64,000 nt of DNA from a virus. The notes beneath the pieces were generated by a model. The model was given only the letters and a program-made list of their open reading frames with translations. It did no database searches and was not told where the DNA came from. The stretch lies in the IMG/VR virus record IMGVR_UViG_3300020159_002019, positions 1 through 64,000 of that record. One strand, 5' to 3'. Of this stretch, positions 1-64,000 are shown piece after piece. Both the position numbers and the translations under genes were made by a program. Each line of letters opens with the position of its first letter. Positions within the stretch are counted from its first letter, which is position 1.

Positions 1-1637
1 AATTCAGCATTACCTTCTTTTTCATATTTCTTACCCAACGCTTTAAATTCATTCCTTGCCTTATGGAAGTATCTTAACATCGCTTTCATCGCTCCGGTAA
101 TATCTGATTCAGGAAAAATATCGTGTGTGATTTGGATTGAAGGGTAAAGAGAACTAAAATCCAGTTTAACCAATCGTTTAGAATAACCAACACGAATAAG
201 ACGTGATAAACCACCAACGAAATCTCTCTTTTCCTCATTAACAGGAATTGCTAAGTCATTTTCATAAGACCAAGCCATCATCATCATTTTCCATAATGTA
301 GCAGTTCCCATAGTAGAAACCCTTGAAAATGCCGCAGGAATTGTTTTAGAAATAAAGAATGAAGATTGTCCAAAGATATTATCAACATCTAATGTTTCTT
401 GTAAGTCATCCATTAAGTATCTTTTAACGATATACTTACCATCAACTACTTCTTCATCACTTTCTAATATTTGATTTGAATAAACAGAGTATTTACCATT
501 TTTTTGATTATAAACGTATTCATCATCATTCCATAAAGCACCTATTTGACCACCTTCAATATGAGTTCTATTAGGTTTAGCAACTTTATTTTCTTTAGCG
601 ATATATTTCAAACCAGCAGATTTAATATCTGAGTTAATCGCCATCGCTCTTCTAACTGAGTGGATAATATCTGTCACGTTAAACCCCCAAATAAGTGTTT
701 GTTCATATTGTTCAACCTCATTTGCGAGTTTAAGCATTGATTGCTTACGAGATATATCAAAATTAGGGTGCATATCCTTACACATTTTTTTAATATCCAA
801 CCCCAATATTTTAGCCCTTTCAAATATAAAATACCAGTCAAAGTTATCGCTATTATAACCAGCAAGTAAAGATGGTTTTATTTTAGTAATAAGTTCAAAA
901 AAACGGAAAATACCTGTTATTTCTGAAACATCATTATCACCCATTTCAATAAGTTCTTCAAACCCACGATTATCTTTTACCCCAATTAAAAATATTCTTG
1001 ATAAGTTGGGGTCTAATCCGTGAGTCTCGATATCAAATACTACCTTATGTAAGTCATTATAATCATCAAATCCTTTAAATAATCTAATACCTGTCGATAT
1101 AAGATATTGTTCAACTGGAGGTAATACTAACACTAAATCCCTGAATGATTTTGTACCTTCTTTTTGTTTTTCACCAGGTTTAAGCCTTTTAAATGGGTCT
1201 AAACCTCCATCACGAAAGAAGTTATTAAGTTCATTTAATCCCTTAGATGAATGAACTATAAATTTATAACCATCTTCAAGCCTAAGAACATTACCTGTTT
1301 GTAATTTTTTAAATGTAATTCCGTATTTTTTAATATTGGTTTTAAGAAGTTCTTTGTTTGGGTAGAAGTTTTCATCTTTAAGATCTTTAATCCAAGCAAA
1401 TGCTTTAAGTTTATCTTTTCTTATAATTTTACCACCATCTGAGTTTTGAACTATTTTTGATATTTGCTGTAGTCCGTAGTCGTATTCAACGGCAATAACA
1501 CCCTTCTCCGAGTTATGACCTTCTAAAAATTGTATGATTCTATCTTCTGAAATCTGATTTTTAGAAAAAGTCCCATTTTCGGTAATGACCTCAGAACCTT
1601 CTTGTAATTCTTCGGTAGATTTTTCTATTTTTTCCAT
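1..1637 (-). CDS. polB: Family B DNA polymerase (T4 gp43-like), N-terminal part; runs off the window
   Basis: Not in the ORF track because it is open at the edge. Read manually from the ATG at 1637 (MEKIEKSTEEL...). Shows ExoI VFDIETHG, ExoII GYNSDNFDW and polymerase motif A KLDFSSLYPSI. Confidence 0.93.
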   Translation of the reverse strand, partial: MEKIEKSTEELQEGSEVITENGTFSKNQISEDRIIQFLEGHNSEKGVIAVEYDYGLQQISKIVQNSDGGKIIRKDKLKAFAWIKDLKDENFYPNKELLKTNIKKYGITFKKLQTGNVLRLEDGYKFIVHSSKGLNELNNFFRDGGLDPFKRLKPGEKQKEGTKSFRDLVLVLPPVEQYLISTGIRLFKGFDDYNDLHKVVFDIETHGLDPNLSRIFLIGVKDNRGFEELIEMGDNDVSEITGIFRFFELITKIKPSLLAGYNSDNFDWYFIFERAKILGLDIKKMCKDMHPNFDISRKQSMLKLANEVEQYEQTLIWGFNVTDIIHSVRRAMAINSDIKSAGLKYIAKENKVAKPNRTHIEGGQIGALWNDDEYVYNQKNGKYSVYSNQILESDEEVVDGKYIVKRYLMDDLQETLDVDNIFGQSSFFISKTIPAAFSRVSTMGTATLWKMMMMAWSYENDLAIPVNEEKRDFVGGLSRLIRVGYSKRLVKLDFSSLYPSIQITHDIFPESDITGAMKAMLRYFHKARNEFKALGKKYEKEGNAE

Positions 1638-1689
1638 ATAATTAAATATAGGATTTTCTTTTGTAAAATGAAATATTTATACTTAAAAT

Positions 1690-2304
1690 ATGAAATTGAT
1701 GGAAACATTTGAATCTTTAATCACTAACGAAAAATATAGTGAATTAAATAAGATTATTAAAGAAAAATATCCTAAATATTATTCACCTGAGTTGATGGAA
1801 GATTTGTTTAGTTGGATTGAAGGTGCTGATATAAAAGGTATAAAATTTGAGAGGTTAGTCAATGCCTCTGGTATTGCTCATTATGATAGGTTGATAATAA
1901 ACAAAACTGTGTTATATAATAATTTCTGTTATTTCTTATATGTTTTATTACACGAAACAAGTCACTACTATCAGTTTAAGAAACACGGAATGGAGATTGA
2001 GATGGATGCGTTCAATAGTGATGATGTAATTGAAATAGCCGATAAAATATTGAATATTGAGATAATCGCCGATAGGTTAGCAATAAGAAAGTTTGGTATG
2101 TTTGTTAAAAAATACGATTTACAATGTGATTTACCTAAATCACATTATATTACAATAAAAAATAGTGAAAATAGTTATAAAAATTTTTTAAATTACATTC
2201 AACAAGTTATGAGAATGATTAAAGAAAAAAACATTAAATCAAACAAAGATTTAGTTGATGCTATATACAATATGATTAACAGTCAATACACCCATCTATC
2301 ATAA
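1690..2304 (+). CDS. Putative zincin-like metallopeptidase
   Basis: VLLHETSHYYQ (HExxH) with a downstream EIIADRLA third-ligand helix; preceded by TATTTATA at 1674-1681. Confidence 0.6.
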   Translation: MKLMETFESLITNEKYSELNKIIKEKYPKYYSPELMEDLFSWIEGADIKGIKFERLVNASGIAHYDRLIINKTVLYNNFCYFLYVLLHETSHYYQFKKHGMEIEMDAFNSDDVIEIADKILNIEIIADRLAIRKFGMFVKKYDLQCDLPKSHYITIKNSENSYKNFLNYIQQVMRMIKEKNIKSNKDLVDAIYNMINSQYTHLS

Positions 2305-3391
2305 TTTTAACTTTTGTAAGGGCAGATTCTATCACTTTATCCATATCATAATACTTATACTCAGCTAATCTGCCACCAAATATAATGTTTTTTTCACCAT
2401 CACTTAATTCCTTATATTTTTGATACTTGATGTTATTTTCAACATCATTAACAGGGTAATATGGTTCATTTTCTTTTGCTTTATATTCCACAGGATATTC
2501 TTTTGTTATCCAAGTATGTTTAGATTCTATATTTTCAAAATGTTTATGTTCAATAATTCTGGTAAAGGGGATATCATATTCAGTAAAATTCATCATAGCC
2601 GTTCCTTGAAAATTAGTATTGTTTTCTAAAAAAATATGTTTAAAATTAGTGGTTTTATATTCTAATTCCCCAAATTTGTAATTAAAGTAAGAGTCAATAG
2701 GACCAGTATAAATAATTTTATCAGCCACCCCATCCCAATAATCTTTATCTTTAAGATAATCAACACCTAATTTAACTTCAATACCATCTAATAACTTCTC
2801 AAATATTTGGGTATAACCCCCAATAGGTATTCCTTGATACTTATCATTAAAATAGTTGTTGTCGTAATTAAATCTTACAGGTAATCGTTTAATAATTTCT
2901 TTAGGTAATTCTTTAGGGTCTTTTCTCCATTGTTTAGCGGTATAACCTTTAATTAGTTTTTCATAAACATCCACACCGACTAATTTAATTGCTTGTTCTT
3001 CTAAATTAGTAGGTTCAATAATATGTTTACTTTGATTTTCAATTATTTCTTTTGCTTGGTGTGGGTGAGTTATATTCCATAATTTTGAGAATGTCCACAT
3101 ATTAAATGGTAAAGAATAAATCTCACCTTTATAATTAGCCACAGGTCTTAAACTAAAATCGTTAAAAGAAACAAACTGATTAATCCATTCCCATACCTCT
3201 TTGTTTGACGTGTGGAATATGTGAGGACCATATTTGTGAACATTTATACCATCTTTATTAGATGTATAACAATTACCCGCAATGTGATTACGTTTTTCTA
3301 AAACTAAACACTTATACCCCTTTTTAGTTAATTCGTAAGCACAAATAGAGCCAAAGAATCCTGATCCAACAATTAAAAAATTATACTCCAT
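2276..3391 (-). CDS. glf: UDP-galactopyranose mutase
   Basis: FAD motif IVGSGFFG; HKYGPHIFHT, YFNDKYQGIP, EPYYPVN, GRLAEYKYYDMD. Confidence 0.97.
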   Translation of the reverse strand: MEYNFLIVGSGFFGSICAYELTKKGYKCLVLEKRNHIAGNCYTSNKDGINVHKYGPHIFHTSNKEVWEWINQFVSFNDFSLRPVANYKGEIYSLPFNMWTFSKLWNITHPHQAKEIIENQSKHIIEPTNLEEQAIKLVGVDVYEKLIKGYTAKQWRKDPKELPKEIIKRLPVRFNYDNNYFNDKYQGIPIGGYTQIFEKLLDGIEVKLGVDYLKDKDYWDGVADKIIYTGPIDSYFNYKFGELEYKTTNFKHIFLENNTNFQGTAMMNFTEYDIPFTRIIEHKHFENIESKHTWITKEYPVEYKAKENEPYYPVNDVENNIKYQKYKELSDGEKNIIFGGRLAEYKYYDMDKVIESALTKVKIMIDGCIDC

Positions 3392-3944
3392 TTAAAATTA
3401 ACCCCCAAAATCTTTCATAAACCCACTCTAATATGGAATCTTTTTCAACTAAAGAAAATAGTTTAACATAAAAGTCTTTAGGGTGTTTTAGAATATTTTC
3501 TTTTGGGACTATAAATTGAGCACCAGCTCCGAAGGTGATAATTTTATCATTATCCATAGTATCATTAAAAATTAAATTATATGACTCTATTAGAGGTAAT
3601 CCTGGGTGGTATTGACAACCATTTAATGTGAAATCAACAATCCTATCAGATAATGTATAAAAATTTGATTGTCCGTTATTAAAATAACCTTCTATCTTCT
3701 CTAAAGCGTTTGGTGAATGATCAAAAGGATTACCTTGCAGAAAAACTAAATAATCATCTAAATTATCATAATTATTTACTATATAATATAAGTAAGAATA
3801 ACTTTCCCTAGCAACATTATCTATTTTAATTGATGGGAAACTAATTTCATCACCTTTATTGATTATAATATATGGGTGTTTTAAGTTATTCACCCAATCC
3901 AAATTTTCGTTGTATCTAGCTATAATTATCATACCATATTTCAC
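3381..3944 (-). CDS. DUF3431-like protein (glycosyltransferase-associated)
   Basis: IIARYNENLDW, NVARESYSYLYYI, VFLQGNPFDH, GAQFIV, YERFW. Confidence 0.7.
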   Translation of the reverse strand: MKYGMIIIARYNENLDWVNNLKHPYIIINKGDEISFPSIKIDNVARESYSYLYYIVNNYDNLDDYLVFLQGNPFDHSPNALEKIEGYFNNGQSNFYTLSDRIVDFTLNGCQYHPGLPLIESYNLIFNDTMDNDKIITFGAGAQFIVPKENILKHPKDFYVKLFSLVEKDSILEWVYERFWGLILNGV

Positions 3945-4713
3945 CTGTATTATTATGATTTAAGTATTGAAATACATTGTTTGTATTTCCCCTATATAAA
4001 ACAGCCCATAACCCACAATTACCTGAATGAGTTATTAATATTTTACACATTGACATTATTTTTGTAACAGCCAAGAAGTTTATTGAAAATCCTGTCTTAT
4101 TTTTAATGTAGTTATGGACAACGTGTCTTGGGTCGTTTGGTAATCTAATCATTTCATTAAAACAAATAAAGGGTATTTTACCATAACAAAAATTAATAAA
4201 ATCCTGATCGTCTGTTTGTATTAAAATAATGTGTCCCGGATTTATTGTTAATATTTGAAGCATTTTATGTAAATAAATTGAGTATGAACCAATATTAGTT
4301 TCCCTGACTTTATCATTACCCCTATAAAAAACACCAATAGTTTTTTCTAAATCCAAACCATATTTTTCAATATAAAATTGTATGTGTTGATTAACAATTG
4401 GACTGGTTGAAAAGTATTTCTCAACAAAAGGATAAACATCGTTAATGTTAATTTGATTGTAGTTAGAAAACTGAGTTTCATCGTCACTAAAACTAAATAT
4501 TATGTCATGTGAAAATTCAATTTTTTTATCATTATCACTATAAATAATTTTAGTTAAATCATCAGATAAATCATCCTTAAAAAATGAGTATTGTTTAGAC
4601 GAATCAACCTCATCAGGTAAACCTTTGTGATTATTAAAATAATTAATTATTTCACAAAGTCTTACAGTACTACAAGAAAAAAAACCTGAGTTATGTGTGA
4701 TAGTTAGTGTCAT
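3916..4713 (-). CDS. NodZ/GT23-like fucosyltransferase-fold protein
   Basis: SGFFS N-terminal motif, IGVFYRGNDK (motif I), LIQTDD (motif II), MSMCKILITHSGN (motif III). Confidence 0.65.
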   Translation of the reverse strand: MTLTITHNSGFFSCSTVRLCEIINYFNNHKGLPDEVDSSKQYSFFKDDLSDDLTKIIYSDNDKKIEFSHDIIFSFSDDETQFSNYNQININDVYPFVEKYFSTSPIVNQHIQFYIEKYGLDLEKTIGVFYRGNDKVRETNIGSYSIYLHKMLQILTINPGHIILIQTDDQDFINFCYGKIPFICFNEMIRLPNDPRHVVHNYIKNKTGFSINFLAVTKIMSMCKILITHSGNCGLWAVLYRGNTNNVFQYLNHNNTGEIWYDNYS

Positions 4714-5516
4714 ATTGTTAGTAATAAATTATTAATCCTCTCAAAGAAAAAAGCATAATTTTTAGATATTTTGTAATTTTTTTCTAAGATATCTATTCGT
4801 TTATTATAATCGTCCTCTGTCAATTTACTCAATAATGAATGTAATTCATTAAGATTATCAAATATTATCATCCCATCTGTATCGAAATAATCACCGATAT
4901 TAGGGCAACCCCAATAAATAGGCACTGTTTTACTCATAAAACAATCTATAATTTTCTCTGAAAAGTAATTAGTTTCTCTACAATTTTCAATTGCAATGTG
5001 AAACATTGAGTCCTCAAATAATGGGAATTTTATAGGTATGTTTGATAGATTAAGAGGTTCAAAATTTCTATTTTGTATTAACTCAGGAACATATTGTCTC
5101 ATTCTATGTCCTTCTAAATAATTTTTATGGGATTTAATGAAACTAACTTTAAATTTTTTATTAAACTCTTTTTCAATAAACTCTTTTTCATTCATAATTG
5201 TTTCTCCAACCTTATCTGAAAGAACCCAACAAGAACCAAAACAAAATAGTTCACTATTATTAGTATTTTTTAATACCTCAACATCGTATGTGAATATTTT
5301 ATCAAAAAAATGATGGTTCTGAATGACTTCATTGGTAATATTATTAACCACTTTAGGTTCACAACCATGTACTAAAATCATTTTTAAGTGTGATTCCCTA
5401 TCTTTTTTAATTTGTTCATTGAAATAAGCATTATCAGGATCAACAACTAGTTTACACGAAAATGGTAAATCAATTAAATTTTCTTCAGGGATAAACCCAT
5501 ACACATTAGGCTTCAT
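4710..5516 (-). CDS. GT10 alpha-1,3-fucosyltransferase-like protein
   Basis: FHIAIENCRETNYFSEKIIDCF...TVPIYWGCPNI is the GT10 signature. Start moved to the ATG at 5516, which overlaps the gmd end. Confidence 0.85.
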   Translation of the reverse strand: MKPNVYGFIPEENLIDLPFSCKLVVDPDNAYFNEQIKKDRESHLKMILVHGCEPKVVNNITNEVIQNHHFFDKIFTYDVEVLKNTNNSELFCFGSCWVLSDKVGETIMNEKEFIEKEFNKKFKVSFIKSHKNYLEGHRMRQYVPELIQNRNFEPLNLSNIPIKFPLFEDSMFHIAIENCRETNYFSEKIIDCFMSKTVPIYWGCPNIGDYFDTDGMIIFDNLNELHSLLSKLTEDDYNKRIDILEKNYKISKNYAFFFERINNLLLTI

Positions 5517-6477
5517 ACTTTTTAATCCAATATTCAATCATTTCATCTAACATTTCTTCAAATGTGTAATTAAGATTCCAACCTGTATTATTTTTAAGTT
5601 TTGTCGGATCTCCTTTCAAGTTATTTAATTCTTCAGGTCTTAAAAATTTTTCATCTTGTGTTACATAATTTCTATAATCTAAACCCAATTTAGAAAATAC
5701 ATATTCACATAAATCTCTTACTGAATGTGATATACCTGTGGCACAAACATAATCATCGGGATTTTCTTGTTGTAAGATTAACCACATTGCTTCTACATAA
5801 TCTTTAGCATGACCCCAATCTCTTGTAGCTTCTAAATTACCTAATTTTAATTCATTAGTCAAACCAAATTTTATTTTAACAGCTTCTTTACAAACTTTAT
5901 TTGTTACGAAATTAGTTCCTCTTCTTGGTGATTCGTGATTGAATAATATTCCGTTTGAAATAAACATACCGTATGAGTTACGGTAATTTCTACAAATATT
6001 ATAAGAAAATACTTTAGCACATCCATAAGGGGATACTGGATTCATTGGTGTTGTTTCTCTTTGATACCCATCTAAATCGATACTATTACCAAACATTTCA
6101 GATGATGAAGCTTGGTATATTTTAGTGTTAGGTTTAATTAATTTTACCGCTTCTAACATATTAAGAGTTCCTAAACCTGTTACATTTGCAGTGTATATTG
6201 GTTGATCGAAACTAATCCTCACATGTGATTGAGCCGCTAAATTATAGATCTCATCTGGGTTAGATTTTTGTATTACAGATATTAATGAAGATAAATCAGT
6301 TAAATCTGCGTAGTGTAAATGAATTTTATTAAAAATACTATCCAACCTAGCCGTTTGATTCTCAGCTACAGAATTTCTTTTAAGTGTTCCGTGAATTTCA
6401 TAACCCTTGTTTAGTAAAAATTCCGCTAAATACGAACCATCTTGTCCGTTAATTCCTGTTATTAATGCTTTTTTCAT
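5506..6477 (-). CDS. gmd: GDP-mannose 4,6-dehydratase
   Basis: ALITGINGQDGSYLAEFLL, NLAAQSHVRISF, QASSSEMFG, SPYGCAK, LFNHESPRRG, RDWGHAKDY. Confidence 0.96.
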   Translation of the reverse strand: MKKALITGINGQDGSYLAEFLLNKGYEIHGTLKRNSVAENQTARLDSIFNKIHLHYADLTDLSSLISVIQKSNPDEIYNLAAQSHVRISFDQPIYTANVTGLGTLNMLEAVKLIKPNTKIYQASSSEMFGNSIDLDGYQRETTPMNPVSPYGCAKVFSYNICRNYRNSYGMFISNGILFNHESPRRGTNFVTNKVCKEAVKIKFGLTNELKLGNLEATRDWGHAKDYVEAMWLILQQENPDDYVCATGISHSVRDLCEYVFSKLGLDYRNYVTQDEKFLRPEELNNLKGDPTKLKNNTGWNLNYTFEEMLDEMIEYWIKKYEA

Positions 6478-7634
6478 ATATATTTTAAAAGTATGTTACA
6501 AATTTTATCAATTTCTTCTTTTGTTAGTTTATCGTGATTAGGTACATATAAACCCCTTTCGTCTATTATTGAGCAATTAGGTAGTTTATTTTCACCATAT
6601 ATCTTAGTATAAAATGGTTGTATTCCCATTGATCCAGATATTAAAGGTCTACACGCAATTTCATTTTTATTTAATTCATCAATCAATTTTAACTTATCGT
6701 CAATTGATTTTGTTATTACAGGTATTGCAAAATTAGATGTATATGAATTTTCTATATCAGATGGAAACCAAATTTTACCTTTAAGTTTACTCTTAAAATA
6801 AAGAAAGTTCTCATATCTATTATTAATCATATTATCTACTTTATCTAATTGATTTATACCAATAAACGCTTGTAAGTCAGTAGCTCTAAGATTGAATCCT
6901 GGTACATAAAAAGTATATAATGTTGAGAACTCACCTACATTCCATTGATTTCTTAGATTATTTTGTTTCCACTCAGGTAAATCCCTATCCCATCCGTGAC
7001 TTCTTAATTGTAATAATAAATGGTATATCTCCTCATCATTAGTAGAAATCATACCACCTTCAATTGTTGACATTGTATGTCCAAAGTACGTTGAAAATGA
7101 TGACATTAAACCAAAATTACCTAACTTAACCCCATTATACTTACTACCTTGAGATTCACAATTATCTTCTAATAGAATTACATCATATTTTTCACATAAT
7201 TCTATTATTTTATCCATATCAGGTGTTAAACCTAAAACAGATACTAATAATAAAACTGATGGCGATTCTTCAATAAAACATTTTTCTAAATGTTCTAAAT
7301 CAACTGAAAGGTTTTCTAAGTTACAATCAACCAAAATTGGTGATAGATTTAGTTGTATTACTGGTGATAAATCTGTAGCCCAACACAATGATGGAACACA
7401 TATTTTGTTATTTTTCAATTTACCCATCATTATTAATGTGTAAATCATTAATAAATTGGCGGATGAACCTGAATTAACAAACACCGAATATTTACAACCC
7501 AACCATTTAGACCATTTTTCCTCAAACTCAATAGTTTTAGGTCCTTTGGTTAGTTTTGGGTAATTTTGTAACCAACTAATTAATTTATCGATATCATCGT
7601 TGTTTATAGTGTCTTTAACTAAATCTATTTTCAT
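6474..7634 (-). CDS. colD: PLP-dependent GDP-4-keto-6-deoxy-sugar 3-dehydratase (ColD-like, DegT family)
   Basis: VNSGSSANL, EDNCES, STYFGHTMSTIEGG (His at the catalytic Lys position), RSHGWDR; lies between gmd and fcl/colC. Confidence 0.8.
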   Translation of the reverse strand: MKIDLVKDTINNDDIDKLISWLQNYPKLTKGPKTIEFEEKWSKWLGCKYSVFVNSGSSANLLMIYTLIMMGKLKNNKICVPSLCWATDLSPVIQLNLSPILVDCNLENLSVDLEHLEKCFIEESPSVLLLVSVLGLTPDMDKIIELCEKYDVILLEDNCESQGSKYNGVKLGNFGLMSSFSTYFGHTMSTIEGGMISTNDEEIYHLLLQLRSHGWDRDLPEWKQNNLRNQWNVGEFSTLYTFYVPGFNLRATDLQAFIGINQLDKVDNMINNRYENFLYFKSKLKGKIWFPSDIENSYTSNFAIPVITKSIDDKLKLIDELNKNEIACRPLISGSMGIQPFYTKIYGENKLPNCSIIDERGLYVPNHDKLTKEEIDKICNILLKYI

Positions 7635-8569
7635 TTTCTAATTTCATTATAATTGTTTATAAACCAATCAATTGTTTCATTAATACCTATTTTAATATCT
7701 TTAAAATTATAATCCTTAACATCACTTATCGCTGGTTTTCTATGTTGTCCGCTAGGTCTTGTAGTATCAAATATAATATTATTATCGTCAATATCAAATC
7801 TTTCGATTATTATATTTGCAATATCCCTTATAGGTATTTCAGTTTCATTAATTAACATACAATGTTCTTCTTTACCCCAATTATTTAATGACCAAATAAT
7901 AAGATTAGCCAAATCTTCAGCGTGAACAAATTGTCTTAATTGTGAACCATCACCCCAAATAACAAACTTATCGTTATTTTTTTTAGCTAAATAAGCTTTA
8001 TGTATTAATCCAGGTATTAAATGGCTCGATTCCAAATTAAAATTATCGTGAGCCCCATAAAGGTTAGTTGGTACAACTGAAAACCAATTAGATTTTGTTA
8101 TGTTTCTAAATATTTTTGTTTCATAACCAGATAATCTTTTAGCGTATGAATAACCATAATTAGATGGGTGTGGAGCACCTCCATCAATTTGTTGTGGTGT
8201 TAAAGGATATACTATGTTTGTATCAGGGAAGATGCAAGTTGATAGTATATTAACGAAGTTAGGTATTTTGTTCTTGAATGCAGATTTAATTACATTATTA
8301 TTAATCTTATAATTATCTATAAAAAATCCCCAATTATCGTTAGTATTTGCTTGTACTCCACCAACTCTAGCGGCGCAATGTATTATTGTATCAATACCAT
8401 TTTCTTTAACTTGTTTAGTTATGTATTTTAAAGTATCAATCTCATTTGTTAAATCACAATCTTTTCTTGTATGATAAATGTGATTATCACCTAATATTTT
8501 TTTAAGTGCGTTACCTAAAAGTCCGTTAGAACCTGTTACTAATATTTTTTTATTCATATTTTTATCCAT
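7631..8569 (-). CDS. fcl: GDP-L-fucose synthase / GDP-colitose synthase (epimerase-reductase)
   Basis: TGSNGLLG, AARVGG, LSTCIFP, YSYAKR, PTNLYG.HDNF, SHLIPGLI, WGDGSQLRQF. Confidence 0.88.
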   Translation of the reverse strand: MDKNMNKKILVTGSNGLLGNALKKILGDNHIYHTRKDCDLTNEIDTLKYITKQVKENGIDTIIHCAARVGGVQANTNDNWGFFIDNYKINNNVIKSAFKNKIPNFVNILSTCIFPDTNIVYPLTPQQIDGGAPHPSNYGYSYAKRLSGYETKIFRNITKSNWFSVVPTNLYGAHDNFNLESSHLIPGLIHKAYLAKKNNDKFVIWGDGSQLRQFVHAEDLANLIIWSLNNWGKEEHCMLINETEIPIRDIANIIIERFDIDDNNIIFDTTRPSGQHRKPAISDVKDYNFKDIKIGINETIDWFINNYNEIRK

Positions 8570-9336
8570 TTATTACAATATAAATCATTGGTATCTAAAT
8601 GTAAATTATTATTACCAAACCATTTAGAGGGTGCAATCACTTTTTTATCTTCATTAATATTCATCCAAGCACCCCACCAACTAAAAGAAGAATTTGCAAT
8701 AATATTATTGTCACACATAGACATTAAATATAAATCCTGAAAATCTTCATTACCTTCAATAAAAGTTTTGTTTGGTATAAAATCAAAGTTTTGCTTACAC
8801 CATTCCATATCGTCTGAAAAGATTAGAAAATGTTTATCATATCCAATTTTATTCAATGATTTATAGTAATAATTTATGTCTTGAGCTGGATGATAATTTT
8901 GTTTATATAGGTAATCACCTCTTCTAACGTGAATAGAACAAGTATTTAACCCTAAAATATCACCATATTTTTTGTCTAAGTATGTTTTAGTATCATCGTC
9001 TATTGAAAATAGATTTAAGATATCTTCTCTATAATTAATAAAATATTTTTCTGATTGAAAGTAACCATTTAATTTTACATCACCATCAATTTTTGGTATT
9101 TCATTATAAGTAAAATCAACCTCATCTAGATTATTTAATGTTTTTAATTCATCGCTAAATTTTATATTCTTAAAAATATTTTCTAAATATTTAGTGTAGG
9201 GTTGATGTATTCTTAGTATGTCATTTGTGTCACATACCAATGTTTTGTTATCTCTTAAAGCTATTGATTGAGCCGTAGCTATTTGAAATAGGTAGTTTCC
9301 TAAACCACCCATTAATTTAATTGATACTATTCCCAT
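8554..9336 (-). CDS. GT11 alpha-1,2-fucosyl(colitosyl)transferase
   Basis: GGLGNYLFQ, GYFQSEKYF, SIHVRRGDY, IFSDD, ANSSFSWWGAW. Confidence 0.93.
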   Translation of the reverse strand: MGIVSIKLMGGLGNYLFQIATAQSIALRDNKTLVCDTNDILRIHQPYTKYLENIFKNIKFSDELKTLNNLDEVDFTYNEIPKIDGDVKLNGYFQSEKYFINYREDILNLFSIDDDTKTYLDKKYGDILGLNTCSIHVRRGDYLYKQNYHPAQDINYYYKSLNKIGYDKHFLIFSDDMEWCKQNFDFIPNKTFIEGNEDFQDLYLMSMCDNNIIANSSFSWWGAWMNINEDKKVIAPSKWFGNNNLHLDTNDLYCNKWIKI

Positions 9337-10123
9337 TGTTTATAATCTCATCGTAATTTTTAATCCATTGTATCGGTATCGGCGTATTTTGTAATTTACA
9401 TAAAGAATCGTGACATAAAGTTTTATTTTTATTAAAAAATCCAGCAGAAATACTAAATGTACTAGAACCAACAACTAATAAATCCGCATTAACCAAATGA
9501 TTAAAATGTTCTAAAAACCTATCACCGGTATCAGTCACATAATATGTTATATTATCATAATTTAATTTTATACCTGAATCTTTCCAAGAAAATATATGAA
9601 TATGAGTATTAGGTATTTTATTAATTAACACATCTATTAAATTTTCATATACTTCAGGTTTAATCCATCTGGCGTTTAAATTATCAATATACGCTTCACC
9701 TAACTCACTATTAGAATTTTGTGGGATATCATCACCCCTTCTCACATGAATTGCAATATTAAATTTATTATTATTGTATGTTTCAGGTTTTTGGTTTGGG
9801 TAACTATCACTAATTTTTTTTAAAAATTCATCACTAAAATAAAGTTCAACCCCTTCATTATATATTTGATTATAAAAAAAAGGAAATTGATTACAGGGTT
9901 GTTTTGTATCAATCCCTAAATTATCTATTATTTTATCAATAATTTGATTAGCCAATTCAATTTCTGTGTTTTGAAATTGATTATTATCCACCAACTTAAT
10001 ATTTTCTAATCTAGTGTGGGAGTATTGAATACCATTTTTTATACAAAAAGCTATCCCTGATATAATACTAAATAATTGAGATCCGAATCCATCGTTACCT
10101 CTTTTTATTGTTATACAATTCAT
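9317..10123 (-). CDS. Fucosyltransferase-fold protein (GT11/O-FucT-like)
   Basis: DGFGSQ, IAIHVRRGDD, ADLLVVGSSTFS. Confidence 0.7.
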   Translation of the reverse strand: MNCITIKRGNDGFGSQLFSIISGIAFCIKNGIQYSHTRLENIKLVDNNQFQNTEIELANQIIDKIIDNLGIDTKQPCNQFPFFYNQIYNEGVELYFSDEFLKKISDSYPNQKPETYNNNKFNIAIHVRRGDDIPQNSNSELGEAYIDNLNARWIKPEVYENLIDVLINKIPNTHIHIFSWKDSGIKLNYDNITYYVTDTGDRFLEHFNHLVNADLLVVGSSTFSISAGFFNKNKTLCHDSLCKLQNTPIPIQWIKNYDEIINNGNSIN

Positions 10124-10950
10124 TATAAATAATTAACTATTTTTGCAAATGTACTATTTGGATTATACATAATAAAGTTTGTTTTCGATAAAAGGTATAT
10201 ATCAATTAAACCTTCAATAACACTATCTTCAGATGTGTGGGCATTATTAATCCACCCAGTACCTTCATTTATTTTTGTTATATAATCTTTTTTTAATCTT
10301 ACTATTATGTTGTTGGGGTATTTGTTCACTATATTTGTTTCCCATTCTAAACTATCAGAACAAAATAATATTTTTTGGCTTGGGTTATTATTTATTATAC
10401 TATTAATAGCGATTTCATACTTATCCAATGTTTCACCGATAAAATCTGTGGCTCTAGCGTGAATACCTAAAACATCTTTATTTAAGTTAAATTGTTCTGA
10501 TAAATTTTCAACCCTATCATTAATATAATTCGTAGGTATTAATGACTTTAATTTTGATGATATATTATTTAATTCTAAAAAAATAGTATTATCGTAGATA
10601 ATTACATATTTTTTTAATTCATCATATATTTCATTCATCTTATCTAAAGTCTTAACTTCACATTTTTGACTTAGAATGAATAAATCAGGGTTTTTATTTA
10701 ATTCATAATCATGTGTTATGTACCAAGGCTCTGTATATATTACAACATCATTAGGGTCTAAATCACTAATATTTACCATCTCTATTTCAGGATTAATAAA
10801 TAAGTTTTTAAAATCACCCATACATCTTTCTGTTGAATTCCAAACTAAACCAACATTTCTATTAGTTTTTTCAGCCAATTGCATACAACAACATAAAGGT
10901 ATTAATCTATTACCTAAACCACCTGAAGAATAATTAACTATGTATCTCAT
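10123..10950 (-). CDS. Fucosyltransferase-fold protein (O-FucT/GT23-like)
   Basis: GGLGNRL, LGIHARATDF, LFCSDS, DIYLLSKT...STF. Confidence 0.7.
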   Translation of the reverse strand: MRYIVNYSSGGLGNRLIPLCCCMQLAEKTNRNVGLVWNSTERCMGDFKNLFINPEIEMVNISDLDPNDVVIYTEPWYITHDYELNKNPDLFILSQKCEVKTLDKMNEIYDELKKYVIIYDNTIFLELNNISSKLKSLIPTNYINDRVENLSEQFNLNKDVLGIHARATDFIGETLDKYEIAINSIINNNPSQKILFCSDSLEWETNIVNKYPNNIIVRLKKDYITKINEGTGWINNAHTSEDSVIEGLIDIYLLSKTNFIMYNPNSTFAKIVNYL

Positions 10951-11678
10951 TTAAAAAATGATAATAAAATTTTTCTTTTATTAAAAATATCAACCCAATT
11001 ACTGATATTGTCTTTATAATTAAAATTACTTTTTTTAGTTATAAAAGTCATACCTAATAAAGCATAATTAGTTTCAACTTTAATGTGTTCATCTTCGTAT
11101 ATTAATATAATCTTATTATCTTCAATATTCCTTGTAGGTGTATTTAACTGAATATTAAAGAATTGTTCTATTGCAATATCTGGAGTTTCCCAGTTAATAC
11201 CACCATATGAATCAAAACCTAACGCCGTATTTCCTGTTAGTTTACCAGCACAAGGATGACCTGGTTTGTGTATGTAACCTTTCCAACTAGTGTCGTGAAA
11301 TACACCATAACCACCTTCTTTAATTAAATCCCACCAATAAAATAATTCACATAACACTTGTTCTTTAGCGTGTACGGAATCAAAAAAAACCAAATCCACT
11401 TGTCCTTTTCCCCATTCTTCACCTATTTTTACTGAATCATCTTTAATCCATTTATAATTTGGATTATCGCTATTGAAACCAGGGACTGGATCAATACCAA
11501 AAATTTTGTTATTATTTTCTATTGCCGTTGAAATCATTAACCTAGAACTAGCACCCTCGTAAACACCTATATCGACTAATATACCATTTTTAATTTTATT
11601 TATCGTGTCGGATAATCTTTTTGATGAGGTGTCACCAAGTTCTGTTTTAATGAAATTTAATTCGTGTTCTAGCATCAT
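10947..11678 (-). CDS. Class I SAM-dependent methyltransferase (Methyltransf_24-like)
   Basis: LVDIGVYEGASS, GIDP, DLVFFDSVH, GGYGVFHD. Confidence 0.8.
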   Translation of the reverse strand: MMLEHELNFIKTELGDTSSKRLSDTINKIKNGILVDIGVYEGASSRLMISTAIENNNKIFGIDPVPGFNSDNPNYKWIKDDSVKIGEEWGKGQVDLVFFDSVHAKEQVLCELFYWWDLIKEGGYGVFHDTSWKGYIHKPGHPCAGKLTGNTALGFDSYGGINWETPDIAIEQFFNIQLNTPTRNIEDNKIILIYEDEHIKVETNYALLGMTFITKKSNFNYKDNISNWVDIFNKRKILLSFFK

Positions 11679-11682
11679 ATTT

Positions 11683-12273
11683 TTATTTTTTTCTTAAAAT
11701 TATATATCTTATATCAGATGTCCCAATAAACTCACCTCTAGATATTTCACCATATTTAGATATTTTATTTAACCACCATTCTTCTTTTTCAACTGTCATA
11801 TGTAAAATTAAAGTATTTCTTTCGTGTTTATGTGAGTCATCGACATAAGAAATAGACAATACAAAACCTTTTTTAGCTACTCTATTAAACTCGTCTAAAA
11901 TAATATCAATATCTTCAGGGAGACAATGTTCAAGACAATCAAAGGAAGTAACCCAATCAACAGATTTATCTTCTAAAGGTATTTTTTTAGCCTCACAATC
12001 AATATATTTTATTTTTTTATTATCGATCACATTTCCTGTTGCAACACTAGCTATGTCAGCGCCATAAACCTCATCAACAAATTCACTAATTGCGTTACAA
12101 AATCTACCATACCCACAACCAACATCACAAACTGATTTTGGTTTTTCATCGAGTATAAAAGATACAGCATTTTCACCCCAAAATCCTCTACCATAACCCT
12201 CACCATGTATGTTTTCGTAGTCTTTACCGATATTACCGGAATATATTTCTACATATTTTTCTTTTTCGTTCAT
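11683..12273 (-). CDS. Class I SAM-dependent methyltransferase
   Basis: VCDVGCGYG, GADIA, IPLEDKSVDWVTSFDCLEH. Confidence 0.85.
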   Translation of the reverse strand: MNEKEKYVEIYSGNIGKDYENIHGEGYGRGFWGENAVSFILDEKPKSVCDVGCGYGRFCNAISEFVDEVYGADIASVATGNVIDNKKIKYIDCEAKKIPLEDKSVDWVTSFDCLEHCLPEDIDIILDEFNRVAKKGFVLSISYVDDSHKHERNTLILHMTVEKEEWWLNKISKYGEISRGEFIGTSDIRYIILRKK

Positions 12274-12285
12274 TTAATTATTTGT

Positions 12286-13614
12286 TTAAAAACCTATTTT
12301 TTCGTTTTCATTGAAAGGGAAGTTATTTTCCGTTAAATAAGTATAAAGGACAGATTTGTAATGTAAATTTTTTAATTCAGGTTTTAACCATAAAAATTCT
12401 TGAATTACCTTTATATCTAAAAACGGATATCTAGCTTCAATACCATAAGCCCCTGCAACGTATTCTTCCTTAGCCAAATATGATTCCATTGAGCTACCAA
12501 AAAAACTGGGCCACGGAAAAATAGTTTCTAAATCATTAGGGAATAAACCACCAAAATTACTATGTCTATATTTTTTTACACCACCAAAACCATAATCTGA
12601 AAATATTTCATCCGCACCTTGACCTGATAGGAATATTTTTTTACCATTTTTTATTGCGTTTGAACAAACATGTGATAAGTGATTAGCTCCATTATCGTCA
12701 ATTAATGATAACCAAAATTCATTATAGTCACTACTATTTGAGTAGGTAACGTATTTGAATGGTTCTGTATTATTTTCTATGAATTTATGAGCAATTTCTA
12801 TTTCTGAAGGTTGTTTAGTTAAAATATTATACTCAGACTTACCTTCCATCAAACTAAATCTATTTCTAAGTGTATTTTCATTTTCAGTTCCAATAACAGT
12901 ATAGGTTGTAAAATTTACGTTTTGATTCAATAGTTCACAACAAATAGCACCACTATCATAACCACCACTTAAACCTAAAAATAATTTCTCTCTTAAATTT
13001 TTAGTTCTTTTTGTTATTGAATTTTTAAATGCATTAATCCAATCATTATAATTCTCTTTAGTTTGACTTAAATCAAATTCAGTAATTGTTGATTGTTCTA
13101 TAATTTCACCATTATTAATATCAATAATTATTGATGTGTTAGGCGGTACTTTATTAATATTAGTATAACCTAATTTTTCTAAAGGTGTTTTATATGTAGA
13201 ACAACTTAAATTATTCTTACCATAACTAAAATATATGGGTTTGGTTCTAAAAGTATCAGATGAAAATACTACTTTATCGATATTAAAATCCAATAAAACT
13301 ATCGCAAATTCACCATCCAATTTTTTAATAAAATCAAAACCATATTTTTTGTATAAAGGTATTATACATTCACCATCCGATTTAAATTCACCAAATAAAT
13401 CATAATTATATATTTCACCATTATATAAACAATAAATATTGTCATCAATAAATGGTTGTATTGTAAAATTACCTGTAATACTTAATAAGTTATGGATAAA
13501 ATTATAACCTAAATACTCAACTATATTTGTATTATCAGGACCTCTGAATTTTGTATAAAAATTTATATCATCTATATTAGATATTTTTTTATCTGTAAAA
13601 ATAAAACTACACAT
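12286..13614 (-). CDS. Asparagine synthetase B-like glutamine amidotransferase (probable sugar amidation)
   Basis: N-terminal Cys (MCS), RGPD, YNGEIYN, DGEFA, LSGGYDSG, SGQGADEIF, EARYPFLD. Confidence 0.85.
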   Translation of the reverse strand: MCSFIFTDKKISNIDDINFYTKFRGPDNTNIVEYLGYNFIHNLLSITGNFTIQPFIDDNIYCLYNGEIYNYDLFGEFKSDGECIIPLYKKYGFDFIKKLDGEFAIVLLDFNIDKVVFSSDTFRTKPIYFSYGKNNLSCSTYKTPLEKLGYTNINKVPPNTSIIIDINNGEIIEQSTITEFDLSQTKENYNDWINAFKNSITKRTKNLREKLFLGLSGGYDSGAICCELLNQNVNFTTYTVIGTENENTLRNRFSLMEGKSEYNILTKQPSEIEIAHKFIENNTEPFKYVTYSNSSDYNEFWLSLIDDNGANHLSHVCSNAIKNGKKIFLSGQGADEIFSDYGFGGVKKYRHSNFGGLFPNDLETIFPWPSFFGSSMESYLAKEEYVAGAYGIEARYPFLDIKVIQEFLWLKPELKNLHYKSVLYTYLTENNFPFNENEKIGF

Positions 13615-13615
13615 A

Positions 13616-14287
13616 TTAATATTCCTTATTTCTAACTTGTGGAATTAGTGTGTTACCAAAAAAACCACAATTCGCACAACCTTCTAAAATATATGGTTGT
13701 ATATTTAATTTATTCAAAACATACGGTAAACTTATCTGATCTCTAGAAGAATATTTACATATTATTTCCCACCACATTAAATTCATCGTATTAATTATTG
13801 GTGTGTTTTTTCTAATACTACAAGGTAGTTCAAACAAACCATTATTTTTGGGGTAATTTTTTTTATTATAGAATAATATTTGTTCTTCAATGTTTTCTAT
13901 ATTATCGTAACCCAATTCAATTAATAATTTAGCCTCATCATAAACACAATTTCTTTCCGTGTGTTTAAATAATGCTATATCCGCACCTTTCATTATATTA
14001 TTCACAATATGGAAAGGATCAATAATAACCTCATGTGTTGAGTCAACCCAAAAATAATAATCGTAATCAGGTAAAAATAAATGAGGTATTATTTTATATA
14101 TTTTAGCATTTCTTCTACCTTTATAGTTATCATCTATTGTAAAATCACTTATTTTAATTTGTTTCCATATTGATTCATTTACTACATCATCAACAAAGGC
14201 AAAATAATCAACACCATCAAATATAAATTTAGGGTTAATTAATTTATTCTTTAACCCGCTAATTGCCGTTAATACTGCTATTTTCAT
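13616..14287 (-). CDS. DUF616/TOD1-MUCI70-like glycosyltransferase domain protein
   Basis: KIIPHLFLPDYDYYFWVD, H.ERNCVYDEA, RDQISLPYVL. Confidence 0.75.
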   Translation of the reverse strand: MKIAVLTAISGLKNKLINPKFIFDGVDYFAFVDDVVNESIWKQIKISDFTIDDNYKGRRNAKIYKIIPHLFLPDYDYYFWVDSTHEVIIDPFHIVNNIMKGADIALFKHTERNCVYDEAKLLIELGYDNIENIEEQILFYNKKNYPKNNGLFELPCSIRKNTPIINTMNLMWWEIICKYSSRDQISLPYVLNKLNIQPYILEGCANCGFFGNTLIPQVRNKEY

Positions 14288-15180
14288 TTTAATGTTTTTT
14301 TATAATTTTCAATCCAAATTTTTATATCCCCAACTGGACTCCAACCTAATAATTCTTTCGCCTTTTTATTGTCTGCCAAAGTTTCATATGGTTCAACCCT
14401 ATTACCGATATTTATAATATCTTCAACACCAAAATAACTAATAATCTCTTTAATTGAAACTGATTTACCATTACCTATATTGAATGATTCACCACCCCAT
14501 TTTTTGTCTGAAAATCCAACTAAAAAGTTGGCATCTACCACATCATTAACATAAGTAAAATCTCTTTTTTGATTACCATCATTAACTAAAGTAAATGGTT
14601 CATTATTTTTATATTGATTACCAAAAATACTTAAAACGGTACGGTAAGCACCTTCTAAAGGCATATTTTCACCGTAAACATTAAAATATCTTAATATAAC
14701 AGTATCTAAATCATATAATATTGTAAATAATTTACAATATTGTTCACCAATATGTTTTTGTAAGGCATATGGGCTTATAGGGTTTATTTTTTCATTCTCA
14801 TTTGTGGGTAAATTTTCAGCATCACCAAATATACTACTTGATGACGAAAATACAAACTTACCCACTTTTTTAGTTGCACAAGAAACTAAAACTTTTAATA
14901 AACCATCAACATTTACTTCATTATATTTTATCGGATCTTTTATTGATGGCTGAACTCTAGCCATAGCCGCAAAATGAAACACTATATCACCTTCATTTAA
15001 AATATAATCGATATTGTCTTTAGTTATATCAATTTTATAAAATTTAACTTCTTTTGGAATGTTTTCAATTCTGCCGGTTGAAAGGTTATCTATTACAATA
15101 GTTTCAATATTATTTACCATTAGTTTTTTAACTAAATGGTGTCCTATAAAGCCAGCACCTCCAATTACAATTGCTCTCAT
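14284..15180 (-). CDS. NAD-dependent sugar epimerase/dehydratase (extended SDR)
   Basis: GGAGFIGHHL, FSSSSS, SPYALQK, LRYFNVYG, DGNQKRDFTYV. Confidence 0.92.
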   Translation of the reverse strand: MRAIVIGGAGFIGHHLVKKLMVNNIETIVIDNLSTGRIENIPKEVKFYKIDITKDNIDYILNEGDIVFHFAAMARVQPSIKDPIKYNEVNVDGLLKVLVSCATKKVGKFVFSSSSSIFGDAENLPTNENEKINPISPYALQKHIGEQYCKLFTILYDLDTVILRYFNVYGENMPLEGAYRTVLSIFGNQYKNNEPFTLVNDGNQKRDFTYVNDVVDANFLVGFSDKKWGGESFNIGNGKSVSIKEIISYFGVEDIINIGNRVEPYETLADNKKAKELLGWSPVGDIKIWIENYKKTLK

Positions 15181-15851
15181 TTGTATTTATCCTTCATTAT
15201 ACTTAATTCTTTATTTTTTATTTCTTCAGGTATTGTGTCACTAAGTCTATTACCCCACAACCTATTAACTACATTTATTTTTTTAGTAAAAATAGGTATA
15301 TTATACCTAATATAAAGTCTTTTATAAAAATCACAATCCATTAACCAAATTAAATCATCATCGAAACGTTCCTTAATATTTTTACTTATAGTTATAACAC
15401 TAGGTGAACTAATAGTATTAACACCTAAATGAATATTATCATTCCAATAAGGTGTTATTGGGTTGTAAAAATTAACACCATCATTAGTATGTAAACAGGG
15501 TGTTACTAACCAATCACCATTAAAACTATTTACAATATCATTAATAGAATATTCGTCAAAAAGAAAATCGTCTTGAAATAGTATTTTTATTAAATCACCA
15601 TCGGAGTTTTCAATAGCATTATTGATGTTGGAGGATGAAGAACCTCTATTAATTTCATTTTTAATATATTTAATATTTAGTTTTTTCATCCAATAATCAC
15701 ATAACCTTTTAATATCATTATTTAGGCTATGATCAGATATAACCACCTGTATATCTTTATAGGTTTGATTATCAATTTTTTCTAAACTAAAATTAAGAAA
15801 TTCAACACCCCTACCCTTCATTTCATAACAGGGAATCGCAATAGAAATCAA
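15177..15851 (-). CDS. GT2 glycosyltransferase
   Basis: ISIAIPCY, VVISDHS, ILFQDDFL, ISSPS, LMDCDFY. Confidence 0.85.
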   Translation of the reverse strand: MISIAIPCYEMKGRGVEFLNFSLEKIDNQTYKDIQVVISDHSLNNDIKRLCDYWMKKLNIKYIKNEINRGSSSSNINNAIENSDGDLIKILFQDDFLFDEYSINDIVNSFNGDWLVTPCLHTNDGVNFYNPITPYWNDNIHLGVNTISSPSVITISKNIKERFDDDLIWLMDCDFYKRLYIRYNIPIFTKKINVVNRLWGNRLSDTIPEEIKNKELSIMKDKYK

Positions 15852-15855
15852 TTTT

Positions 15856-16869
15856 TTATCTCCTTAAAAATTTACGACCAGACTTAACCCTATCCCTCCA
15901 ATAATCGAGTAAGTCATCCATAGTTTTATTAAAAGAAATTTTTGGAGACCACCCTGTATGATTTTTGAACTTGGTAGTGTCGGGTATTTGTAAATCAGCA
16001 TCAATAGGTCTTAATCTTTCTGGGTCCACAACGATTTCAATATTCTTCACCGTTGATTTATTTATTAAATAATTCAACATATCACCAATTTTACAAGTGT
16101 AAGAACCACCAATATTATAATACTCCCCACTAATAGGATTAACTGTAACCAACATATAATAAGCTTTAACAGCATCTCTTACGTCAGCATATGTTCTAAG
16201 TGATTCTAAATTACCAACATATATTTTAGGTTCTTGTAAACCAACTTCAATCATAGCAATTTGTTTAGCGAATGTTGATTCTGAAAATACATCACCTCTT
16301 CTTGGACCTGTATGTGTAAACATTCTAGTTGTCATAATAGTCATACCATAAGCCTCAGCGTAGTATCTACCAATTAAATCAGTACCGACTTTTGATATTG
16401 CGTATGGTGATGCTGGATGAAAAGAACACTCTTCGTTTATTGGTAATTTATCTGTGGATACTCTACCAAATATTTCACTTGAAGCGCATACATGAATTAT
16501 AGAATCTTTATATGGTGATTTTTTTATCGACTCCAATAGGTTTGAAGTCCCAATAATGTTTGTTTGTAGTGTCTCACCCGGAGAATCAAAACTAGTGTGT
16601 GGATAAGATTGAGCGGCTAAATGAAAAACATAATCCGGTTTAGATTTCTCGACCGCAACCAATAATGAGGATAAGTCATTTAAATCACCATATATAATTT
16701 CAACCCTACCTTTTTTATTAATTTCATCAGACAAATGTTCAATATTTTCAAATGAATCATTCCAACGAGCCAACCCAAAAATTTTCCAATCAGTATTTTC
16801 AAGTAAAAAATCGGTTAAGTGTGAACCAACCATTCCGGTTATTCCGGTAATAAAAGCATTTTTTTTCAT
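15856..16869 (-). CDS. dmhA: GDP-manno-heptose 4,6-dehydratase-like protein (DmhA/DdahA subfamily of Gmd)
   Basis: DFLLENTD, RW, HLAAQSYP..SF, ETLQTNIIGT, THTGPRRGDVF.ESTFAKQIA, RLRPIDAD. These match the heptose-type dehydratases as I recall them, not canonical Gmd. Confidence 0.7.
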   Translation of the reverse strand: MKKNAFITGITGMVGSHLTDFLLENTDWKIFGLARWNDSFENIEHLSDEINKKGRVEIIYGDLNDLSSLLVAVEKSKPDYVFHLAAQSYPHTSFDSPGETLQTNIIGTSNLLESIKKSPYKDSIIHVCASSEIFGRVSTDKLPINEECSFHPASPYAISKVGTDLIGRYYAEAYGMTIMTTRMFTHTGPRRGDVFSESTFAKQIAMIEVGLQEPKIYVGNLESLRTYADVRDAVKAYYMLVTVNPISGEYYNIGGSYTCKIGDMLNYLINKSTVKNIEIVVDPERLRPIDADLQIPDTTKFKNHTGWSPKISFNKTMDDLLDYWRDRVKSGRKFLRR

Positions 16870-16882
16870 ATAATAATAAATA

Positions 16883-18037
16883 TTAAATATTATTTAAGAT
16901 ATTACAAAGTTTTATAATATCATCACCCAATAAGTCTTGATGATTACCGATATATAATGAATTATTATGTATAAAATCAGTATTATCTAAATTGAACTTT
17001 CTAAAACTATACTTATCTAAGTATGGTTGTAAAGCTTGATTACCACCACCAGCCATACCTAAACGATACTCAACACCATTTTTTTCCATCACATCACACA
17101 CTTCTTTTAATTTATCTTGTAATGTTATTAATGGTAACGCAAAATTACTACTACCTCCTATATTAAATTTTGTAAAATATTTATCACTATTTAGGTTTGA
17201 TAACCATGTTTCTAAATTTTCGGTTCTTCTTTCAATATTATAATCCAATCTTTTTAATTGTTCTATACCTAAAACAGCATTTAATTCAGTACTCCTCATA
17301 TTAAATCCGGCAACCGCAAACGTAAATAACGGATTTAAATTAGGGTATTTTTTTTGGTATTCTTTTTGTAGTTCAGGTGAAGCTTCTCTTGTCATACCGT
17401 GAGATCTAAATAATTTAGCCAAATCATATAATTTAGAATCATTTACACAAACCATACCACCTTCTATTGTTGTCATGTGATGTCCAAAATAGAATGAAAA
17501 TAACGATATATCGCCATAAGATCCAACTTTTTTGTCTTTAAAACAAGCTCCGTGTGATTCACAACAATCTTCAATCAATATTAAATTATGTTTTTTCGCT
17601 AAATACATAATTTTATCTGTTAAACCATTAAACCCTAAACAATGTACTAAAACAATGGCCTTAGTTTTATCAGTTATAGCCTTTTCAATATTATCAGCCG
17701 TTATCGCTAAACTATCAATATTTATATCAACAAATACCGGATGCATACCCAATTGAGTTACTGACGATATATCTGAAACCCAACCTAAAGGTGGGACTAT
17801 CACCTCACCTTTACCCACTAATTCTTTAACCATAGCTATCGATATAAAATTGGCAGATGCACCCGCATTGACCATAACACTATATTTAACACCTAACCAT
17901 TCGGACCACAATCTTTCAAATTCTTTTACTCTCTCACCATTAGTTAATCTTTGATTACTTAAAATAAAATCTGAAAGTATTTTTCTATCACCAATAGTTA
18001 CATTATCATTTATTAAAGGCCATTTATAATTATTCAT
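16883..18037 (-). CDS. Second ColD-like PLP-dependent 3-dehydratase (DegT family)
   Basis: EDCCESHG, SFYFGHHMTTIEGG (His replaces Lys), RSHG; 384 aa, lacking the extra length of E1/RfbH. Confidence 0.8.
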   Translation of the reverse strand: MNNYKWPLINDNVTIGDRKILSDFILSNQRLTNGERVKEFERLWSEWLGVKYSVMVNAGASANFISIAMVKELVGKGEVIVPPLGWVSDISSVTQLGMHPVFVDINIDSLAITADNIEKAITDKTKAIVLVHCLGFNGLTDKIMYLAKKHNLILIEDCCESHGACFKDKKVGSYGDISLFSFYFGHHMTTIEGGMVCVNDSKLYDLAKLFRSHGMTREASPELQKEYQKKYPNLNPLFTFAVAGFNMRSTELNAVLGIEQLKRLDYNIERRTENLETWLSNLNSDKYFTKFNIGGSSNFALPLITLQDKLKEVCDVMEKNGVEYRLGMAGGGNQALQPYLDKYSFRKFNLDNTDFIHNNSLYIGNHQDLLGDDIIKLCNILNNI

Positions 18038-18788
18038 TTATCCACTCCCAAGTTTTTATATATTTTATTAATTCATCTTTAGACATTTTTATTACTTTAT
18101 TATATTCATTTATATTATCATTATATTTTGGTTGTTCAGGTACGCAATTAATAGTTCTTTTATGTTCTAAATGATAAAGAACTCCTCTAGTTCTTGATAC
18201 CTTATAACCCAATTTTAGAACCCTATCAATTCTTTCATTGTCCTCAAAACCCCAAGATACGAAATTTTCATTCTCCAAACCAGCCTGTAAGTATTTTTCT
18301 TTACTGAAGAATATGGCACCACCTAAAGAGTTTGGATTAGCCATTTCACATTGATCTAAATCAATACCATCTAAATTATTTTCTTTAATGTGATTGAAAT
18401 AGTATTTTCTTACATTCATAAAATTACCACCATAGGGATAACAAATATCAAAATCACCTGATTTAATAGCATTTCTTGCCTCAATATATTGTTCAGGTTT
18501 AAATACGACATCAATATCATAATTAACAACAATATCTGTTTTAACTTTTTTAGTCATTATATTCAATAACTTTGTTCGATGAAATAAACCATCATTTTTG
18601 ACAAACATATAATTAACACCATCTCTTTTTAATAAATCTTCGTGAGATTCTTTATCTGATTCACAAACAATAATATTAGTGTTAAAATTTTTAAGTAAAA
18701 AGTCAATAACAATATTGTAGTTATTCATTCTATCCTCAGAATCAATTAATATGGGGATTATAAATGTAACATCTTTTAAATCTATCAT
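18030..18788 (-). CDS. Glycosyltransferase with GT7 C-terminal (galactosyltransferase-like) domain
   Basis: TFIIPI, NYDIDV (DxD), GLENENFVSWGFEDNE, LYHLEH. Confidence 0.85.
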   Translation of the reverse strand: MIDLKDVTFIIPILIDSEDRMNNYNIVIDFLLKNFNTNIIVCESDKESHEDLLKRDGVNYMFVKNDGLFHRTKLLNIMTKKVKTDIVVNYDIDVVFKPEQYIEARNAIKSGDFDICYPYGGNFMNVRKYYFNHIKENNLDGIDLDQCEMANPNSLGGAIFFSKEKYLQAGLENENFVSWGFEDNERIDRVLKLGYKVSRTRGVLYHLEHKRTINCVPEQPKYNDNINEYNKVIKMSKDELIKYIKTWEWINE

Positions 18789-19519
18789 ATAACAATAACT
18801 TTTTTATTTTCATTTTTTACAATATAACCAAAAATCCTTTCAAGTGAATGGTTAATTGATGGTTCGTTGTGATAACCTTTAGGTATCATTTTTAAAATGT
18901 TTCTAACCCCATCTTCGGTTAAATATTTTTTAAATAAATCGTTTCTAACCCAAAACATAGTCCCATCTATAAATGTTGAACCATATACATTAGGATCCAA
19001 ACCAAACATTTTAATTAATTCTTTAACTAAAAAGTCATTAGGTCCGACATAAGTTTCTAAATTATGTCCAATTAAACCACAAGTTTCATCGGTTTTAAAT
19101 CTATCAATTATACTATCTACAAAATCTGAGTTTCTTAAAATACCATTCATATTTCTTTCAAACCATTCTCTACCTTTTTGTATTGCACTTTCCATGCCAT
19201 AAACTTTAACCATATCTGATGGTTTATTAGGTAATCCAATACTTTTCTTACCGTGTATTTTTAATACTAAATCAGTATCATCATCTATCATAGGGTAAAG
19301 ATTTAAAAATCCACCAATATCAACACCTTTATTTTCAACCACAACAATTGTAACCATATTTGGTTTATACGAATGAATTTTATCCATAATACTTTCATCG
19401 TAATAACCATCAACTAAACTAACATATAATTTATATGGGTGATTAATATTATCCAAATAATGTGTTATTTCTTCCCACATATCGGTATAGAAAAGATGTA
19501 AACAAACAGCTATTTTCAT
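18785..19519 (-). CDS. RgpF-like (rhamnan synthesis F) protein
   Basis: IAVCLHLFY, ENKGVDIGGF, LKIHGKKS, GTMFWVR, HSLERIFG. Confidence 0.8.
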   Translation of the reverse strand: MKIAVCLHLFYTDMWEEITHYLDNINHPYKLYVSLVDGYYDESIMDKIHSYKPNMVTIVVVENKGVDIGGFLNLYPMIDDDTDLVLKIHGKKSIGLPNKPSDMVKVYGMESAIQKGREWFERNMNGILRNSDFVDSIIDRFKTDETCGLIGHNLETYVGPNDFLVKELIKMFGLDPNVYGSTFIDGTMFWVRNDLFKKYLTEDGVRNILKMIPKGYHNEPSINHSLERIFGYIVKNENKKVIVI

Positions 19520-20292
19520 ATGTTAAAAATATTATCAACCCTCTTTAATTCGTATTTGTTTCTGTCAGGCATAAAGGCTTTATCACCTTCTTTCCAATCA
19601 TTAAAATAGTTAATTAAATCTTCAATGATATCACCAAAACTACTTATAGATGAACTATTAAATAATTTTTTAGCTATGTCATTTCTAATATATGAGGCGT
19701 GATGCATTTCAATTTCATCTCTAGTAAAAACTTTACAATTACCTGGATTCATTCTTCTTGTTGGATCTACTAACACAGGGAATATATGTCCCAATACAAA
19801 ATCAACACCAGATCTGATTTTATAAATCAAACTAACATAGTATTCTTCAGGTGGATCTAAAACCCATTCACCACTCTTCCAATACGTTTGTAATTGACAA
19901 GCCGAAGAATCATAATCACCTTTAACCATTACGTCTAATACTTTCTTTAACTCATCTTCTTTATAGAATTCATCAGAATCCATTGACATAAAATGAGTGC
20001 AACCTTCCCCTTGACAAACATATAAACCCATATTCCTTTTATTCATTTCATTAATGTGTGGAATAGGAGCATTTAATTGTGGTTTATAAAGATAAAAAGA
20101 ATCAATTAAACCCTTACCTTTATATTCGGTTAATAATTCTTTTAAGTTGATTTCGGATTGATTACCCATATTAGAAATGTCTTGGTAGATTACTGTGATA
20201 TAATCGGCGACATTTCTAACAGATAAAATTGATTTTTCTAACAACTCTATTGAGTCATCAAAAATGTTATAAGCTATACCTAATTTAGTCAT
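19516..20292 (-). CDS. GT-A fold glycosyltransferase (GT2-like)
   Basis: LLEKSILSVR..ADYI, EMNKRN, HFMSMDSDEFY (DxD), MHHASY. Confidence 0.7.
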   Translation of the reverse strand: MTKLGIAYNIFDDSIELLEKSILSVRNVADYITVIYQDISNMGNQSEINLKELLTEYKGKGLIDSFYLYKPQLNAPIPHINEMNKRNMGLYVCQGEGCTHFMSMDSDEFYKEDELKKVLDVMVKGDYDSSACQLQTYWKSGEWVLDPPEEYYVSLIYKIRSGVDFVLGHIFPVLVDPTRRMNPGNCKVFTRDEIEMHHASYIRNDIAKKLFNSSSISSFGDIIEDLINYFNDWKEGDKAFMPDRNKYELKRVDNIFNI

Positions 20293-20962
20293 TTTGTTTT
20301 TTCCTTATAAAAACTATTTCAGATTCTTTAGCCATATGTAAATCCATAGTTTCGATTGTTTTATTTAAGTAGGACTTTTCTTCTTCAAACATAAAATCAC
20401 TTTCAATATGATTGTTATTTAAATAGTTTCTTAACATATTAACTGTCGTTATTTGAGTGTTTGTAGGGTTATAAACCCACGGCGCAAAATTAGATGTGTG
20501 TAAATCTTCAATAACAAATAAACCACCTGGTTTAAGATACTTAAACATATACCCTAAAGTAACTTGTTGTTGAGCCATTGTATGACCACCATCATCAATA
20601 ATAATATCAAAATCACCACCAAAGTTATCTATAATTTCTTTTAAACCATTAACCACTTCATTTTTTTCTCTTAATTCTTGATTGGCGATAATTGTTTTAA
20701 TTCTATCATTTTCAACGTCCGTAAAAGATTGTACATCCACACCATATATTTTAGCCTTTGGAAAGTATTCATACCAAGTCATTAATGAAGCACCAGGCAC
20801 TTGATCATTTGTTGGTGGTCTATAAATCCCTATCTCTAATATTTTTAACTCTTTATCTTTTAAAGGTTCAAAATATTCCAAATATTTTGCAACATAATTG
20901 TGACAGTATGAGTTTTTATCTGTCCCGTATTTTAACATTATTTCATCCATAGTTTCTTTCAT
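20285..20962 (-). CDS. Class I SAM-dependent sugar O-methyltransferase-like protein
   Basis: YGTDK...HNY, ILEIGI, YGVD, DIIIDDGGH, LKPGGLFVIEDLHT. Confidence 0.82.
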   Translation of the reverse strand: MKETMDEIMLKYGTDKNSYCHNYVAKYLEYFEPLKDKELKILEIGIYRPPTNDQVPGASLMTWYEYFPKAKIYGVDVQSFTDVENDRIKTIIANQELREKNEVVNGLKEIIDNFGGDFDIIIDDGGHTMAQQQVTLGYMFKYLKPGGLFVIEDLHTSNFAPWVYNPTNTQITTVNMLRNYLNNNHIESDFMFEEEKSYLNKTIETMDLHMAKESEIVFIRKKQND

Positions 20963-20963
20963 T

Positions 20964-22520
20964 TTATTTATTTATAAATTTTATTAATTTTTGTAATCTT
21001 TCATTCCACATATAACCACTAATTATTTTTACAATCTTTTGATAATCTAACGCCTCTTTCTGTAATTTTTCTTGTGATTTATTTCTTGATGATGATTCAT
21101 CGTGAATTGCGTATTCATCACCAATAAAATAATTGGTTTTTCCATTTAATATACATTTTAAATTAAACTCAACATCTTCAAAACATTCTTCAAATATTTC
21201 ATTTAATCCACCTATTTTTTTCCAAACATTCATAGGTGTCATAGCAAAAGCGAATGTATTGCCAAACACATCTCTTTTTACACTTGGTTCATAACCCCAA
21301 TAACTACCTAATCCTTGATGTGTTATTCTCATTTCTTCTCCATTAGTAAAGGCAATTACTCCTCCGTGTTGAACTTTATTTATCTTATCACCACTTCTCT
21401 CACCAAAATGTAATCTTAACCCAATTGTCCCTATATCGTGTTTATTATTTACATATATTGAAGTCATCCTTGTAATTGGATCACCTTCTTTAATATAAAC
21501 ATCATCATTACAGAATAATACTAATTCACTATCCTGATCGATAAAATTACTCACCATATCATTATTAATTTTACTAAAGTTATAATAACCATATTGATTT
21601 AATACAACTTTATCGTTTAATAGATTTTCTTTGATTTTATCAACCGTAGCCTTTAATGAACCAGTATCGGCAATATAAATTTTATAGTTAGAAAACTTTG
21701 TTTGTTGAAGTGATTTAACACATCTTTCCAATAAATCGTAGTTGTTTTTACTTGGAATAACGACAGCTAATTTAGGTTCTTTCTGTAATGGTTTATTGGT
21801 ATGTAAGTCGTGAAATATTTTATCAGGTTTAATCTCTAATGGGATACCAACATTAATCCATTTATCAACAAATTGTTGTCTTGTGGTTTCCCATTGTTCA
21901 TTTGTCATTCCAATAGATTTATGTAGGATTGGGTTATCAAAAATAACCCCAATTTCAACACCAGCTAAATGATTTGCCAATGTAAAATCTAAATCGTAAA
22001 AGTGAAAACCTTTTATCTTTTCATCAAACTTTTCTTTGATTTTATCTTTATTTACACAGAAAGCTAAACCATCTAAATTGATTGTATTAATTACCTCATA
22101 ACCAAAATTACCTGAGTATTTTGATTCCCACTTCATAGTTTTACCTGATTGTTCATCATTGTGTTGATGCCATACTTGTCCAACCATTAAATTAGCATCA
22201 TCCCACCATCTACCACTTTCAGTTAGTTTTGTGGTTCCAGCGTGTCCAATAATACCGAAATCTTTATTTTCAAGGTGTTCAATATATCTTTTACCCCAAC
22301 CTGATTTAAGATATTTAATATCGTTATGACAAAAAAGAACGTATTTGTTCTTAGATTCTTTTAATCCTTTATTATATAATTCTGTAAGTGAATGTGTTCC
22401 TGGATTTATATAGAATAATAATTCATAATCTTTTAATCCGATTGTTTTTTTAACGTGTTCTTCAAACTCTTTATCGTGTTCCCTCATAGAACAGACGATA
22501 CTTAGACCATTTTTAATCAT
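20964..22520 (-). CDS. Two-domain GT2-type glycosyltransferase
   Basis: Domain 1: YNKGL, LFCHNDI, FHFYDLD. Domain 2: VVIPSKN, IADTGS, FCNDD, FEDVEFNL. Confidence 0.85.
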   Translation of the reverse strand: MIKNGLSIVCSMREHDKEFEEHVKKTIGLKDYELLFYINPGTHSLTELYNKGLKESKNKYVLFCHNDIKYLKSGWGKRYIEHLENKDFGIIGHAGTTKLTESGRWWDDANLMVGQVWHQHNDEQSGKTMKWESKYSGNFGYEVINTINLDGLAFCVNKDKIKEKFDEKIKGFHFYDLDFTLANHLAGVEIGVIFDNPILHKSIGMTNEQWETTRQQFVDKWINVGIPLEIKPDKIFHDLHTNKPLQKEPKLAVVIPSKNNYDLLERCVKSLQQTKFSNYKIYIADTGSLKATVDKIKENLLNDKVVLNQYGYYNFSKINNDMVSNFIDQDSELVLFCNDDVYIKEGDPITRMTSIYVNNKHDIGTIGLRLHFGERSGDKINKVQHGGVIAFTNGEEMRITHQGLGSYWGYEPSVKRDVFGNTFAFAMTPMNVWKKIGGLNEIFEECFEDVEFNLKCILNGKTNYFIGDEYAIHDESSSRNKSQEKLQKEALDYQKIVKIISGYMWNERLQKLIKFINK

Positions 22521-22572
22521 AACCTAAGTATCGTTATTATTCTACCAAAAATAAATATTAAAGTTTATTTTT

Positions 22573-23124
22573 TTAACCTCTAAATCCGCTTAAACCATCA
22601 CCTGGTTCATCCCCTTGAAAACCAGCACCATTTGTAGGAATAATTAATTCACCAATTTTTTCAATTTTACCATCAGTACCGGTTTTAATTTTTTCCGATT
22701 TAACCATAATATTTTTGATTTCCTTAACTTCCTTTTCCACTTGTTGTTTTGTTGGTACAACTTTTTTAGGTTTTCTTTTTAGAATTTTCTCTAAATTTTC
22801 TTCAGATTTCTTAATAAGATCCTTAATCAATCCACTAGAAGAATTATATTTTTTAATATCCACATTGATTTTATCAATATTAGAAACCAAATATTTCGAT
22901 AATTCAGTCGCTTTCTTTAAGTCCATAATAACATGATCGTTTATCAAATCATTATTACCTGTCCAAAAATATTTCCATCTTTGTTTAAATGATGGTTTTG
23001 TTTTTTTACCATATTCCCAAATACTAAACATAAATTCAGAATTATTAGGGTTTTCAGCATTTCTATCAACTTCAACTTCAAGTCCGTGAGAATGACATTC
23101 ACATTTTAAAAATATATTTTCCAT
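22573..23124 (-). CDS. Hypothetical phage protein
   Basis: 183 aa ORF with N-terminal CECHSH and a charged tail. Confidence 0.7.
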   Translation of the reverse strand: MENIFLKCECHSHGLEVEVDRNAENPNNSEFMFSIWEYGKKTKPSFKQRWKYFWTGNNDLINDHVIMDLKKATELSKYLVSNIDKINVDIKKYNSSSGLIKDLIKKSEENLEKILKRKPKKVVPTKQQVEKEVKEIKNIMVKSEKIKTGTDGKIEKIGELIIPTNGAGFQGDEPGDGLSGFRG

Positions 23125-23125
23125 A

Positions 23126-23800
23126 TTATATTATATTATTTTTATTAAAGACAACTAAAAAATAGTCATCATTTTCTTTTATTGTATTCTTATAACTTAC
23201 ATTATAATCGTATGTGTTATAAGTATATTTAATACCCACATTGTCAAATTCTTTTTTATCCCATTCAACTTGTGTTGTATTCATTAATTCCCTTAATACA
23301 TTACCCTCACCTTTTATATTTTCAAATATTCTTCGGTTATTAAACATAGGACACCTAAATCTAATTTCGTTGTCATATACTAACATATTTTCAGCAATCT
23401 TTTCAATCTCAAACTGATCAGCATTTGTTCTTACAGGGTAATAGAACTCATTACTAAGTCCCATATCAATCGGTTCGCAACTAATGCTTTCTAACACACC
23501 AACCATCCCCCTTTTTTCCATTAACGTTCTCATTTTTTCAGGGTCATCAAATCCTTTTGATGATTTCCATTTTTGTTCTGCAAGGTGTAATACTTTATAA
23601 AAGTGTTGTCTTTGTTCTTCAGTTATTTTACCTTGATTTATCCCATTTAAAAACGGGCTTTTAATATTCATTTGGTGATGACCTGGTTGTGACTCATCAA
23701 CCGTATTTAATTGAGATTTCAAGATTTGTTTGTCGGCCTCATTTAAACCCATAAAGAATCCTGTTATCAAACCCATCATCTTTCTTTTTACATCATCCAT
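23126..23800 (-). CDS. Hypothetical protein
   Basis: 224 aa ORF tiled with its neighbours; no motif recognised. Confidence 0.7.
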   Translation of the reverse strand: MDDVKRKMMGLITGFFMGLNEADKQILKSQLNTVDESQPGHHQMNIKSPFLNGINQGKITEEQRQHFYKVLHLAEQKWKSSKGFDDPEKMRTLMEKRGMVGVLESISCEPIDMGLSNEFYYPVRTNADQFEIEKIAENMLVYDNEIRFRCPMFNNRRIFENIKGEGNVLRELMNTTQVEWDKKEFDNVGIKYTYNTYDYNVSYKNTIKENDDYFLVVFNKNNII

Positions 23801-24239
23801 TTTTTAAACTTGTTTTAATTATTTTATTGTAATTTACAAAGTATTCCCTTTGATACCCTAAATACCTACCACTATCCGCTAATATTATCTTACCGTCTGT
23901 TTTTAATACTGGCGCTATTAACACTAATTTTTGAAACCAACTATCATTAAAAAAATTATCACATATAATATAATCAAAACTATAACCCACTAAACGTGAT
24001 TCGTGAATGGTTTGAATTATACAATTAGGATGTGTTATTCTTCTGTTAGTTTCTCTAACCATACCAGAATTCTCCACACCAAATAATATTGATTTATCGT
24101 TCGGTATTTTATTTATATAGTCAATCAATAAACTAGTTAAACCCCATTGTCTCGGTGTGAGAATGAGGTTAAACTTATTATCGTTAAAACTTTTAATAAT
24201 ACCAGTTTTAGGTAATATTATTTCTTTAATGCTTCTCAT
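23793..24239 (-). CDS. Small degenerate terminase-large-subunit ATPase-like protein
   Basis: FNLILTPRQWGLTSLL (Walker A-like, no Lys), RLVGYSFDYIICDNF (Walker B-like), APVLKTDGKIILADS. Likely start at MRSIKE (24239). Confidence 0.55.
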   Translation of the reverse strand: MRSIKEIILPKTGIIKSFNDNKFNLILTPRQWGLTSLLIDYINKIPNDKSILFGVENSGMVRETNRRITHPNCIIQTIHESRLVGYSFDYIICDNFFNDSWFQKLVLIAPVLKTDGKIILADSGRYLGYQREYFVNYNKIIKTSLKNG

Positions 24240-24798
24240 TTGATTGTTTTTCTTCAAAAATAGCAAGTTCAATCGCTTGTTTTAATATTACCGATAAAAT
24301 ATCACTATACCATCTTGACTGTCTATCTTCATCAGTTTTTTCAAAGTTTATTATTGCTTGGAACTCAACATCCGATAATTTAACACCATATTGATTGCAA
24401 TAGAATAAACTCCTTTCACTTATTTTCATAGATGGTATTTCTTCATTAAACTTATAAAGAATACCTTTCTTCAATTCCCAATCAGTATTGTTTAATAAAT
24501 ATAACTTTATTTTACCGATTTGGTGTAAGAAACAAACTTTAATAAGTGACGCTTTTTCAACCCTAAGTTTTTCAGGTAATGTGTCATTTATTTTAACTGC
24601 GTATGCCGTCACTTTTAATATATGATCAACTAATCCACCAGGAAAACAATTATGTAATTGTAATGTGGTTGATGCGGGTGATGTCCATAAATCTTCACCT
24701 AAGAAATCATATAATTCATCAGTAATGAAATTACCGTAATTTTTAACACTATCAATAAATCGTGTTTTATTTTTTTCAATTTTTGCTCTTAAATCCAT
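24226..24798 (-). CDS. HD-superfamily (YhaM-like) hydrolase variant
   Basis: SPAS...H...PGGLVDHILKV and CFLHQIGK (HD changed to HQ). Confidence 0.7.
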   Translation of the reverse strand: MDLRAKIEKNKTRFIDSVKNYGNFITDELYDFLGEDLWTSPASTTLQLHNCFPGGLVDHILKVTAYAVKINDTLPEKLRVEKASLIKVCFLHQIGKIKLYLLNNTDWELKKGILYKFNEEIPSMKISERSLFYCNQYGVKLSDVEFQAIINFEKTDEDRQSRWYSDILSVILKQAIELAIFEEKQSNEKH

Positions 24799-24806
24799 AT
24801 TATTTT

Positions 24807-25061
24807 TTATTTATTAAATATAACTTTAATTTTCCAAAAAGGAAATGTTGGTTCTGATACAGTTCCGTATTGTAAATCTATGTAATTAAGATTACCAATA
24901 GGTGCCGCCATTGGTTGAACTGACACTATATCTTCACCTAATGTTCTAGCATTAACTCTTTGTATTGTTGGCATTATAACACCATTCAATAACGCCCCCC
25001 ATTGTTCGACAAAAGTTTTTTTAGTTTTTTTTCTACTAACGTATTGATTAATTGTTCTCAT
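24807..25061 (-). CDS. Small protein resembling a fragment of a T4 gp23-type major capsid protein
   Basis: IMPTIQRVNARTLGEDIVSVQPMAAPIGNLNYIDLQYG aligns without gaps to the gp23 DIxxVQPMxxPxG region. Confidence 0.65.
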   Translation of the reverse strand: MRTINQYVSRKKTKKTFVEQWGALLNGVIMPTIQRVNARTLGEDIVSVQPMAAPIGNLNYIDLQYGTVSEPTFPFWKIKVIFNK

Positions 25062-25419
25062 ATAATATTAAATATTCTTCAGTAAATAATGCACACATTT
25101 CCGCTTCCCAATCCATAGTGTTAAAAAATTTAATATCGTCAATAACCCCTCTTTTATCAAACATAAATCTTGGAAGTCTTTCCATAATATCTTTAATAAT
25201 TATTTTACTCTCGTGTTTAAATCTTGGTTTTATTTTATTTATTACTCTAAATATTATTGGGATAATCATACCATTATGCTCACTTATTTCAGATTCAAGT
25301 AATGTTTTAGCGGAATATTCTAAACAATAAGCCATCATTTTAGGGTTATTGGCGTATTCTAAAAATCCCATATTACCCCATTTTTTAATTAATAGATTAG
25401 AATTTTTTAATGTTCTCAT
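25048..25419 (-). CDS. Small protein with gp23-like N-terminal segment
   Basis: LIKKWGNMGFLE...MMAYCLEYSAKTLLE...IIPIIFRV resembles the N-terminus of gp23-type capsid proteins. Confidence 0.45.
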   Translation of the reverse strand: MRTLKNSNLLIKKWGNMGFLEYANNPKMMAYCLEYSAKTLLESEISEHNGMIIPIIFRVINKIKPRFKHESKIIIKDIMERLPRFMFDKRGVIDDIKFFNTMDWEAEMCALFTEEYLILYENN

Positions 25420-26201
25420 AGATTTAATAACACCTCACTCTCATTTTCAATGTCATCTATTGATGTTATTTTATAATTCATAAAAACATAATCATTGTGA
25501 AGGTCGTGAAACTTTATACCTTTATCTTCAATCGTGTATTCTAAAAAGCCGTGATTATTTATTTTTTCCCCATGCGACTGCTGTACCAAACTACCCACCA
25601 TCACAACCGGAATACCTTTTTCAGTTTTCATAACACTTCTTTTATGGATGTCAGAGTTTAAAGCAACATCACAATCATTAAAATCCTCAATATCTAACCC
25701 ATCCTCAAATATAAAGTTTAAGTCAGTTGTAGAACCTCTTAAAGGTCCGTGTTGTAATCCAATATAACGCTTACCTTCTTCTCTAATTATTTCAGGTTTT
25801 GTATTACCTTCAGTTATACCCCAAACACACCAAACAATATTTTCATCTTCATAACACCCTGTTTTATTTAAGAACGTAATTTTATCATTACTTAAAGCAT
25901 TTAATATTGGTGTTAAAATATCTAACCTATCTAAGTTATTTAATAATAAATCGTGATTACCTAATGTAAGAACAACAGGTGCTATCTTGGTAAGTTCATT
26001 TAAGAAAACACAAGATATTTCAAATAATTCAGGGGTGGCTTGATTTTTGGAATGTGCCCAATCCCCACCAAAAACTATTCTATCGGGCTTAATTTCTTTT
26101 AATTTCGGTATGAATTGATTGAAAAAAACTTCTTTATATTCATCGTGGTATTTATATAAACGGATGTGTAAATCCCCAAAATACGCAATTTTATTTATCA
26201 T
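25416..26201 (-). CDS. Metallophosphoesterase, SbcD/Mre11/T4 gp47-like recombination nuclease
   Basis: GDLH, GGD, GNHD, QHG, SDIHK, GSLVQQSHGE. Confidence 0.85.
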   Translation of the reverse strand: MINKIAYFGDLHIRLYKYHDEYKEVFFNQFIPKLKEIKPDRIVFGGDWAHSKNQATPELFEISCVFLNELTKIAPVVLTLGNHDLLLNNLDRLDILTPILNALSNDKITFLNKTGCYEDENIVWCVWGITEGNTKPEIIREEGKRYIGLQHGPLRGSTTDLNFIFEDGLDIEDFNDCDVALNSDIHKRSVMKTEKGIPVVMVGSLVQQSHGEKINNHGFLEYTIEDKGIKFHDLHNDYVFMNYKITSIDDIENESEVLLNL

Positions 26202-26236
26202 ACATAAAATATACTAAATAAAAGTAATAAGTTAAA

Positions 26237-26244
26237 TATTTATA
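26237..26244 (+). promoter_or_regulatory. Putative late promoter TATTTATA
   Basis: TATTTATA followed by 3 nt and the ATG at 26248; the same geometry recurs at several late genes. Confidence 0.7.
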
Positions 26245-26247
26245 GTT

Positions 26248-26547
26248 ATGAAAAAAGTAGTTATTAAGGAAAGTGAATTAATTTCATTAATCAAAAACAT
26301 AATAAATGAAGAAAGAAAAAGTGATTTAAAAACTTACTATGTGATTGAGGCAACTATCGGTAGAAAACAATTTTATTGGGGTGTATATAAAGATGGTTCT
26401 ACATTATTCATTCCAACTAAAAATTTTGGGGGATACGATTCTAAACCAAAATTTTATGAAAGTATAGATGACGCTGAAAAAACATTAAAAAAATTAAAAA
26501 AATATGTCCCAACATATACCTACGAAATAAAACCTTTTGGTAAATAA
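26248..26547 (+). CDS. Small late protein with putative capsid-targeting leader
   Basis: N-terminus MKKVVIKESELISLIKNIINE. Confidence 0.65.
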   Translation: MKKVVIKESELISLIKNIINEERKSDLKTYYVIEATIGRKQFYWGVYKDGSTLFIPTKNFGGYDSKPKFYESIDDAEKTLKKLKKYVPTYTYEIKPFGK

Positions 26548-26549
26548 TT

Positions 26550-27635
26550 ATGGAAATTACATTAGAAGAAAAATTAGCATTATATAAACAAGTTAAGGCT
26601 CGTTTAGGTGCTCCGATTAGAAAAATACAATTAACCGATGAGCAAATGGATGATTTATTACAAACAGCCATTGAGGATTATGCTCAATACACACAAAATT
26701 GGTTAATTGAGAATCAATGGAGTTCTCTTGAGGGTATAAACTTAGATGTTGCAGATATTACATTCGCTTTAACAACAAGAAGTTTAAATTATGAAACCTC
26801 TTTTACATACGCATACTCTAAAATTGTCGGATTACAAGCCAATGGTCCGTGGGAAATAAAAAAAGATTATGTTGTATTAAAAAGAAAACAACAAATATAT
26901 CAAATACCAGCAGGTAGAGAAATAAATGAAGTAATGTATGTTACGCCACCAACTATGAATCAGTCAGTTATTGATCCATTCTTAGGTGTATGGAACTTCC
27001 ATTTTGGCGCTGAATACATTGGTTTAGGTGCGTTATATGTAATGCCAGCATTTGACATTTTATTAAGGGCTGCCGACAGAAACTTAAAGAATAGAATTAT
27101 TAGAAGTGAATATGTTTATAAAGTAACGGCAGGTCCAAATGGTACAAAGTACTTACATTTATTACCAACTCCAGGTGGTAAATATGATTACTATCAAGGA
27201 AATATTGATGGGCATTATGTTTGGTATTGGTATTATGATGTAAACGCCGAAAGACAAAGGTGTATTGAACAAAATAAAGATATTGTTAAACTACCAAGTG
27301 ATACACCTCTAAGTAAATTACAATGGTCGGATTTAAATGATCCTGCTAAATATTGGGTTAGAAGATATTTTACAGCGTTATGTAAAGAAACATTAGCTTA
27401 TGTAAGAGGAACATTTAGTGGTAATTTAGGGGCTCCTGGTTCTGAAATTAAGATGGATTATGAAATGTTTGCAAGTTCAGCCAAAGAAGAAAAAGATGCT
27501 TTAATAACGGAGTTGAAAGAGTATTTGGAAAGAATAAGTCAGCCTAAGATGTTAGAAAGAAAAGCCGGTGAAGCCGAAAACTTAAATACAATATTAAAAT
27601 ACAGACCATTCCAGACACCTTATTTATTAATATAA
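26550..27635 (+). CDS. Neck / head-completion protein (T4 gp13-like)
   Basis: KARLGAPIRKIQLTDEQMDDLLQTAIEDY; C-terminal WVRRYFTALCKETL...RG...PG...A.EEK. Confidence 0.8.
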   Translation: MEITLEEKLALYKQVKARLGAPIRKIQLTDEQMDDLLQTAIEDYAQYTQNWLIENQWSSLEGINLDVADITFALTTRSLNYETSFTYAYSKIVGLQANGPWEIKKDYVVLKRKQQIYQIPAGREINEVMYVTPPTMNQSVIDPFLGVWNFHFGAEYIGLGALYVMPAFDILLRAADRNLKNRIIRSEYVYKVTAGPNGTKYLHLLPTPGGKYDYYQGNIDGHYVWYWYYDVNAERQRCIEQNKDIVKLPSDTPLSKLQWSDLNDPAKYWVRRYFTALCKETLAYVRGTFSGNLGAPGSEIKMDYEMFASSAKEEKDALITELKEYLERISQPKMLERKAGEAENLNTILKYRPFQTPYLLI

Positions 27636-27671
27636 TAAATATTTATAACCATAAAAACAATTAAAATAAAC

Positions 27672-27679
27672 TATTTATA
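27672..27679 (+). promoter_or_regulatory. Putative late promoter TATTTATA
   Basis: TATTTATA-N3-ATG (27683); a second copy lies at 27640-27647. Confidence 0.7.
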
Positions 27680-27682
27680 ATT

Positions 27683-28000
27683 ATGAAAACAATTAAATTA
27701 ACAGAACAAAATTTAACCAATATCGTTAAGAGGGTTATTAAAGAAAATGGTGGGGCGAGGATAGGGAAAAAATATTCATCTGAAGATGCAAATTACGAGT
27801 ATTATGACAGAAAAATTGATGAGATGAAAGAATCGTTAATAAATACTAAATTAAAAGATATATCTAATTTTAATATGTATGAATATATAACTGATGATGA
27901 TATTGAAATCATTGATTCGGATCCCGATTTAGAGGTTTTATCATCCGAAATAGATGATATTGTACGTGTTATTGAACATATTAGGGAACTGTATTATTAG
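27683..28000 (+). CDS. Small acidic late protein with putative capsid-targeting leader
   Basis: N-terminus MKTIKLTEQNLTNIVKRVIKE. Confidence 0.65.
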   Translation: MKTIKLTEQNLTNIVKRVIKENGGARIGKKYSSEDANYEYYDRKIDEMKESLINTKLKDISNFNMYEYITDDDIEIIDSDPDLEVLSSEIDDIVRVIEHIRELYY

Positions 28001-28002
28001 TG

Positions 28003-29934
28003 ATGAGTTATAACAGACAAAGTAATTTTAACAATTTAGATTTAGTTCTCCCATTTATGAATTATTGGGATTATGAACTAACGCCTAATCAATACACACC
28101 CGAATATATCTATTCAACAGATATTGTAAGAAATGGTTTAATATTTGATTTTGATTTCGATTCAACCGATACAAATATACATATCGTAGATGGTGCTATT
28201 CAATACATAGAAACACCAACTTATTCATCTAAACAATACACATCAGGTTTTACTCTAACAGATATTGGTTTAACATCAATAAATGTGGGAACTCAAACTG
28301 ACGGTTCTAATTATACAATAGGACAAAATCCTGTGGATTATCCGGTATTAGGTGAATATACAGCGACAACACTTTCATTTACAGGTGAAAGTTTAACATT
28401 TGTAAGTGGTAATACAAACCTTAAATTATGGAGAGTATTCCCATATGGGACAACAAATTATGATTTCCCATTACAATTATGGAATGATACAAGTGGTCAG
28501 TATATAGAGTTTGGTGGAGGATATTTTAATGGTTTCTATAAATTATATGGGTATCCTTATCAATTAATACAAAAAAGATTTAATAAGGGATGGACAGTTC
28601 AATTAAACTTAAATACAAAATACAACCCTTCATTATTTACTGATTTTACAAAATTAAAGTTGAATGATACATTTACAGGTAATACAGGTTTCTTTTTATA
28701 TTTTGGTGTAAGACAAGAAAATAAGTTTTATGATTCATTTACAGGTATAACAAGTTTAGCGTTTAATACAATTTTAAGTGGTATATCATCAACATTTACA
28801 GGTATAACAAGTCAAGAATTAAGAACAACAACAGATATTTCAATAGATCCTTATCTTGAAATTCAAGAACAAAATTTAATTCAGAATAATATGTTGATTC
28901 CTGGTTATGGGACTTGTAATTGTAGTACCAATGGTTGTACGGGTTGTGGTGATAACTATTATGATTGGAGTTATACTCCAACAATATGGTCAGGTATAAC
29001 AGATAACGTATTAGGTTTTAGGGTGACACCTGATTTTAGATTGGGTTATAGGAAGATAACAACAAATACATTTTGTATATCAACCGCAATAACATCGACA
29101 GATAGATGTGGTAATACAATAATTACAACAGGTTATACTCAAGTAATGGAACCGAAAATAGTGGAAGAATATGCTCCAATACCAATGTTTACAGGATATA
29201 CTTGTGGTGAGTGTAATCCAAATACATTATCTACTTGGATAAATTTAACAATTAAATGGGAAAGAGATTATCCATATCAAACAGATTGTGAATTAGAATA
29301 TGGTAAATATAAGAACGGGACATTAAAGACATATGTGAATGGCAGACCTTATTGGAGTGTGACAGGATTTACGGAGTTTATACCTTATGAATTACCAACA
29401 GATCCTTCAAAACAAGAAGGAGTTCCATTTACAATAAGTTTAGGTGGTGGTAGTTCAGGATTATTCCAAAGTCAGGTTTCATTATTAAAAGAAACACCTT
29501 TAATATGGAACAACATTCAGATGAATTGGGAAGATGTGATGGAATTATGGAACGCAAGTAATTATAAAGATTTCACACCCTACGATTTATTTTTGGGTAA
29601 ATATACAGGTGGAACAAATGTGGATTTATGGATACAAAATTATTTCGCTGGAACATATTTAGGTGGTGTTAGTTCATTTAAGATGTATGAAAAACCATTA
29701 GATATTGGTGAAATAAGACATAATTATAATTTAGAAAAATGTAGGTATAATTTCAAAGGTAATTTTGGTGGTAGATTAATTGTATTACCTGAATATGGTT
29801 GTGAAGTATTACCTTGTATTCCTCAATTTTTTGATGATGCCCTAATTGTTGATAACTTTAGTGGTTATAATGTAGATACACAAGAAGATAATCCAAATAC
29901 AAATATTAATGACGAAGAGTATTTAATTGTATAA
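28003..29934 (+). CDS. Virion structural protein with LamG/concanavalin-like features
   Basis: GWTVQLNL, WINLTIKW, GTLKTYVNG, ISLGG, FKMYEKPL...EIRHNY; rich in Thr, Gly and Cys. Confidence 0.6.
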   Translation: MSYNRQSNFNNLDLVLPFMNYWDYELTPNQYTPEYIYSTDIVRNGLIFDFDFDSTDTNIHIVDGAIQYIETPTYSSKQYTSGFTLTDIGLTSINVGTQTDGSNYTIGQNPVDYPVLGEYTATTLSFTGESLTFVSGNTNLKLWRVFPYGTTNYDFPLQLWNDTSGQYIEFGGGYFNGFYKLYGYPYQLIQKRFNKGWTVQLNLNTKYNPSLFTDFTKLKLNDTFTGNTGFFLYFGVRQENKFYDSFTGITSLAFNTILSGISSTFTGITSQELRTTTDISIDPYLEIQEQNLIQNNMLIPGYGTCNCSTNGCTGCGDNYYDWSYTPTIWSGITDNVLGFRVTPDFRLGYRKITTNTFCISTAITSTDRCGNTIITTGYTQVMEPKIVEEYAPIPMFTGYTCGECNPNTLSTWINLTIKWERDYPYQTDCELEYGKYKNGTLKTYVNGRPYWSVTGFTEFIPYELPTDPSKQEGVPFTISLGGGSSGLFQSQVSLLKETPLIWNNIQMNWEDVMELWNASNYKDFTPYDLFLGKYTGGTNVDLWIQNYFAGTYLGGVSSFKMYEKPLDIGEIRHNYNLEKCRYNFKGNFGGRLIVLPEYGCEVLPCIPQFFDDALIVDNFSGYNVDTQEDNPNTNINDEEYLIV

Positions 29935-29940
29935 AATAAC

Positions 29941-29948
29941 TATTTATA
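29941..29948 (+). promoter_or_regulatory. Putative late promoter TATTTATA
   Basis: TATTTATA-N3-ATG (29952). Confidence 0.7.
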
Positions 29949-29951
29949 AAT

Positions 29952-32900
29952 ATGGCACAAGGAAGAATATTAAAAGATTTAACAGGTATAAACAGCGGAC
30001 AAGTAAAACCGTCTGAAGATTTATTATTACTATATAGTATATCAGGTAATACATCAAATAAAATAACTATTGATGATTTTAAAACGGCGATTAATTTTAA
30101 CGGTTATACTGCAAATACAATCAGTAATAACACATTTTATCAATACACATCTGACACTAAAAACATATTAGATGAAAAAATAGATATTAATTTTTTCTCG
30201 AATTATACAGGTAATACCATAACACAAGGAACTGGTAGTTATTCAACCGTAAGAAATGGTAATAATAATTTCGCAATCGGTAATTGTTCTACTATTATTG
30301 GTGGTGTTAATAACTACACGGATAAAACTAATTCTGTTATTTTAGGTAGTAATTTAACTGCCACAACAACAAATACGACATTTGTAGAATCTTTAAATGT
30401 TAAAGATTTTATTTACGATAATACGGGATGCGCTGGTTTAACAGGACAATTTATAGTTGCAACTGCTGATGGGTTTGCTTGGTGTAATGCTGGTGGTGTC
30501 GGTAATTGTATTTTAGTTGGTGGGGGACCTGGTTTATTAGGCGCTCAAGGTTCGTCATTTATTGGTGGTGGTGATAATAATACAATAGCTGAAGATAATT
30601 ATAATGTTATTGGTGGGGGACAATCAAATACCTTAACAGGTGGTTTCAATTCTATCTCTTCAGGACAACAAAATTTGGTGTCGGAAGCGGGTCGTTATTC
30701 ATCAATAAGTGGTGGTTATTGTAATACATTATCAGGTTATTATTCAGTAATCGGTGGCGGTAGAAATAATAACGTCAATGGTAAAGGTGGTGAAGGATTT
30801 CAAGTAATCAATGGTGGTTGTAATAATTGTTTAGGGGTAAATAGGGGTTCATTTATTGGTGGTGGTTGTCAAAATACTGTTTCAGGTAATTTATCGTTAA
30901 TTGTTGGTGGTGAAAATAATTTAATTGGTGAAAATATTAATGACTCAAATAATAGTGTTTGCTCAATAATCGGTGGTGGTGAGTTTAATACTATTACAAA
31001 TGGTAATTATTCAGGTATTTTTGCCGGTTCAAATAATTGTGTTGGTGGAAACTATTCATTAGTTAGTGGTGGTTTTTATAACACCGCAATTGGTAATGTC
31101 TCAACCGTAATTGGGGGTTGTTCTAATTGTGCGTCTGGGTCATATTCATTAGTTGGTGGGTTTAATAATACGGCATCAGGAGCATATTCAGTTATTTTAG
31201 GTAATAATAATAATGATAGTGGTTGTAGTGGTGTTGTAATGTTAGGTTTTGTTGGTGACGCCGATAGAGATAATGCAGTTTTTATAAATAACACTAGCAT
31301 TCGTGGTTATTTGTATGATAGTAATAATACATCAGGAACAGGAAATCAAATTTTAAGTGTTGATAGAAACTCAGGTTATTTATCTTGGGTAGATATAGAC
31401 ACCCCTTTAGGTTCTACATCAAGATTATTAAACAGTAAATTAAGTATAAGTGGTGGAACTATTTATGGTAATTTAGTTGTTAATGGTAATTTACAATTTG
31501 CGGGGACAGCAACAACAGTTAATAGAGCTTCATTATTAATATCAAACCCAATAATTGTTTTAGCTTCAGGAACAACAACACCAACAAAAGACGCAGGTTT
31601 CTTAATTGATAGGGGTTTGACAGGTGATACTGTATTTATATGGAGTGAAACAAATCAAGAGTTTAGAATAGGTTATACAAATAGCATATATACAGCATCA
31701 ACAATAAACATAACGAATTATAGTAATTTAAGATTAAACCAATTAGCCGCTAACTATATATCAGATATAAATGGAAACACAGGAACAACTAACTATATAT
31801 TAGGTTCAACTTCTAATGGTATTGTTTGGATTCCAAATACCGGTAATACAAATAATACATTAACAGGTTTAAATAGTTTTGTAGGTGCGGGTAGTGGTAA
31901 TACATCTTATGGTTCTTATTCATTTGTAGGTAATGGTATAGGTAATACCGCTTATGGTAGTAATTCATTTGTGGGTGGTGGTAATTTCAATACCGCTGGT
32001 GATACACCAAATGGTTGGGAAGTCGTAGTAAATGGACAATTTAATAAGGCTTTAGGTGATTATTCATTTGTGGGTAATGGTTTTAGGAATATAGTATCAG
32101 GTGCAACATCATTTATTGGTAATGGTTGTAATAACTTAATATCGGCCTCTACATCATCTTTTATTGGTGGTGGTTTAAGTAATACTATAAGAAGTTGTAA
32201 TTCAACAATAGGTGGCGGACAAAATAATACAATAAAATTTAATACAGGAACAACGTCAAATACTATCGCTGGTGGTAGTTGTAATACAATTGATGGTTAT
32301 TGTAGTTTTATAGGTGGTGGTTATTGGAACACTGTTACTTTAGCGAATTACACAACAATAGGTGGTGGTAGACAAAATTACGCTGTTGGTTCATATACAT
32401 CCGTAAGTGGTGGTTATAAAAACTCGGCATCGGCAAATTACTCATTCATTGGTGGTGGTAAAACAAATAGAACATCAGGACAATTTTCTTCTGTTGTTGG
32501 TGGGTTATCAAACACATCTTCAGGTTATTGTTCATTTATTGGTGGTGGTGTTGGTAATATATCGTCAGGAAGTATGTCAGGTATAATATCTGGCTCAGGT
32601 AATACAGCAACATCACAAAATTCATTTATTGGTAGTGGTTTATGTAATGTAGTAAATGGTATATCATCAAATATTGTTGGTGGTCGTTTAAATAGTGTTA
32701 AAATGAATAGTTCATCAGTTGTTGGTGGTTGTGGAAATATTGTAAGTGCAACAACGTCATCAATTTTAGGTGGTGAAGGAAACGTAGTTAATGTACCGAA
32801 TTCATTTATAGGTGGCGGTATGATGAACGTAGCCGGTTCTGTCAATGAATACGATATTTTAGGTATAAATAATTTAGACATTACAACATCAGCATCGTCA

Positions 32901-35900
32901 AGCAATTTTAGTGTTGGTGATGAAATTATTGTATATAATCAAAATGATTTAAAGTCATATAAAACATACATAAGTAATATTAATGTTTTTGGTGGAAATA
33001 CTATAATAACTGTCACATTATCTGTTGGTGGTAATTCTTTCGGTGGTAAGATATATGAATTATTACCATTAAATACCTCAACAAATTACTCAGTATCAAT
33101 AGGAAGTGGTTGGTTTAATAAGGTTAAATCCAAATATTCAACAATATCTAATGGGTATAATAATAATATATCTTCCGAATCTTCATTTATAGGAAGTGGT
33201 AATGGTAATATACTATTTGAGTCAGCACAATTCTCATTTATTGGTGGTGGTAATAATAATAAATCTTGTTGTAGTGCAACTTTTATAGGTGGTGGTTGTG
33301 GGAATATAATAACCGGTAACACATCAGTAATTGTAGGTGGTCGTTCTAACATTATAAAAAACGTGGACTCTTTCATTGGTGGTGGATGTTGTAATTACAC
33401 AACGGCTTGTTTTGGTTTCATTGGTGGTGGATCTAATAATAAATCTGACGCATCTAGTTCTTTTATAGGTGGTGGTAATTTTAATTTAGTTAAAGGATCT
33501 AACGATGTAGTTGTTGGTGGTTGTGGAAATACATCATCAGGTGGGTATTCTATTATTGGTGGTGGTTCATCAAATTGTATTGGTAATCTATTGTCATCAG
33601 TTTTTGGCGGTGCGGCAAATACATCATTAGCGGATTATTCAACCATAGGTGGTGGATGTTGTAATTACACAACGGCTTGTTGTGGTTTTATAGGTGGTGG
33701 TTCATCAAATTGTGCGTCATCAAATAATACAGTTGTCGCCGGTGGTAATGGTAATACATCATCAGGCCCAGCATCGGCAATTTTAGGTGGTAATGTAAAT
33801 AAGTCAACAGGACAATATTCAGCAATTGTAAATGGTTTAACTAATTTATCTTGTTTTAATTTTACATTTGTAGGTAATGGTGTATCAAACTCAGGAACAA
33901 CATTTAACGCAACCGTTGTTAATGGTTGTGAAAATATATCATCAGGTAATTTTTCTTTTATAGGTAATGGTTGTTGTAATATAGCTCGTAGTAATTACGG
34001 TTCGGTTCTTAACGGTTTTCGTAATAATAATGGAGGGTTATATTCATCTATTCTTGGTGGTTGTTCTAATACAATGACTCACAGTAACTCATTTATATTG
34101 GGATCTAACCTAACAAGTGATAAAGATAATACGACTTATGTTGAAAACTTGGACGTTAAAACGAATATTTATGATAGCACAAATAGTGCTGGTAATATAG
34201 GACAAGTATTATCTTCAACATCAACAGGGGTTAAATGGGTTGATATGACAGGTTCAACAAATAGTATTTTTAGTTTCACAGCAACACCTGTAATACAACA
34301 ATATTATACAATCCCATCAAACTTAACGACAAGTGTTGTTGGATCGTCATACAGAATATCTAATGGTAATATAGTTCAAACAACAGCAACTTATTCAACA
34401 ATTAGTGGTGGTAGAGGTAATACCGTTAATAATTCATATTCAACAATTGCTGGTGGGTGGAATAATCAATCCGATTCTTGCGCATCAATTGGTGGTGGGT
34501 TTGGGAACTCTGCTGGAATATGCGCTGTCGTAGGTGGTGGTATAACAAATATATCTAGTGGGGCTGCGAGTGTAATAGGTGGTGGTTTAAGTAATAACGG
34601 AAAATGTTCTTTTTCAACAATCGCTGGTGGTTCTAATAATACATCTTGCGGTGAATCTTCATCAATTGGAGGTGGTTATTTAAATTGTGTTGGTAATAAC
34701 GCAACATTTACTTCAATCGGAGGTGGTTGTAAAAATTCGGCAACAGGTGCAGGGACAACAATTGGTGGTGGGTGTTCAAATCAAACACGTGGTTTTTTAG
34801 ATGTAATTGCCGGTGGTGTTAATAATACAACATCGGGTGGATATACTACAATAAGTGGTGGTAAATCAAATTGTGGTGGGGCTGTATATTCATCAATAGT
34901 AGGTGGATTTAAAAATACAACATTAGGTGATTATGGATTTATCGGTGGTGGTCAATGTAATTATCTTAAAGGAACTACTAATAACACAACATATCCATCA
35001 GTAATCGGTGGTGGTAATCAAAATACAACTTTAACAGACAATACAGTAATCGGTGGTGGATTCTTTAATATAATAAGTGGATCATCGTCAAACAATTCAT
35101 TTATAGGTGGTGGAACACAAAATAAAATATGTGGTTTAGTTGTCGGATCATTTATAGGGGCTGGACAAAATAATACGATATATAGTAGAGCTTATAGTTC
35201 ATCAATTATTGGTGGAAGTAATAATTATACAATTTATCCGGAAACACATATTTTAGGTTCAAATATTACCGCCACAAGATCGGGTACAACATACGTTGAA
35301 TGTTTAGACATCAAAACACATTTATATGATTACACAAATAGTAAAGGAACTGATGGTCAAGTATTGACTTCTACTGAAAATGGTGTTGTTTGGTCAGATA
35401 CTTCAGGTGGTGGTAGCAGTGCTGTAATTATATTAGGGACAGGAACCGGTTCTTCGGTAAGGAAGGATAATAGTAATTTTACGATGGGTAACTACTCGAC
35501 AGTAAGTGGTGGATATTGTAATTGTGTATCGTCAAATGGAGCTTTTTCAACCATAGGTGGTGGCTGTTGTAATACTGTTCTACAATTGGGTTCAACCGTA
35601 AGTGGTGGATATTGTAATGTAATTAATGGTAGCTGTGGTTTTATAGGTGGTGGTTGTAAAAATAATAATTCAAGTCTATTATCAGCAATAGGTGGTGGTA
35701 TTTGTAACACAATTTTAGCTCATTGTTCATTTGTTGGTGGTGGTTGTAAAAATACAATATTTGCCGGATATGAACAATCACAATACTACTCAACCATAGG
35801 TGGTGGTTATAATAATGTTTTAACCTCTAATTATTCAGGTATTTTAGGTGGATGTGGAAATACGTTAAATTATAATAAATCTTTTATTGTTGGTAGTGAT

Positions 35901-36029
35901 ATAACAGCGGATAGAATTTGTGCTACGTTCGTAAATAACTTATCAATTATGAATATCCCAACATCAGCAACAGGATTACCTTCAGGATCTATTTATAAAG
36001 ACGCCAATGGTTTCTTAAAAATTGTTTAA
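29952..36029 (+). CDS. Long tail-fibre/adhesin-like protein with glycine-rich beta-roll repeats
   Basis: 2025 aa; dozens of ~15 aa S-x-I-G-G-G-x-x-N repeats separated by G..GQ.L.S...G..W fibre joints. Confidence 0.8.
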   Translation: MAQGRILKDLTGINSGQVKPSEDLLLLYSISGNTSNKITIDDFKTAINFNGYTANTISNNTFYQYTSDTKNILDEKIDINFFSNYTGNTITQGTGSYSTVRNGNNNFAIGNCSTIIGGVNNYTDKTNSVILGSNLTATTTNTTFVESLNVKDFIYDNTGCAGLTGQFIVATADGFAWCNAGGVGNCILVGGGPGLLGAQGSSFIGGGDNNTIAEDNYNVIGGGQSNTLTGGFNSISSGQQNLVSEAGRYSSISGGYCNTLSGYYSVIGGGRNNNVNGKGGEGFQVINGGCNNCLGVNRGSFIGGGCQNTVSGNLSLIVGGENNLIGENINDSNNSVCSIIGGGEFNTITNGNYSGIFAGSNNCVGGNYSLVSGGFYNTAIGNVSTVIGGCSNCASGSYSLVGGFNNTASGAYSVILGNNNNDSGCSGVVMLGFVGDADRDNAVFINNTSIRGYLYDSNNTSGTGNQILSVDRNSGYLSWVDIDTPLGSTSRLLNSKLSISGGTIYGNLVVNGNLQFAGTATTVNRASLLISNPIIVLASGTTTPTKDAGFLIDRGLTGDTVFIWSETNQEFRIGYTNSIYTASTINITNYSNLRLNQLAANYISDINGNTGTTNYILGSTSNGIVWIPNTGNTNNTLTGLNSFVGAGSGNTSYGSYSFVGNGIGNTAYGSNSFVGGGNFNTAGDTPNGWEVVVNGQFNKALGDYSFVGNGFRNIVSGATSFIGNGCNNLISASTSSFIGGGLSNTIRSCNSTIGGGQNNTIKFNTGTTSNTIAGGSCNTIDGYCSFIGGGYWNTVTLANYTTIGGGRQNYAVGSYTSVSGGYKNSASANYSFIGGGKTNRTSGQFSSVVGGLSNTSSGYCSFIGGGVGNISSGSMSGIISGSGNTATSQNSFIGSGLCNVVNGISSNIVGGRLNSVKMNSSSVVGGCGNIVSATTSSILGGEGNVVNVPNSFIGGGMMNVAGSVNEYDILGINNLDITTSASSSNFSVGDEIIVYNQNDLKSYKTYISNINVFGGNTIITVTLSVGGNSFGGKIYELLPLNTSTNYSVSIGSGWFNKVKSKYSTISNGYNNNISSESSFIGSGNGNILFESAQFSFIGGGNNNKSCCSATFIGGGCGNIITGNTSVIVGGRSNIIKNVDSFIGGGCCNYTTACFGFIGGGSNNKSDASSSFIGGGNFNLVKGSNDVVVGGCGNTSSGGYSIIGGGSSNCIGNLLSSVFGGAANTSLADYSTIGGGCCNYTTACCGFIGGGSSNCASSNNTVVAGGNGNTSSGPASAILGGNVNKSTGQYSAIVNGLTNLSCFNFTFVGNGVSNSGTTFNATVVNGCENISSGNFSFIGNGCCNIARSNYGSVLNGFRNNNGGLYSSILGGCSNTMTHSNSFILGSNLTSDKDNTTYVENLDVKTNIYDSTNSAGNIGQVLSSTSTGVKWVDMTGSTNSIFSFTATPVIQQYYTIPSNLTTSVVGSSYRISNGNIVQTTATYSTISGGRGNTVNNSYSTIAGGWNNQSDSCASIGGGFGNSAGICAVVGGGITNISSGAASVIGGGLSNNGKCSFSTIAGGSNNTSCGESSSIGGGYLNCVGNNATFTSIGGGCKNSATGAGTTIGGGCSNQTRGFLDVIAGGVNNTTSGGYTTISGGKSNCGGAVYSSIVGGFKNTTLGDYGFIGGGQCNYLKGTTNNTTYPSVIGGGNQNTTLTDNTVIGGGFFNIISGSSSNNSFIGGGTQNKICGLVVGSFIGAGQNNTIYSRAYSSSIIGGSNNYTIYPETHILGSNITATRSGTTYVECLDIKTHLYDYTNSKGTDGQVLTSTENGVVWSDTSGGGSSAVIILGTGTGSSVRKDNSNFTMGNYSTVSGGYCNCVSSNGAFSTIGGGCCNTVLQLGSTVSGGYCNVINGSCGFIGGGCKNNNSSLLSAIGGGICNTILAHCSFVGGGCKNTIFAGYEQSQYYSTIGGGYNNVLTSNYSGILGGCGNTLNYNKSFIVGSDITADRICATFVNNLSIMNIPTSATGLPSGSIYKDANGFLKIV
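33378..33681 (+). repeat. 34 bp direct repeat inside the fibre gene (33378-33411 and 33648-33681)
   Basis: ggtggtggatgttgtaattacacaacggcttgtt occurs twice, 270 bp (6 x 15 codons) apart. Confidence 0.85.
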
Positions 36030-36032
36030 TAA

Positions 36033-36040
36033 TATTTATA
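36033..36040 (+). promoter_or_regulatory. Putative late promoter TATTTATA
   Basis: TATTTATA-N3-ATG (36044). Confidence 0.7.
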
Positions 36041-36043
36041 TAT

Positions 36044-36412
36044 ATGGATTTCTTTATAACAAAAAATAGCACATTACCAATTCTTACATTAGCTTTAATT
36101 AAAGATGGTAGATTCGATTATCATAAATTAAATGATAAGTTAGAATATGCGTCAATTACATTTTCAATGCGTGATGTAAATACCAATAAATTAGTTGTTG
36201 CTAATAAAGAAGCTAATATTATTTTAGCCAATATGAACCAAACAACGGAATATTATATAATTTATAAATGGAGTGCTAATGATACCAAAAAAGAAGGTAG
36301 GTATGAAGCACAATTCGATATAACTTTTTCAGATGATGGAAGTAAATTGATTGTTCCAATTAGAGAAAAATTATATGTGAATGTTTTGGATAGTTTTGTA
36401 AAATCAAATTAG
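36044..36412 (+). CDS. BppU-like (baseplate upper protein N-domain) virion protein
   Basis: ASITFSM, YKWSANDTKKEGRYEAQFDITF...LIVP. Confidence 0.6.
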   Translation: MDFFITKNSTLPILTLALIKDGRFDYHKLNDKLEYASITFSMRDVNTNKLVVANKEANIILANMNQTTEYYIIYKWSANDTKKEGRYEAQFDITFSDDGSKLIVPIREKLYVNVLDSFVKSN

Positions 36413-36413
36413 T

Positions 36414-37001
36414 ATGAATTATGACATACCCTCTTTTAAAGCTTTAGTTAGACGTTCTTGGCTAACTAAAAATAATAATGATGTTAATAAGTTTGATAAC
36501 TGCTATGTATTTGGACTACAATCGTATTCAGATAAAATAATAACTTTTCATATTATGACTGACTATGGCGCTGCAAGATCCAGAGTTCCATTATCTGAAA
36601 TATTTCATAAAGAACCTATAAATGATATTCCTTATCACCACAAACAACTATGGAATTGTTTTTCAGAAAACGCGAGTGTAAATTCATACAATTACCTAAA
36701 AGATAGAAGATGTAAAGTTTTTCTAAAATCAAAAAAAGAAGTTTGGGGGAGATATCAATTTACCTTAGATTGGTTTAATAATCCCTATTCTGATGAGCCA
36801 ACAGATTATAAATGCGCTCACGTTATATTTGCCGATGATGGTTATTTATTAGCAATGCCAAATAATAGAATTACTGAATGGCATGACACTAATTTTTGTG
36901 TATCAACAGGGGAAACCCACACTTGGAAAGTAGATACTTGGATACCAAATGTGGAACATAATCCTAAGTGGGTTGGTGATGATGATAGCTACTTTTATTA
37001 A
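36414..37001 (+). CDS. Phage hypothetical protein
   Basis: 195 aa ORF with QLWNCFS, YQFTLDW and AMPNNRI; function unknown. Confidence 0.7.
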   Translation: MNYDIPSFKALVRRSWLTKNNNDVNKFDNCYVFGLQSYSDKIITFHIMTDYGAARSRVPLSEIFHKEPINDIPYHHKQLWNCFSENASVNSYNYLKDRRCKVFLKSKKEVWGRYQFTLDWFNNPYSDEPTDYKCAHVIFADDGYLLAMPNNRITEWHDTNFCVSTGETHTWKVDTWIPNVEHNPKWVGDDDSYFY

Positions 37002-37711
37002 AAAGAAGATTTCTTATATACGAAATATACTTTTTTAAAGTGTTTAAGTGATTTTCTAATATCTTTTGGTTGTAATCCTGTTATTTCTCTAAGGTATAAT
37101 AAAATTAGATTTTTATTATATTTAACACTTCCTTTGTGATTTCCTTTGTCATCAAATATTGTGTCCCATCTATCTAATAACTCAACAATTGTTTTACCAA
37201 TAATAACATCATTTTGTTTCATATTGGTAGTATCCATTTGTTTTTTAATCGCCTCACCTAAATTATTAAAAAATTGTTTATCGTGAATGTTTTTTTCTTC
37301 GTCAATATGATATGAAAATCTTTCATCATCATTTAACTCTTGGGATATATCTTCATATGAAACAGCCCTTAACTTTTCTTCATATTTATCTTTTAATTTA
37401 GATATTAGATATCTTTTTGCTATTGTTCCGAAATATGAATAAGCTTTAACAGGTTTTCCTGATTTACCAATTTTACCAGGAGTAAAGTTTTCAATTTTTG
37501 TCATAATAAATGATAAAGAGTCGTTAAATTGTTCTTCAAAATCTTCATCTTTATCGTATAATTGATATGTCCTAATTATGCTTTCCACAAGTTTAGTGAA
37601 AGCATTTCTTAAATGCGAATTAAATATGAGAGTTCTGTCATATTGCGTTTTAGCACTTAAAAATAATAACATTCCGTATTCTTCATTTTCACCAAAATAT
37701 GTGGTATTCAA
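36998..37711 (-). CDS. Late-transcription sigma factor (T4 gp55-like)
   Basis: Sigma region-2-like DSLSFIMTKIENF...KAYSYFGTIAKRYLI, with no obvious region 4; TTG start. Confidence 0.7.
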   Translation of the reverse strand: MNTTYFGENEEYGMLLFLSAKTQYDRTLIFNSHLRNAFTKLVESIIRTYQLYDKDEDFEEQFNDSLSFIMTKIENFTPGKIGKSGKPVKAYSYFGTIAKRYLISKLKDKYEEKLRAVSYEDISQELNDDERFSYHIDEEKNIHDKQFFNNLGEAIKKQMDTTNMKQNDVIIGKTIVELLDRWDTIFDDKGNHKGSVKYNKNLILLYLREITGLQPKDIRKSLKHFKKVYFVYKKSSF

Positions 37712-37731
37712 AACTTATTTTTATGCATTTT

Positions 37732-38070
37732 TTAGTTTATTATAGAAAAATCTACACTTATTGTAAATTCTTTTATGTTATTTTGTTGTTCAGTATAACT
37801 ACTAACAAAACACCCATAAAATTCTTTATTATCGATATAAATATTATATTTACAGGTAAAATTAATTTCAGATAATAATAAAATTAGATTACTATCATTT
37901 GTTTTAATCGTTAATTGGTTTGTAGAAATAAATAAATGATTTAATGATCTATTGTATGTAATATTATAATCAAAACTCAATATTGGGTAGTGTTTTAATT
38001 CACCCCCAATATCAAGCCTAATAACATTATTATTTTTTTTATTTCTTACGTATTCTTTAATTTCCCTCAT
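37732..38070 (-). CDS. Hypothetical protein (weak resemblance to a tail-tube C-terminus)
   Basis: C-terminal FYGCFVSSY...EFTISVDF; N-terminus MREIKEY. Confidence 0.55.
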   Translation of the reverse strand: MREIKEYVRNKKNNNVIRLDIGGELKHYPILSFDYNITYNRSLNHLFISTNQLTIKTNDSNLILLLSEINFTCKYNIYIDNKEFYGCFVSSYTEQQNNIKEFTISVDFSIIN

Positions 38071-38884
38071 ACTTAATTTCTCTATCGAAATTGAAGAAAT
38101 ATTCTTTCATTGCTGTTTGCATCCAAAACTTACCTTCATCTTGTGATAACTTATATCTGTCATCATTTCTATATCTCCAGAATAAAGAATAAGGTCTCAT
38201 ATTCATATGTTTATACCCTGATTTTGGAATTGTCATTACCTTATATCCATTATATGTCATTCTCAATAAGAACTCATATACGAAAGATAATTTAAGGTTA
38301 TTTTTGATACCACCAATATCTTCAAATGTTGCTTTCTTAATCACAGCACCGCTGATTTGGAAATTAGGGAATGTTTTTAACGCTTCTAAATCTAAGAAAC
38401 CTAAATTAGAAAAACTTTCTTCAGGTGTCATACCTTGAACAAATCCTAATGACCAAGTTACCTCATTTGTTGTCCCAACGAATTCATTTTTTTCATTCAC
38501 ATCAATAACGTGTGATAAAAATACATCAACATCTGGATATGCTTTAATATATTTAACAGCATTTTTAAACCAAATAGAAGAATATTCATCATCAAATTCT
38601 AAGATTGAGAAGTAATCTGTTTTAACTTCTTCAACCGCTGAATTTACCATATGAGCAAACTCTTTTGTTTTTTTGGTTTCAACGATTCTGATTTTCTTTT
38701 TCATATCACCGAAATCATATCCTGATAAAAACTCTGTTACTTCAGGACAAGCACATCTAACAATTAAAATTTCGTCAGGTTGAACTGTGTTTTTCGTAAC
38801 ACTTTCTAATGCTTTTGGTAGGTATTGATCTAAATCAATAACTGTATGAATTGGTATAATTACACTTATATTACTCTTTTCCAT
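38057..38884 (-). CDS. GT2 glycosyltransferase
   Basis: ISVIIPIH, YFSILEFDDEY, GAVIKK..FEDIGG, YEFLLR. Confidence 0.85.
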   Translation of the reverse strand: MEKSNISVIIPIHTVIDLDQYLPKALESVTKNTVQPDEILIVRCACPEVTEFLSGYDFGDMKKKIRIVETKKTKEFAHMVNSAVEEVKTDYFSILEFDDEYSSIWFKNAVKYIKAYPDVDVFLSHVIDVNEKNEFVGTTNEVTWSLGFVQGMTPEESFSNLGFLDLEALKTFPNFQISGAVIKKATFEDIGGIKNNLKLSFVYEFLLRMTYNGYKVMTIPKSGYKHMNMRPYSLFWRYRNDDRYKLSQDEGKFWMQTAMKEYFFNFDREIKYEGN

Positions 38885-38885
38885 A

Positions 38886-39959
38886 TTATAATACTATTGG
38901 TTGTTCTAAATTATTTGGTTCTGATAATCTACTAATATTTGTTTTTAACTCTTCTTTTCTTTCGTTAAATATTTTTGTATAGACATCTTTAATTTGTTTT
39001 GATTGTTCTTCTTCAGTATATTTGTTTTCTATAGCTTTAATCTCATTTAACAAATCAGTATCTTCAACATCTTCAAAGAAGTTTTTACAGAAAATAGCAA
39101 TTGCTTCAGGGATTTGTAATTCATCAAATAACCAAATACCATTCTTTTCACTAATCCACTCAGGTTGAATCATTGGAACTTTACCGATTACAGGAGTTCC
39201 ACATTTCATACTCTCAACAGGGAATGTTCCAAATGAAGATGTTTCATCTACCCATACAGATAAGAAATAATCATTCAATACTTCTGACAATTCTTCTCTT
39301 GGGATTTGCTTAATATCTCTAAATGTAATGAAAGAATATAAAGGATATTTCAAATAGAATGTTTTAACAATTTTTGATGTGGTTCTATCATCTCTACACA
39401 TAATAGCAATGATAGGTTTTTTAAGGCTATTCTTATTAGAAAAATAAGAAGGTATTTGAGGACTTATAATATGTCCTGTTGTTGCGGGAAATAATTTATT
39501 TATTTCTTGTTTAATTGTTTCAGATGTCGTAATAAATGTATTCACACCCAATGAAGTCCAATTAGTTCCCGGTGGTAACATATCTAAAATATAATCATAA
39601 GATTGAGCAAAAATAACTCTCTTACAAGGTAATTTTTGTGTTTGTTGAATAACATTACCGAATAATTCAGGAATAATTAAAAAATCTTGAGGACCTACTT
39701 TAAATGTACCTCCGATTTCTTGAATTGATGAGTGTGGTAAATTATCATACTCTTCACCTAACCAATTACCTACTTTTGTGTATTCATTATTTTCGTGTAA
39801 GATTGAAGCATTGTAACCCAATTTAATCAATTCTTTAACGTGATAATAAATTTCAGCAACTGATGCTCTTGGTGTTCCTTTTAAATCTGGAGTAAGGAAC
39901 ATAACTTGGAAGTCCTTATTTTCAATTTTGCTTAGACTTTCTTTTAACTTTTCTATCAT
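38886..39959 (-). CDS. GT-B (GT4-like) glycosyltransferase
   Basis: DFLIIPE, REELSEVL, SSFGTFPVESMKCGTPVIG. Confidence 0.8.
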   Translation of the reverse strand: MIEKLKESLSKIENKDFQVMFLTPDLKGTPRASVAEIYYHVKELIKLGYNASILHENNEYTKVGNWLGEEYDNLPHSSIQEIGGTFKVGPQDFLIIPELFGNVIQQTQKLPCKRVIFAQSYDYILDMLPPGTNWTSLGVNTFITTSETIKQEINKLFPATTGHIISPQIPSYFSNKNSLKKPIIAIMCRDDRTTSKIVKTFYLKYPLYSFITFRDIKQIPREELSEVLNDYFLSVWVDETSSFGTFPVESMKCGTPVIGKVPMIQPEWISEKNGIWLFDELQIPEAIAIFCKNFFEDVEDTDLLNEIKAIENKYTEEEQSKQIKDVYTKIFNERKEELKTNISRLSEPNNLEQPIVL

Positions 39960-40243
39960 TTTGTTTTTGGTTTAAAAAATGTTTTATTTTCTTTTATTTC
40001 TTTTAATACATTATAATATAATAGTGTATTCCATAATATTTTACCACTATCACTTAATGGTTCGCTTTGTTCTGTGGCTTCATTTACATCGAGGTCGTTT
40101 AAGCTAATAAATTGATCAATCCACATTCTTAAAACGTCAAACTTACCAATATTTATTTCACCTTCACCTTGCTCAACGCAACTGATAACCGTATCTAAAT
40201 CTAAGAAATATTCTTTATTTAGAACTTTAAAGTATTCTTTCAT
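39956..40243 (-). CDS. Hypothetical protein
   Basis: 95 aa ORF tiled with its neighbours. Confidence 0.65.
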   Translation of the reverse strand: MKEYFKVLNKEYFLDLDTVISCVEQGEGEINIGKFDVLRMWIDQFISLNDLDVNEATEQSEPLSDSGKILWNTLLYYNVLKEIKENKTFFKPKTK

Positions 40244-40754
40244 TTTCTATATCTAATAAATTATTTATGGAGTAGTCGCTTTGATGGTTTAAGTTGTAAA
40301 ACTTATTTAGTTTAACCACTTTTTTATCTTCAGGTTTATTATCCAATAAAAAAGGACTATCCGTTACAATCATATCAACTTCTTTCCATAAGTCAATAGA
40401 GTTTTTTCTAAAAACATACCCCTCAATATCACAATTCATTTTACATAAGAAATGTAATGTGCTGGGAACCATAATTTCAAATCCATTACATATAATATAA
40501 AATTGATGATTAGAATAATTTTTTTGTAGTTGATTACAATAACTAATAACACCCCTTTCAGATTCTTTAGCGAAACCAAATATTTCTAATACGTTTTCAC
40601 CTATGAAATCAAATATTTCATCACCAAAACTTTCTTCTAAAAAATATGGGTTTATCTCATCATTTAATGGACTTTTCTCATGTTCTTTAAAATACATATC
40701 AATTAATCTGGGGATATAATTTCTTAAAATATTTACATCTATACCTATTTTCAT
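40227..40754 (-). CDS. HAD-family 5'(3')-deoxyribonucleotidase-like protein (degenerate)
   Basis: MKIGIDVNILR (motif I missing the second Asp), DMIVTDSP, KFYN. Confidence 0.55.
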   Translation of the reverse strand: MKIGIDVNILRNYIPRLIDMYFKEHEKSPLNDEINPYFLEESFGDEIFDFIGENVLEIFGFAKESERGVISYCNQLQKNYSNHQFYIICNGFEIMVPSTLHFLCKMNCDIEGYVFRKNSIDLWKEVDMIVTDSPFLLDNKPEDKKVVKLNKFYNLNHQSDYSINNLLDIENERIL

Positions 40755-40771
40755 AACTAATATATTAGTAA

Positions 40772-41104
40772 TTATTTAGTTAAAGTGAAGTGATAAATAT
40801 TTTTACCTACAACTAAATCAGTCATAAGACCTTTATTTATTTCACTAAATTCAATTGTTTTTTTGTGTTTCTTGAATAGAATGATTCCGTATTCTATTTT
40901 TTTACCATTTAATAGGAAGTTATTTTCGTCATAAAAATTTGACATCCTATTTAGTTGTTCTATTAATTCGTGTTGTTTGGTTTCAACTCTAACACCATTT
41001 TTAACAACCCTTAAAGAGTGTATAGGTATTATCACAATTTCTGTTTTGGATAGTTTAAATTCAACATAACCAATTTCTTTTTTAATATCCTTGATGGATT
41101 TCAT
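40772..41104 (-). CDS. Hypothetical protein
   Basis: 110 aa ORF. Confidence 0.6.
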   Translation of the reverse strand: MKSIKDIKKEIGYVEFKLSKTEIVIIPIHSLRVVKNGVRVETKQHELIEQLNRMSNFYDENNFLLNGKKIEYGIILFKKHKKTIEFSEINKGLMTDLVVGKNIYHFTLTK

Positions 41105-41171
41105 TAATTTTCATATAATCAAATATTTATTAGTATCAGGAATAATAATAAAATAAAAAAACACAGTAAAT

Positions 41172-41468
41172 ATGAAAGATAAATTAACTAAATTATATTC
41201 TTTTTTTAAGGATAATGATTTAACACATATGATGAAAAATACAACAATTGGTTATTCGCTTAAAAAAGTGATTGCTTTAATAATAACAATTGTATTCTGT
41301 TATTTACAAATATCTAATTGGAGTGAGGCTAATGGTGTATCATTTTTAACTATTGATGCGGGTTTAATTACATCAATTTTAATAACACACGCAGTTCAGA
41401 ATGGTAAAAATAATTCAGATGATGAAACACCAAATGAACCACCAACACAACAAATACTAAGAGGATAG
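41172..41468 (+). CDS. Small two-TM membrane protein (holin-like)
   Basis: Hydrophobic VIALIITIVFCYL and FLTIDAGLITSILITHAV with a charged tail; TATTTATT upstream at 41124. Confidence 0.45.
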   Translation: MKDKLTKLYSFFKDNDLTHMMKNTTIGYSLKKVIALIITIVFCYLQISNWSEANGVSFLTIDAGLITSILITHAVQNGKNNSDDETPNEPPTQQILRG

Positions 41469-41475
41469 TAATAAA

Positions 41476-41500
41476 AAACCCCGACTAATAATCGGGGTTT
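41476..41500. terminator. Bidirectional intrinsic terminator
   Basis: Stem aaaccccga / tcggggttt flanked by A and T runs, between convergent genes. Confidence 0.85.
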
Positions 41501-41505
41501 ATTTT

Positions 41506-42615
41506 TTATTCAGAATCAATACTATTTACAACTTCTGATGTGATTTCAATTTCACCATCATCACTACCTAATTTACTCAATAGATAATCTTTATTCTTAC
41601 TTTTATAGTCATCTAAATCAGCGTAAGTGATAAATCCGTGAGGTGTTGAAATAATCTTACCTAATAATTGGATACCATTAATTTGATTTTTTACAACTTC
41701 AATTTTAGTTCCAATAGCGAATGAATATTCTCTTTTATTACTTGTAGCTTTTAATCTTTCAGTTCCGTGAGCTTGAATACCCCCAAAGTGTAAAATCAAT
41801 CTTGCTCCGTAGAAGAAAGCTTCACCACCTTTATGTTTTACAACACCAGCACCCATACTATCAATCCAAATCTTTTGAACCGCAATCATAGTATTTGTGA
41901 AAGGTTTTCCTTCTTTTCTTGATGCGGGTATTCTATGATTTACAAGTGACTTAAATGCCGCTTCCAACGCTCCTGCGTTCCACATATTATTTCTATTTTT
42001 AGAAGTAACACATTGTTCGCAATCTAAAGTTCCAATTGAATCCCAAGCGAATAATATTTCATATGGTAATTCACCATCAATTTGTTTATCTAATAAATCG
42101 TGACAGAAATCAGCAACATCTTCAATTACAGCTTCTTGTCTATTTTTATCTCTTTTCTTACCGTAGTTATCAATTAGATATTCGTTATTTATAAAGATAA
42201 AAAATCCATCATAATTTACAACTTCACCAGTTTCTTTATCAACAACTTCGTCAAATTGTAATCCCATATCTTTAGCATGTTCCCAACTAAAATTGTTTTC
42301 AGTATCAATAATAACTGGAAGAATACCTAATTTTTGTGATGAAACAATAGCTTCCATTAAAGATGTAGATTTACCTGTATTAGAAAATCCTCTTGATAAT
42401 GTAATGTATCCTTTTGGAATACCAGCTAAACCTGTTGCTTCTGTAAATGCTTTAGAAATAGGAATCCAATCTAATTCTTTATCCTTAACATCTTCATTGA
42501 AGCCATTTTTATTCTTAAAATCTTTTAACTTAGATAAGTCAATTGATTTCTTATCAACTATTTTAGGTTTTACAGTTGATTTCCCTTCTTCTTTTTTTGT
42601 TGTTTTACCCGCCAT
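41506..42615 (-). CDS. uvsX: RecA/UvsX recombinase
   Basis: GIPKGYIT..RGFSNTGKST, IDTEN, WDSIG, GGEAFFY, KIEVVKN. Confidence 0.9.
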   Translation of the reverse strand: MAGKTTKKEEGKSTVKPKIVDKKSIDLSKLKDFKNKNGFNEDVKDKELDWIPISKAFTEATGLAGIPKGYITLSRGFSNTGKSTSLMEAIVSSQKLGILPVIIDTENNFSWEHAKDMGLQFDEVVDKETGEVVNYDGFFIFINNEYLIDNYGKKRDKNRQEAVIEDVADFCHDLLDKQIDGELPYEILFAWDSIGTLDCEQCVTSKNRNNMWNAGALEAAFKSLVNHRIPASRKEGKPFTNTMIAVQKIWIDSMGAGVVKHKGGEAFFYGARLILHFGGIQAHGTERLKATSNKREYSFAIGTKIEVVKNQINGIQLLGKIISTPHGFITYADLDDYKSKNKDYLLSKLGSDDGEIEITSEVVNSIDSE

Positions 42616-42790
42616 TTTCTAATTCATCTATTTTTTCTTCTAATTTATTTACCTTAGATTCTAATTCTAAAGTATAATCTTCCATTTCCCATAACTCAGA
42701 TTCCATTCTTGATAAGAAATCCATACAATTTTCTTTATTAAAAGTTTCGTTAGATAATTCTTCTCTTAATAATTCAATCAATTCGTTCAT
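42605..42790 (-). CDS. Small acidic coiled-coil hypothetical protein
   Basis: 61 aa ORF tiled between its neighbours. Confidence 0.6.
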   Translation of the reverse strand: MNELIELLREELSNETFNKENCMDFLSRMESELWEMEDYTLELESKVNKLEEKIDELENGG

Positions 42791-43113
42791 TATTCTTCCT
42801 CCTCATCAACATCGTAATCTTCATCACAATCTTCACACTCTTCTGAGGGGATAAACTCTAACCAACTATCTTGGTTTTTGATTTTATCATTCACCGTTTC
42901 CATATTATCCAACTCCTCACTTAATGTTGTAACCCATTCATTTCCATCTCCTGGTGTTGGTTTCATTTCTTGGTAATTTTCTTGGATGTATTCTTGTAAT
43001 TCATCAGCGCTCATACCTTTAGTTTCTTCATACATTTCCGAATCAATTTCAATCGGTTCTTTCGCTATATATGTTGTATATGATTCACACATATAAACTT
43101 TAATTTTTGTCAT
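42790..43113 (-). CDS. Small highly acidic hypothetical protein
   Basis: 107 aa ORF ending in EECEDCDEDYDVDEEEE. Confidence 0.65.
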   Translation of the reverse strand: MTKIKVYMCESYTTYIAKEPIEIDSEMYEETKGMSADELQEYIQENYQEMKPTPGDGNEWVTTLSEELDNMETVNDKIKNQDSWLEFIPSEECEDCDEDYDVDEEEE

Positions 43114-43152
43114 ACTTAATAATAATTATTTTTTGTTATTTTCTAAATAGTT

Positions 43153-43202
43153 AAAAAAAAATGAGCATGGACACTTTGTCTATGTGTATGTCCATGCTCA
43201 TT
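43153..43202 (-). terminator. Intrinsic terminator downstream of the SSB gene
   Basis: 14 bp perfect stem aatgagcatggaca (43160-43173) / tgtccatgctcatt (43189-43202), followed by a U-run on the minus strand. Confidence 0.85.
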
Positions 43203-43205
43203 AAA

Positions 43206-43994
43206 TTAAAATGGTTCTTCTTCACTCATTACTTCTTCTTCTTCAGATTGGTTTTTTGGTGATGAAACACTTGGAGTTTCTTTCTTCTCATAAGGATTTT
43301 CACCTCTCGCTACTTTTGATAAGTAATCGTAATCTCTTTTACTGAATACATCTTCCCAAGTCATAGTGTCTGATGTCCATTCTGAAATTTGTTCTTCAGT
43401 TCCTAATGGTTCTCTATCATCGTGAATGATTGAACTAACTACTGAATTACCTCTATCATCTTTACCTACGTTGATGATTAAATCTCTACCTTCTGTTGCG
43501 TGTGAAATATCACCTTTTTCAGAAAATACTGCTATCATTTTGTCAAAAACACCAGCACCTTTGTAATTGTGTGGGAATCTCCAAAACTTAACACCTTCAT
43601 CTTCTTTACCTCTTTCAATACCTTTTACGACATAGAACTTTTTAGGTTTGTAAGTTTTAGCTAAATCTTTATCCTCTTTTGAACCCGATTTTTCTAATTC
43701 AGATGCTACTTCACAAAATGGACAAGGATCTCCAGCATTTTTTTCTGGGCAATACAATTTTTTCCATTCCCCATTAACTTGGACATTGTGAAACCACACT
43801 TCTACAAATGGTGATTGTCCTGGTTCTGTTGGAATAATTCTGAATTTCTTTTTGTCTGTAAGTTTACCTTTTGGTAACATTGTTGTGAAGTATTTTGTCA
43901 AATCTACCTCTTTTCTTGGTTTCGCCTTATTGCTTTCGTACTGCTTAAGGATTGCGTCTAATACGCTGTTTTTTGGTTGTGCTTTTGTGCTCAT
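43206..43994 (-). CDS. Single-stranded DNA-binding protein (T4 gp32-like)
   Basis: RIIP, PFVEVWFH, YCP...GDPCPFCE, VKFWRF, GRDLII and an acidic C-tail EEEPF; next to uvsX. Confidence 0.85.
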   Translation of the reverse strand: MSTKAQPKNSVLDAILKQYESNKAKPRKEVDLTKYFTTMLPKGKLTDKKKFRIIPTEPGQSPFVEVWFHNVQVNGEWKKLYCPEKNAGDPCPFCEVASELEKSGSKEDKDLAKTYKPKKFYVVKGIERGKEDEGVKFWRFPHNYKGAGVFDKMIAVFSEKGDISHATEGRDLIINVGKDDRGNSVVSSIIHDDREPLGTEEQISEWTSDTMTWEDVFSKRDYDYLSKVARGENPYEKKETPSVSSPKNQSEEEEVMSEEEPF

Positions 43995-44160
43995 AATATA
44001 TAATTTAATAAAGTTTATAACAACTCTAACGAGTTCGAATTTGTATTATATAAATAGTTAAAATCTATAAAAAGTAACTACTTAGTTTATGTTTTAATAA
44101 TAAGATTTTTATTTTAAAAAACAAACTTTTTAGATTTAATTTATTAATGTATTTATTGAT

Positions 44161-44820
44161 ATGGATAAAAATATAATAAATGAAGTTAAAAGAATCAAAC
44201 AACTTATGAATATAAATGAAGTTGTAATTGATGAAGGTTTTAAAGATTTTATTAGAGTCGCTTCTTTATGTGCAATATTAGCTACAGGTGAAATTTCTTG
44301 TAAAAAAATTGATACTTCTGATATCTCAACAAACCAAGTAACTAAAATTTCTGATTGGTCTAAAATACCACAAGAAGAAATGGAAAAAATGGGGTTTAAA
44401 AGTGTTAATACAATTTCTAATGATACTTTAAAATCCGTTAGAAAATATAACTCAAGACAGCCTTGGGTTGGTATATGGAAATTTACTGAAAATTTTAGAT
44501 CAGCAAATAAAGAATTTTTAATAATATCACCAAATAATTTATTAGATAGAAATAATATTGTCGGTAGTAAAGTATATTGGTGTGCTTGGTCAGATGAAAG
44601 ACAAGTTTATGATATATTCCCATTAAGATTTGTATCTGGCGAAATTTACTATCCCTCAATTCACGATAATAAACCTTATAAGTTTGGATTAAAAGGATAT
44701 TCAAAAAGTAAAAATTTAAACGAATATTTTGAAATTACTTTTTATGGTAAAGATTCTTTAGATATAACTAATTGGATTGCAGGTAAAGCAATAAGAATGG
44801 ATAAATTACCTTATCCATAA
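44161..44820 (+). CDS. Late protein with capsid-targeting-like leader and lipoprotein-like segment
   Basis: MDKNIINEVKRIKQLMNINE...EG, then VASLCAILATGEISCKK; TATTTATT-N3-ATG upstream. Confidence 0.6.
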   Translation: MDKNIINEVKRIKQLMNINEVVIDEGFKDFIRVASLCAILATGEISCKKIDTSDISTNQVTKISDWSKIPQEEMEKMGFKSVNTISNDTLKSVRKYNSRQPWVGIWKFTENFRSANKEFLIISPNNLLDRNNIVGSKVYWCAWSDERQVYDIFPLRFVSGEIYYPSIHDNKPYKFGLKGYSKSKNLNEYFEITFYGKDSLDITNWIAGKAIRMDKLPYP

Positions 44821-44833
44821 TTTATTTTTAGCC

Positions 44834-44841
44834 TATTTATA
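44834..44841 (+). promoter_or_regulatory. Putative late promoter of the envelope operon
   Basis: TATTTATA 35 nt upstream of the ATG at 44877. Confidence 0.55.
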
Positions 44842-44876
44842 GGTAACAAAGAATAAATTAAAAAACAAACCAACAA

Positions 44877-46760
44877 ATGAAAAAAATCCTATCGTTTTTG
44901 GCATTATTATGCCTATCTGTTATTACGTTCGGGCAAACATGCCCAACACCTAACGGAAACTCAATTATTATTAAACCAAATTACACGGTTTCATCTTCAA
45001 TAGCTAACCAAACAGATGTAAAACTTTGCTATAATAATACAACCACAAGTAAAATTACAGCTCTACAATTTAAGATTAGTTATGACACTATTGCTTTTAC
45101 AGAGCCATCGGTTAGATTAGTTATTCCTGATAGTTCAGATTCTTATTTACAGTTCTATGTAAATAAAGGAACAATTACTATATCAACAGTATATGACGGA
45201 TCAAATCTTAATTATACTTACCCTTCAGGTGAGTTATTTAATATAAACTTCAAACATTCAAATCCAAACACATTTCAATATTTAACAGGGATTACATCGT
45301 TGGGGTTTGATAATCAATACCCAACAATAGCATCAACTAATTTAGGTAAAGATACAACATTAAATAAATTTAACGGTGGTGGTATATTTATTAGACCTTC
45401 TATCAATTTCACAGGAACATTTAAAAACGTAACTGGTTCATTCACTAAAAACCTATTAGTAGGTTTATGGAAACAACCTAAATCAGGTGGTAATTGGACA
45501 TTAGTTAATGTTGATACTACTGACTTAAATGGTAAATTCGCATTTAGTCCTATCGTAGATACTACATATTGGACTTGTAAAATAGAAGTTAAAGGTGATA
45601 CGTTATCTTTAGGTAATGTGGTAACAACAGCAGATGCTCAAAAAGTTAATAGATTTGTATTAGGTATTGAAAATCCAAAAAGTTTTGATTTCCATTCATC
45701 AGATCCAAATAATTCAGGTAATATATCTATTTCAGACGTATATACAATCTTTAATAGAATTGCAGGTAGATTTAGTAGTTTTACAACACCTGACGTTAGA
45801 TTTTTTACAGATATTCAATATAACACAATTACGACAGATAGTTTAACTAATCATTCATTAGATATACCAGGAAGTGCTAATTATTCATATACAATTGTAA
45901 CAGGTGTTGATTCAATTACAGTTTATGTATTAGCAACAGGTGACGTAAATGAAACAGGTTTCCGTATGGCTAGATTAGTTCCAATTAAAATAACTAATCC
46001 ATTAAACGCACCTAATTTCATTATAGATCAAACAACTGATTACTACGCTTCATTAAATGAAATGGAAATTAATTTACCGACATTAAAAATTGAAGAGGGT
46101 AATTTAGTTAATATTCCGGTAACAGTTTTAACTAACGGACAAGAATTAGGGGCTGTGCAATTAGCAATGAAATATGATACAGATTTATTAGAGTTTAGAG
46201 GTGTAAAAACCCTAAACTCAACCGCTAAATGGATGTCATTTACAAATCCTAACGATGGTGTAGTTGAATGGGGTGGTGTAGATATGAGCGAACAAAATAA
46301 AGTTAAAGATGGTAATGATGTAGTTGTAATGCAATTTTACGCTAAAAAACCTAAAGATGATTGGAATGGTTCTCCATTATATGTGACTCGTAAATTTGTA
46401 GGTAATTCAACAGCTAAAGATTTAAGTATTAAACCTACTGATGGTAGAGTGGAAGTTCTTAAAACATCTCCAATTGTATCAAGGTTAAATGGTAGTTTAA
46501 ATATATTAGTTTATCCAAACCCTTCAACAGGTATAGTATCAGTTCAATTTAACGTACCTGATAACAATAATACTATGGTTTATTTTATAGATATGATTGG
46601 ACATAAAGTGGCTGAAATAACTAATGGTAAAATGCCAAAAGGTGAATACAGATACACTGCAAATTTAACAGATTTACCAGTTAGTGCTTATACAGCGGTA
46701 GTTGAGTGTGATGGTAAAATAATTGGTAGCGCGAAACTAATAAACGGCGTATTTATGTAG
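44877..46760 (+). CDS. Secreted cohesin-dockerin-cohesin protein with T9SS type A C-terminal sorting domain
   Basis: Sec signal MKKILSFLALLCLSVITFG; cohesin-like ALQFKISYD/GELFNINFK and VNIPV/AVQLAMKYDTDLLEF; dockerin-like TTADA...SDPNNSGNISISDV; CTD VYPNPSTG...IDMIG...KLI. Confidence 0.8.
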   Translation: MKKILSFLALLCLSVITFGQTCPTPNGNSIIIKPNYTVSSSIANQTDVKLCYNNTTTSKITALQFKISYDTIAFTEPSVRLVIPDSSDSYLQFYVNKGTITISTVYDGSNLNYTYPSGELFNINFKHSNPNTFQYLTGITSLGFDNQYPTIASTNLGKDTTLNKFNGGGIFIRPSINFTGTFKNVTGSFTKNLLVGLWKQPKSGGNWTLVNVDTTDLNGKFAFSPIVDTTYWTCKIEVKGDTLSLGNVVTTADAQKVNRFVLGIENPKSFDFHSSDPNNSGNISISDVYTIFNRIAGRFSSFTTPDVRFFTDIQYNTITTDSLTNHSLDIPGSANYSYTIVTGVDSITVYVLATGDVNETGFRMARLVPIKITNPLNAPNFIIDQTTDYYASLNEMEINLPTLKIEEGNLVNIPVTVLTNGQELGAVQLAMKYDTDLLEFRGVKTLNSTAKWMSFTNPNDGVVEWGGVDMSEQNKVKDGNDVVVMQFYAKKPKDDWNGSPLYVTRKFVGNSTAKDLSIKPTDGRVEVLKTSPIVSRLNGSLNILVYPNPSTGIVSVQFNVPDNNNTMVYFIDMIGHKVAEITNGKMPKGEYRYTANLTDLPVSAYTAVVECDGKIIGSAKLINGVFM

Positions 46761-46790
46761 TAGAATAAACATACAAATATAAGAAATATT

Positions 46791-47135
46791 ATGGCAGAAG
46801 AAACAGAAAACACAAACGATGGAACATTGTCAGGTTTAAAGAAAACTATTATTGGTACTCTATCAACAGTAGTACTTGGAGCAGGTACTTGGCTAACAAC
46901 AACATTTTTTAACGGACATTCAGATGATAATGCTGAAACTAAAACAGAACAAGCGGCACCTGCCCCAGCGGCAGCACCTGTTGTAATCAACTTATCAAAC
47001 AATAACGAACAAAAACAACAAAATAATAGTGGTGGTGGAAATACTACAATTATTAAAGAAAGAGTTATAGAAAAACCAGCTCCGGTTAAAGAAGAAAAGA
47101 AAAAAGAAGAACCAAAGGAAGAAGCGCCTTGGTAA
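46791..47135 (+). CDS. Small single-TM protein with disordered tail
   Basis: TIIGTLSTVVLGAGTWLTTTFF followed by a Pro/Ala/Asn/Lys/Glu-rich linker. Confidence 0.7.
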   Translation: MAEETENTNDGTLSGLKKTIIGTLSTVVLGAGTWLTTTFFNGHSDDNAETKTEQAAPAPAAAPVVINLSNNNEQKQQNNSGGGNTTIIKERVIEKPAPVKEEKKKEEPKEEAPW

Positions 47136-47165
47136 TAAATCTTAAATAACGAAAACCAACAAAGA

Positions 47166-47879
47166 ATGAAAACCATAAACCAACAAAGCATAATCAACTT
47201 CATAGTGGCTCTTTTAGGGGCGGCTATGATGTTTGGTTGTGGAACAACTAGAACAGAAAAATACACAGCTGATTTTGAAAAGAAACAATCAATACAAGTA
47301 GTAAGTGATTACGATGGGAAACCAATTCCTGTTCAAGTTCTTTCAATCGGTATTAGTGATAATGTCCTTACCTCATACCCAATTCTTAAAGAAAAAAATG
47401 TAGGATTAGGTGTTACAAATATAGCTTTAGATTACTTAGAAGGCACAAATAGATTCGAGTTTACAGAAGATAAAGAAGAAATCAAACTTAAAATGGTTAA
47501 ACAATTCCAAGCAAGTGCTAAAGGCTTTACTGAAAATAAATTAGATGGTAAAGGTAAAATTAAACTTGCAAAGTATTTTGTTTATATTGAAGTATATGAT
47601 TTTTCAGTAGATGAACAAGAAACCTATACTGCGGGTAAAAAGCAATTAGAAGTAACTACAAGATTAGGTCTACAAATTAGATTTGTTGATGCTGAATCTG
47701 GACAAGTTAGAGTAGGTTCTGGTATGGGTGAAGCAACCCAATACGGTCAATCATTTTTGAAATCTCTTGATATGAAATTTGCGCAGTCAACTGTTGGTAT
47801 TTCGACAAGAAAATCCTTAGAAACAGCTTGTTCAAGGGTGGTATCCAAAATGATTAAAGATGGAATCTTTGAAAAATAA
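47166..47879 (+). CDS. CsgG/HfaB-like outer-membrane lipoprotein
   Basis: Lipobox MFG-C; LEGTNRFEFTE, AKYFVYIEVYDFS and LGLQIRFVDAESGQV resemble the CsgG fold. Confidence 0.72.
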   Translation: MKTINQQSIINFIVALLGAAMMFGCGTTRTEKYTADFEKKQSIQVVSDYDGKPIPVQVLSIGISDNVLTSYPILKEKNVGLGVTNIALDYLEGTNRFEFTEDKEEIKLKMVKQFQASAKGFTENKLDGKGKIKLAKYFVYIEVYDFSVDEQETYTAGKKQLEVTTRLGLQIRFVDAESGQVRVGSGMGEATQYGQSFLKSLDMKFAQSTVGISTRKSLETACSRVVSKMIKDGIFEK

Positions 47880-49107
47880 AATAATTTCTATTATTTTAAT
47901 TTTATTTATGATGAGTGGGTTGAGCGTAAAAGCTCAATCTATTTCATATTCATATGTTGATCCCTGTACTAAAGAAACTAAAAATATTACAGTATCTGGA
48001 TTAAATGGTACTTTACCTATTGTAATGAATTATTATGGGCAAGTAAAAGCATTTACACCAACAGAACTTCAAAACGGAACTTTTGACTCTTGGGCTAATT
48101 CAGTTTATAATGAATATGGTAAAGGAAATCCTTGCGCTCAAATAGGGATTCAAACAATTACAACGAATGTATTAAATGTAACTAATAACGTAGTTAATAA
48201 TGTTGTTTCATTAGGTTCTATGCTAACTTCAATAACATCTTCAGGGGTTAATTCTATACCTACCGATGTAGTATCAACAACCGGAACTGGATCTAATACT
48301 ACCACTTCTAATAATAATTCAGGTGGAGGAAGAACTATAACAGGTGGTAAATCAGAAAAAGGAGTTCAAAGTAAAGAAGAAAAACAAGAAGAGCAAAAAC
48401 AAGAAGAAGTTAAGCAAGAAGAAACTAAACAATCTTCTAATTCTGCCAAATCAACTAGTAAAGCAACCTCAAAATCAGACAAACCGGCTATTATGTTAAC
48501 AGGCGATTTGGTTGGTATGCAATCTGCTTCTGATAATACACAAGACGCTAAAGCTACAACATCATATATTAGAATATCTGGAAATAAAAAGACATCGTTA
48601 GGTGTATCAGCAGATTTTACAATAAATGCTAATATAGGTAATATAACAGTATTTAGATCTTGGATGACACAAAAAACAGCTCGTAAACATATTGATTTAG
48701 TTTCTAATAGTATATCAATATTACCAAACAGCTTTAGCAATACATTAGTATTTATAAGAATAGATAACGTAAAGAAATTCACTGGACTATATGGTGTTGG
48801 GGGTATGTATGGGGCTTTAAACAAAGAACCGCTAACTTCTTTATTAACTCTTGGTGGTGGGATGTATAAAGGACAACTAACTAAAAATGTTGATGCGGTA
48901 TTTATATTAGTGGCTGTATATGTTCCATATATGAAATATTATACTGAAAGTATAATGAAATCAAAACCATTAATACTTCCATTTATGAATATAAACTATA
49001 AAGTAACTAAATCCTTTAGATTTGGATTAACGGCTGGAACCACATATTCGGTAAATGAACAACTAATAAACTATCAAGTATTATTTGGAGCTAAATTAAC
49101 TTTATGA
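47860..49107 (+). CDS. Secreted protein with a probable C-terminal outer-membrane beta-barrel
   Basis: Signal peptide ending VKA-Q, a low-complexity linker, then alternating beta strands ending YQVLFGAKLTL. Confidence 0.6.
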   Translation: MESLKNKIISIILILFMMSGLSVKAQSISYSYVDPCTKETKNITVSGLNGTLPIVMNYYGQVKAFTPTELQNGTFDSWANSVYNEYGKGNPCAQIGIQTITTNVLNVTNNVVNNVVSLGSMLTSITSSGVNSIPTDVVSTTGTGSNTTTSNNNSGGGRTITGGKSEKGVQSKEEKQEEQKQEEVKQEETKQSSNSAKSTSKATSKSDKPAIMLTGDLVGMQSASDNTQDAKATTSYIRISGNKKTSLGVSADFTINANIGNITVFRSWMTQKTARKHIDLVSNSISILPNSFSNTLVFIRIDNVKKFTGLYGVGGMYGALNKEPLTSLLTLGGGMYKGQLTKNVDAVFILVAVYVPYMKYYTESIMKSKPLILPFMNINYKVTKSFRFGLTAGTTYSVNEQLINYQVLFGAKLTL

Positions 49108-50759
49108 GAAAAATATTATTATTTTTACTATTATTATCATCAGTTGTTAAAAGTCAAAACTTTTCTCAGACAGGTAGGGTGTTTGGTATAAATAATGTAG
49201 GAGTATCTAATATAAGAATACAATTTTGGAAACGAACAACATCAGCCCTTACAGGATTCACATCCCAAACAAACTATAATGGACATTCTTATTATCGTTC
49301 AACAACAACTAATACTTGGACAGGCTCTAAATCTACTTGTGAAAGTATGGGAGGACATTTAGTTACGATGTCTAACGCAGCTGAAAATACATTTGTGTTT
49401 GGAACATGGCCTTCAGGATGGTTTGGATATTATCAAGATAAAAGTACTGGGTATTTCTTTTCAGAGCCTTTAGGAGGATTTAGATGGACTGAATTACCTG
49501 TAACAACGAGTTTAGTTGCTAATTATGATATAGCAGATACTAATTCATATAAAACAACATCACCTACGTTAGTTAGGAATACTATTAAAGGAACTAACGC
49601 TACTTTATTTAGTACTCCAACATATACAGCAACATCAGGTAAGTATATGTCATTTAATGGTTCAACACAATATATGATGACTGAAAATCTTGGAAGTTAT
49701 TTTAATTCAGGCGTTGTTAGTTTAATGTTATGGTGTTACCCAACAGATGCCGGTGTATTAGTATCTGAACAAGGACAACCTTCCGTTGATGGTGGTTGGT
49801 TTGATTCTCAAATTGAAATAACTAATGTAAGTGGTTCAACCGGAACATTAAGGTGTGGAACTTGGAGTGGTAGTGGATTACAAAGTGTAAGTACAACAAT
49901 AACATTAAATCAATGGAACTTTATATGTTTAACACATTCAGGAACTCAATTAAAAGGATACTTAAATGGGACAAACTTTAATTCTTTATCTTACGTAAGA
50001 CAATACCCTTCTCAATTATATTATACCTTCGCTTCTAAATGTAATACAAATATGGGTGATGGAACATTTGCTAATGCCAGATTAGGTTCATTTCAAGTAT
50101 CTAATGTTGTATGGACAGATGATGAGGTAAATAGAAGTTATATGTTTAATGCTTATAGATTTGGAGTATATCCATATTCTAATTGGAATAATGGCGAGCC
50201 TAATAATGCAGGAACAGAAGATTATGCTCAGTTCGTAAGTGGTGGTAAATGGAATGACTTACCAAACTCAGCGATGCTTAATTATGTATTGGAATTTGAT
50301 TATATAACATCAAACGGAACTTGGGTTTTAGATACAACAGTATTAACAAATACTAGTGGAGATTATTCGGTTTTAAGAACATCTAACCCTTCTATTGAGT
50401 GGAGAATAATATTAGATACATTATCTATATCATCACCGCAAAGAACTAATGCTTTAGATAATAACAACCTTATATTTAATAAAAGAACTATTAACGGAGC
50501 TGATTATTTTAGATATGATTTAAATACTGATAATAATTTTTCAGTTTCAGATATTTATTTACAAATAAAAAAACGTAGAGGATTGATTTGGACGGTACCA
50601 AATTATAGAATATATACACAAACGGAACATTCTACAATTAGGTTATCAGTCACGGATTTAAGATTAACATATCCGGGAGTTCAAACAACTACAGCGTCAC
50701 CACTAACAAATGGTGGTGTGACTAATTTTTATATATTAAGAACAGGCTATGACAATTAA
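49104..50759 (+). CDS. Secreted C-type lectin / LamG / dockerin-like protein
   Basis: Signal peptide; CTL motifs YNGHSYY, CESMGGHLVT, EPN and WND; LamG LNQWNFICLT...YLNG; dockerin-like YDLNTDNNFSVSDI. Confidence 0.8.
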   Translation: MRKILLFLLLLSSVVKSQNFSQTGRVFGINNVGVSNIRIQFWKRTTSALTGFTSQTNYNGHSYYRSTTTNTWTGSKSTCESMGGHLVTMSNAAENTFVFGTWPSGWFGYYQDKSTGYFFSEPLGGFRWTELPVTTSLVANYDIADTNSYKTTSPTLVRNTIKGTNATLFSTPTYTATSGKYMSFNGSTQYMMTENLGSYFNSGVVSLMLWCYPTDAGVLVSEQGQPSVDGGWFDSQIEITNVSGSTGTLRCGTWSGSGLQSVSTTITLNQWNFICLTHSGTQLKGYLNGTNFNSLSYVRQYPSQLYYTFASKCNTNMGDGTFANARLGSFQVSNVVWTDDEVNRSYMFNAYRFGVYPYSNWNNGEPNNAGTEDYAQFVSGGKWNDLPNSAMLNYVLEFDYITSNGTWVLDTTVLTNTSGDYSVLRTSNPSIEWRIILDTLSISSPQRTNALDNNNLIFNKRTINGADYFRYDLNTDNNFSVSDIYLQIKKRRGLIWTVPNYRIYTQTEHSTIRLSVTDLRLTYPGVQTTTASPLTNGGVTNFYILRTGYDN

Positions 50760-51192
50760 AAGTTTATTATTTGGGTTATTATTCCTTCCATTGTTTTCAT
50801 TTGGACAATGTGTAAAAGTTGATTCAGTTTATAATAAAACTGAAATGAAATCTATTGAAAATAGATCCGTATTATTTGGTATTAAACAAATCACGGAAGA
50901 TCTTTTACAAGATAAAGGTTTTGATATTTGTCAAGACGGATCACCAATATATGTTGAAATAACCTATATTGGATTACCTGAAAATACATTTAGAATTGCT
51001 GGATTTGCCTTACAAAACAAGATTACGGAAATTAAAGTTAAAATAATAAACGGAATTAGAATAATGGAAGGAACTGGAACTTATAAAACATCTACAAATG
51101 CTATGATGCTTGAAATAAATGAAGAAGTTCCATTTAAACAAACAGTCCTATCTAATGCTATTAAATTAGCTTTGATAAACGCTTTGAGGTAA
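50749..51192 (+). CDS. Small secreted protein of the envelope operon
   Basis: Signal peptide ending FSFG-Q; alpha/beta pattern (GIKQITEDLLQDKGF...LSNAIKLAL) loosely reminiscent of a CsgG-type core. Confidence 0.65.
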   Translation: MTIKSLLFGLLFLPLFSFGQCVKVDSVYNKTEMKSIENRSVLFGIKQITEDLLQDKGFDICQDGSPIYVEITYIGLPENTFRIAGFALQNKITEIKVKIINGIRIMEGTGTYKTSTNAMMLEINEEVPFKQTVLSNAIKLALINALR

Positions 51193-53016
51193 TTATTTAT
51201 TATATTTAGCGTCAATCCTTTCAATGATTTCTTCAATCACACCCTTGTTATCAATTACACCATCAATAGCCATATTAATAATGGATCTTTTTTTATCTAA
51301 AACTTCATATACTATCGTATCCACAGTATCGTCAAAAAGTGGAAAATAACAAATAACGTCCTTAGTTTGCCCTATCCTATACGCCCTATCTAATGATTGG
51401 TCAATATTTGCTGGGGTATAATTTAAATCATTTACAATAACAACTTCAGCTGCGGTTAAAGTTAATCCAACACCAGCAGCAACGGTATTACCAATAAACA
51501 ATCTAACATTTGGATTATTTTGAAAATCCTCAACAGCCTTTTGTCTATCCTTTTGACTTGTTTCACCATTAATAACAACACAAATATCTTTATATTCTTC
51601 TCTTAATGTATTAACAACTGAAGTATAATCGGTAAATACAATTACTTTTTTATCCGATTCTAATGAATTATTGATAAGTTCTTTGGTATGCTTTAATTTA
51701 TTTTCGGCAACCCATCTTCTTAAAACAGATAATTCAACTAGTTTTTTAGCATATGAAACATTCTTACCTTGTTCTTCCCTCATTTGAATATATCTTTCAA
51801 CAGATGAATCATAATCAATTTTATCATCATCATCTAATTGTAAGTATATAGGTGAAATAATTTTATCAGGTAAATCTAATACATCTTCTTTTCTTCTTCT
51901 AATTGAAACAGGTTTAATCCTTCTATTTAATTCTTCTAAATTTGAAGCACCATCAGCCTTAATAATTCTTCTACCTTTAATCATCATAGTTTTAGCATTA
52001 CAATAACTATATAGGAATGAATTATAATTGGTTGATAGTGGATGTTCTACCATAGATAATAATGAAAACAAATCCACAGGTTTATTTGTAATTGGTGTTC
52101 CTGTTAAAAACCACCTTTTTTTAATTGTTTTAGCTATTTTTTTAACGTGTTTTGTTCTATTCGAACTTGATGATTTTAAATAATGTGCCTCATCACAAAT
52201 AATCAAATCAAACTGTTCATTTAATATTTGATTATTAACAGCAACCTCATCGTATTCTTGGAACTTGAACTTAGGTTTTTTTTCTTTTTTAGGTTTTTCA
52301 ATTGTATTAAACTTATCTAAGATATCATAATTTATAATTGTCCATTTATTAGGTTTCCATTCTCTTTGAATAATTGATACATTATCAGAATCATCATATA
52401 TAGATATTTCTTTTTTCCAATTTAATTTAAGTGATGCTGGGCATATAACCAATATTTTTTTAGCGTCAGATTCCAAAGCAGCGATAATTGATGAGGCTGT
52501 TTTACCTAAACCTGGTGTATCTAATAATAAGAAATTATCATTTTGTAATAATTTAATAATAGCTTCTTCTTGATGCTTCATAGGAAGCCTTGAAGAGTAT
52601 TTATTCCAATCCACATTTACTTCAGGTATAACCCTAAATAAATCTTCATTTAGTTGAGCTTTTGGTAGCCAAATAAGTTCAGAGTCTCTATTTTTAAATA
52701 ATTTAACTTGGGCGTGATATACCTTTTCTTGTTCCCCAACAATCTTTTCAATTAGGATTTTTTCTATTTGATTAGTAATATTAAATTGTCTCATTAAAGA
52801 GTTCCTAAAGAAATTAGTTAAATCTAAAAACTTATTTACTTCTTTTACTTGAAAATTATGATTATTTATAATATAATTTGCTTGATTTTCAGTTATCGGT
52901 AAGAATGATTTCTTTTCTCTTGTTTTTTTCAATTCCAAGATATAAGGATTATCCCCCACATAACTTTTTAATAAATCTAGAGCTTTAACTTTAGCAATGT
53001 CATTTAATTCTATCAT
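51193..53016 (-). CDS. SNF2-family (SMARCAL1/HARP-like) helicase
   Basis: LDTPGLGKT, ICPASLKLNW, DEAHYLK, LTGTPITN, AAGVGLTLT, QSLDRAYRIGQ. Confidence 0.93.
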   Translation of the reverse strand: MIELNDIAKVKALDLLKSYVGDNPYILELKKTREKKSFLPITENQANYIINNHNFQVKEVNKFLDLTNFFRNSLMRQFNITNQIEKILIEKIVGEQEKVYHAQVKLFKNRDSELIWLPKAQLNEDLFRVIPEVNVDWNKYSSRLPMKHQEEAIIKLLQNDNFLLLDTPGLGKTASSIIAALESDAKKILVICPASLKLNWKKEISIYDDSDNVSIIQREWKPNKWTIINYDILDKFNTIEKPKKEKKPKFKFQEYDEVAVNNQILNEQFDLIICDEAHYLKSSSSNRTKHVKKIAKTIKKRWFLTGTPITNKPVDLFSLLSMVEHPLSTNYNSFLYSYCNAKTMMIKGRRIIKADGASNLEELNRRIKPVSIRRRKEDVLDLPDKIISPIYLQLDDDDKIDYDSSVERYIQMREEQGKNVSYAKKLVELSVLRRWVAENKLKHTKELINNSLESDKKVIVFTDYTSVVNTLREEYKDICVVINGETSQKDRQKAVEDFQNNPNVRLFIGNTVAAGVGLTLTAAEVVIVNDLNYTPANIDQSLDRAYRIGQTKDVICYFPLFDDTVDTIVYEVLDKKRSIINMAIDGVIDNKGVIEEIIERIDAKYNK

Positions 53017-53179
53017 CTATAACAATATAATATTTTTCAATAAAAAATAAATAAATGTTTATTTTATGCTTTATATATTTATATTGACCAGGACCTTAAT
53101 AATTAATAGTATATTAAATAATATATATAATAACTAGAAACTAGACCAGAACAGCTTTATATAAAATATATTATAGAAC

Positions 53180-53187
53180 TATTTATA
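53180..53187 (+). promoter_or_regulatory. Putative late promoter TATTTATA
   Basis: TATTTATA-N3-ATG (53191). Confidence 0.7.
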
Positions 53188-53190
53188 TAT

Positions 53191-53556
53191 ATGGCAAAGC
53201 AAAAATTAGAATTTAATGATGATAGTTTAACATCATTACTTCAAGAAACATATTGTGAAATAGTTGATCAAAGAAATAAGGCTTTAGGATTACTCAACAA
53301 GTATTTAAAGAATGTTGAAGAGAATAGTGATATAGCTATGGTTGGTAAAATCAATAACGAATTATTAAAAGTAATAGACTCTTCAATTGGTAAAAAGATT
53401 GAAGTGGTTAAACTTATGGCTGATATTATGAATAAGAAAGGTAGTATTAAAAATGATGATTCTTCAACAAATCAAATATCAAAAGAACAAAAAGCCGAAA
53501 TGCGTAAATTGGTTAAAGAAATAAAAGAAGGTAAGATAAATATTAGTGGTGAATAA
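53191..53556 (+). CDS. Hypothetical late protein (helical)
   Basis: 121 aa ORF directly after the late motif. Confidence 0.7.
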   Translation: MAKQKLEFNDDSLTSLLQETYCEIVDQRNKALGLLNKYLKNVEENSDIAMVGKINNELLKVIDSSIGKKIEVVKLMADIMNKKGSIKNDDSSTNQISKEQKAEMRKLVKEIKEGKINISGE

Positions 53557-55097
53557 TGGCTAATACCGGACAAGCAGATAAAAAACTTATACTTGATAGA
53601 GTTCAAAACTTTTTAATTACAATTGAGCAATTAAAAAAAGAAAAGCTCGTATTACAATTAACAAATTATTCATTACCTTCATTAAGAATACCTAAAGACG
53701 ATCCATTTGATTTTCTTATGGATTTACTTGGAACAATGAAAGGTAAGAAACAAGCTGTTCAAGAAGTTCTAAATTCAGTATTGGGTAGTATAGATTCAAT
53801 CAATATTAAACTTAAAGAAGGTTTAAAAAAAGTAATTCTTAAATCTTTCTTTTGTAATAATGACTTTGTTGTAAAACCAGAATATACAAATGGTTCAAAT
53901 GATATTGAATTCTCAATATCAAGCATAGATTATTTTTTCTTATTAAAAACTAGTCCATTAGATGATGTAAGTGGGGCTTATGAAATAAATAGTGGATTGA
54001 ATAGATTTATTTATGATACATTAAATGGTTCGGCAGGGACATCATCGTGGCAAGATTTACTAACTAATGTGAGTTTTAATCAATCAACACAAGTTTTAAG
54101 TTTTAGAATAAATCCTAAATATGCGAATCAACCTGTAAGTGTATTTGTAAATGATTATGTAGATTCACTTACTATTATTGATAATGAGTTCTTCAAATCT
54201 TTATTTAGTATCTCTCAAAAACCAAATAAAGAATTACAGAAAAGATTACAATTTTTAAATAAATTGATTAATGATGTAAGAAATGCTTGTGCTCCGACAT
54301 TGAATGATGTGGGTAAAAATAAGACAGAAAAAGAAGCTATATTAGTAGATTTATTAAATAATAAAGGGAAACCTTTAAGTCAAATATTAGCTGAAAGAAT
54401 TGCTAAATACAATGAATATGATACTTTAGCTGATGATTTTACAAATAAAATAAATCAAATTCTTTGTCAGCCCATACAAACACCAATAACAAACCAAACT
54501 GTATTGGATGCTTATAGTCAGATAAATGATGAAATAAACCAATTAAATAGTTTATTAAATGGCATTGATAGTGTATTAAATAATTCATATCAAAATAATG
54601 CTAATGGAACAGGTAATGGTATTGCAACTGGTGGGGATCCAATAACTGATAGCCCTTTTTCTTTACCTACATTAAATATAGATTTCAAGTTAGGTATAAT
54701 AGCTCAAATACCTAATAATATTGCTAGATTATTATTATCCCCAAAGGTAATAATGTTATTTGGTATTTTAACACAATTACAAAATTTACCATGGAATGAA
54801 GGATTTGAAAGTTTTTTACAAAAATTTACAAAATCTTTATTTGATATGATTAAAAGTATTATAACTGAAATATATGATAAGATATATAATTTAGTTGCTG
54901 ATAATATATGGTTGATAATACAAGGTTTAATATTACAAATTGTGGGTGAAAAAACAAAGGCTAGGTTAGCCATAATATTATCCCTAGTGGCCTTATTTGA
55001 TAAATTAAATGGTATTTTAAGTGATATTGATTTCGGTAATTGTAGGTCAATATTGGATGCCTTATTAAAACTAACATCACTATCCAGTCTATTATAA
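53556..55097 (+). CDS. Hypothetical late protein, probably a virion component
   Basis: 513 aa, translationally coupled to the upstream gene, with a hydrophobic helical C-terminus. Confidence 0.65.
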   Translation: MANTGQADKKLILDRVQNFLITIEQLKKEKLVLQLTNYSLPSLRIPKDDPFDFLMDLLGTMKGKKQAVQEVLNSVLGSIDSINIKLKEGLKKVILKSFFCNNDFVVKPEYTNGSNDIEFSISSIDYFFLLKTSPLDDVSGAYEINSGLNRFIYDTLNGSAGTSSWQDLLTNVSFNQSTQVLSFRINPKYANQPVSVFVNDYVDSLTIIDNEFFKSLFSISQKPNKELQKRLQFLNKLINDVRNACAPTLNDVGKNKTEKEAILVDLLNNKGKPLSQILAERIAKYNEYDTLADDFTNKINQILCQPIQTPITNQTVLDAYSQINDEINQLNSLLNGIDSVLNNSYQNNANGTGNGIATGGDPITDSPFSLPTLNIDFKLGIIAQIPNNIARLLLSPKVIMLFGILTQLQNLPWNEGFESFLQKFTKSLFDMIKSIITEIYDKIYNLVADNIWLIIQGLILQIVGEKTKARLAIILSLVALFDKLNGILSDIDFGNCRSILDALLKLTSLSSLL

Positions 55098-55139
55098 TAT
55101 AGATTTTCTTTTTACATTTTTTTTATTATCCTTGTATAT

Positions 55140-55424
55140 ATGGAAAACAAGGAATACGAACACGTAAATCACCCAAACCATTACAATACTTTTAGTAAAG
55201 AAGTTATTGATATGATGGTAGATATTTGGGGTGTTGAAAAAACAATTGCTTTTTGTGAGATGAATGCTTTTAAGTATAAAATGCGTATGGGTGATAAACC
55301 AAATCAACCGTTGGAACAAGATGCTAAGAAAGCTTCTTGGTATATTAATAAAGCAAAAGAACTAAAAAGTAAGTTAGATACTTATGGTGTAATAGAAACA
55401 ATCACGGAGGTAATATATAAATGA
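55140..55424 (+). CDS. DUF3310 (SaV-like) protein
   Basis: VNHPNHY, FCEMNAFKY..R.G.K, QDAKKASWYI. Confidence 0.85.
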   Translation: MENKEYEHVNHPNHYNTFSKEVIDMMVDIWGVEKTIAFCEMNAFKYKMRMGDKPNQPLEQDAKKASWYINKAKELKSKLDTYGVIETITEVIYK

Positions 55425-56101
55425 TAGAATTCGCAAGAACAAATAAGGATGTTATTAAAACCGTATCGGATGAACAATCGGTTATTATTGATAGCATATT
55501 AAAACTTTATATTCCATCTAGACAAATAGATGTAGATCCGACATATTCTAAAGGTAATTTCTATAAGAAAACAATTATACCTGAACCAAAACATAAGTTT
55601 GATTTATACCCACAAACAGAAGATACAATTCAAGCATCTGCCGATAAACTACCATTACCTGATAATTCAGTAAATAGTATAATGTTCGATCCACCATTTG
55701 TTGTTGGGACTCCTAATACTTCTAAAGGTAAAGTGGGCTCAAATATAATATCAAGCAGGTTTGGTTCATTTAAAAATATTGAAGAGCTTTGGAAATTCTA
55801 TGAAGCATCAATTGGTGAATTTTCAAGAATAATAAACGATAATGGTGTTTTAATTGTAAAATGTCAGGATACTATTAGTTCATCAAAACAATACTTATCA
55901 CATATTGAAGTAATTAATTATGGTATAAGACACGGATTCTATTGTAAGGATTTGTTTATTCAAACAACTAAAAATAGGATATTATCAGGTAAGCATAAAG
56001 TTCAGATGCACGCAAGAAAATACCATTGTTATTGGGTTGTTTTCACTAAGGAAAAGAGTAAGGTAAAATATAATAATTTTTGGGATGAAGAACAAAAATG
56101 A
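55421..56101 (+). CDS. Putative DNA amino-methyltransferase
   Basis: DPTYSKGNF (SAM-binding) and IMFDPPF (catalytic). Confidence 0.75.
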   Translation: MIEFARTNKDVIKTVSDEQSVIIDSILKLYIPSRQIDVDPTYSKGNFYKKTIIPEPKHKFDLYPQTEDTIQASADKLPLPDNSVNSIMFDPPFVVGTPNTSKGKVGSNIISSRFGSFKNIEELWKFYEASIGEFSRIINDNGVLIVKCQDTISSSKQYLSHIEVINYGIRHGFYCKDLFIQTTKNRILSGKHKVQMHARKYHCYWVVFTKEKSKVKYNNFWDEEQK

Positions 56102-56336
56102 GATGAATATAAATCATCTAATTAATTCGGTTAATTTTTACTTCACTTTAGATATTTCTAAATCAAAAGAATATTGGGTTGAATTAAAAAGTAGATTAGA
56201 AAAAATATCTTGGAATGAAGAATTAATTAAAATGTATAATAAACCATTTTATGATAAGTATATAAGTAGTGGTTTATTAAGTAAAAAATTTGAGTTTAAA
56301 AATGGTGTTCCTATTAGTTGGGAGGGAGAAATATGA
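56085..56336 (+). CDS. Hypothetical protein
   Basis: 83 aa ORF tiled between the two methyltransferases. Confidence 0.5.
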   Translation: MKNKNEMNINHLINSVNFYFTLDISKSKEYWVELKSRLEKISWNEELIKMYNKPFYDKYISSGLLSKKFEFKNGVPISWEGEI

Positions 56337-57184
56337 GTTTGGAAATAAATAAAATACATAAAGGATTAACGGAAGAGTTAATCAAACAAATGGATGATAA
56401 GTCAATTAATCTTATTGTCACGTCACCTGATTACGCTAACACAGTAAATTATGGTAAAAAAGTTAAATTATATAATGAGAATACTTTCGCTGATTGGTTT
56501 ATACCGGTTATCAAAGATTTTTACAATAAACTAACTGATGATGGTTCATTTATTATGAATATAAATGATAAGGTATCTAATGGTGAGAGAAGTATCTATG
56601 TTATGGATTTGGTTTGTCGTATTGTTAGAGAAACAGATTTCAAGTTATACGATAGATATATTTGGGGTAAGAAAGCCGCTTTACCGACAGGTGGTAATAA
56701 AAGATTAAATGATAGAATTGAATATATCTTTCATTTTGTAAAATCACCAAAAGATTTTTATTGTGATACAAACGCTATTAGAGAACCATATGCGGAAGCT
56801 TCCGTTAAACGATTTGACTATAAAGTAATGGCGAATGATGTTATTGATGAAAATGGTTTAACTGATAACACAAAAAAGAAAAAGGTGAATGTAAATCCTT
56901 TGGGTAAAGTTCCTGGTACATTATTTCAATTCAATACAGCTGCGACTGTAAGAGATGAAAGTTCAGGAAGGCATCCCGCACCATTTAACCCTGAATTACC
57001 TGAGTTTTTTGTTAAATGGCTAACAAAGGAAGGTGATTTAGTTTTAGATCCTTTTAATGGAGTTGCTTCAAGTGGAGTTGCGTCTTACAATAATAATAGA
57101 AACTATATTGGTTTTGATATGAATGAATTATATATTGATATCAGTAAAGAAAGATTGAATAAATTTAATAAATTAGAAGTATGA
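56333..57184 (+). CDS. Beta-class DNA methyltransferase (N4-cytosine/N6-adenine)
   Basis: LIVTSPDY, HPAPF, VLDPFNG, RNYIGFD. Start moved to the ATG at 56333. Confidence 0.88.
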   Translation: MSLEINKIHKGLTEELIKQMDDKSINLIVTSPDYANTVNYGKKVKLYNENTFADWFIPVIKDFYNKLTDDGSFIMNINDKVSNGERSIYVMDLVCRIVRETDFKLYDRYIWGKKAALPTGGNKRLNDRIEYIFHFVKSPKDFYCDTNAIREPYAEASVKRFDYKVMANDVIDENGLTDNTKKKKVNVNPLGKVPGTLFQFNTAATVRDESSGRHPAPFNPELPEFFVKWLTKEGDLVLDPFNGVASSGVASYNNNRNYIGFDMNELYIDISKERLNKFNKLEV

Positions 57185-57441
57185 AAAAATTGTTTATTTG
57201 GACAAAATTTGGATGTCCAGACTGTATTGAAATGAAAGGTATGTTAGATAACGCTAATATTCCTTATGAGGCTTTGGAAAGTGAATTGTATCAAGGGTGG
57301 GATATTGCGGTTAGCGAAACTAAAAGTAATGGAGTACCGCAAGCTGAATTCGAATACCCTGATGGTAGTATTGTAAGGGTTTGGAACGCCGAAACATTGG
57401 ATGAGTTATTACAAAAAATAAAAGATGAATGGGAAAAATAA
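57181..57441 (+). CDS. Glutaredoxin-like protein
   Basis: CPDC active site and GVPQ cis-Pro motif. Confidence 0.85.
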   Translation: MKKLFIWTKFGCPDCIEMKGMLDNANIPYEALESELYQGWDIAVSETKSNGVPQAEFEYPDGSIVRVWNAETLDELLQKIKDEWEK

Positions 57442-57497
57442 TCACTAATTTTAGTAGTAAATATTTTACTTTATTAAATTTTTAGTTATTTATATAT

Positions 57498-57565
57498 TAT
57501 AATTCTTTGTTGGTTTTATAATTAACCCACTTATCCGTAAAAAGATATAGTGGGTTATTTTTTTT
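57498..57565 (+). ncRNA. Candidate late small RNA antisense to envelope-operon translation starts
   Basis: TATTTATA at 57487-57494, no ORF, terminator at 57523-57565. Positions 57502-57517 are the exact reverse complement of 47152-47167. The 5' end is approximate. Confidence 0.5.
57523..57565 (+). terminator. Intrinsic terminator
   Basis: Stem taacccact (57523-57531) / agtgggtta (57549-57557) followed by a T-run. Confidence 0.85.
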
Positions 57566-57576
57566 ATATTTTCATC

Positions 57577-57584
57577 TATTTATA
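57577..57584 (+). promoter_or_regulatory. Putative late promoter TATTTATA
   Basis: TATTTATA-N3-ATG (57588). Confidence 0.7.
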
Positions 57585-57587
57585 TGT

Positions 57588-60182
57588 ATGAGTAAAATTT
57601 TAATCGAAGAAATCAATAGAAATAGAAAAGTGATGGGTATTCAACCCTTAACAGAATCACAAGAATTAGATTTAATATTAGAAGATATTAACAAAGAAGT
57701 ACTAAATGAAGGTTGGTGGGAAACAACTAAATATGCATTATCTAAATTAGGTAGATATAAAGCTAATGGTAAAATCTTGGGTAAAACACAAGAAACAGCT
57801 AAATCTGAAAGTAAGGTTAGGGATTTACTAATGAAAAAAGGTAATGAAATAATCCAACAATTAGATAAAGACATTCGTGGTATAGATCCTGAATTTCCAA
57901 ATAACAAATCAAGAGTATCATTTTTAAGGTGTGTGATATTGGTTTCACAAGCTTATGATTCTATTGTGGCGGCAACTAAATTACCTCCAACAGATCCTAA
58001 GTTTTTACCTATTGATGCCGCCAATCTTATTATTAATGATTTAAGGGAATACGTTAAAAAGTTTTTAGATACTGATTTAAGTGCGGCTTTTAGTATAATG
58101 GATAGTGAAATTATTGATGGTAATTTAATAACTGAAGATGAATTATTAGATGAGGCTGAACCAAGAAGCGCTAAATTATCACAAGCGGGTAAAACAGGTA
58201 AATTCGGCTCAACTAGAATGGATACACTTAAATCAAATAAATTACCTTTATTATTGGCTGGTTTAGGTGTTAGTTTAGGTGGTTTAAGTTGGTTAATGGA
58301 TTCAGTTTGGGGGCAAAGATTCATTGAAGTTCCAACAGAAGAAGAAAAAGTTAAATATTTAAAAAATACTATTGGGACAATACAACCAGGTCAAGGTTTA
58401 ACTCAATGGTTAAATATGTTTGAAGGTACTGGATTAAATCCAAATTCAACCCCACAACAATTTTTAGATGCCGTTACAAAAGTTGGTAATGGTGATTTAG
58501 ATAAAGGTATTGAGGCTTTAACAGAACAAGGTGGTATATTTAGAAACCCTGATGCGGCTAAACAAGTATTAGAACAAATTAAAAATAATCCTGATGGTTA
58601 TAAAAACTTAGGTGAAATGTTTAAAGGGACTTGGGCTGGAACAGGAAAATCTATTGGTGATACATTAGTAACGGTTCCAGGTGCTTCGGTTGTGGAAACA
58701 ATAGCAAAAAAAGTTGCTGTACCTGTATTAAAGAAAGTGTTAGTTAAAACTGCCGCTGGTTCAGCATCTCCAATTATAGGTGCTTTAGGTATTGGTTTGA
58801 TGGCGGCTGGTGCTCTTGTAAAGGGTATGAGAATTAAAGGACAGAAACAATCAAGAGCTAAAACATTAAATGACTTATATCAATCATTGGTAAATTTAGA
58901 ACCAACAGAAGAAAACCCATCATCAGGTATTATTGAAACAGCTGGTGAAGGTGACGCAACAGGTGGTGATCAATCTAAATTGGGCGGTGCGACAGGTGTA
59001 AATATTGAATGTGTAAAAAATTTAATTAAGGCAACGATTCAGTTAAATGAAATGATTAATAAAGGTGTGGTTAAAAATCCGACTAATAAAAATGCTGCTG
59101 GTAGTAAAGGTAATATTAAAGTAGGTCAAGAATATTTATATAATAATAAACCTGTTTTAGTTCTTAATTTAAAAAATCCTGTAAGTAAAGGTTCTGATAA
59201 GAAATGGTTAACAAAAGATGACATTATTGGTAAAGATACTTTAGGTAATAATATGGTTTCTGTTGTATTTAAAAACAAATTAAATGATTATAGTGATATG
59301 AACGCCAGTACGGCTGTCGATATTTCTAAATTAAAACCTATGACTGGTGGTAATAAACCACAACCAACACAACAAAAACAAGGTAGATTCCCTAATTCTA
59401 AGCCTTTAACTCAATCACAATTAAAATCTAGTATTGATTCAGTTGTTCATAATATACTTAGAGAGTTTATTGAATTACAAGAAGCGGGCGCTGCTTGGAA
59501 TACGGCAAATGCTGCTAACGTAACTCAAACAAACGCACCTAAAGGTGGAGCTTTACAAGCCGGAGAAACAGATGCTGTGAATGGTTGGAATAAAGTCGTA
59601 AATGCATTTAAACAAGCCAATGTATCTGCATTAGTTAAACCTATGGAATTATTGGTTAATACTTCAATTTCACAAGGTAAAGATACATTAAAGGCGGCTC
59701 AAGAGGATATGATGCAAATAGGTAATTTAATTATTCAGAATAGAGCAACTATTGGTAAAGTAATTCCATTTGAACAATTAGTAAAAGAAGCTGAAGACCC
59801 TAAAATAACTAGAAGTAGGAATGTTCAAGCAATAGCTAAATCGATATCATTAGTAAGTAGAATTATTATGGCGTATAAAGAAGATATTGGTTTAACAGGT
59901 GCTTATGGTAGTGCTAAAGCCCCTATGAATTTATTTATTCAAGCTTATGATTGTGTAGTTAAAGGTGGTGGTAAATCAGGGGGACAAACAACTCAAGGAG
60001 GGAATCAACCATCACAAGGGGGAAATAACCAAGCAAATCAAGTTGGGGGTAATCAACCTGAAGGAAATGAAGAGGGTGGGACTGAACAATCTGGAGGGGA
60101 AGAAACCTCAAATCAAAAACAAACCGGTGTTGGATTCGATACAAAAGTTAGTGGTTCTATTAGAGGTGATTACTTTAGATAA
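57588..60182 (+). CDS. Large late protein, probable internal-head/ejection protein with two hydrophobic segments
   Basis: Leader MSKILIEEINR...LTE...VLNEG; hydrophobic LPLLLAGLGVSLGGLSWLM and IIGALGIGLMAAGALV; Gly/Gln-rich tail. Confidence 0.6.
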   Translation: MSKILIEEINRNRKVMGIQPLTESQELDLILEDINKEVLNEGWWETTKYALSKLGRYKANGKILGKTQETAKSESKVRDLLMKKGNEIIQQLDKDIRGIDPEFPNNKSRVSFLRCVILVSQAYDSIVAATKLPPTDPKFLPIDAANLIINDLREYVKKFLDTDLSAAFSIMDSEIIDGNLITEDELLDEAEPRSAKLSQAGKTGKFGSTRMDTLKSNKLPLLLAGLGVSLGGLSWLMDSVWGQRFIEVPTEEEKVKYLKNTIGTIQPGQGLTQWLNMFEGTGLNPNSTPQQFLDAVTKVGNGDLDKGIEALTEQGGIFRNPDAAKQVLEQIKNNPDGYKNLGEMFKGTWAGTGKSIGDTLVTVPGASVVETIAKKVAVPVLKKVLVKTAAGSASPIIGALGIGLMAAGALVKGMRIKGQKQSRAKTLNDLYQSLVNLEPTEENPSSGIIETAGEGDATGGDQSKLGGATGVNIECVKNLIKATIQLNEMINKGVVKNPTNKNAAGSKGNIKVGQEYLYNNKPVLVLNLKNPVSKGSDKKWLTKDDIIGKDTLGNNMVSVVFKNKLNDYSDMNASTAVDISKLKPMTGGNKPQPTQQKQGRFPNSKPLTQSQLKSSIDSVVHNILREFIELQEAGAAWNTANAANVTQTNAPKGGALQAGETDAVNGWNKVVNAFKQANVSALVKPMELLVNTSISQGKDTLKAAQEDMMQIGNLIIQNRATIGKVIPFEQLVKEAEDPKITRSRNVQAIAKSISLVSRIIMAYKEDIGLTGAYGSAKAPMNLFIQAYDCVVKGGGKSGGQTTQGGNQPSQGGNNQANQVGGNQPEGNEEGGTEQSGGEETSNQKQTGVGFDTKVSGSIRGDYFR

Positions 60183-60196
60183 AAAATATTAAATTT

Positions 60197-61012
60197 ATGA
60201 AAATTAAAATAACAGAAGAACAATATAATACCTTATTAAATGAAGGTTTTTTTGATAGATTAGGTGCTAAAATATCTGCCGGAACTAAACAAATTAAAGC
60301 TGTTGGGTCAAACATTAAAAATATCGTGACAGGTGATGGTAAAAGAACAAGTTATCAAGGGATAAAAAATTTAGGTGATGAAACTAAATTAAAAAGTATT
60401 GGATTATCAGTATATAATTTTATTGACAACTCAATAAAAAAAATTGTAGAAAATTACCCAAGTAGAAACGTGGATGTTTCTGAATATTTATATCTTTTAG
60501 CTGATTTTACAGATCAAAATACTAAGGTTTTAAACCTAAATACTAAATATATTAAAATACCTAAAGCTCAATACTATACAGGTAAAAATGGGGATAACCG
60601 AGAAAATCTTAAACTAAAAAATGAAGGGATATCAATAAATAAAAATATTGAAAATACGATAAAAGATTTGGAAAAATTATTTTCTTCTAGTGGTAGGAAT
60701 AATAATGATTTAATTGATTTAGCTTATAAATATATGTATTTCTTAAAAGAATTTTTAGGTGCAAATGAAAAAATGTTGAAATTAAATGAGAGTAGTTTAT
60801 CTAAAGATAGTAATTTATTTTTTAATAAAAAAACAAATCAAACACAACCAACTCAAGCGACGCCTAATCAACCACAACCAACTCAAGGGGTTCAAAATAA
60901 ACAAACACCTAATCAAACACAACCAACTCAAACTAATTATCCTGGTAGAACTGAAGAGTTGAGACAAAAAATGCAATCTAGATTAAACCCTAACCCTTAT
61001 TACGGTAAATAA
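60197..61012 (+). CDS. Late protein with capsid-targeting-like leader
   Basis: MKIKITEEQYNTLLNEGFFDRL; QPTQ repeats at the C-terminus. Confidence 0.65.
   Translation: MKIKITEEQYNTLLNEGFFDRLGAKISAGTKQIKAVGSNIKNIVTGDGKRTSYQGIKNLGDETKLKSIGLSVYNFIDNSIKKIVENYPSRNVDVSEYLYLLADFTDQNTKVLNLNTKYIKIPKAQYYTGKNGDNRENLKLKNEGISINKNIENTIKDLEKLFSSSGRNNNDLIDLAYKYMYFLKEFLGANEKMLKLNESSLSKDSNLFFNKKTNQTQPTQATPNQPQPTQGVQNKQTPNQTQPTQTNYPGRTEELRQKMQSRLNPNPYYGK
60836..60931 (+). repeat. Three copies of a 21 bp coding repeat (NQTQPTQ / NQPQPTQ)
   Basis: aatcaa(a/c)cacaaccaactcaa at 60836, 60866 and 60911. Confidence 0.85.
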
Positions 61013-61053
61013 GTAAATATTTACAAAAAGTAAAAGTTTCATATATATAGTGT

Positions 61054-61839
61054 ATGGAATTAGATATAAAGAATTTAGATCAGTTAAAAGCTATTGGTGC
61101 CGCTCAAGAGAGTAATGAACCATACGATGTTATACCCTTACCAAGCGAAGGGTTATTTTACACAAATAAAAAATCATCTGTTAAAGTATCATATTTAACC
61201 GCGGCTGATGAAAACATATTATTATCACCAAATCTACTTAAATCAGGTAAAGCTTTAGACGTTTTATTGGAAAGAAAGATAATGGATAAAGATATTAAGC
61301 ACAATGAATTATTACCTGGTGATAGGGATGCTATATATATTTTTTTAAGAACAAGTGGTTATGGTAATATATACCCTGTTAAATTGACTGATCCTAAAAC
61401 AGGTGACGAATTTGAATATGGGGTTGATTTAAGTGATATAAAATATAAAGAATTAGTTGAGCCTGATAGTAATAATGAATACACTATGAAATTACCCTTG
61501 TCAAAATCCACCATTAAATTTAGATTATTAACAACTAAAGATATTGAATCAATTGATGAGGAAATTGAAAAGAAAAAGAAAATGATGAAATTTTATGTTG
61601 ATGAAACATCAACAAAAAAATTAGAAAGAATGATAATGGAAATTGATGGTGATAGAGATAAAGGTAGAATTGCTCAATTTATATTAAATATGAGGATTGG
61701 TGATAGTTCCGCTATTAGAAAAGAATACAATAGGGTAGAACCTGGTTTAGATTTAGGCTTGGAGGTTGAGGCTCCAAGCGGAGAATTTTTTCGTACTTCA
61801 GTACCAATCAGCCTTTCTTTCTTCTGGCCTGATTTTTAA
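61054..61839 (+). CDS. T4 gp26-like baseplate hub / tail assembly chaperone
   Basis: IPLPSEGLFY, LTAADENIL, GDRDAIYIFLR..GYG, LPLSK..IKFRLLT, FFWP; lies upstream of the tape measure. Confidence 0.72.
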   Translation: MELDIKNLDQLKAIGAAQESNEPYDVIPLPSEGLFYTNKKSSVKVSYLTAADENILLSPNLLKSGKALDVLLERKIMDKDIKHNELLPGDRDAIYIFLRTSGYGNIYPVKLTDPKTGDEFEYGVDLSDIKYKELVEPDSNNEYTMKLPLSKSTIKFRLLTTKDIESIDEEIEKKKKMMKFYVDETSTKKLERMIMEIDGDRDKGRIAQFILNMRIGDSSAIRKEYNRVEPGLDLGLEVEAPSGEFFRTSVPISLSFFWPDF

Positions 61840-61993
61840 TACTGAAGAAAACCTATACGATGAATTTGATTTTTTATCACATCATAGGAATATAACTTGG
61901 AATGATTTTTTATCTATGCCTGTTAAAACAAAAAGATATTTAATTGGTAGGGTTATAAAACAATTTGAAGAAATGGAAAACCGCAATAAATAA
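61766..61993 (+). CDS. +1-frame extension of the upstream chaperone gene (probable frameshift product)
   Basis: No ATG before the conserved-looking LYDEFDFL...ITWNDFLSMPV; overlaps the upstream stop in the +1 frame. Confidence 0.55.
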   Translation: MRLQAENFFVLQYQSAFLSSGLIFNTEENLYDEFDFLSHHRNITWNDFLSMPVKTKRYLIGRVIKQFEEMENRNK

Positions 61994-62015
61994 TTGTGGT
62001 TTTTTTATTTAGACA

Positions 62016-62023
62016 TATTTATA
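62016..62023 (+). promoter_or_regulatory. Putative late promoter TATTTATA
   Basis: TATTTATA-N3-ATG (62027). Confidence 0.7.
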
Positions 62024-62026
62024 TAT

Positions 62027-62650
62027 ATGAAACTTATAGATTTATTTAATGAAATATTAAAAGAAGCTGATGATTTTAAAATTACTAGAGATGGTGGTGG
62101 TAGAGTTGCTTCTAAAATTGCTAATGTTGGTAAACAACTAACACCAGGATTTATCAGATCACCTAAAGAATATAAAGGTATTGGTGGCGCTAGATTAGCT
62201 AATAAAAATGTTGAAAAAGCTGCGGATAAAATAGGTTTTAATATCCCTAGATCAAGACAAACTCGTGATGATGTTGAGGGTGAAGATAAAACTAATAAAA
62301 TAACAATATCTTTTACTACGAGAGATAATTACACAGGATTCCAATATCTTAAAGTTAGTGTGGATGATTACCAAAGAATAAAAGAAATTTTTACTAAAGG
62401 TAATGTTAAAATGAAAACAACGACAGGTTATCCGGATTTATTTTCTGTTGATTTTAATCCAACAGGTAATAAATATTTAGTTAAATTTAATGATATTATA
62501 TATAATAAAAAATCACCAAGTTCAGGTGTTATATACACACCTAATACTTATGATATGACATACTTAACAGCTTTGGATATAAATGATCTTGTAGATAAAA
62601 ACAAATACAAGAAGTATCAATTTAGATTAAATGTAATTAACAAACCTTAA
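62027..62650 (+). CDS. Late protein with capsid-targeting-like leader
   Basis: Start reassigned to the ATG at 62027 (MKLIDLFNEILKEA). Confidence 0.65.
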   Translation: MKLIDLFNEILKEADDFKITRDGGGRVASKIANVGKQLTPGFIRSPKEYKGIGGARLANKNVEKAADKIGFNIPRSRQTRDDVEGEDKTNKITISFTTRDNYTGFQYLKVSVDDYQRIKEIFTKGNVKMKTTTGYPDLFSVDFNPTGNKYLVKFNDIIYNKKSPSSGVIYTPNTYDMTYLTALDINDLVDKNKYKKYQFRLNVINKP

Positions 62651-62663
62651 TACTTAAATAGTT

Positions 62664-64000
62664 ATGGCTACAGGTGGAGATCCTAAAGAAAGTTTAAATA
62701 TATATAGGGAAATTAATGATTTAGTTACCCAAATCAACGCTAATATTGAAAGAACTAACTCATTTCAAAGTGCATTACCTGAAGAAATTAAAAAACAAAA
62801 AGAGTTATTAGAAAGGTTAAATGATTTAAAAAGAATTGAAAATGAATTATTAAATGAGGAATATGATTTAAGACAAAAAACAAGAAAATTAACATTTGAT
62901 GGGTTAAAAGAGAATATTAAAGCAGGTGAAGCTTATCGTAAAATACAAAAAGAAAACAGTAACTTATACCGTTCAATAAATGACTTACAAAAAATAGCAG
63001 ACAAAGCTGAAGGTGAAAGAAAGAAAAATTTAGAAGAAATAATCAAATTAAAAAAACAAGAGTATGCTGAAAATCAAGCGGCTGCTGATAGTGTTGGTAG
63101 GTCCGTAATTGGTGGTAAGGCAATGGCTTCACTTATAGGTAGAATGGTTCCGGTTGCTGGGGTACTTGGTGGTATATTTTCAGAAATTAAAGATTTCTTC
63201 ATTAATTATTACGATAAATTAGATAAAGCGGCTAGAACATTGTCCGTTGATGTTGGTATGACATCAGAACAGATGATGAATTTAAGACGCCAAGCCGCAT
63301 TAACTGCTGTTCATACACAAGCAATGGGTGTTCATATTGCTGATATGTTGGCGGGTCAGAAAGCTTATAACGATGCTTTAGGTAGGAGTGTTGTATTATC
63401 AAGCAAGATGATGGCTGATATGACCGACATTGCTCTCGGGACTGATTTAGGTGCTGATGGTGCGGGTAGAATGGCAGCTTCTTTTGAAGCCTTTGGTTAT
63501 AATATGACTGATGTTAAAGATTTAGTTGAAACAACTTTCATCACCAATCAAAAACTTGGGTTAAACTCATCTAAAGTATTAAAAAATATTGAAGGTAGTT
63601 TAAAAACGGCTCAAAAATATAGTTTCAAGGATGGGGCTAAAAACTTAGCTCAAATGGCTCAAACCGCAACGTCAGTTAAAATGAGTATGGAATCCGTATT
63701 TGGTTTATCTGAAAAGTTATTTGAGTTGGAAGGTGCTGTTGAATTATCTGCTCAATTACAAGTATTAGGTGGTAGTTTTGCATCTTTAGGAGATCCAATG
63801 CAGTTGATATATCAAGCAAGAAATGATATGGAAGGATTACAAAAATCCTTAATTGAAGCAACTAAAGGTGTGGCTATGTTTGATAAAGCAACAGGTGAAT
63901 TTAAAATACCTTCAGCCGAATTACATAGATTGAGAAAAGTTGCTGAAGCAACAGGTATATCTATTGATGAAATGACTGAAAGTGCTTTAGCATTGGCAAG
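62664..64000 (+). CDS. Tape measure protein, N-terminal part; runs off the window
   Basis: Read manually from MATGGDPKESL...; long helical Ala/Gly/Leu-rich ORF (AVELSAQLQVLGG...GDPMQL) downstream of the chaperone-like gene. Confidence 0.8.
   Translation, partial: MATGGDPKESLNIYREINDLVTQINANIERTNSFQSALPEEIKKQKELLERLNDLKRIENELLNEEYDLRQKTRKLTFDGLKENIKAGEAYRKIQKENSNLYRSINDLQKIADKAEGERKKNLEEIIKLKKQEYAENQAAADSVGRSVIGGKAMASLIGRMVPVAGVLGGIFSEIKDFFINYYDKLDKAARTLSVDVGMTSEQMMNLRRQAALTAVHTQAMGVHIADMLAGQKAYNDALGRSVVLSSKMMADMTDIALGTDLGADGAGRMAASFEAFGYNMTDVKDLVETTFITNQKLGLNSSKVLKNIEGSLKTAQKYSFKDGAKNLAQMAQTATSVKMSMESVFGLSEKLFELEGAVELSAQLQVLGGSFASLGDPMQLIYQARNDMEGLQKSLIEATKGVAMFDKATGEFKIPSAELHRLRKVAEATGISIDEMTESALALA

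Follow-up and report, generated by a model that had tools for sequence, protein, structure and literature searches.

Small genes downstream of a gp47-like nuclease gene

The window, meaning the whole stretch of DNA analysed here, spans the opening 64 kb of a viral contig of 109 kb. This contig is ~34% complete and belongs to a giant T4-like phage, uncultured, with a genome of roughly 300 kb. The long ORFs read normally with translation table 11, and a different genetic code was rejected on this ground. An SbcD/T4 gp47-like nuclease gene heads a co-directional run on the minus strand, and a further ORF with the same start tag as three genes of this run is found at 37732-38070. The features are as follows.

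25416..26201, minus strand: SbcD/T4 gp47-like nuclease gene, heading the run that includes A, B, C and D
25048..25419, minus strand: mini-ORF A, 123 aa, starting MRTLK
24807..25061, minus strand: mini-ORF B, 84 aa, starting MRTIN
24226..24798, minus strand: gene C, HD-domain phosphohydrolase-like, 190 aa, with weak HD matches
23793..24239, minus strand: mini-ORF D, 148 aa from the ATG of MRSIK
37732..38070, minus strand: mini-ORF E, 112 aa, starting MREIKEYVRNKK, with the same tag

A first-pass annotation of the window had reported three intact small ORFs on the minus strand, and all three were located as A, B and D. Gene C was absent from that annotation. It is the fourth gene of the run, lies between B and D, falls outside the mini-ORF family and is strongly conserved among relatives (90-96% identity, dN/dS 0.08). 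The genes are tightly joined: A overlaps the stop of the nuclease gene by 4 nt (ATGA), the B-A and D-C overlaps are each 14 nt, and E overlaps an upstream family-2 glycosyltransferase gene by 14 nt. Relatives gave no support to an alternative TTG start of D at 24272. An overlap of 1, 4 or 14 nt with the stop of the upstream gene was observed for every tagged mini-gene, and the operons that contain them are headed by the gp47-like nuclease or by glycosyltransferases. The mini-genes are a translationally coupled, lineage-specific class residing in non-structural operons. The motif TATTTAT is present in 145 copies across the contig and gives no dating of these operons. A frameshift fusion of A and B was rejected, since the two pieces carry separate tags and the capsid A domain is missing.

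The mini-genes share an N-terminal tag

The similar starts of four ORFs (MRTLK, MRTIN, MRSIK and MREIK) had been noticed in the first-pass annotation, and this observation can be widened: nine ORFs of 74-148 aa begin with MR[TSE][ILV], compared to 0.14 expected from composition. E is among the nine, and two others, G and H, lie outside the window and are excerpts of a capsid protein. The tag follows the pattern MR-T/S-I/L-N/K-Q-Y, then a K/R run, then a Trp. Each gene consists of this common basic N-terminal tag and a short payload. Four of the nine payloads (A, B, G and H, with A marginal) are, as judged by alignment, excerpts of the T4-type major capsid protein. No family was found for the payloads of E, F, I and J in PHROGs, Pfam or a T4 protein panel, and D is not a virion protein; the term "capsid mimic" does not, therefore, span the whole class.

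The tag is itself weakly similar to the first ~25 residues of the T4-type capsid protein. This similarity is not significant, nor is the HMMER alignment of B 12-38 with gp23 4-30. When 1243 ORFs were ranked with an HMM of the capsid N-terminus only, A came first, but with an E-value of 0.064, and B came third. One explanation built on this likeness is that the tag acts like the T4 capsid-targeting sequence or the scaffold-binding N-terminus of the capsid protein, and that the mini-proteins are cargo taken up into proheads, where the prohead protease would trim them or from which they would travel with the injected DNA. The T4 internal proteins likewise place diverse payloads behind one conserved tag (PMC3012670). 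Sites of the (L/I)-x-E type are present in the tags of G, D and E, and F-x-E is present in those of A, B and J. However, the tags of H, I and F have no (L/I)-x-E site, the mini-genes are outside the head-gene block, and the likeness of tag to capsid N-terminus falls short of significance. We consider cargo of this kind improbable.

Four payloads correspond to segments of the major capsid protein

B matched the Pfam Gp23 family (PF07068) with 25.4 bits (E 1.1e-5), above the curated cut-off of 24.4, as well as phrog_138 (5e-5) and a custom HMM built from 61 T4-type capsid proteins (E 5.6e-12). Its core maps to residues 92-133 of T4 gp23, the Gol region, within which the 29-residue Gol peptide sits. 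The layout of B comprises a leader (MRTINQY, a K/R run and EQW..LLNG), the gp23 92-133 excerpt, which takes in the head-length mutation sites A94 and G97, and an invariant tail, FPFWKIKVIF. The B family contains 26 database clusters with 60-98% identity and lengths of 78-86 aa, apart from one 60-aa outlier, and its ends are the most conserved parts. These matches make B clearly an excerpt of a T4-type capsid protein at the sequence level.

A was detected at E 0.007 by the custom capsid HMM, over MCP columns 16-82, which correspond to gp23 4-46. Residues 5-42 of A, which is 123 aa here and 127 aa in relatives, align to this propeptide segment. A matched nothing in Pfam, PHROGs, the PDB profiles or a tblastn search of deposited phages, and its C-terminal half had no match. 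The tail of A (DWEAEMC..) was considered as the acidic helix of the capsid protein and rejected, the similarity not being significant. A thus appears to resemble the capsid propeptide only marginally. The first-pass annotation had called both A and B capsid-like, which holds for B and weakly for A.

The G payload corresponds to gp23 248-312 (53.5 bits against PF07068) and that of H to gp23 435-478 (18 bits, under the cut-off). The G family has 46 clusters of near-constant length. Columns that do not vary in the B and G families show the capsid signatures D..VQPM..P.G and W..E..QD..F..ID.E.E, respectively. In the mapping onto T4 gp23, all ten named residues were confirmed in that protein. B, G and H cover the three regions of gp23 in which T4 head-length mutations cluster, namely the N-terminal arm, a short acidic helix of the P domain and the P loop, which make inter-capsomer contacts at the quasi-threefold positions (PMC9546572 for the mutations and the inter-capsomer role). 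Given that there are three clusters and that coverage of the protein is 29%, the chance of such overlap is ~0.02, a value that is confounded because the same segments are the most conserved in the capsid protein and only conserved excerpts are detectable.

The alignment of each excerpt ORF is limited to 37-65 residues of the capsid protein. In the capsid HMM, which has 546 columns, positions 114-297 and 363-480 are left out. Neither the E-loop insertion domain nor the A domain is represented; the mini-proteins therefore cannot build a shell. No ORF contains a complete HK97 fold (N-arm, E loop, P domain, spine helix and A domain in a chain of at least 350 aa). A full-length Gp23-type gene was not found in the 109-kb contig, as may be expected because the contig is only ~34% complete. 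This absence, and the fact that A and B lie side by side and follow one another along the capsid protein, could be taken to mean that the real capsid gene has been split into A, B, G and H, or that these are recent pseudogene debris. This is highly improbable. The pieces span only ~150 of more than 520 residues and miss the A domain and the E loop, and each has its own start and tag, which contradicts a split gene. They are ~50% identical to the capsid proteins of their own clade and to unrelated ones alike, and are therefore old, and the ORFs have been kept at dS up to 1. More distant relatives own full-length T4-type capsid genes (584 and 650 aa), and the excerpts are therefore extras.

Mini-ORF D resembles a helicase domain rather than a terminase

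D had been described in the first-pass annotation as terminase-ATPase-like, which the profile comparisons contradict. In hhalign, the D profile aligned to the N-domains of UvrD/Rep helicases with a P-value of 5.9e-9 (probability 95.9%) over 72 columns covering the Q-motif region, motif I, motif Ia and T-x-H, compared to P-values of 1e-3 to 1e-2 (probability 4-18%) for TerL. A search of 1.84 billion proteins with the D profile returned P0107 and P0108 (E 6e-4) and no terminase. These two proteins carry the UvrD helicase domain PF00580 (E 2.5e-17 and 2.7e-10, respectively), which by itself does not detect D or anything else in the contig. The terminase family PF03237 had no match anywhere in the contig, a cyanophage TerL HMM scored D at E 0.12, and phmmer of D against T4 gp17 gave E 0.89. 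The only match of D in a tblastn search of deposited phages was the S-RIM2 terminase (E 0.2), and a terminase assignment on this basis is outweighed by the helicase profile. PDB profile searches with the A family and with narrow and widened D families gave no meaningful match.

The structural model of D (pLDDT 67) is a single RecA/P-loop fold domain. The ESM Atlas gave D scores of 0.86, which were uninformative. The top four Foldseek hits in the PDB were T4 gp17, at only E 1.4e-3, and among fold Z scores (VIA) of 9.4-11.1, terminases (10.1-10.8) tied with helicases (up to 11.1). The Walker A motif of D reads RQWGLT, with Leu in place of Lys, and its Walker B is C-D-N. The Leu is found in every close member of the D family, and the distant small relatives have no lysine at this position either. 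D lacks the Walker A G-K-T/S, the Walker B D-E and, ending at 148 aa, the C-terminal nuclease domain of a terminase. It also lacks the full helicase set, having one domain instead of four subdomains and a motif I in which the Lys is not intact. By these sequence criteria, D is a lone RecA domain of the UvrD-helicase domain 1A type and is predicted to be catalytically dead. The first-pass annotation had also counted D as a terminase decoy for Avs sensors, and this leg of its decoy idea falls because D is helicase-like rather than TerL-like. With this correction the tidy picture of one decoy per known trigger comes to an end.

The mini-genes are under selection and recur in fusions

A, B and D are open and constant in length in six relatives at dS 0.1-1.0, and simulated neutral substitution left such ORFs open in <3% of trials. 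Their dN/dS values are 0.35-0.9, compared to 0.03-0.15 for the neighbouring genes, which evolve 5-10 times more slowly. The values are 0.36-0.91 for A, 0.35-0.74 for D and 0.35 for the capsid-like core of B; across cores they are 0.35-0.5. Judging from this pattern, A, B and D are selected genes and not debris, as had been supposed when they were first described as open genes rather than decaying pseudogenes. The elevated rate fits a role in conflict.

The same figures bear on the idea that the ORFs are relics, old capsid and helicase fragments that serve as spacers passing ribosomes down the operon, with peptides that do little. Such relics would account for the overlap of every member with an upstream stop, for the conservation of the ends of B and for the high overall dN/dS. 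They would also account for the junction tails, where dS is low (0.13-0.16, compared to 0.4-0.8 elsewhere), therefore indicating constraint at the nucleotide level. T4 alt.-1 and alt.-2, small ORFs whose annotation derives them from the beginning of alt by an old duplication, offer a precedent. However, the dN/dS of the cores is not 1, the unvarying positions of B and G carry signature capsid residues, and a spacer role leaves unexplained why the excerpts reappear in fusions and after unrelated N-termini. On balance, we regard the relic explanation as quite improbable.

The recurrence takes several forms. In metagenomic phages, P0029, P0030, P0050 and P0089 are permuted fusions in which a G-type excerpt precedes a B-type excerpt, and P0075 joins G to an H-type tail and lies on the same 312-kb contig as a homologue of B. 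The same excerpts are also found behind unrelated N-termini in other phages. The natural fusions suggest, from their arrangement, that the excerpts may act together. A single-sequence AlphaFold model of the G+B fusion P0030 had a pLDDT of 30, too low for use. None of the 50,697 deposited phage genomes that were searched contained the class, which is common in uncultured giant phages; our literature search found no published description of such a gene class for phages.

Possible roles of the capsid excerpts

The reading that we favour, and hold as tentative, is that the excerpts mimic capsid contact segments and compete with them. Produced from replication and modification operons, they would attach to the complementary surface of capsid protein not yet assembled, of capsomers or of scaffold, and would thereby cap or divert the growth of the shell. 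In T4, the N-terminus of gp23 makes contact with the scaffold (PMC9546572) and also directs fusions to GroEL (PMC3012670). The common tag would provide one shared address or partner for all of the mini-proteins. The outcome could be timing of head assembly in the phage itself or, as we judge likelier because the mini-genes evolve fast, sabotage of co-infecting T4-type rivals or satellites. Against mimicry, the core of B evolves faster than the conservation of its presumed partner, the capsid protein, would lead one to expect, and a mimic of conserved contacts should poison the capsid of the phage itself too.

The excerpts could instead be decoys for host sensors. Expressed early, they would occupy or pre-empt, without triggering them, sensors of capsid motifs (Lit/Gol, CapRel) or of the ATPase/helicase fold. 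The core of B corresponds exactly to the Gol region, and Lit and CapRel, which sense the capsid via short motifs (bioRxiv 10.64898/2026.01.04.697583), are possible targets. The fast evolution, the non-structural operons and the presence of the dead helicase-like domain D in the same cluster agree with this explanation, and the same idea has been published for the ankyrin proteins of Bodo saltans virus, which carry essential-gene fragments (PMC5871332). However, free Gol peptide on EF-Tu switches Lit on, not off (PMC3014915), and EF-Tu is far too plentiful for titration. In addition, the MCP-sensing Avs7, Avs8 and Avs10 close around the entire HK97 fold and also engage its A domain (bioRxiv 10.64898/2026.01.04.697583), which the excerpts lack, and our searches of the literature found no phage protein-PAMP decoy. 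We rate decoys as rather unlikely, yet as a live alternative to mimicry.

A wider proposal takes in both the favoured mimicry of capsid contacts and the blinding of immunity. In giant T4-like phages of fresh water, tagged excerpts of the phage's own capsid protein would form a library, made up of three inter-capsomer, head-length segments present separately or as permuted fusions. These would act in trans on capsid assembly, setting or guarding the jumbo head size or disabling the heads of T4-type rivals, or would blind motif-reading immunity of the Lit/CapRel kind. We put this forward as a speculative and somewhat doubtful generalisation. In T4, the quasi-threefold "anchor points" set head size. 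Action of the excerpts in trans on capsomer contacts would make them the first capsid-derived regulators or weapons, encoded by a phage, that target these points, with a bearing on how jumbo heads are measured and on phage competition within one cell. Should they blunt motif-sensing immunity, phages would have their first protein-PAMP decoys. On either reading, the class illustrates how pieces of essential genes become new small genes through a shared tag joined to an excerpt, fusions and permutations.

Comparison with known systems

For D, the nearest known system is domain 1A of the UvrD/Rep SF1 helicases (PF00580), to which the D-family profile aligns as given above; D differs in being one 148-aa domain with Leu for the Walker A Lys that PF00580 leaves undetected. 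P4 Sid, SaPI CpmB and PLE TcaP are small proteins that bind the capsid protein at inter-capsomer regions, alter shell geometry and act in conflict between mobile elements. They are not known to derive from capsid proteins and are encoded by satellites, not phages. T4 alt.-1 and alt.-2 are also small ORFs; they are annotated as having arisen when the first part of a virion-protein gene was duplicated long ago and gained a new stop and start, but they are a single case with no common tag, family or sign of selection.

The T4 internal proteins (IPI-III and Alt) resemble the mini-genes in combining fast-evolving, diverse small payloads with one conserved N-terminal tag, and they have an anti-defence role (PMC3012670). 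In contrast, the tag sequence differs, the cleavage sites of the mini-proteins are inconsistent, and the payloads here are capsid excerpts. The ankyrin proteins of Bodo saltans virus, for which a decoy role was proposed (Deeg et al. 2018, PMC5871332), are likewise encoded by many small genes that join a common module to fragments of the virus's own essential proteins. That system belongs to a eukaryotic giant virus, and its ankyrin scaffold and catalytic-domain fragments differ from the ~20-residue tag and the payloads described here. In the Gol/Lit/EF-Tu system of prophage e14, Gol is a short capsid segment that is a ligand on its own (PMC3014915). Gol lies in the gp23 92-133 stretch, to which the core of B aligns. 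Gol differs from B in that it lies inside the full capsid gene, whereas B is a separate gene with an added tag and an invariant tail, and in that free Gol activates host defence.

Nine small ORFs share a start and overlap their upstream genes

The contig (109,290 bp; ~34% complete by CheckV; GC ~28%) carries T4-type marker genes, and its close relatives are freshwater metagenome contigs. Full-length T4-type capsid genes (584 and 650 aa) are present in more distant relatives, traced via the neck protein. On the minus strand, a gp47-like gene is followed by the mini-ORFs A and B, gene C, mini-ORF D and two more genes. A, B and D lie where the first-pass annotation had placed three small ORFs; C was absent from it.

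Genes of the locus and T4-type markers
23793-24239, minus: D, 148 aa counted from its MRSIK start
24226-24798, minus: C, HD-domain-like gene
24807-25061, minus: B, 84 aa
25048-25419, minus: A, 123 aa
25416-26201, minus: SbcD/gp47-like nuclease, T4-type marker
26550-27635: neck protein, T4-type marker
61054-61839: T4 baseplate protein, T4-type marker
elsewhere on the contig: UvsX-like recombinase, T4-type marker

The similar starts reported earlier for A, B, D and an ORF at 37732-38070 extend to a larger set. Nine ORFs of 74-148 aa begin with the tag MR[TSE][ILV], compared to 0.14 expected from composition, and they occupy four places on the contig.

Places of the tagged ORFs
23793-25419, minus: A, B and D
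37732-38070: E, behind a glycosyltransferase gene
contig 79400-80060, outside the window: F and J, overlapping by 23 nt
contig 95773-96493, outside the window: G, H and I in tandem

The G/H/I trio is preceded by another glycosyltransferase gene and followed by an RNase H/FEN-like gene. In most members the tag continues with Q-Y, a K/R run and a Trp near position 14-21. F (116 aa) starts with MRSVKQIKK and J (110 aa) with MRSISKI, and the payload of I (74 aa), the part behind the tag, has a fibre-like motif at its end, G..W.DG.G. Family searches (Pfam, PHROGs and a T4 protein panel) matched none of the payloads of E, F, I and J. That the shared start serves as a capsid-addressing tag appears improbable.

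Every tagged ORF overlaps the stop of its upstream gene. Along the gp47-A-B-C-D run the overlaps are 4, 14 and 14 nt, and an 8-nt gap separates B and C. The 14-nt overlaps (24226-24239, 25048-25061 and 38057-38070) have a common design, ATGAG(A/G)nnnATTAA, in which the upstream gene's TAA falls within mini-ORF codons 4-5. The A/B overlap is 26 nt in relatives, so the position of the stop varies. That the ORFs are relics kept open as coupling spacers also appears improbable.

Between the neck gene and a 122-aa gene at 36044, the interval 27683-36029 encodes proteins of 105, 643 and 2025 aa; apart from a weak beta-roll match, they belong to no family. Because the neck gene and the counterpart of the 122-aa gene directly adjoin in a more distant relative, these three genes appear to have been inserted into the structural block in this lineage. 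The motif (A/T)TATTTAT(A/T) stands 6-15 nt ahead of the start codon in many structural genes on the plus strand (upstream of 1690, 26248, 27683, 44161, 53191, 57588 and 62027); the TATTTAT heptamer occurs 145 times in the contig, too often to classify operons alone.

The mini-ORFs are maintained as open genes

The order gp47-A-B-C-D and the next gene is unchanged in six relatives. Identity is 90-99% for the flanking genes (dN/dS 0.03-0.15) and 43-94% for A, B and D (dN/dS 0.35-0.9; 0.35 for the capsid-like core of B). A, B and D have no stop or frameshift, and their length is nearly fixed apart from four additional residues in A of the relatives and a 5-residue deletion in one D homologue. Under neutral substitution simulated at comparable depth, such ORFs stay open in <3% of runs. 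The earlier view of open genes rather than decaying pseudogenes thus holds, and pseudogene debris was rejected, as was a split capsid gene. C is among the best-conserved genes of the locus (dN/dS 0.08) although it is set between fast-evolving mini-ORFs.

In the last ~17-23 codons of B (24807-24857) and A (25048-25116), dS is 0.13-0.16 compared to 0.4-0.8 in the remainder. The low values point to a signal in the nucleotide sequence where A and B each meet the next gene. The FPFWKIKVIF tail of B is invariant in all family members, and the very low dS of its last 17 codons argues that the B/C junction is also constrained as DNA.

B, G and H are capsid excerpts and D is helicase-like

The first-pass annotation had described two ORFs as capsid-like. 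B scored above the Pfam Gp23 cut-off, matched phrog_138 and was detected (E 5.6e-12) by a custom HMM built from 61 T4-type capsid proteins, identifying it by homology as a real capsid excerpt. The case of A is marginal. The custom HMM aligned it across propeptide columns (E 0.007), and an N-terminus-only HMM ranked it best of 1243 ORFs, yet with E 0.064; Pfam, PHROGs, PDB profiles and tblastn against deposited phages gave no match, leaving its capsid assignment weak. G (81 aa) and H (84 aa) are further excerpts (E 7e-17 and 1e-10, custom HMM). Within the B and G families, the residues that never vary are the signature ones of the capsid protein.

The third ORF, D, had been called terminase-ATPase-like. 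Its predicted model is a RecA-like domain (pLDDT 67); T4 gp17 tops its Foldseek PDB list (E 1.4e-3), and tblastn touched only a cyanophage terminase (E 0.2). This support was overturned: VIA Z scores of terminases and helicases tie, and the only matches of a D-family profile among 1.84 billion proteins were small relatives and two UvrD/Rep helicase N-domains. In head-to-head hhalign comparisons the family matched those helicases with P 5.9e-9 (probability 96%) and terminase with P 1e-3 to 9e-3 (4-18%), which speaks against a mini-terminase. Because hhalign favours UvrD/Rep and leucine replaces the Walker A lysine in every close family member, D is classified as a helicase-type domain, predicted to be dead. 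The two helicase N-domains matched by the profile, in metagenomic proteins P0107 and P0108, have an intact Walker A and bridge the D family to UvrD/Rep helicases. Another metagenomic protein, P0109 (188 aa), carries a D-like degenerate loop, Q-M-G-L-T, so the lysine may have been lost more than once or early.

A 5.8-billion-protein collection contained 26 B-type and 46 G-type clusters of near-constant length, and proteins of 71-213 aa with the G-type excerpt behind unrelated N-termini. P0029, P0030, P0050 and P0089 fuse G-type and B-type excerpts in reversed order relative to the capsid protein; P0075 combines G with the H tail and comes from a 312-kb contig that also encodes a B homologue. 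With G as query, 50,697 deposited phage genomes yielded full-length capsid genes only, one place per record. Since the excerpts are ~50% identical to the clade's own capsid proteins and equally to unrelated T4-type ones, they are old rather than recent copies.

Excerpts B, G and H match T4 capsid segments at capsomer contacts

The ORFs and the actual T4 gp23 sequence were aligned to the capsid HMM; PDB profile searches concur.

Excerpts in T4 gp23
A residues 5-42: gp23 4-46
B residues 26-67: gp23 92-133
G residues 13-77: gp23 248-312
H residues 23-61: gp23 435-478

No excerpt represents the insertion domain or the A domain. The well-characterised T4 head-length mutations all fall into three groups, close to the quasi-threefold axes at which capsomers adjoin (Fang et al. 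2022, PMC9546572): A268V, A275T, D285V and D287V/N adjoin a short acidic P-domain helix, T457A, R460C and G461S lie in the P loop, and A66D, A94V and G97S lie in the N-terminus, which touches the scaffold. Nine of the ten positions, with residue identities verified in T4 gp23, fall within G, H and B, respectively. The overlap is suggestive, not proof: its chance is ~0.02 (three clusters, 29% coverage), confounded in that the same segments are the most conserved in the capsid and only conserved excerpts are recognisable.

Our best reading, a tentative one, is competitive mimicry, in which the excerpts would act on capsomers or scaffold by competing with capsid contact segments. The first-pass annotation had proposed decoys of host sensors, which we consider unlikely and which would apply to motif-reading sensors. 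The terminase leg of that proposal is gone, D being helicase-type, and Avs proteins that sense the MCP engage its entire fold. The Gol peptide of T4 lies in the gp23 stretch that B matches. Free Gol peptide activates Lit (PMC3014915), which also speaks against decoys.

Searches of the literature turned up no publication describing phage genes of this kind. The nearest published idea to mini-ORF decoys concerns the ankyrin-fragment proteins of Bodo saltans virus, whose decoy role is a proposal by its authors (PMC5871332). For small ORFs derived from gene fragments, a textbook phage offers a precedent: the annotation of T4 alt.-1/alt.-2 (T4 record 31066-31451) traces them to an ancient duplication of the beginning of gene alt, in which a new stop and a new start have formed.

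Follow-up and report, generated by a model that had tools for sequence, protein, structure and literature searches.

The window analysed here comprises the first 64 kb (64,000 nucleotides) of a 109-kb virus record and has a GC content of 28.9%. Since these 109 kb are estimated to represent only about 34% of the genome, the record belongs to a jumbo phage. One protein of the operon considered below as a target combines a cohesin domain with a T9SS C-terminal sorting domain, and this points to a host among the Bacteroidota. Plus-strand genes are tightly packed from 53191 to 57441, and this operon ends with a glutaredoxin-like gene (57181-57441), whose homologues P0007-P0009 were retrieved in a protein search at 71-81% identity. 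A spacer of 146 nt separates the glutaredoxin-like gene from an 864-aa gene on the same strand (57588-60182), and no ORF was found on either strand between 57442 and 57587. The 864-aa gene is preceded by its own promoter motif, which together with the ATG (57577-57590, plus strand) is invariant in all relatives, so that this downstream gene is independent of any promoter serving the element described here. In the L340 lineage, the N-terminus of the 864-aa counterpart (L340:10391-10480, compared with 57588-57700 of the window) is unrelated, while the promoter motif and the ATG context are identical; this looks like a modular replacement directly after the conserved promoter.

The spacer houses an element, situated in the 3′ UTR of the glutaredoxin-like gene, in which the following succeed one another on the plus strand: a promoter-like motif (TATTTATA in the window; 57486-57494), a 16-nt candidate seed complementary to the start region of a CsgG-like gene (57502-57517), a terminator hairpin (57523-57557; −17.3 kcal/mol, z −3.8) and eight T forming an intrinsic terminator tail (57558-57565). 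A preliminary description of this DNA had reported a late motif at 57487 followed by an ORF-free stretch and a strong terminator, and our analysis bears this out, with TATTTATA at 57487-57494. The stem-loop is stable and contains G+C, the U-run comes directly after it, and both lie at the end of a co-directional operon, as is characteristic of intrinsic terminators. The same structure closes the upstream operon (53191-57441), no further terminator being present before 57588. A simple consensus terminator scan missed the hairpin at 57523-57557, probably owing to its bulged stem. In every fold computed, the seed was located outside the terminator stem; it was predicted to be fully unpaired in L340 and to lie partly inside a weak AU hairpin in the window, in L018 and in L001. 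A search of Rfam 15 revealed no family on the element, the only two matches in 57000-58000 being at chance level and neither of them overlapping it. A TATAAT at 57498-57503, which as a −10 box would truncate the seed, was rejected because its bases are not kept in L340.

The operon to which the seed is complementary begins with a gene encoding the cohesin and T9SS-tail protein (44877-46760, plus strand, ATG at 44877) and includes a gene for a 237-aa CsgG-like lipoprotein (47166-47879, plus strand, ATG at 47166-47168). The label "CsgG-like" derives from language-model neighbours in CsgG/LpoB clusters, which constitute a lead only; Pfam and PDB sequence searches give no support for it. Inspection of the sequence confirmed that 57502-57517 is the exact reverse complement of 47152-47167, across the ATG of the CsgG-like gene, as had been described. 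With the element and the gene both on the plus strand, an RNA from the element would be antisense to the CsgG-like mRNA, at a regulatory position. This primary predicted target (47152-47167, plus strand) covers nucleotides −14 to +2 of the gene with 16 contiguous pairs, and its duplex is the best among 110 start regions in the 109-kb record (−20.9 kcal/mol). The second-best duplex (−16.3 kcal/mol, from +7 to +26, G-U pairs included) falls beyond the window, in the start region of a 139-aa gene at G000 76049, and is probably due to chance.

Three shorter plus-strand matches, also listed in the preliminary description, were all found at the places given there. The first is a 12-nt reverse-complement match in codons 4-8 of the CsgG-like gene (47177-47188), of which 11-12 nt are kept in close relatives and 11 nt in the L010 to L014 group. 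The second, of 11 nt, adjoins the ATG of the first gene (44867-44877; −14.3 kcal/mol, third best of the 110 start regions) and is kept in relatives, including L017, where it is shifted by 1 nt and still measures 11 nt. The third, of 10 nt (44845-44854), comes 3 nt after a copy of the motif at 44834-44841, at a position where the operon mRNA probably has its 5′ end. Over the two strands of the record (109 kb), 36 matches of at least 10 nt to the seed region were counted, four of which fall in two start regions of one operon; the record as a whole contains the full 16-mer twice. An A/C-rich 11-12-mer is present three times (44867-44877, 47153-47164 and 47177-47188) in the start regions of two genes of that operon; apart from any small RNA, it could be an unstructured, translation-enhancing leader element.

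The chance expectation for such a match was derived from shuffled sequences and from intergenic 28-mers. Exact inverted 16-mer pairs numbered 14-15 in the window, versus 11.0 ± 3.8 in order-1 and 14.4 ± 4.9 in order-3 Markov shuffles, so that an exact inverted 16-mer is ordinary in this DNA. Direct 16-mer repeats are in tenfold excess in the window, which is accounted for by a 2025-aa gene (29952-36029) containing dozens of degenerate 45-nt (15-residue, Gly-rich) repeats. Among GC-matched AT-rich intergenic 28-mers, 1.6% reached −20.9 kcal/mol or lower with one of the 110 start regions, which means that a few pairs of this quality are expected per genome. The chance of about 1e-9 per site proposed in the preliminary description ignored the number of possible pairs and is contradicted by both the shuffles and the 28-mer trials. 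These figures are those expected if nothing regulatory were present and the 16-mer were one of about a dozen chance pairs, the hairpin being simply the terminator that the operon 53191-57441 needs anyway, and TATTTATA a chance AT-rich word, as the 10 copies of this 8-mer without gene context on the minus strand of the window would allow. Judged from the sequences compared here, however, the match exceeds chance through its position and its conservation, not through its length.

Relatives were collected by protein-anchored IMG/VR searches, and the element was recovered in six lineages (the window; L001/L004/L177; L002/L003/L013/L014; L005/L016; L018; L340/L335). In the adjacent gene, 13-28% of synonymous third positions differ between distinct lineages, as against 9% between the near-identical L001 and L004, and the spacer itself shows many substitutions and indels across lineages. 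Analysis of the six-lineage alignment revealed that the longest invariant run among its 135 spacer columns is 16 nt long and corresponds exactly to 57502-57517 (permutation p 1.5e-5 when the invariant columns were shuffled). The boundaries of this run are set by L340/L335, the most diverged lineage, in which both flanks and the hairpin sequence are changed and the stretch from the upstream motif to the seed is shorter by three bases, with the 16 nt intact. The conserved unit is thus the complementary 16-mer itself, and the TATAAT is not part of it. A hairpin of other sequence but of the same position and strength is present in L340 (−21.6 kcal/mol, z −4.9) and in L018. Every lineage shows motif, seed, hairpin and U-run one after another in this order, and in each of them the hairpin still folds despite its changed sequence.

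The accessible seed is the best-conserved part of the element. For termination alone, no invariant single-stranded stretch of 16 nt is needed before the hairpin, and the run observed here is highly non-random, coincides with the complement of a start region and lies between flanks that diverge freely, which makes a purely incidental origin of the match quite improbable. Beyond these relatives, a metagenome scan with a 16-base hairpin pattern retrieved L177 as the sole true element among the matches listed, the others being due to chance, and a viral scan with a 15-base seed pattern gave 117 matches, all of them chance or unrelated except the known target site on the contig of L017.

Analysis of the pairing within each lineage showed that the element and its own start region form 15-17 bp (−19.5 to −22.7 kcal/mol) in all six of the lineages in which both loci are readable. 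All close relatives keep the site at 47152-47167, apart from one change each in L009 and L019. The change in L019, from C to T, retains a G-U pair; that in L009, from G to A, would produce a mismatch, but the L009 element lies off the contig. At the edges of the duplex, a 1-nt deletion in the window target adds one pair, a 3-nt insertion in the L017/L018 target lengthens the pairing towards the AUG, and the altered 3′ flank of the L340 RNA adds one G-U and one G-C pair. Since the seed never varies, these edge changes fit selection for pairing but are not covariation, and no compensatory double change was seen across the six lineages. Of the two signs that the preliminary description had proposed looking for in relatives carrying the operon, the conserved complementarity was therefore found in six lineages, whereas covariation was absent and the seed invariant. 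Constraint is weaker on the target side than on the seed, as is usual when one seed serves several sites.

The fact that both full copies are conserved also suits the alternative named in the preliminary description, a 16-mer acting as a DNA site for a sequence-specific protein, for instance a phage regulator, with half-sites near the operon promoter and no pairing involved. The orientation of the copies is irrelevant to such a site, and at 44845 and 57502 the motif lies 3-7 nt downstream of TATTTATA, an operator-like position. The copy at 47152, however, is placed on an internal start codon with no promoter motif nearby, the full copies in 109 kb are two only, and their sequence is devoid of dyad symmetry. 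Protein binding would moreover leave unexplained both the fixed order of seed, hairpin and U-run and the antisense arrangement of the strands, and the target has accepted two single changes, of which one leaves an RNA pair in place. We consider a protein-binding site improbable for these reasons. Two identical sequences in inverted orientation could also serve as crossover sites at which a site-specific invertase flips the intervening 10.3 kb, in the manner of the Mu G and P1 C segments. This is scarcely credible here: a single orientation is found in all contigs of all lineages, the identity ends sharply at 16 nt between dissimilar flanks, and inversion would cut the CsgG-like gene from its start context.

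One close relative, L338, keeps the element and lacks the cassette of ~44.0-51.2 kb: neither the syntenic site nor the rest of its 67-kb contig carries it. At L338:3658-3954, the homologues of the flanking genes 43206-43994 and 51193-53016 are adjacent and the cassette (~44000-51192 in the window) is gone. The missing genes encode a 219-aa protein, the cohesin and T9SS scaffold, a small membrane protein, the CsgG-like lipoprotein, a 415-aa protein, a lectin and a 147-aa protein. On this comparison, the surface-display operon behaves as an accessory, insertable cassette. A relative that is free of the cassette but keeps the element would suit a functional RNA with another real target, be it a host mRNA, a phage gene beyond the 109 kb or the 3′ UTR itself as a cis-acting element, the match to 47152-47167 then being incidental. 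However, L338 is diverged by only ~3% from L001, which bears the cassette (the L001 contig ends inside it), so that the seed would be unchanged by chance anyway and its retention is weak counter-evidence to a target in the cassette. Matches of such length and energy do arise by chance in this genome, and, with the record at ~34% of the genome, the other two thirds and the host lay outside the target search. An unrelated target nevertheless does not predict a conserved block that ends at the boundaries of the complementarity on both sides; nor does it predict the three further sites in the start regions of the same operon or the persistence of pairing in six lineages, and we consider it unlikely.

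In distant relatives carrying the operon, whose CsgG-like proteins are 55-89% identical, the start regions are unrelated and carry no target motif, and the longest antisense match within their loci was 9-13 nt, which is the chance level, no similar antisense element being found within 10 kb. The L021 to L026 records, including a complete 197-kb genome, gave no match to the 864-aa protein, the glutaredoxin-like gene or the element, in searches that had no positive control. The absence of motif and element from these relatives indicates that the seed-target pair is young and clade-restricted.

To describe how an RNA carrying the seed may arise, the upstream motif has to be considered in its wider context. 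TATTTATA is found exactly 3 nt before the ATG of seven plus-strand genes (26237, 27672, 29941, 36033, 53180, 57577 and 62016) and also at 44834-44841, 35 nt before the surface-display operon. When relatives were compared at the first gene of the target operon, the sequences proved unrelated up to the motif and conserved beyond it, through the 35-nt leader. On this positional evidence, TATTTATA is probably a phage promoter, often giving leaderless or near-leaderless mRNAs. A literature search for this 8-mer as a phage promoter found nothing relevant. The host-type Bacteroidota −7 box (TAnnTTTG) was also considered and set aside, as the sequence does not fit it. Beyond the window, at G000 77659-86724, ARAGORN predicted 27 tRNA genes in three arrays, and a copy of TATTTATA at G000 80359 stops 1 nt short of where a tRNA-Thr is predicted to begin.

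At the element, seven of the eight positions 57486-57493 are invariant in the six-lineage alignment, and position 57494 varies as well. In four of the six lineages, TATATATA or TATATATT stands before the element instead of TATTTATA: A replaces the fourth base in four lineages and T the last base in one, while the copies at protein genes are strict. The variant motif of the element was not found 3 nt before any ATG in the record. The distance from motif to seed is 7 nt in the window and 4 nt in L340. The "late motif" of the preliminary description is thus present in the window, but it is not strictly conserved, one or two positions being different in four of the six lineages. The element may have a weaker promoter of the TATTTATA class, as its degenerate motif would suggest; alternatively, the RNA may be the 3′ end of the upstream operon mRNA, either processed out or acting within that mRNA. 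With both origins, the seed would be present in an RNA that ends at the terminator 57523-57565.

We therefore favor, with a probability of roughly 0.55, a reading of these sequences in which the start codon of the CsgG-like gene would be occluded by a trans-acting antisense RNA of ~65 nt or by the upstream operon mRNA with its 3′ end. The proposal of the preliminary description, that a phage small RNA tunes the envelope operon, agrees with the anatomy of the element, the conserved seed and the kept pairing; its chance estimate did not hold, the motif is not strictly conserved and no compensatory substitution was seen. We infer that an RNA of ~60-70 nt would start a few bases after the motif 57486-57494, or be released from the 3′ UTR of the upstream operon, and would end at the intrinsic terminator. 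Its 5′ part (57502-57517) would pair with nucleotides −14 to +2 of the CsgG-like mRNA, forming a duplex of 15-17 bp over the start codon. This duplex would block initiation, and the yield of the envelope protein would fall relative to that of its operon neighbours.

Bacteroidota mRNAs have no Shine-Dalgarno sequences and require an unstructured start region, and for this reason a duplex over the start codon should block initiation. The CsgG-like gene needs de novo initiation, because a spacer of 30 nt follows the preceding gene. In Flavobacterium, translation is described as being tuned by mRNA structure near the start codon (PMC6847099). The weaker sites of 10-12 nt, at the operon 5′ end, at the start codon of its first gene and within codons 4-8 of the CsgG-like gene, suggest that the RNA may damp the whole cassette. 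Its likely purpose, which is speculation on our part, would be to hold down the amount of a channel-type envelope protein compared with the other products of the operon. A more specific version, to which we would give somewhat less than an even chance, is that of a dedicated, chaperone-independent antisense small RNA with an invariant 16-nt seed, which would restrain, via four sites in one operon, the accessory surface-display cassette with its cohesin and T9SS scaffold, its CsgG-like channel lipoprotein and its lectin.

Base-pairing RNAs of phages are mostly known from temperate coliphages and prophages. Among them, the c4 antisense RNA of P1 and P7 blocks translation of another phage gene by pairing in trans with its ribosome-binding region; it acts in temperate-phage immunity, pairs through two short seeds and is processed out of the very transcript on which its target lies. 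The candidate resembles c4 in that it would be a phage-encoded small RNA pairing in trans with a start region. It differs from c4 in that 10 kb separate it from its target, in that it forms a unit of its own in a jumbo phage and in having a single 16-nt seed; the two RNAs are unrelated in sequence. The c4-type arrangement, upstream of the target and on the same transcript, was not found at this locus: element and target belong to different operons, and the element lies downstream.

The host-encoded enterobacterial RNAs of the MicA, RybB and OmrA/B type, which repress envelope proteins, depend on Hfq and form shorter, imperfect pairings. The candidate shares with them a seed near the 5′ end, a Rho-independent terminator, targets in the start regions of mRNAs for outer-membrane proteins or lipoproteins and a seed that is more conserved than a single target. 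To our knowledge, Bacteroidota are generally without Hfq, and a perfect duplex of 15-17 bp may need no chaperone. Small RNAs of the DapZ and CpxQ type are derived from 3′ UTRs and use the terminator of the upstream mRNA. The candidate is similar to these as well, being located in the 3′ UTR of the glutaredoxin-like gene with the operon terminator, where an internal promoter or processing is possible.

In the giant Pseudomonas phages 201phi2-1 and phiKZ, ONT-cappable-seq revealed short promoter-to-terminator small RNAs with no known targets (PMC11512511). The likeness to these RNAs lies in the giant phages themselves, in a terminator close after the start site, in an intergenic or 5′ UTR location near structural genes and in conservation among related phages (PMC11512511). 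In contrast to them, the candidate has a specific and conserved predicted target, was read from sequence only and belongs to another phage group and another host phylum. In the lytic cycle of lambda, the base-pairing small RNA PreS/LPR1 acts on host mRNAs (dnaN) and enhances translation (bioRxiv 10.1101/2024.10.31.621285), whereas the candidate is predicted to repress a gene of the phage.

The small transcripts reported so far from giant phages are all without assigned targets (PMC11512511), and full-text literature searches that were not aimed at the Bacteroidota found no base-pairing RNAs of phages from that phylum. The specific and conserved seed-target pair described here is a directly testable candidate, and even in the case that no such RNA is produced, the invariant 16-mer points to a regulatory site common to two loci. 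If our reading is true, an envelope-remodelling cassette of a lytic giant phage would be under post-transcriptional control. The more specific version, if true, would also provide the first phage small RNA-target pair in Bacteroidota, in which an RNA of the core genome polices a mobile cassette.
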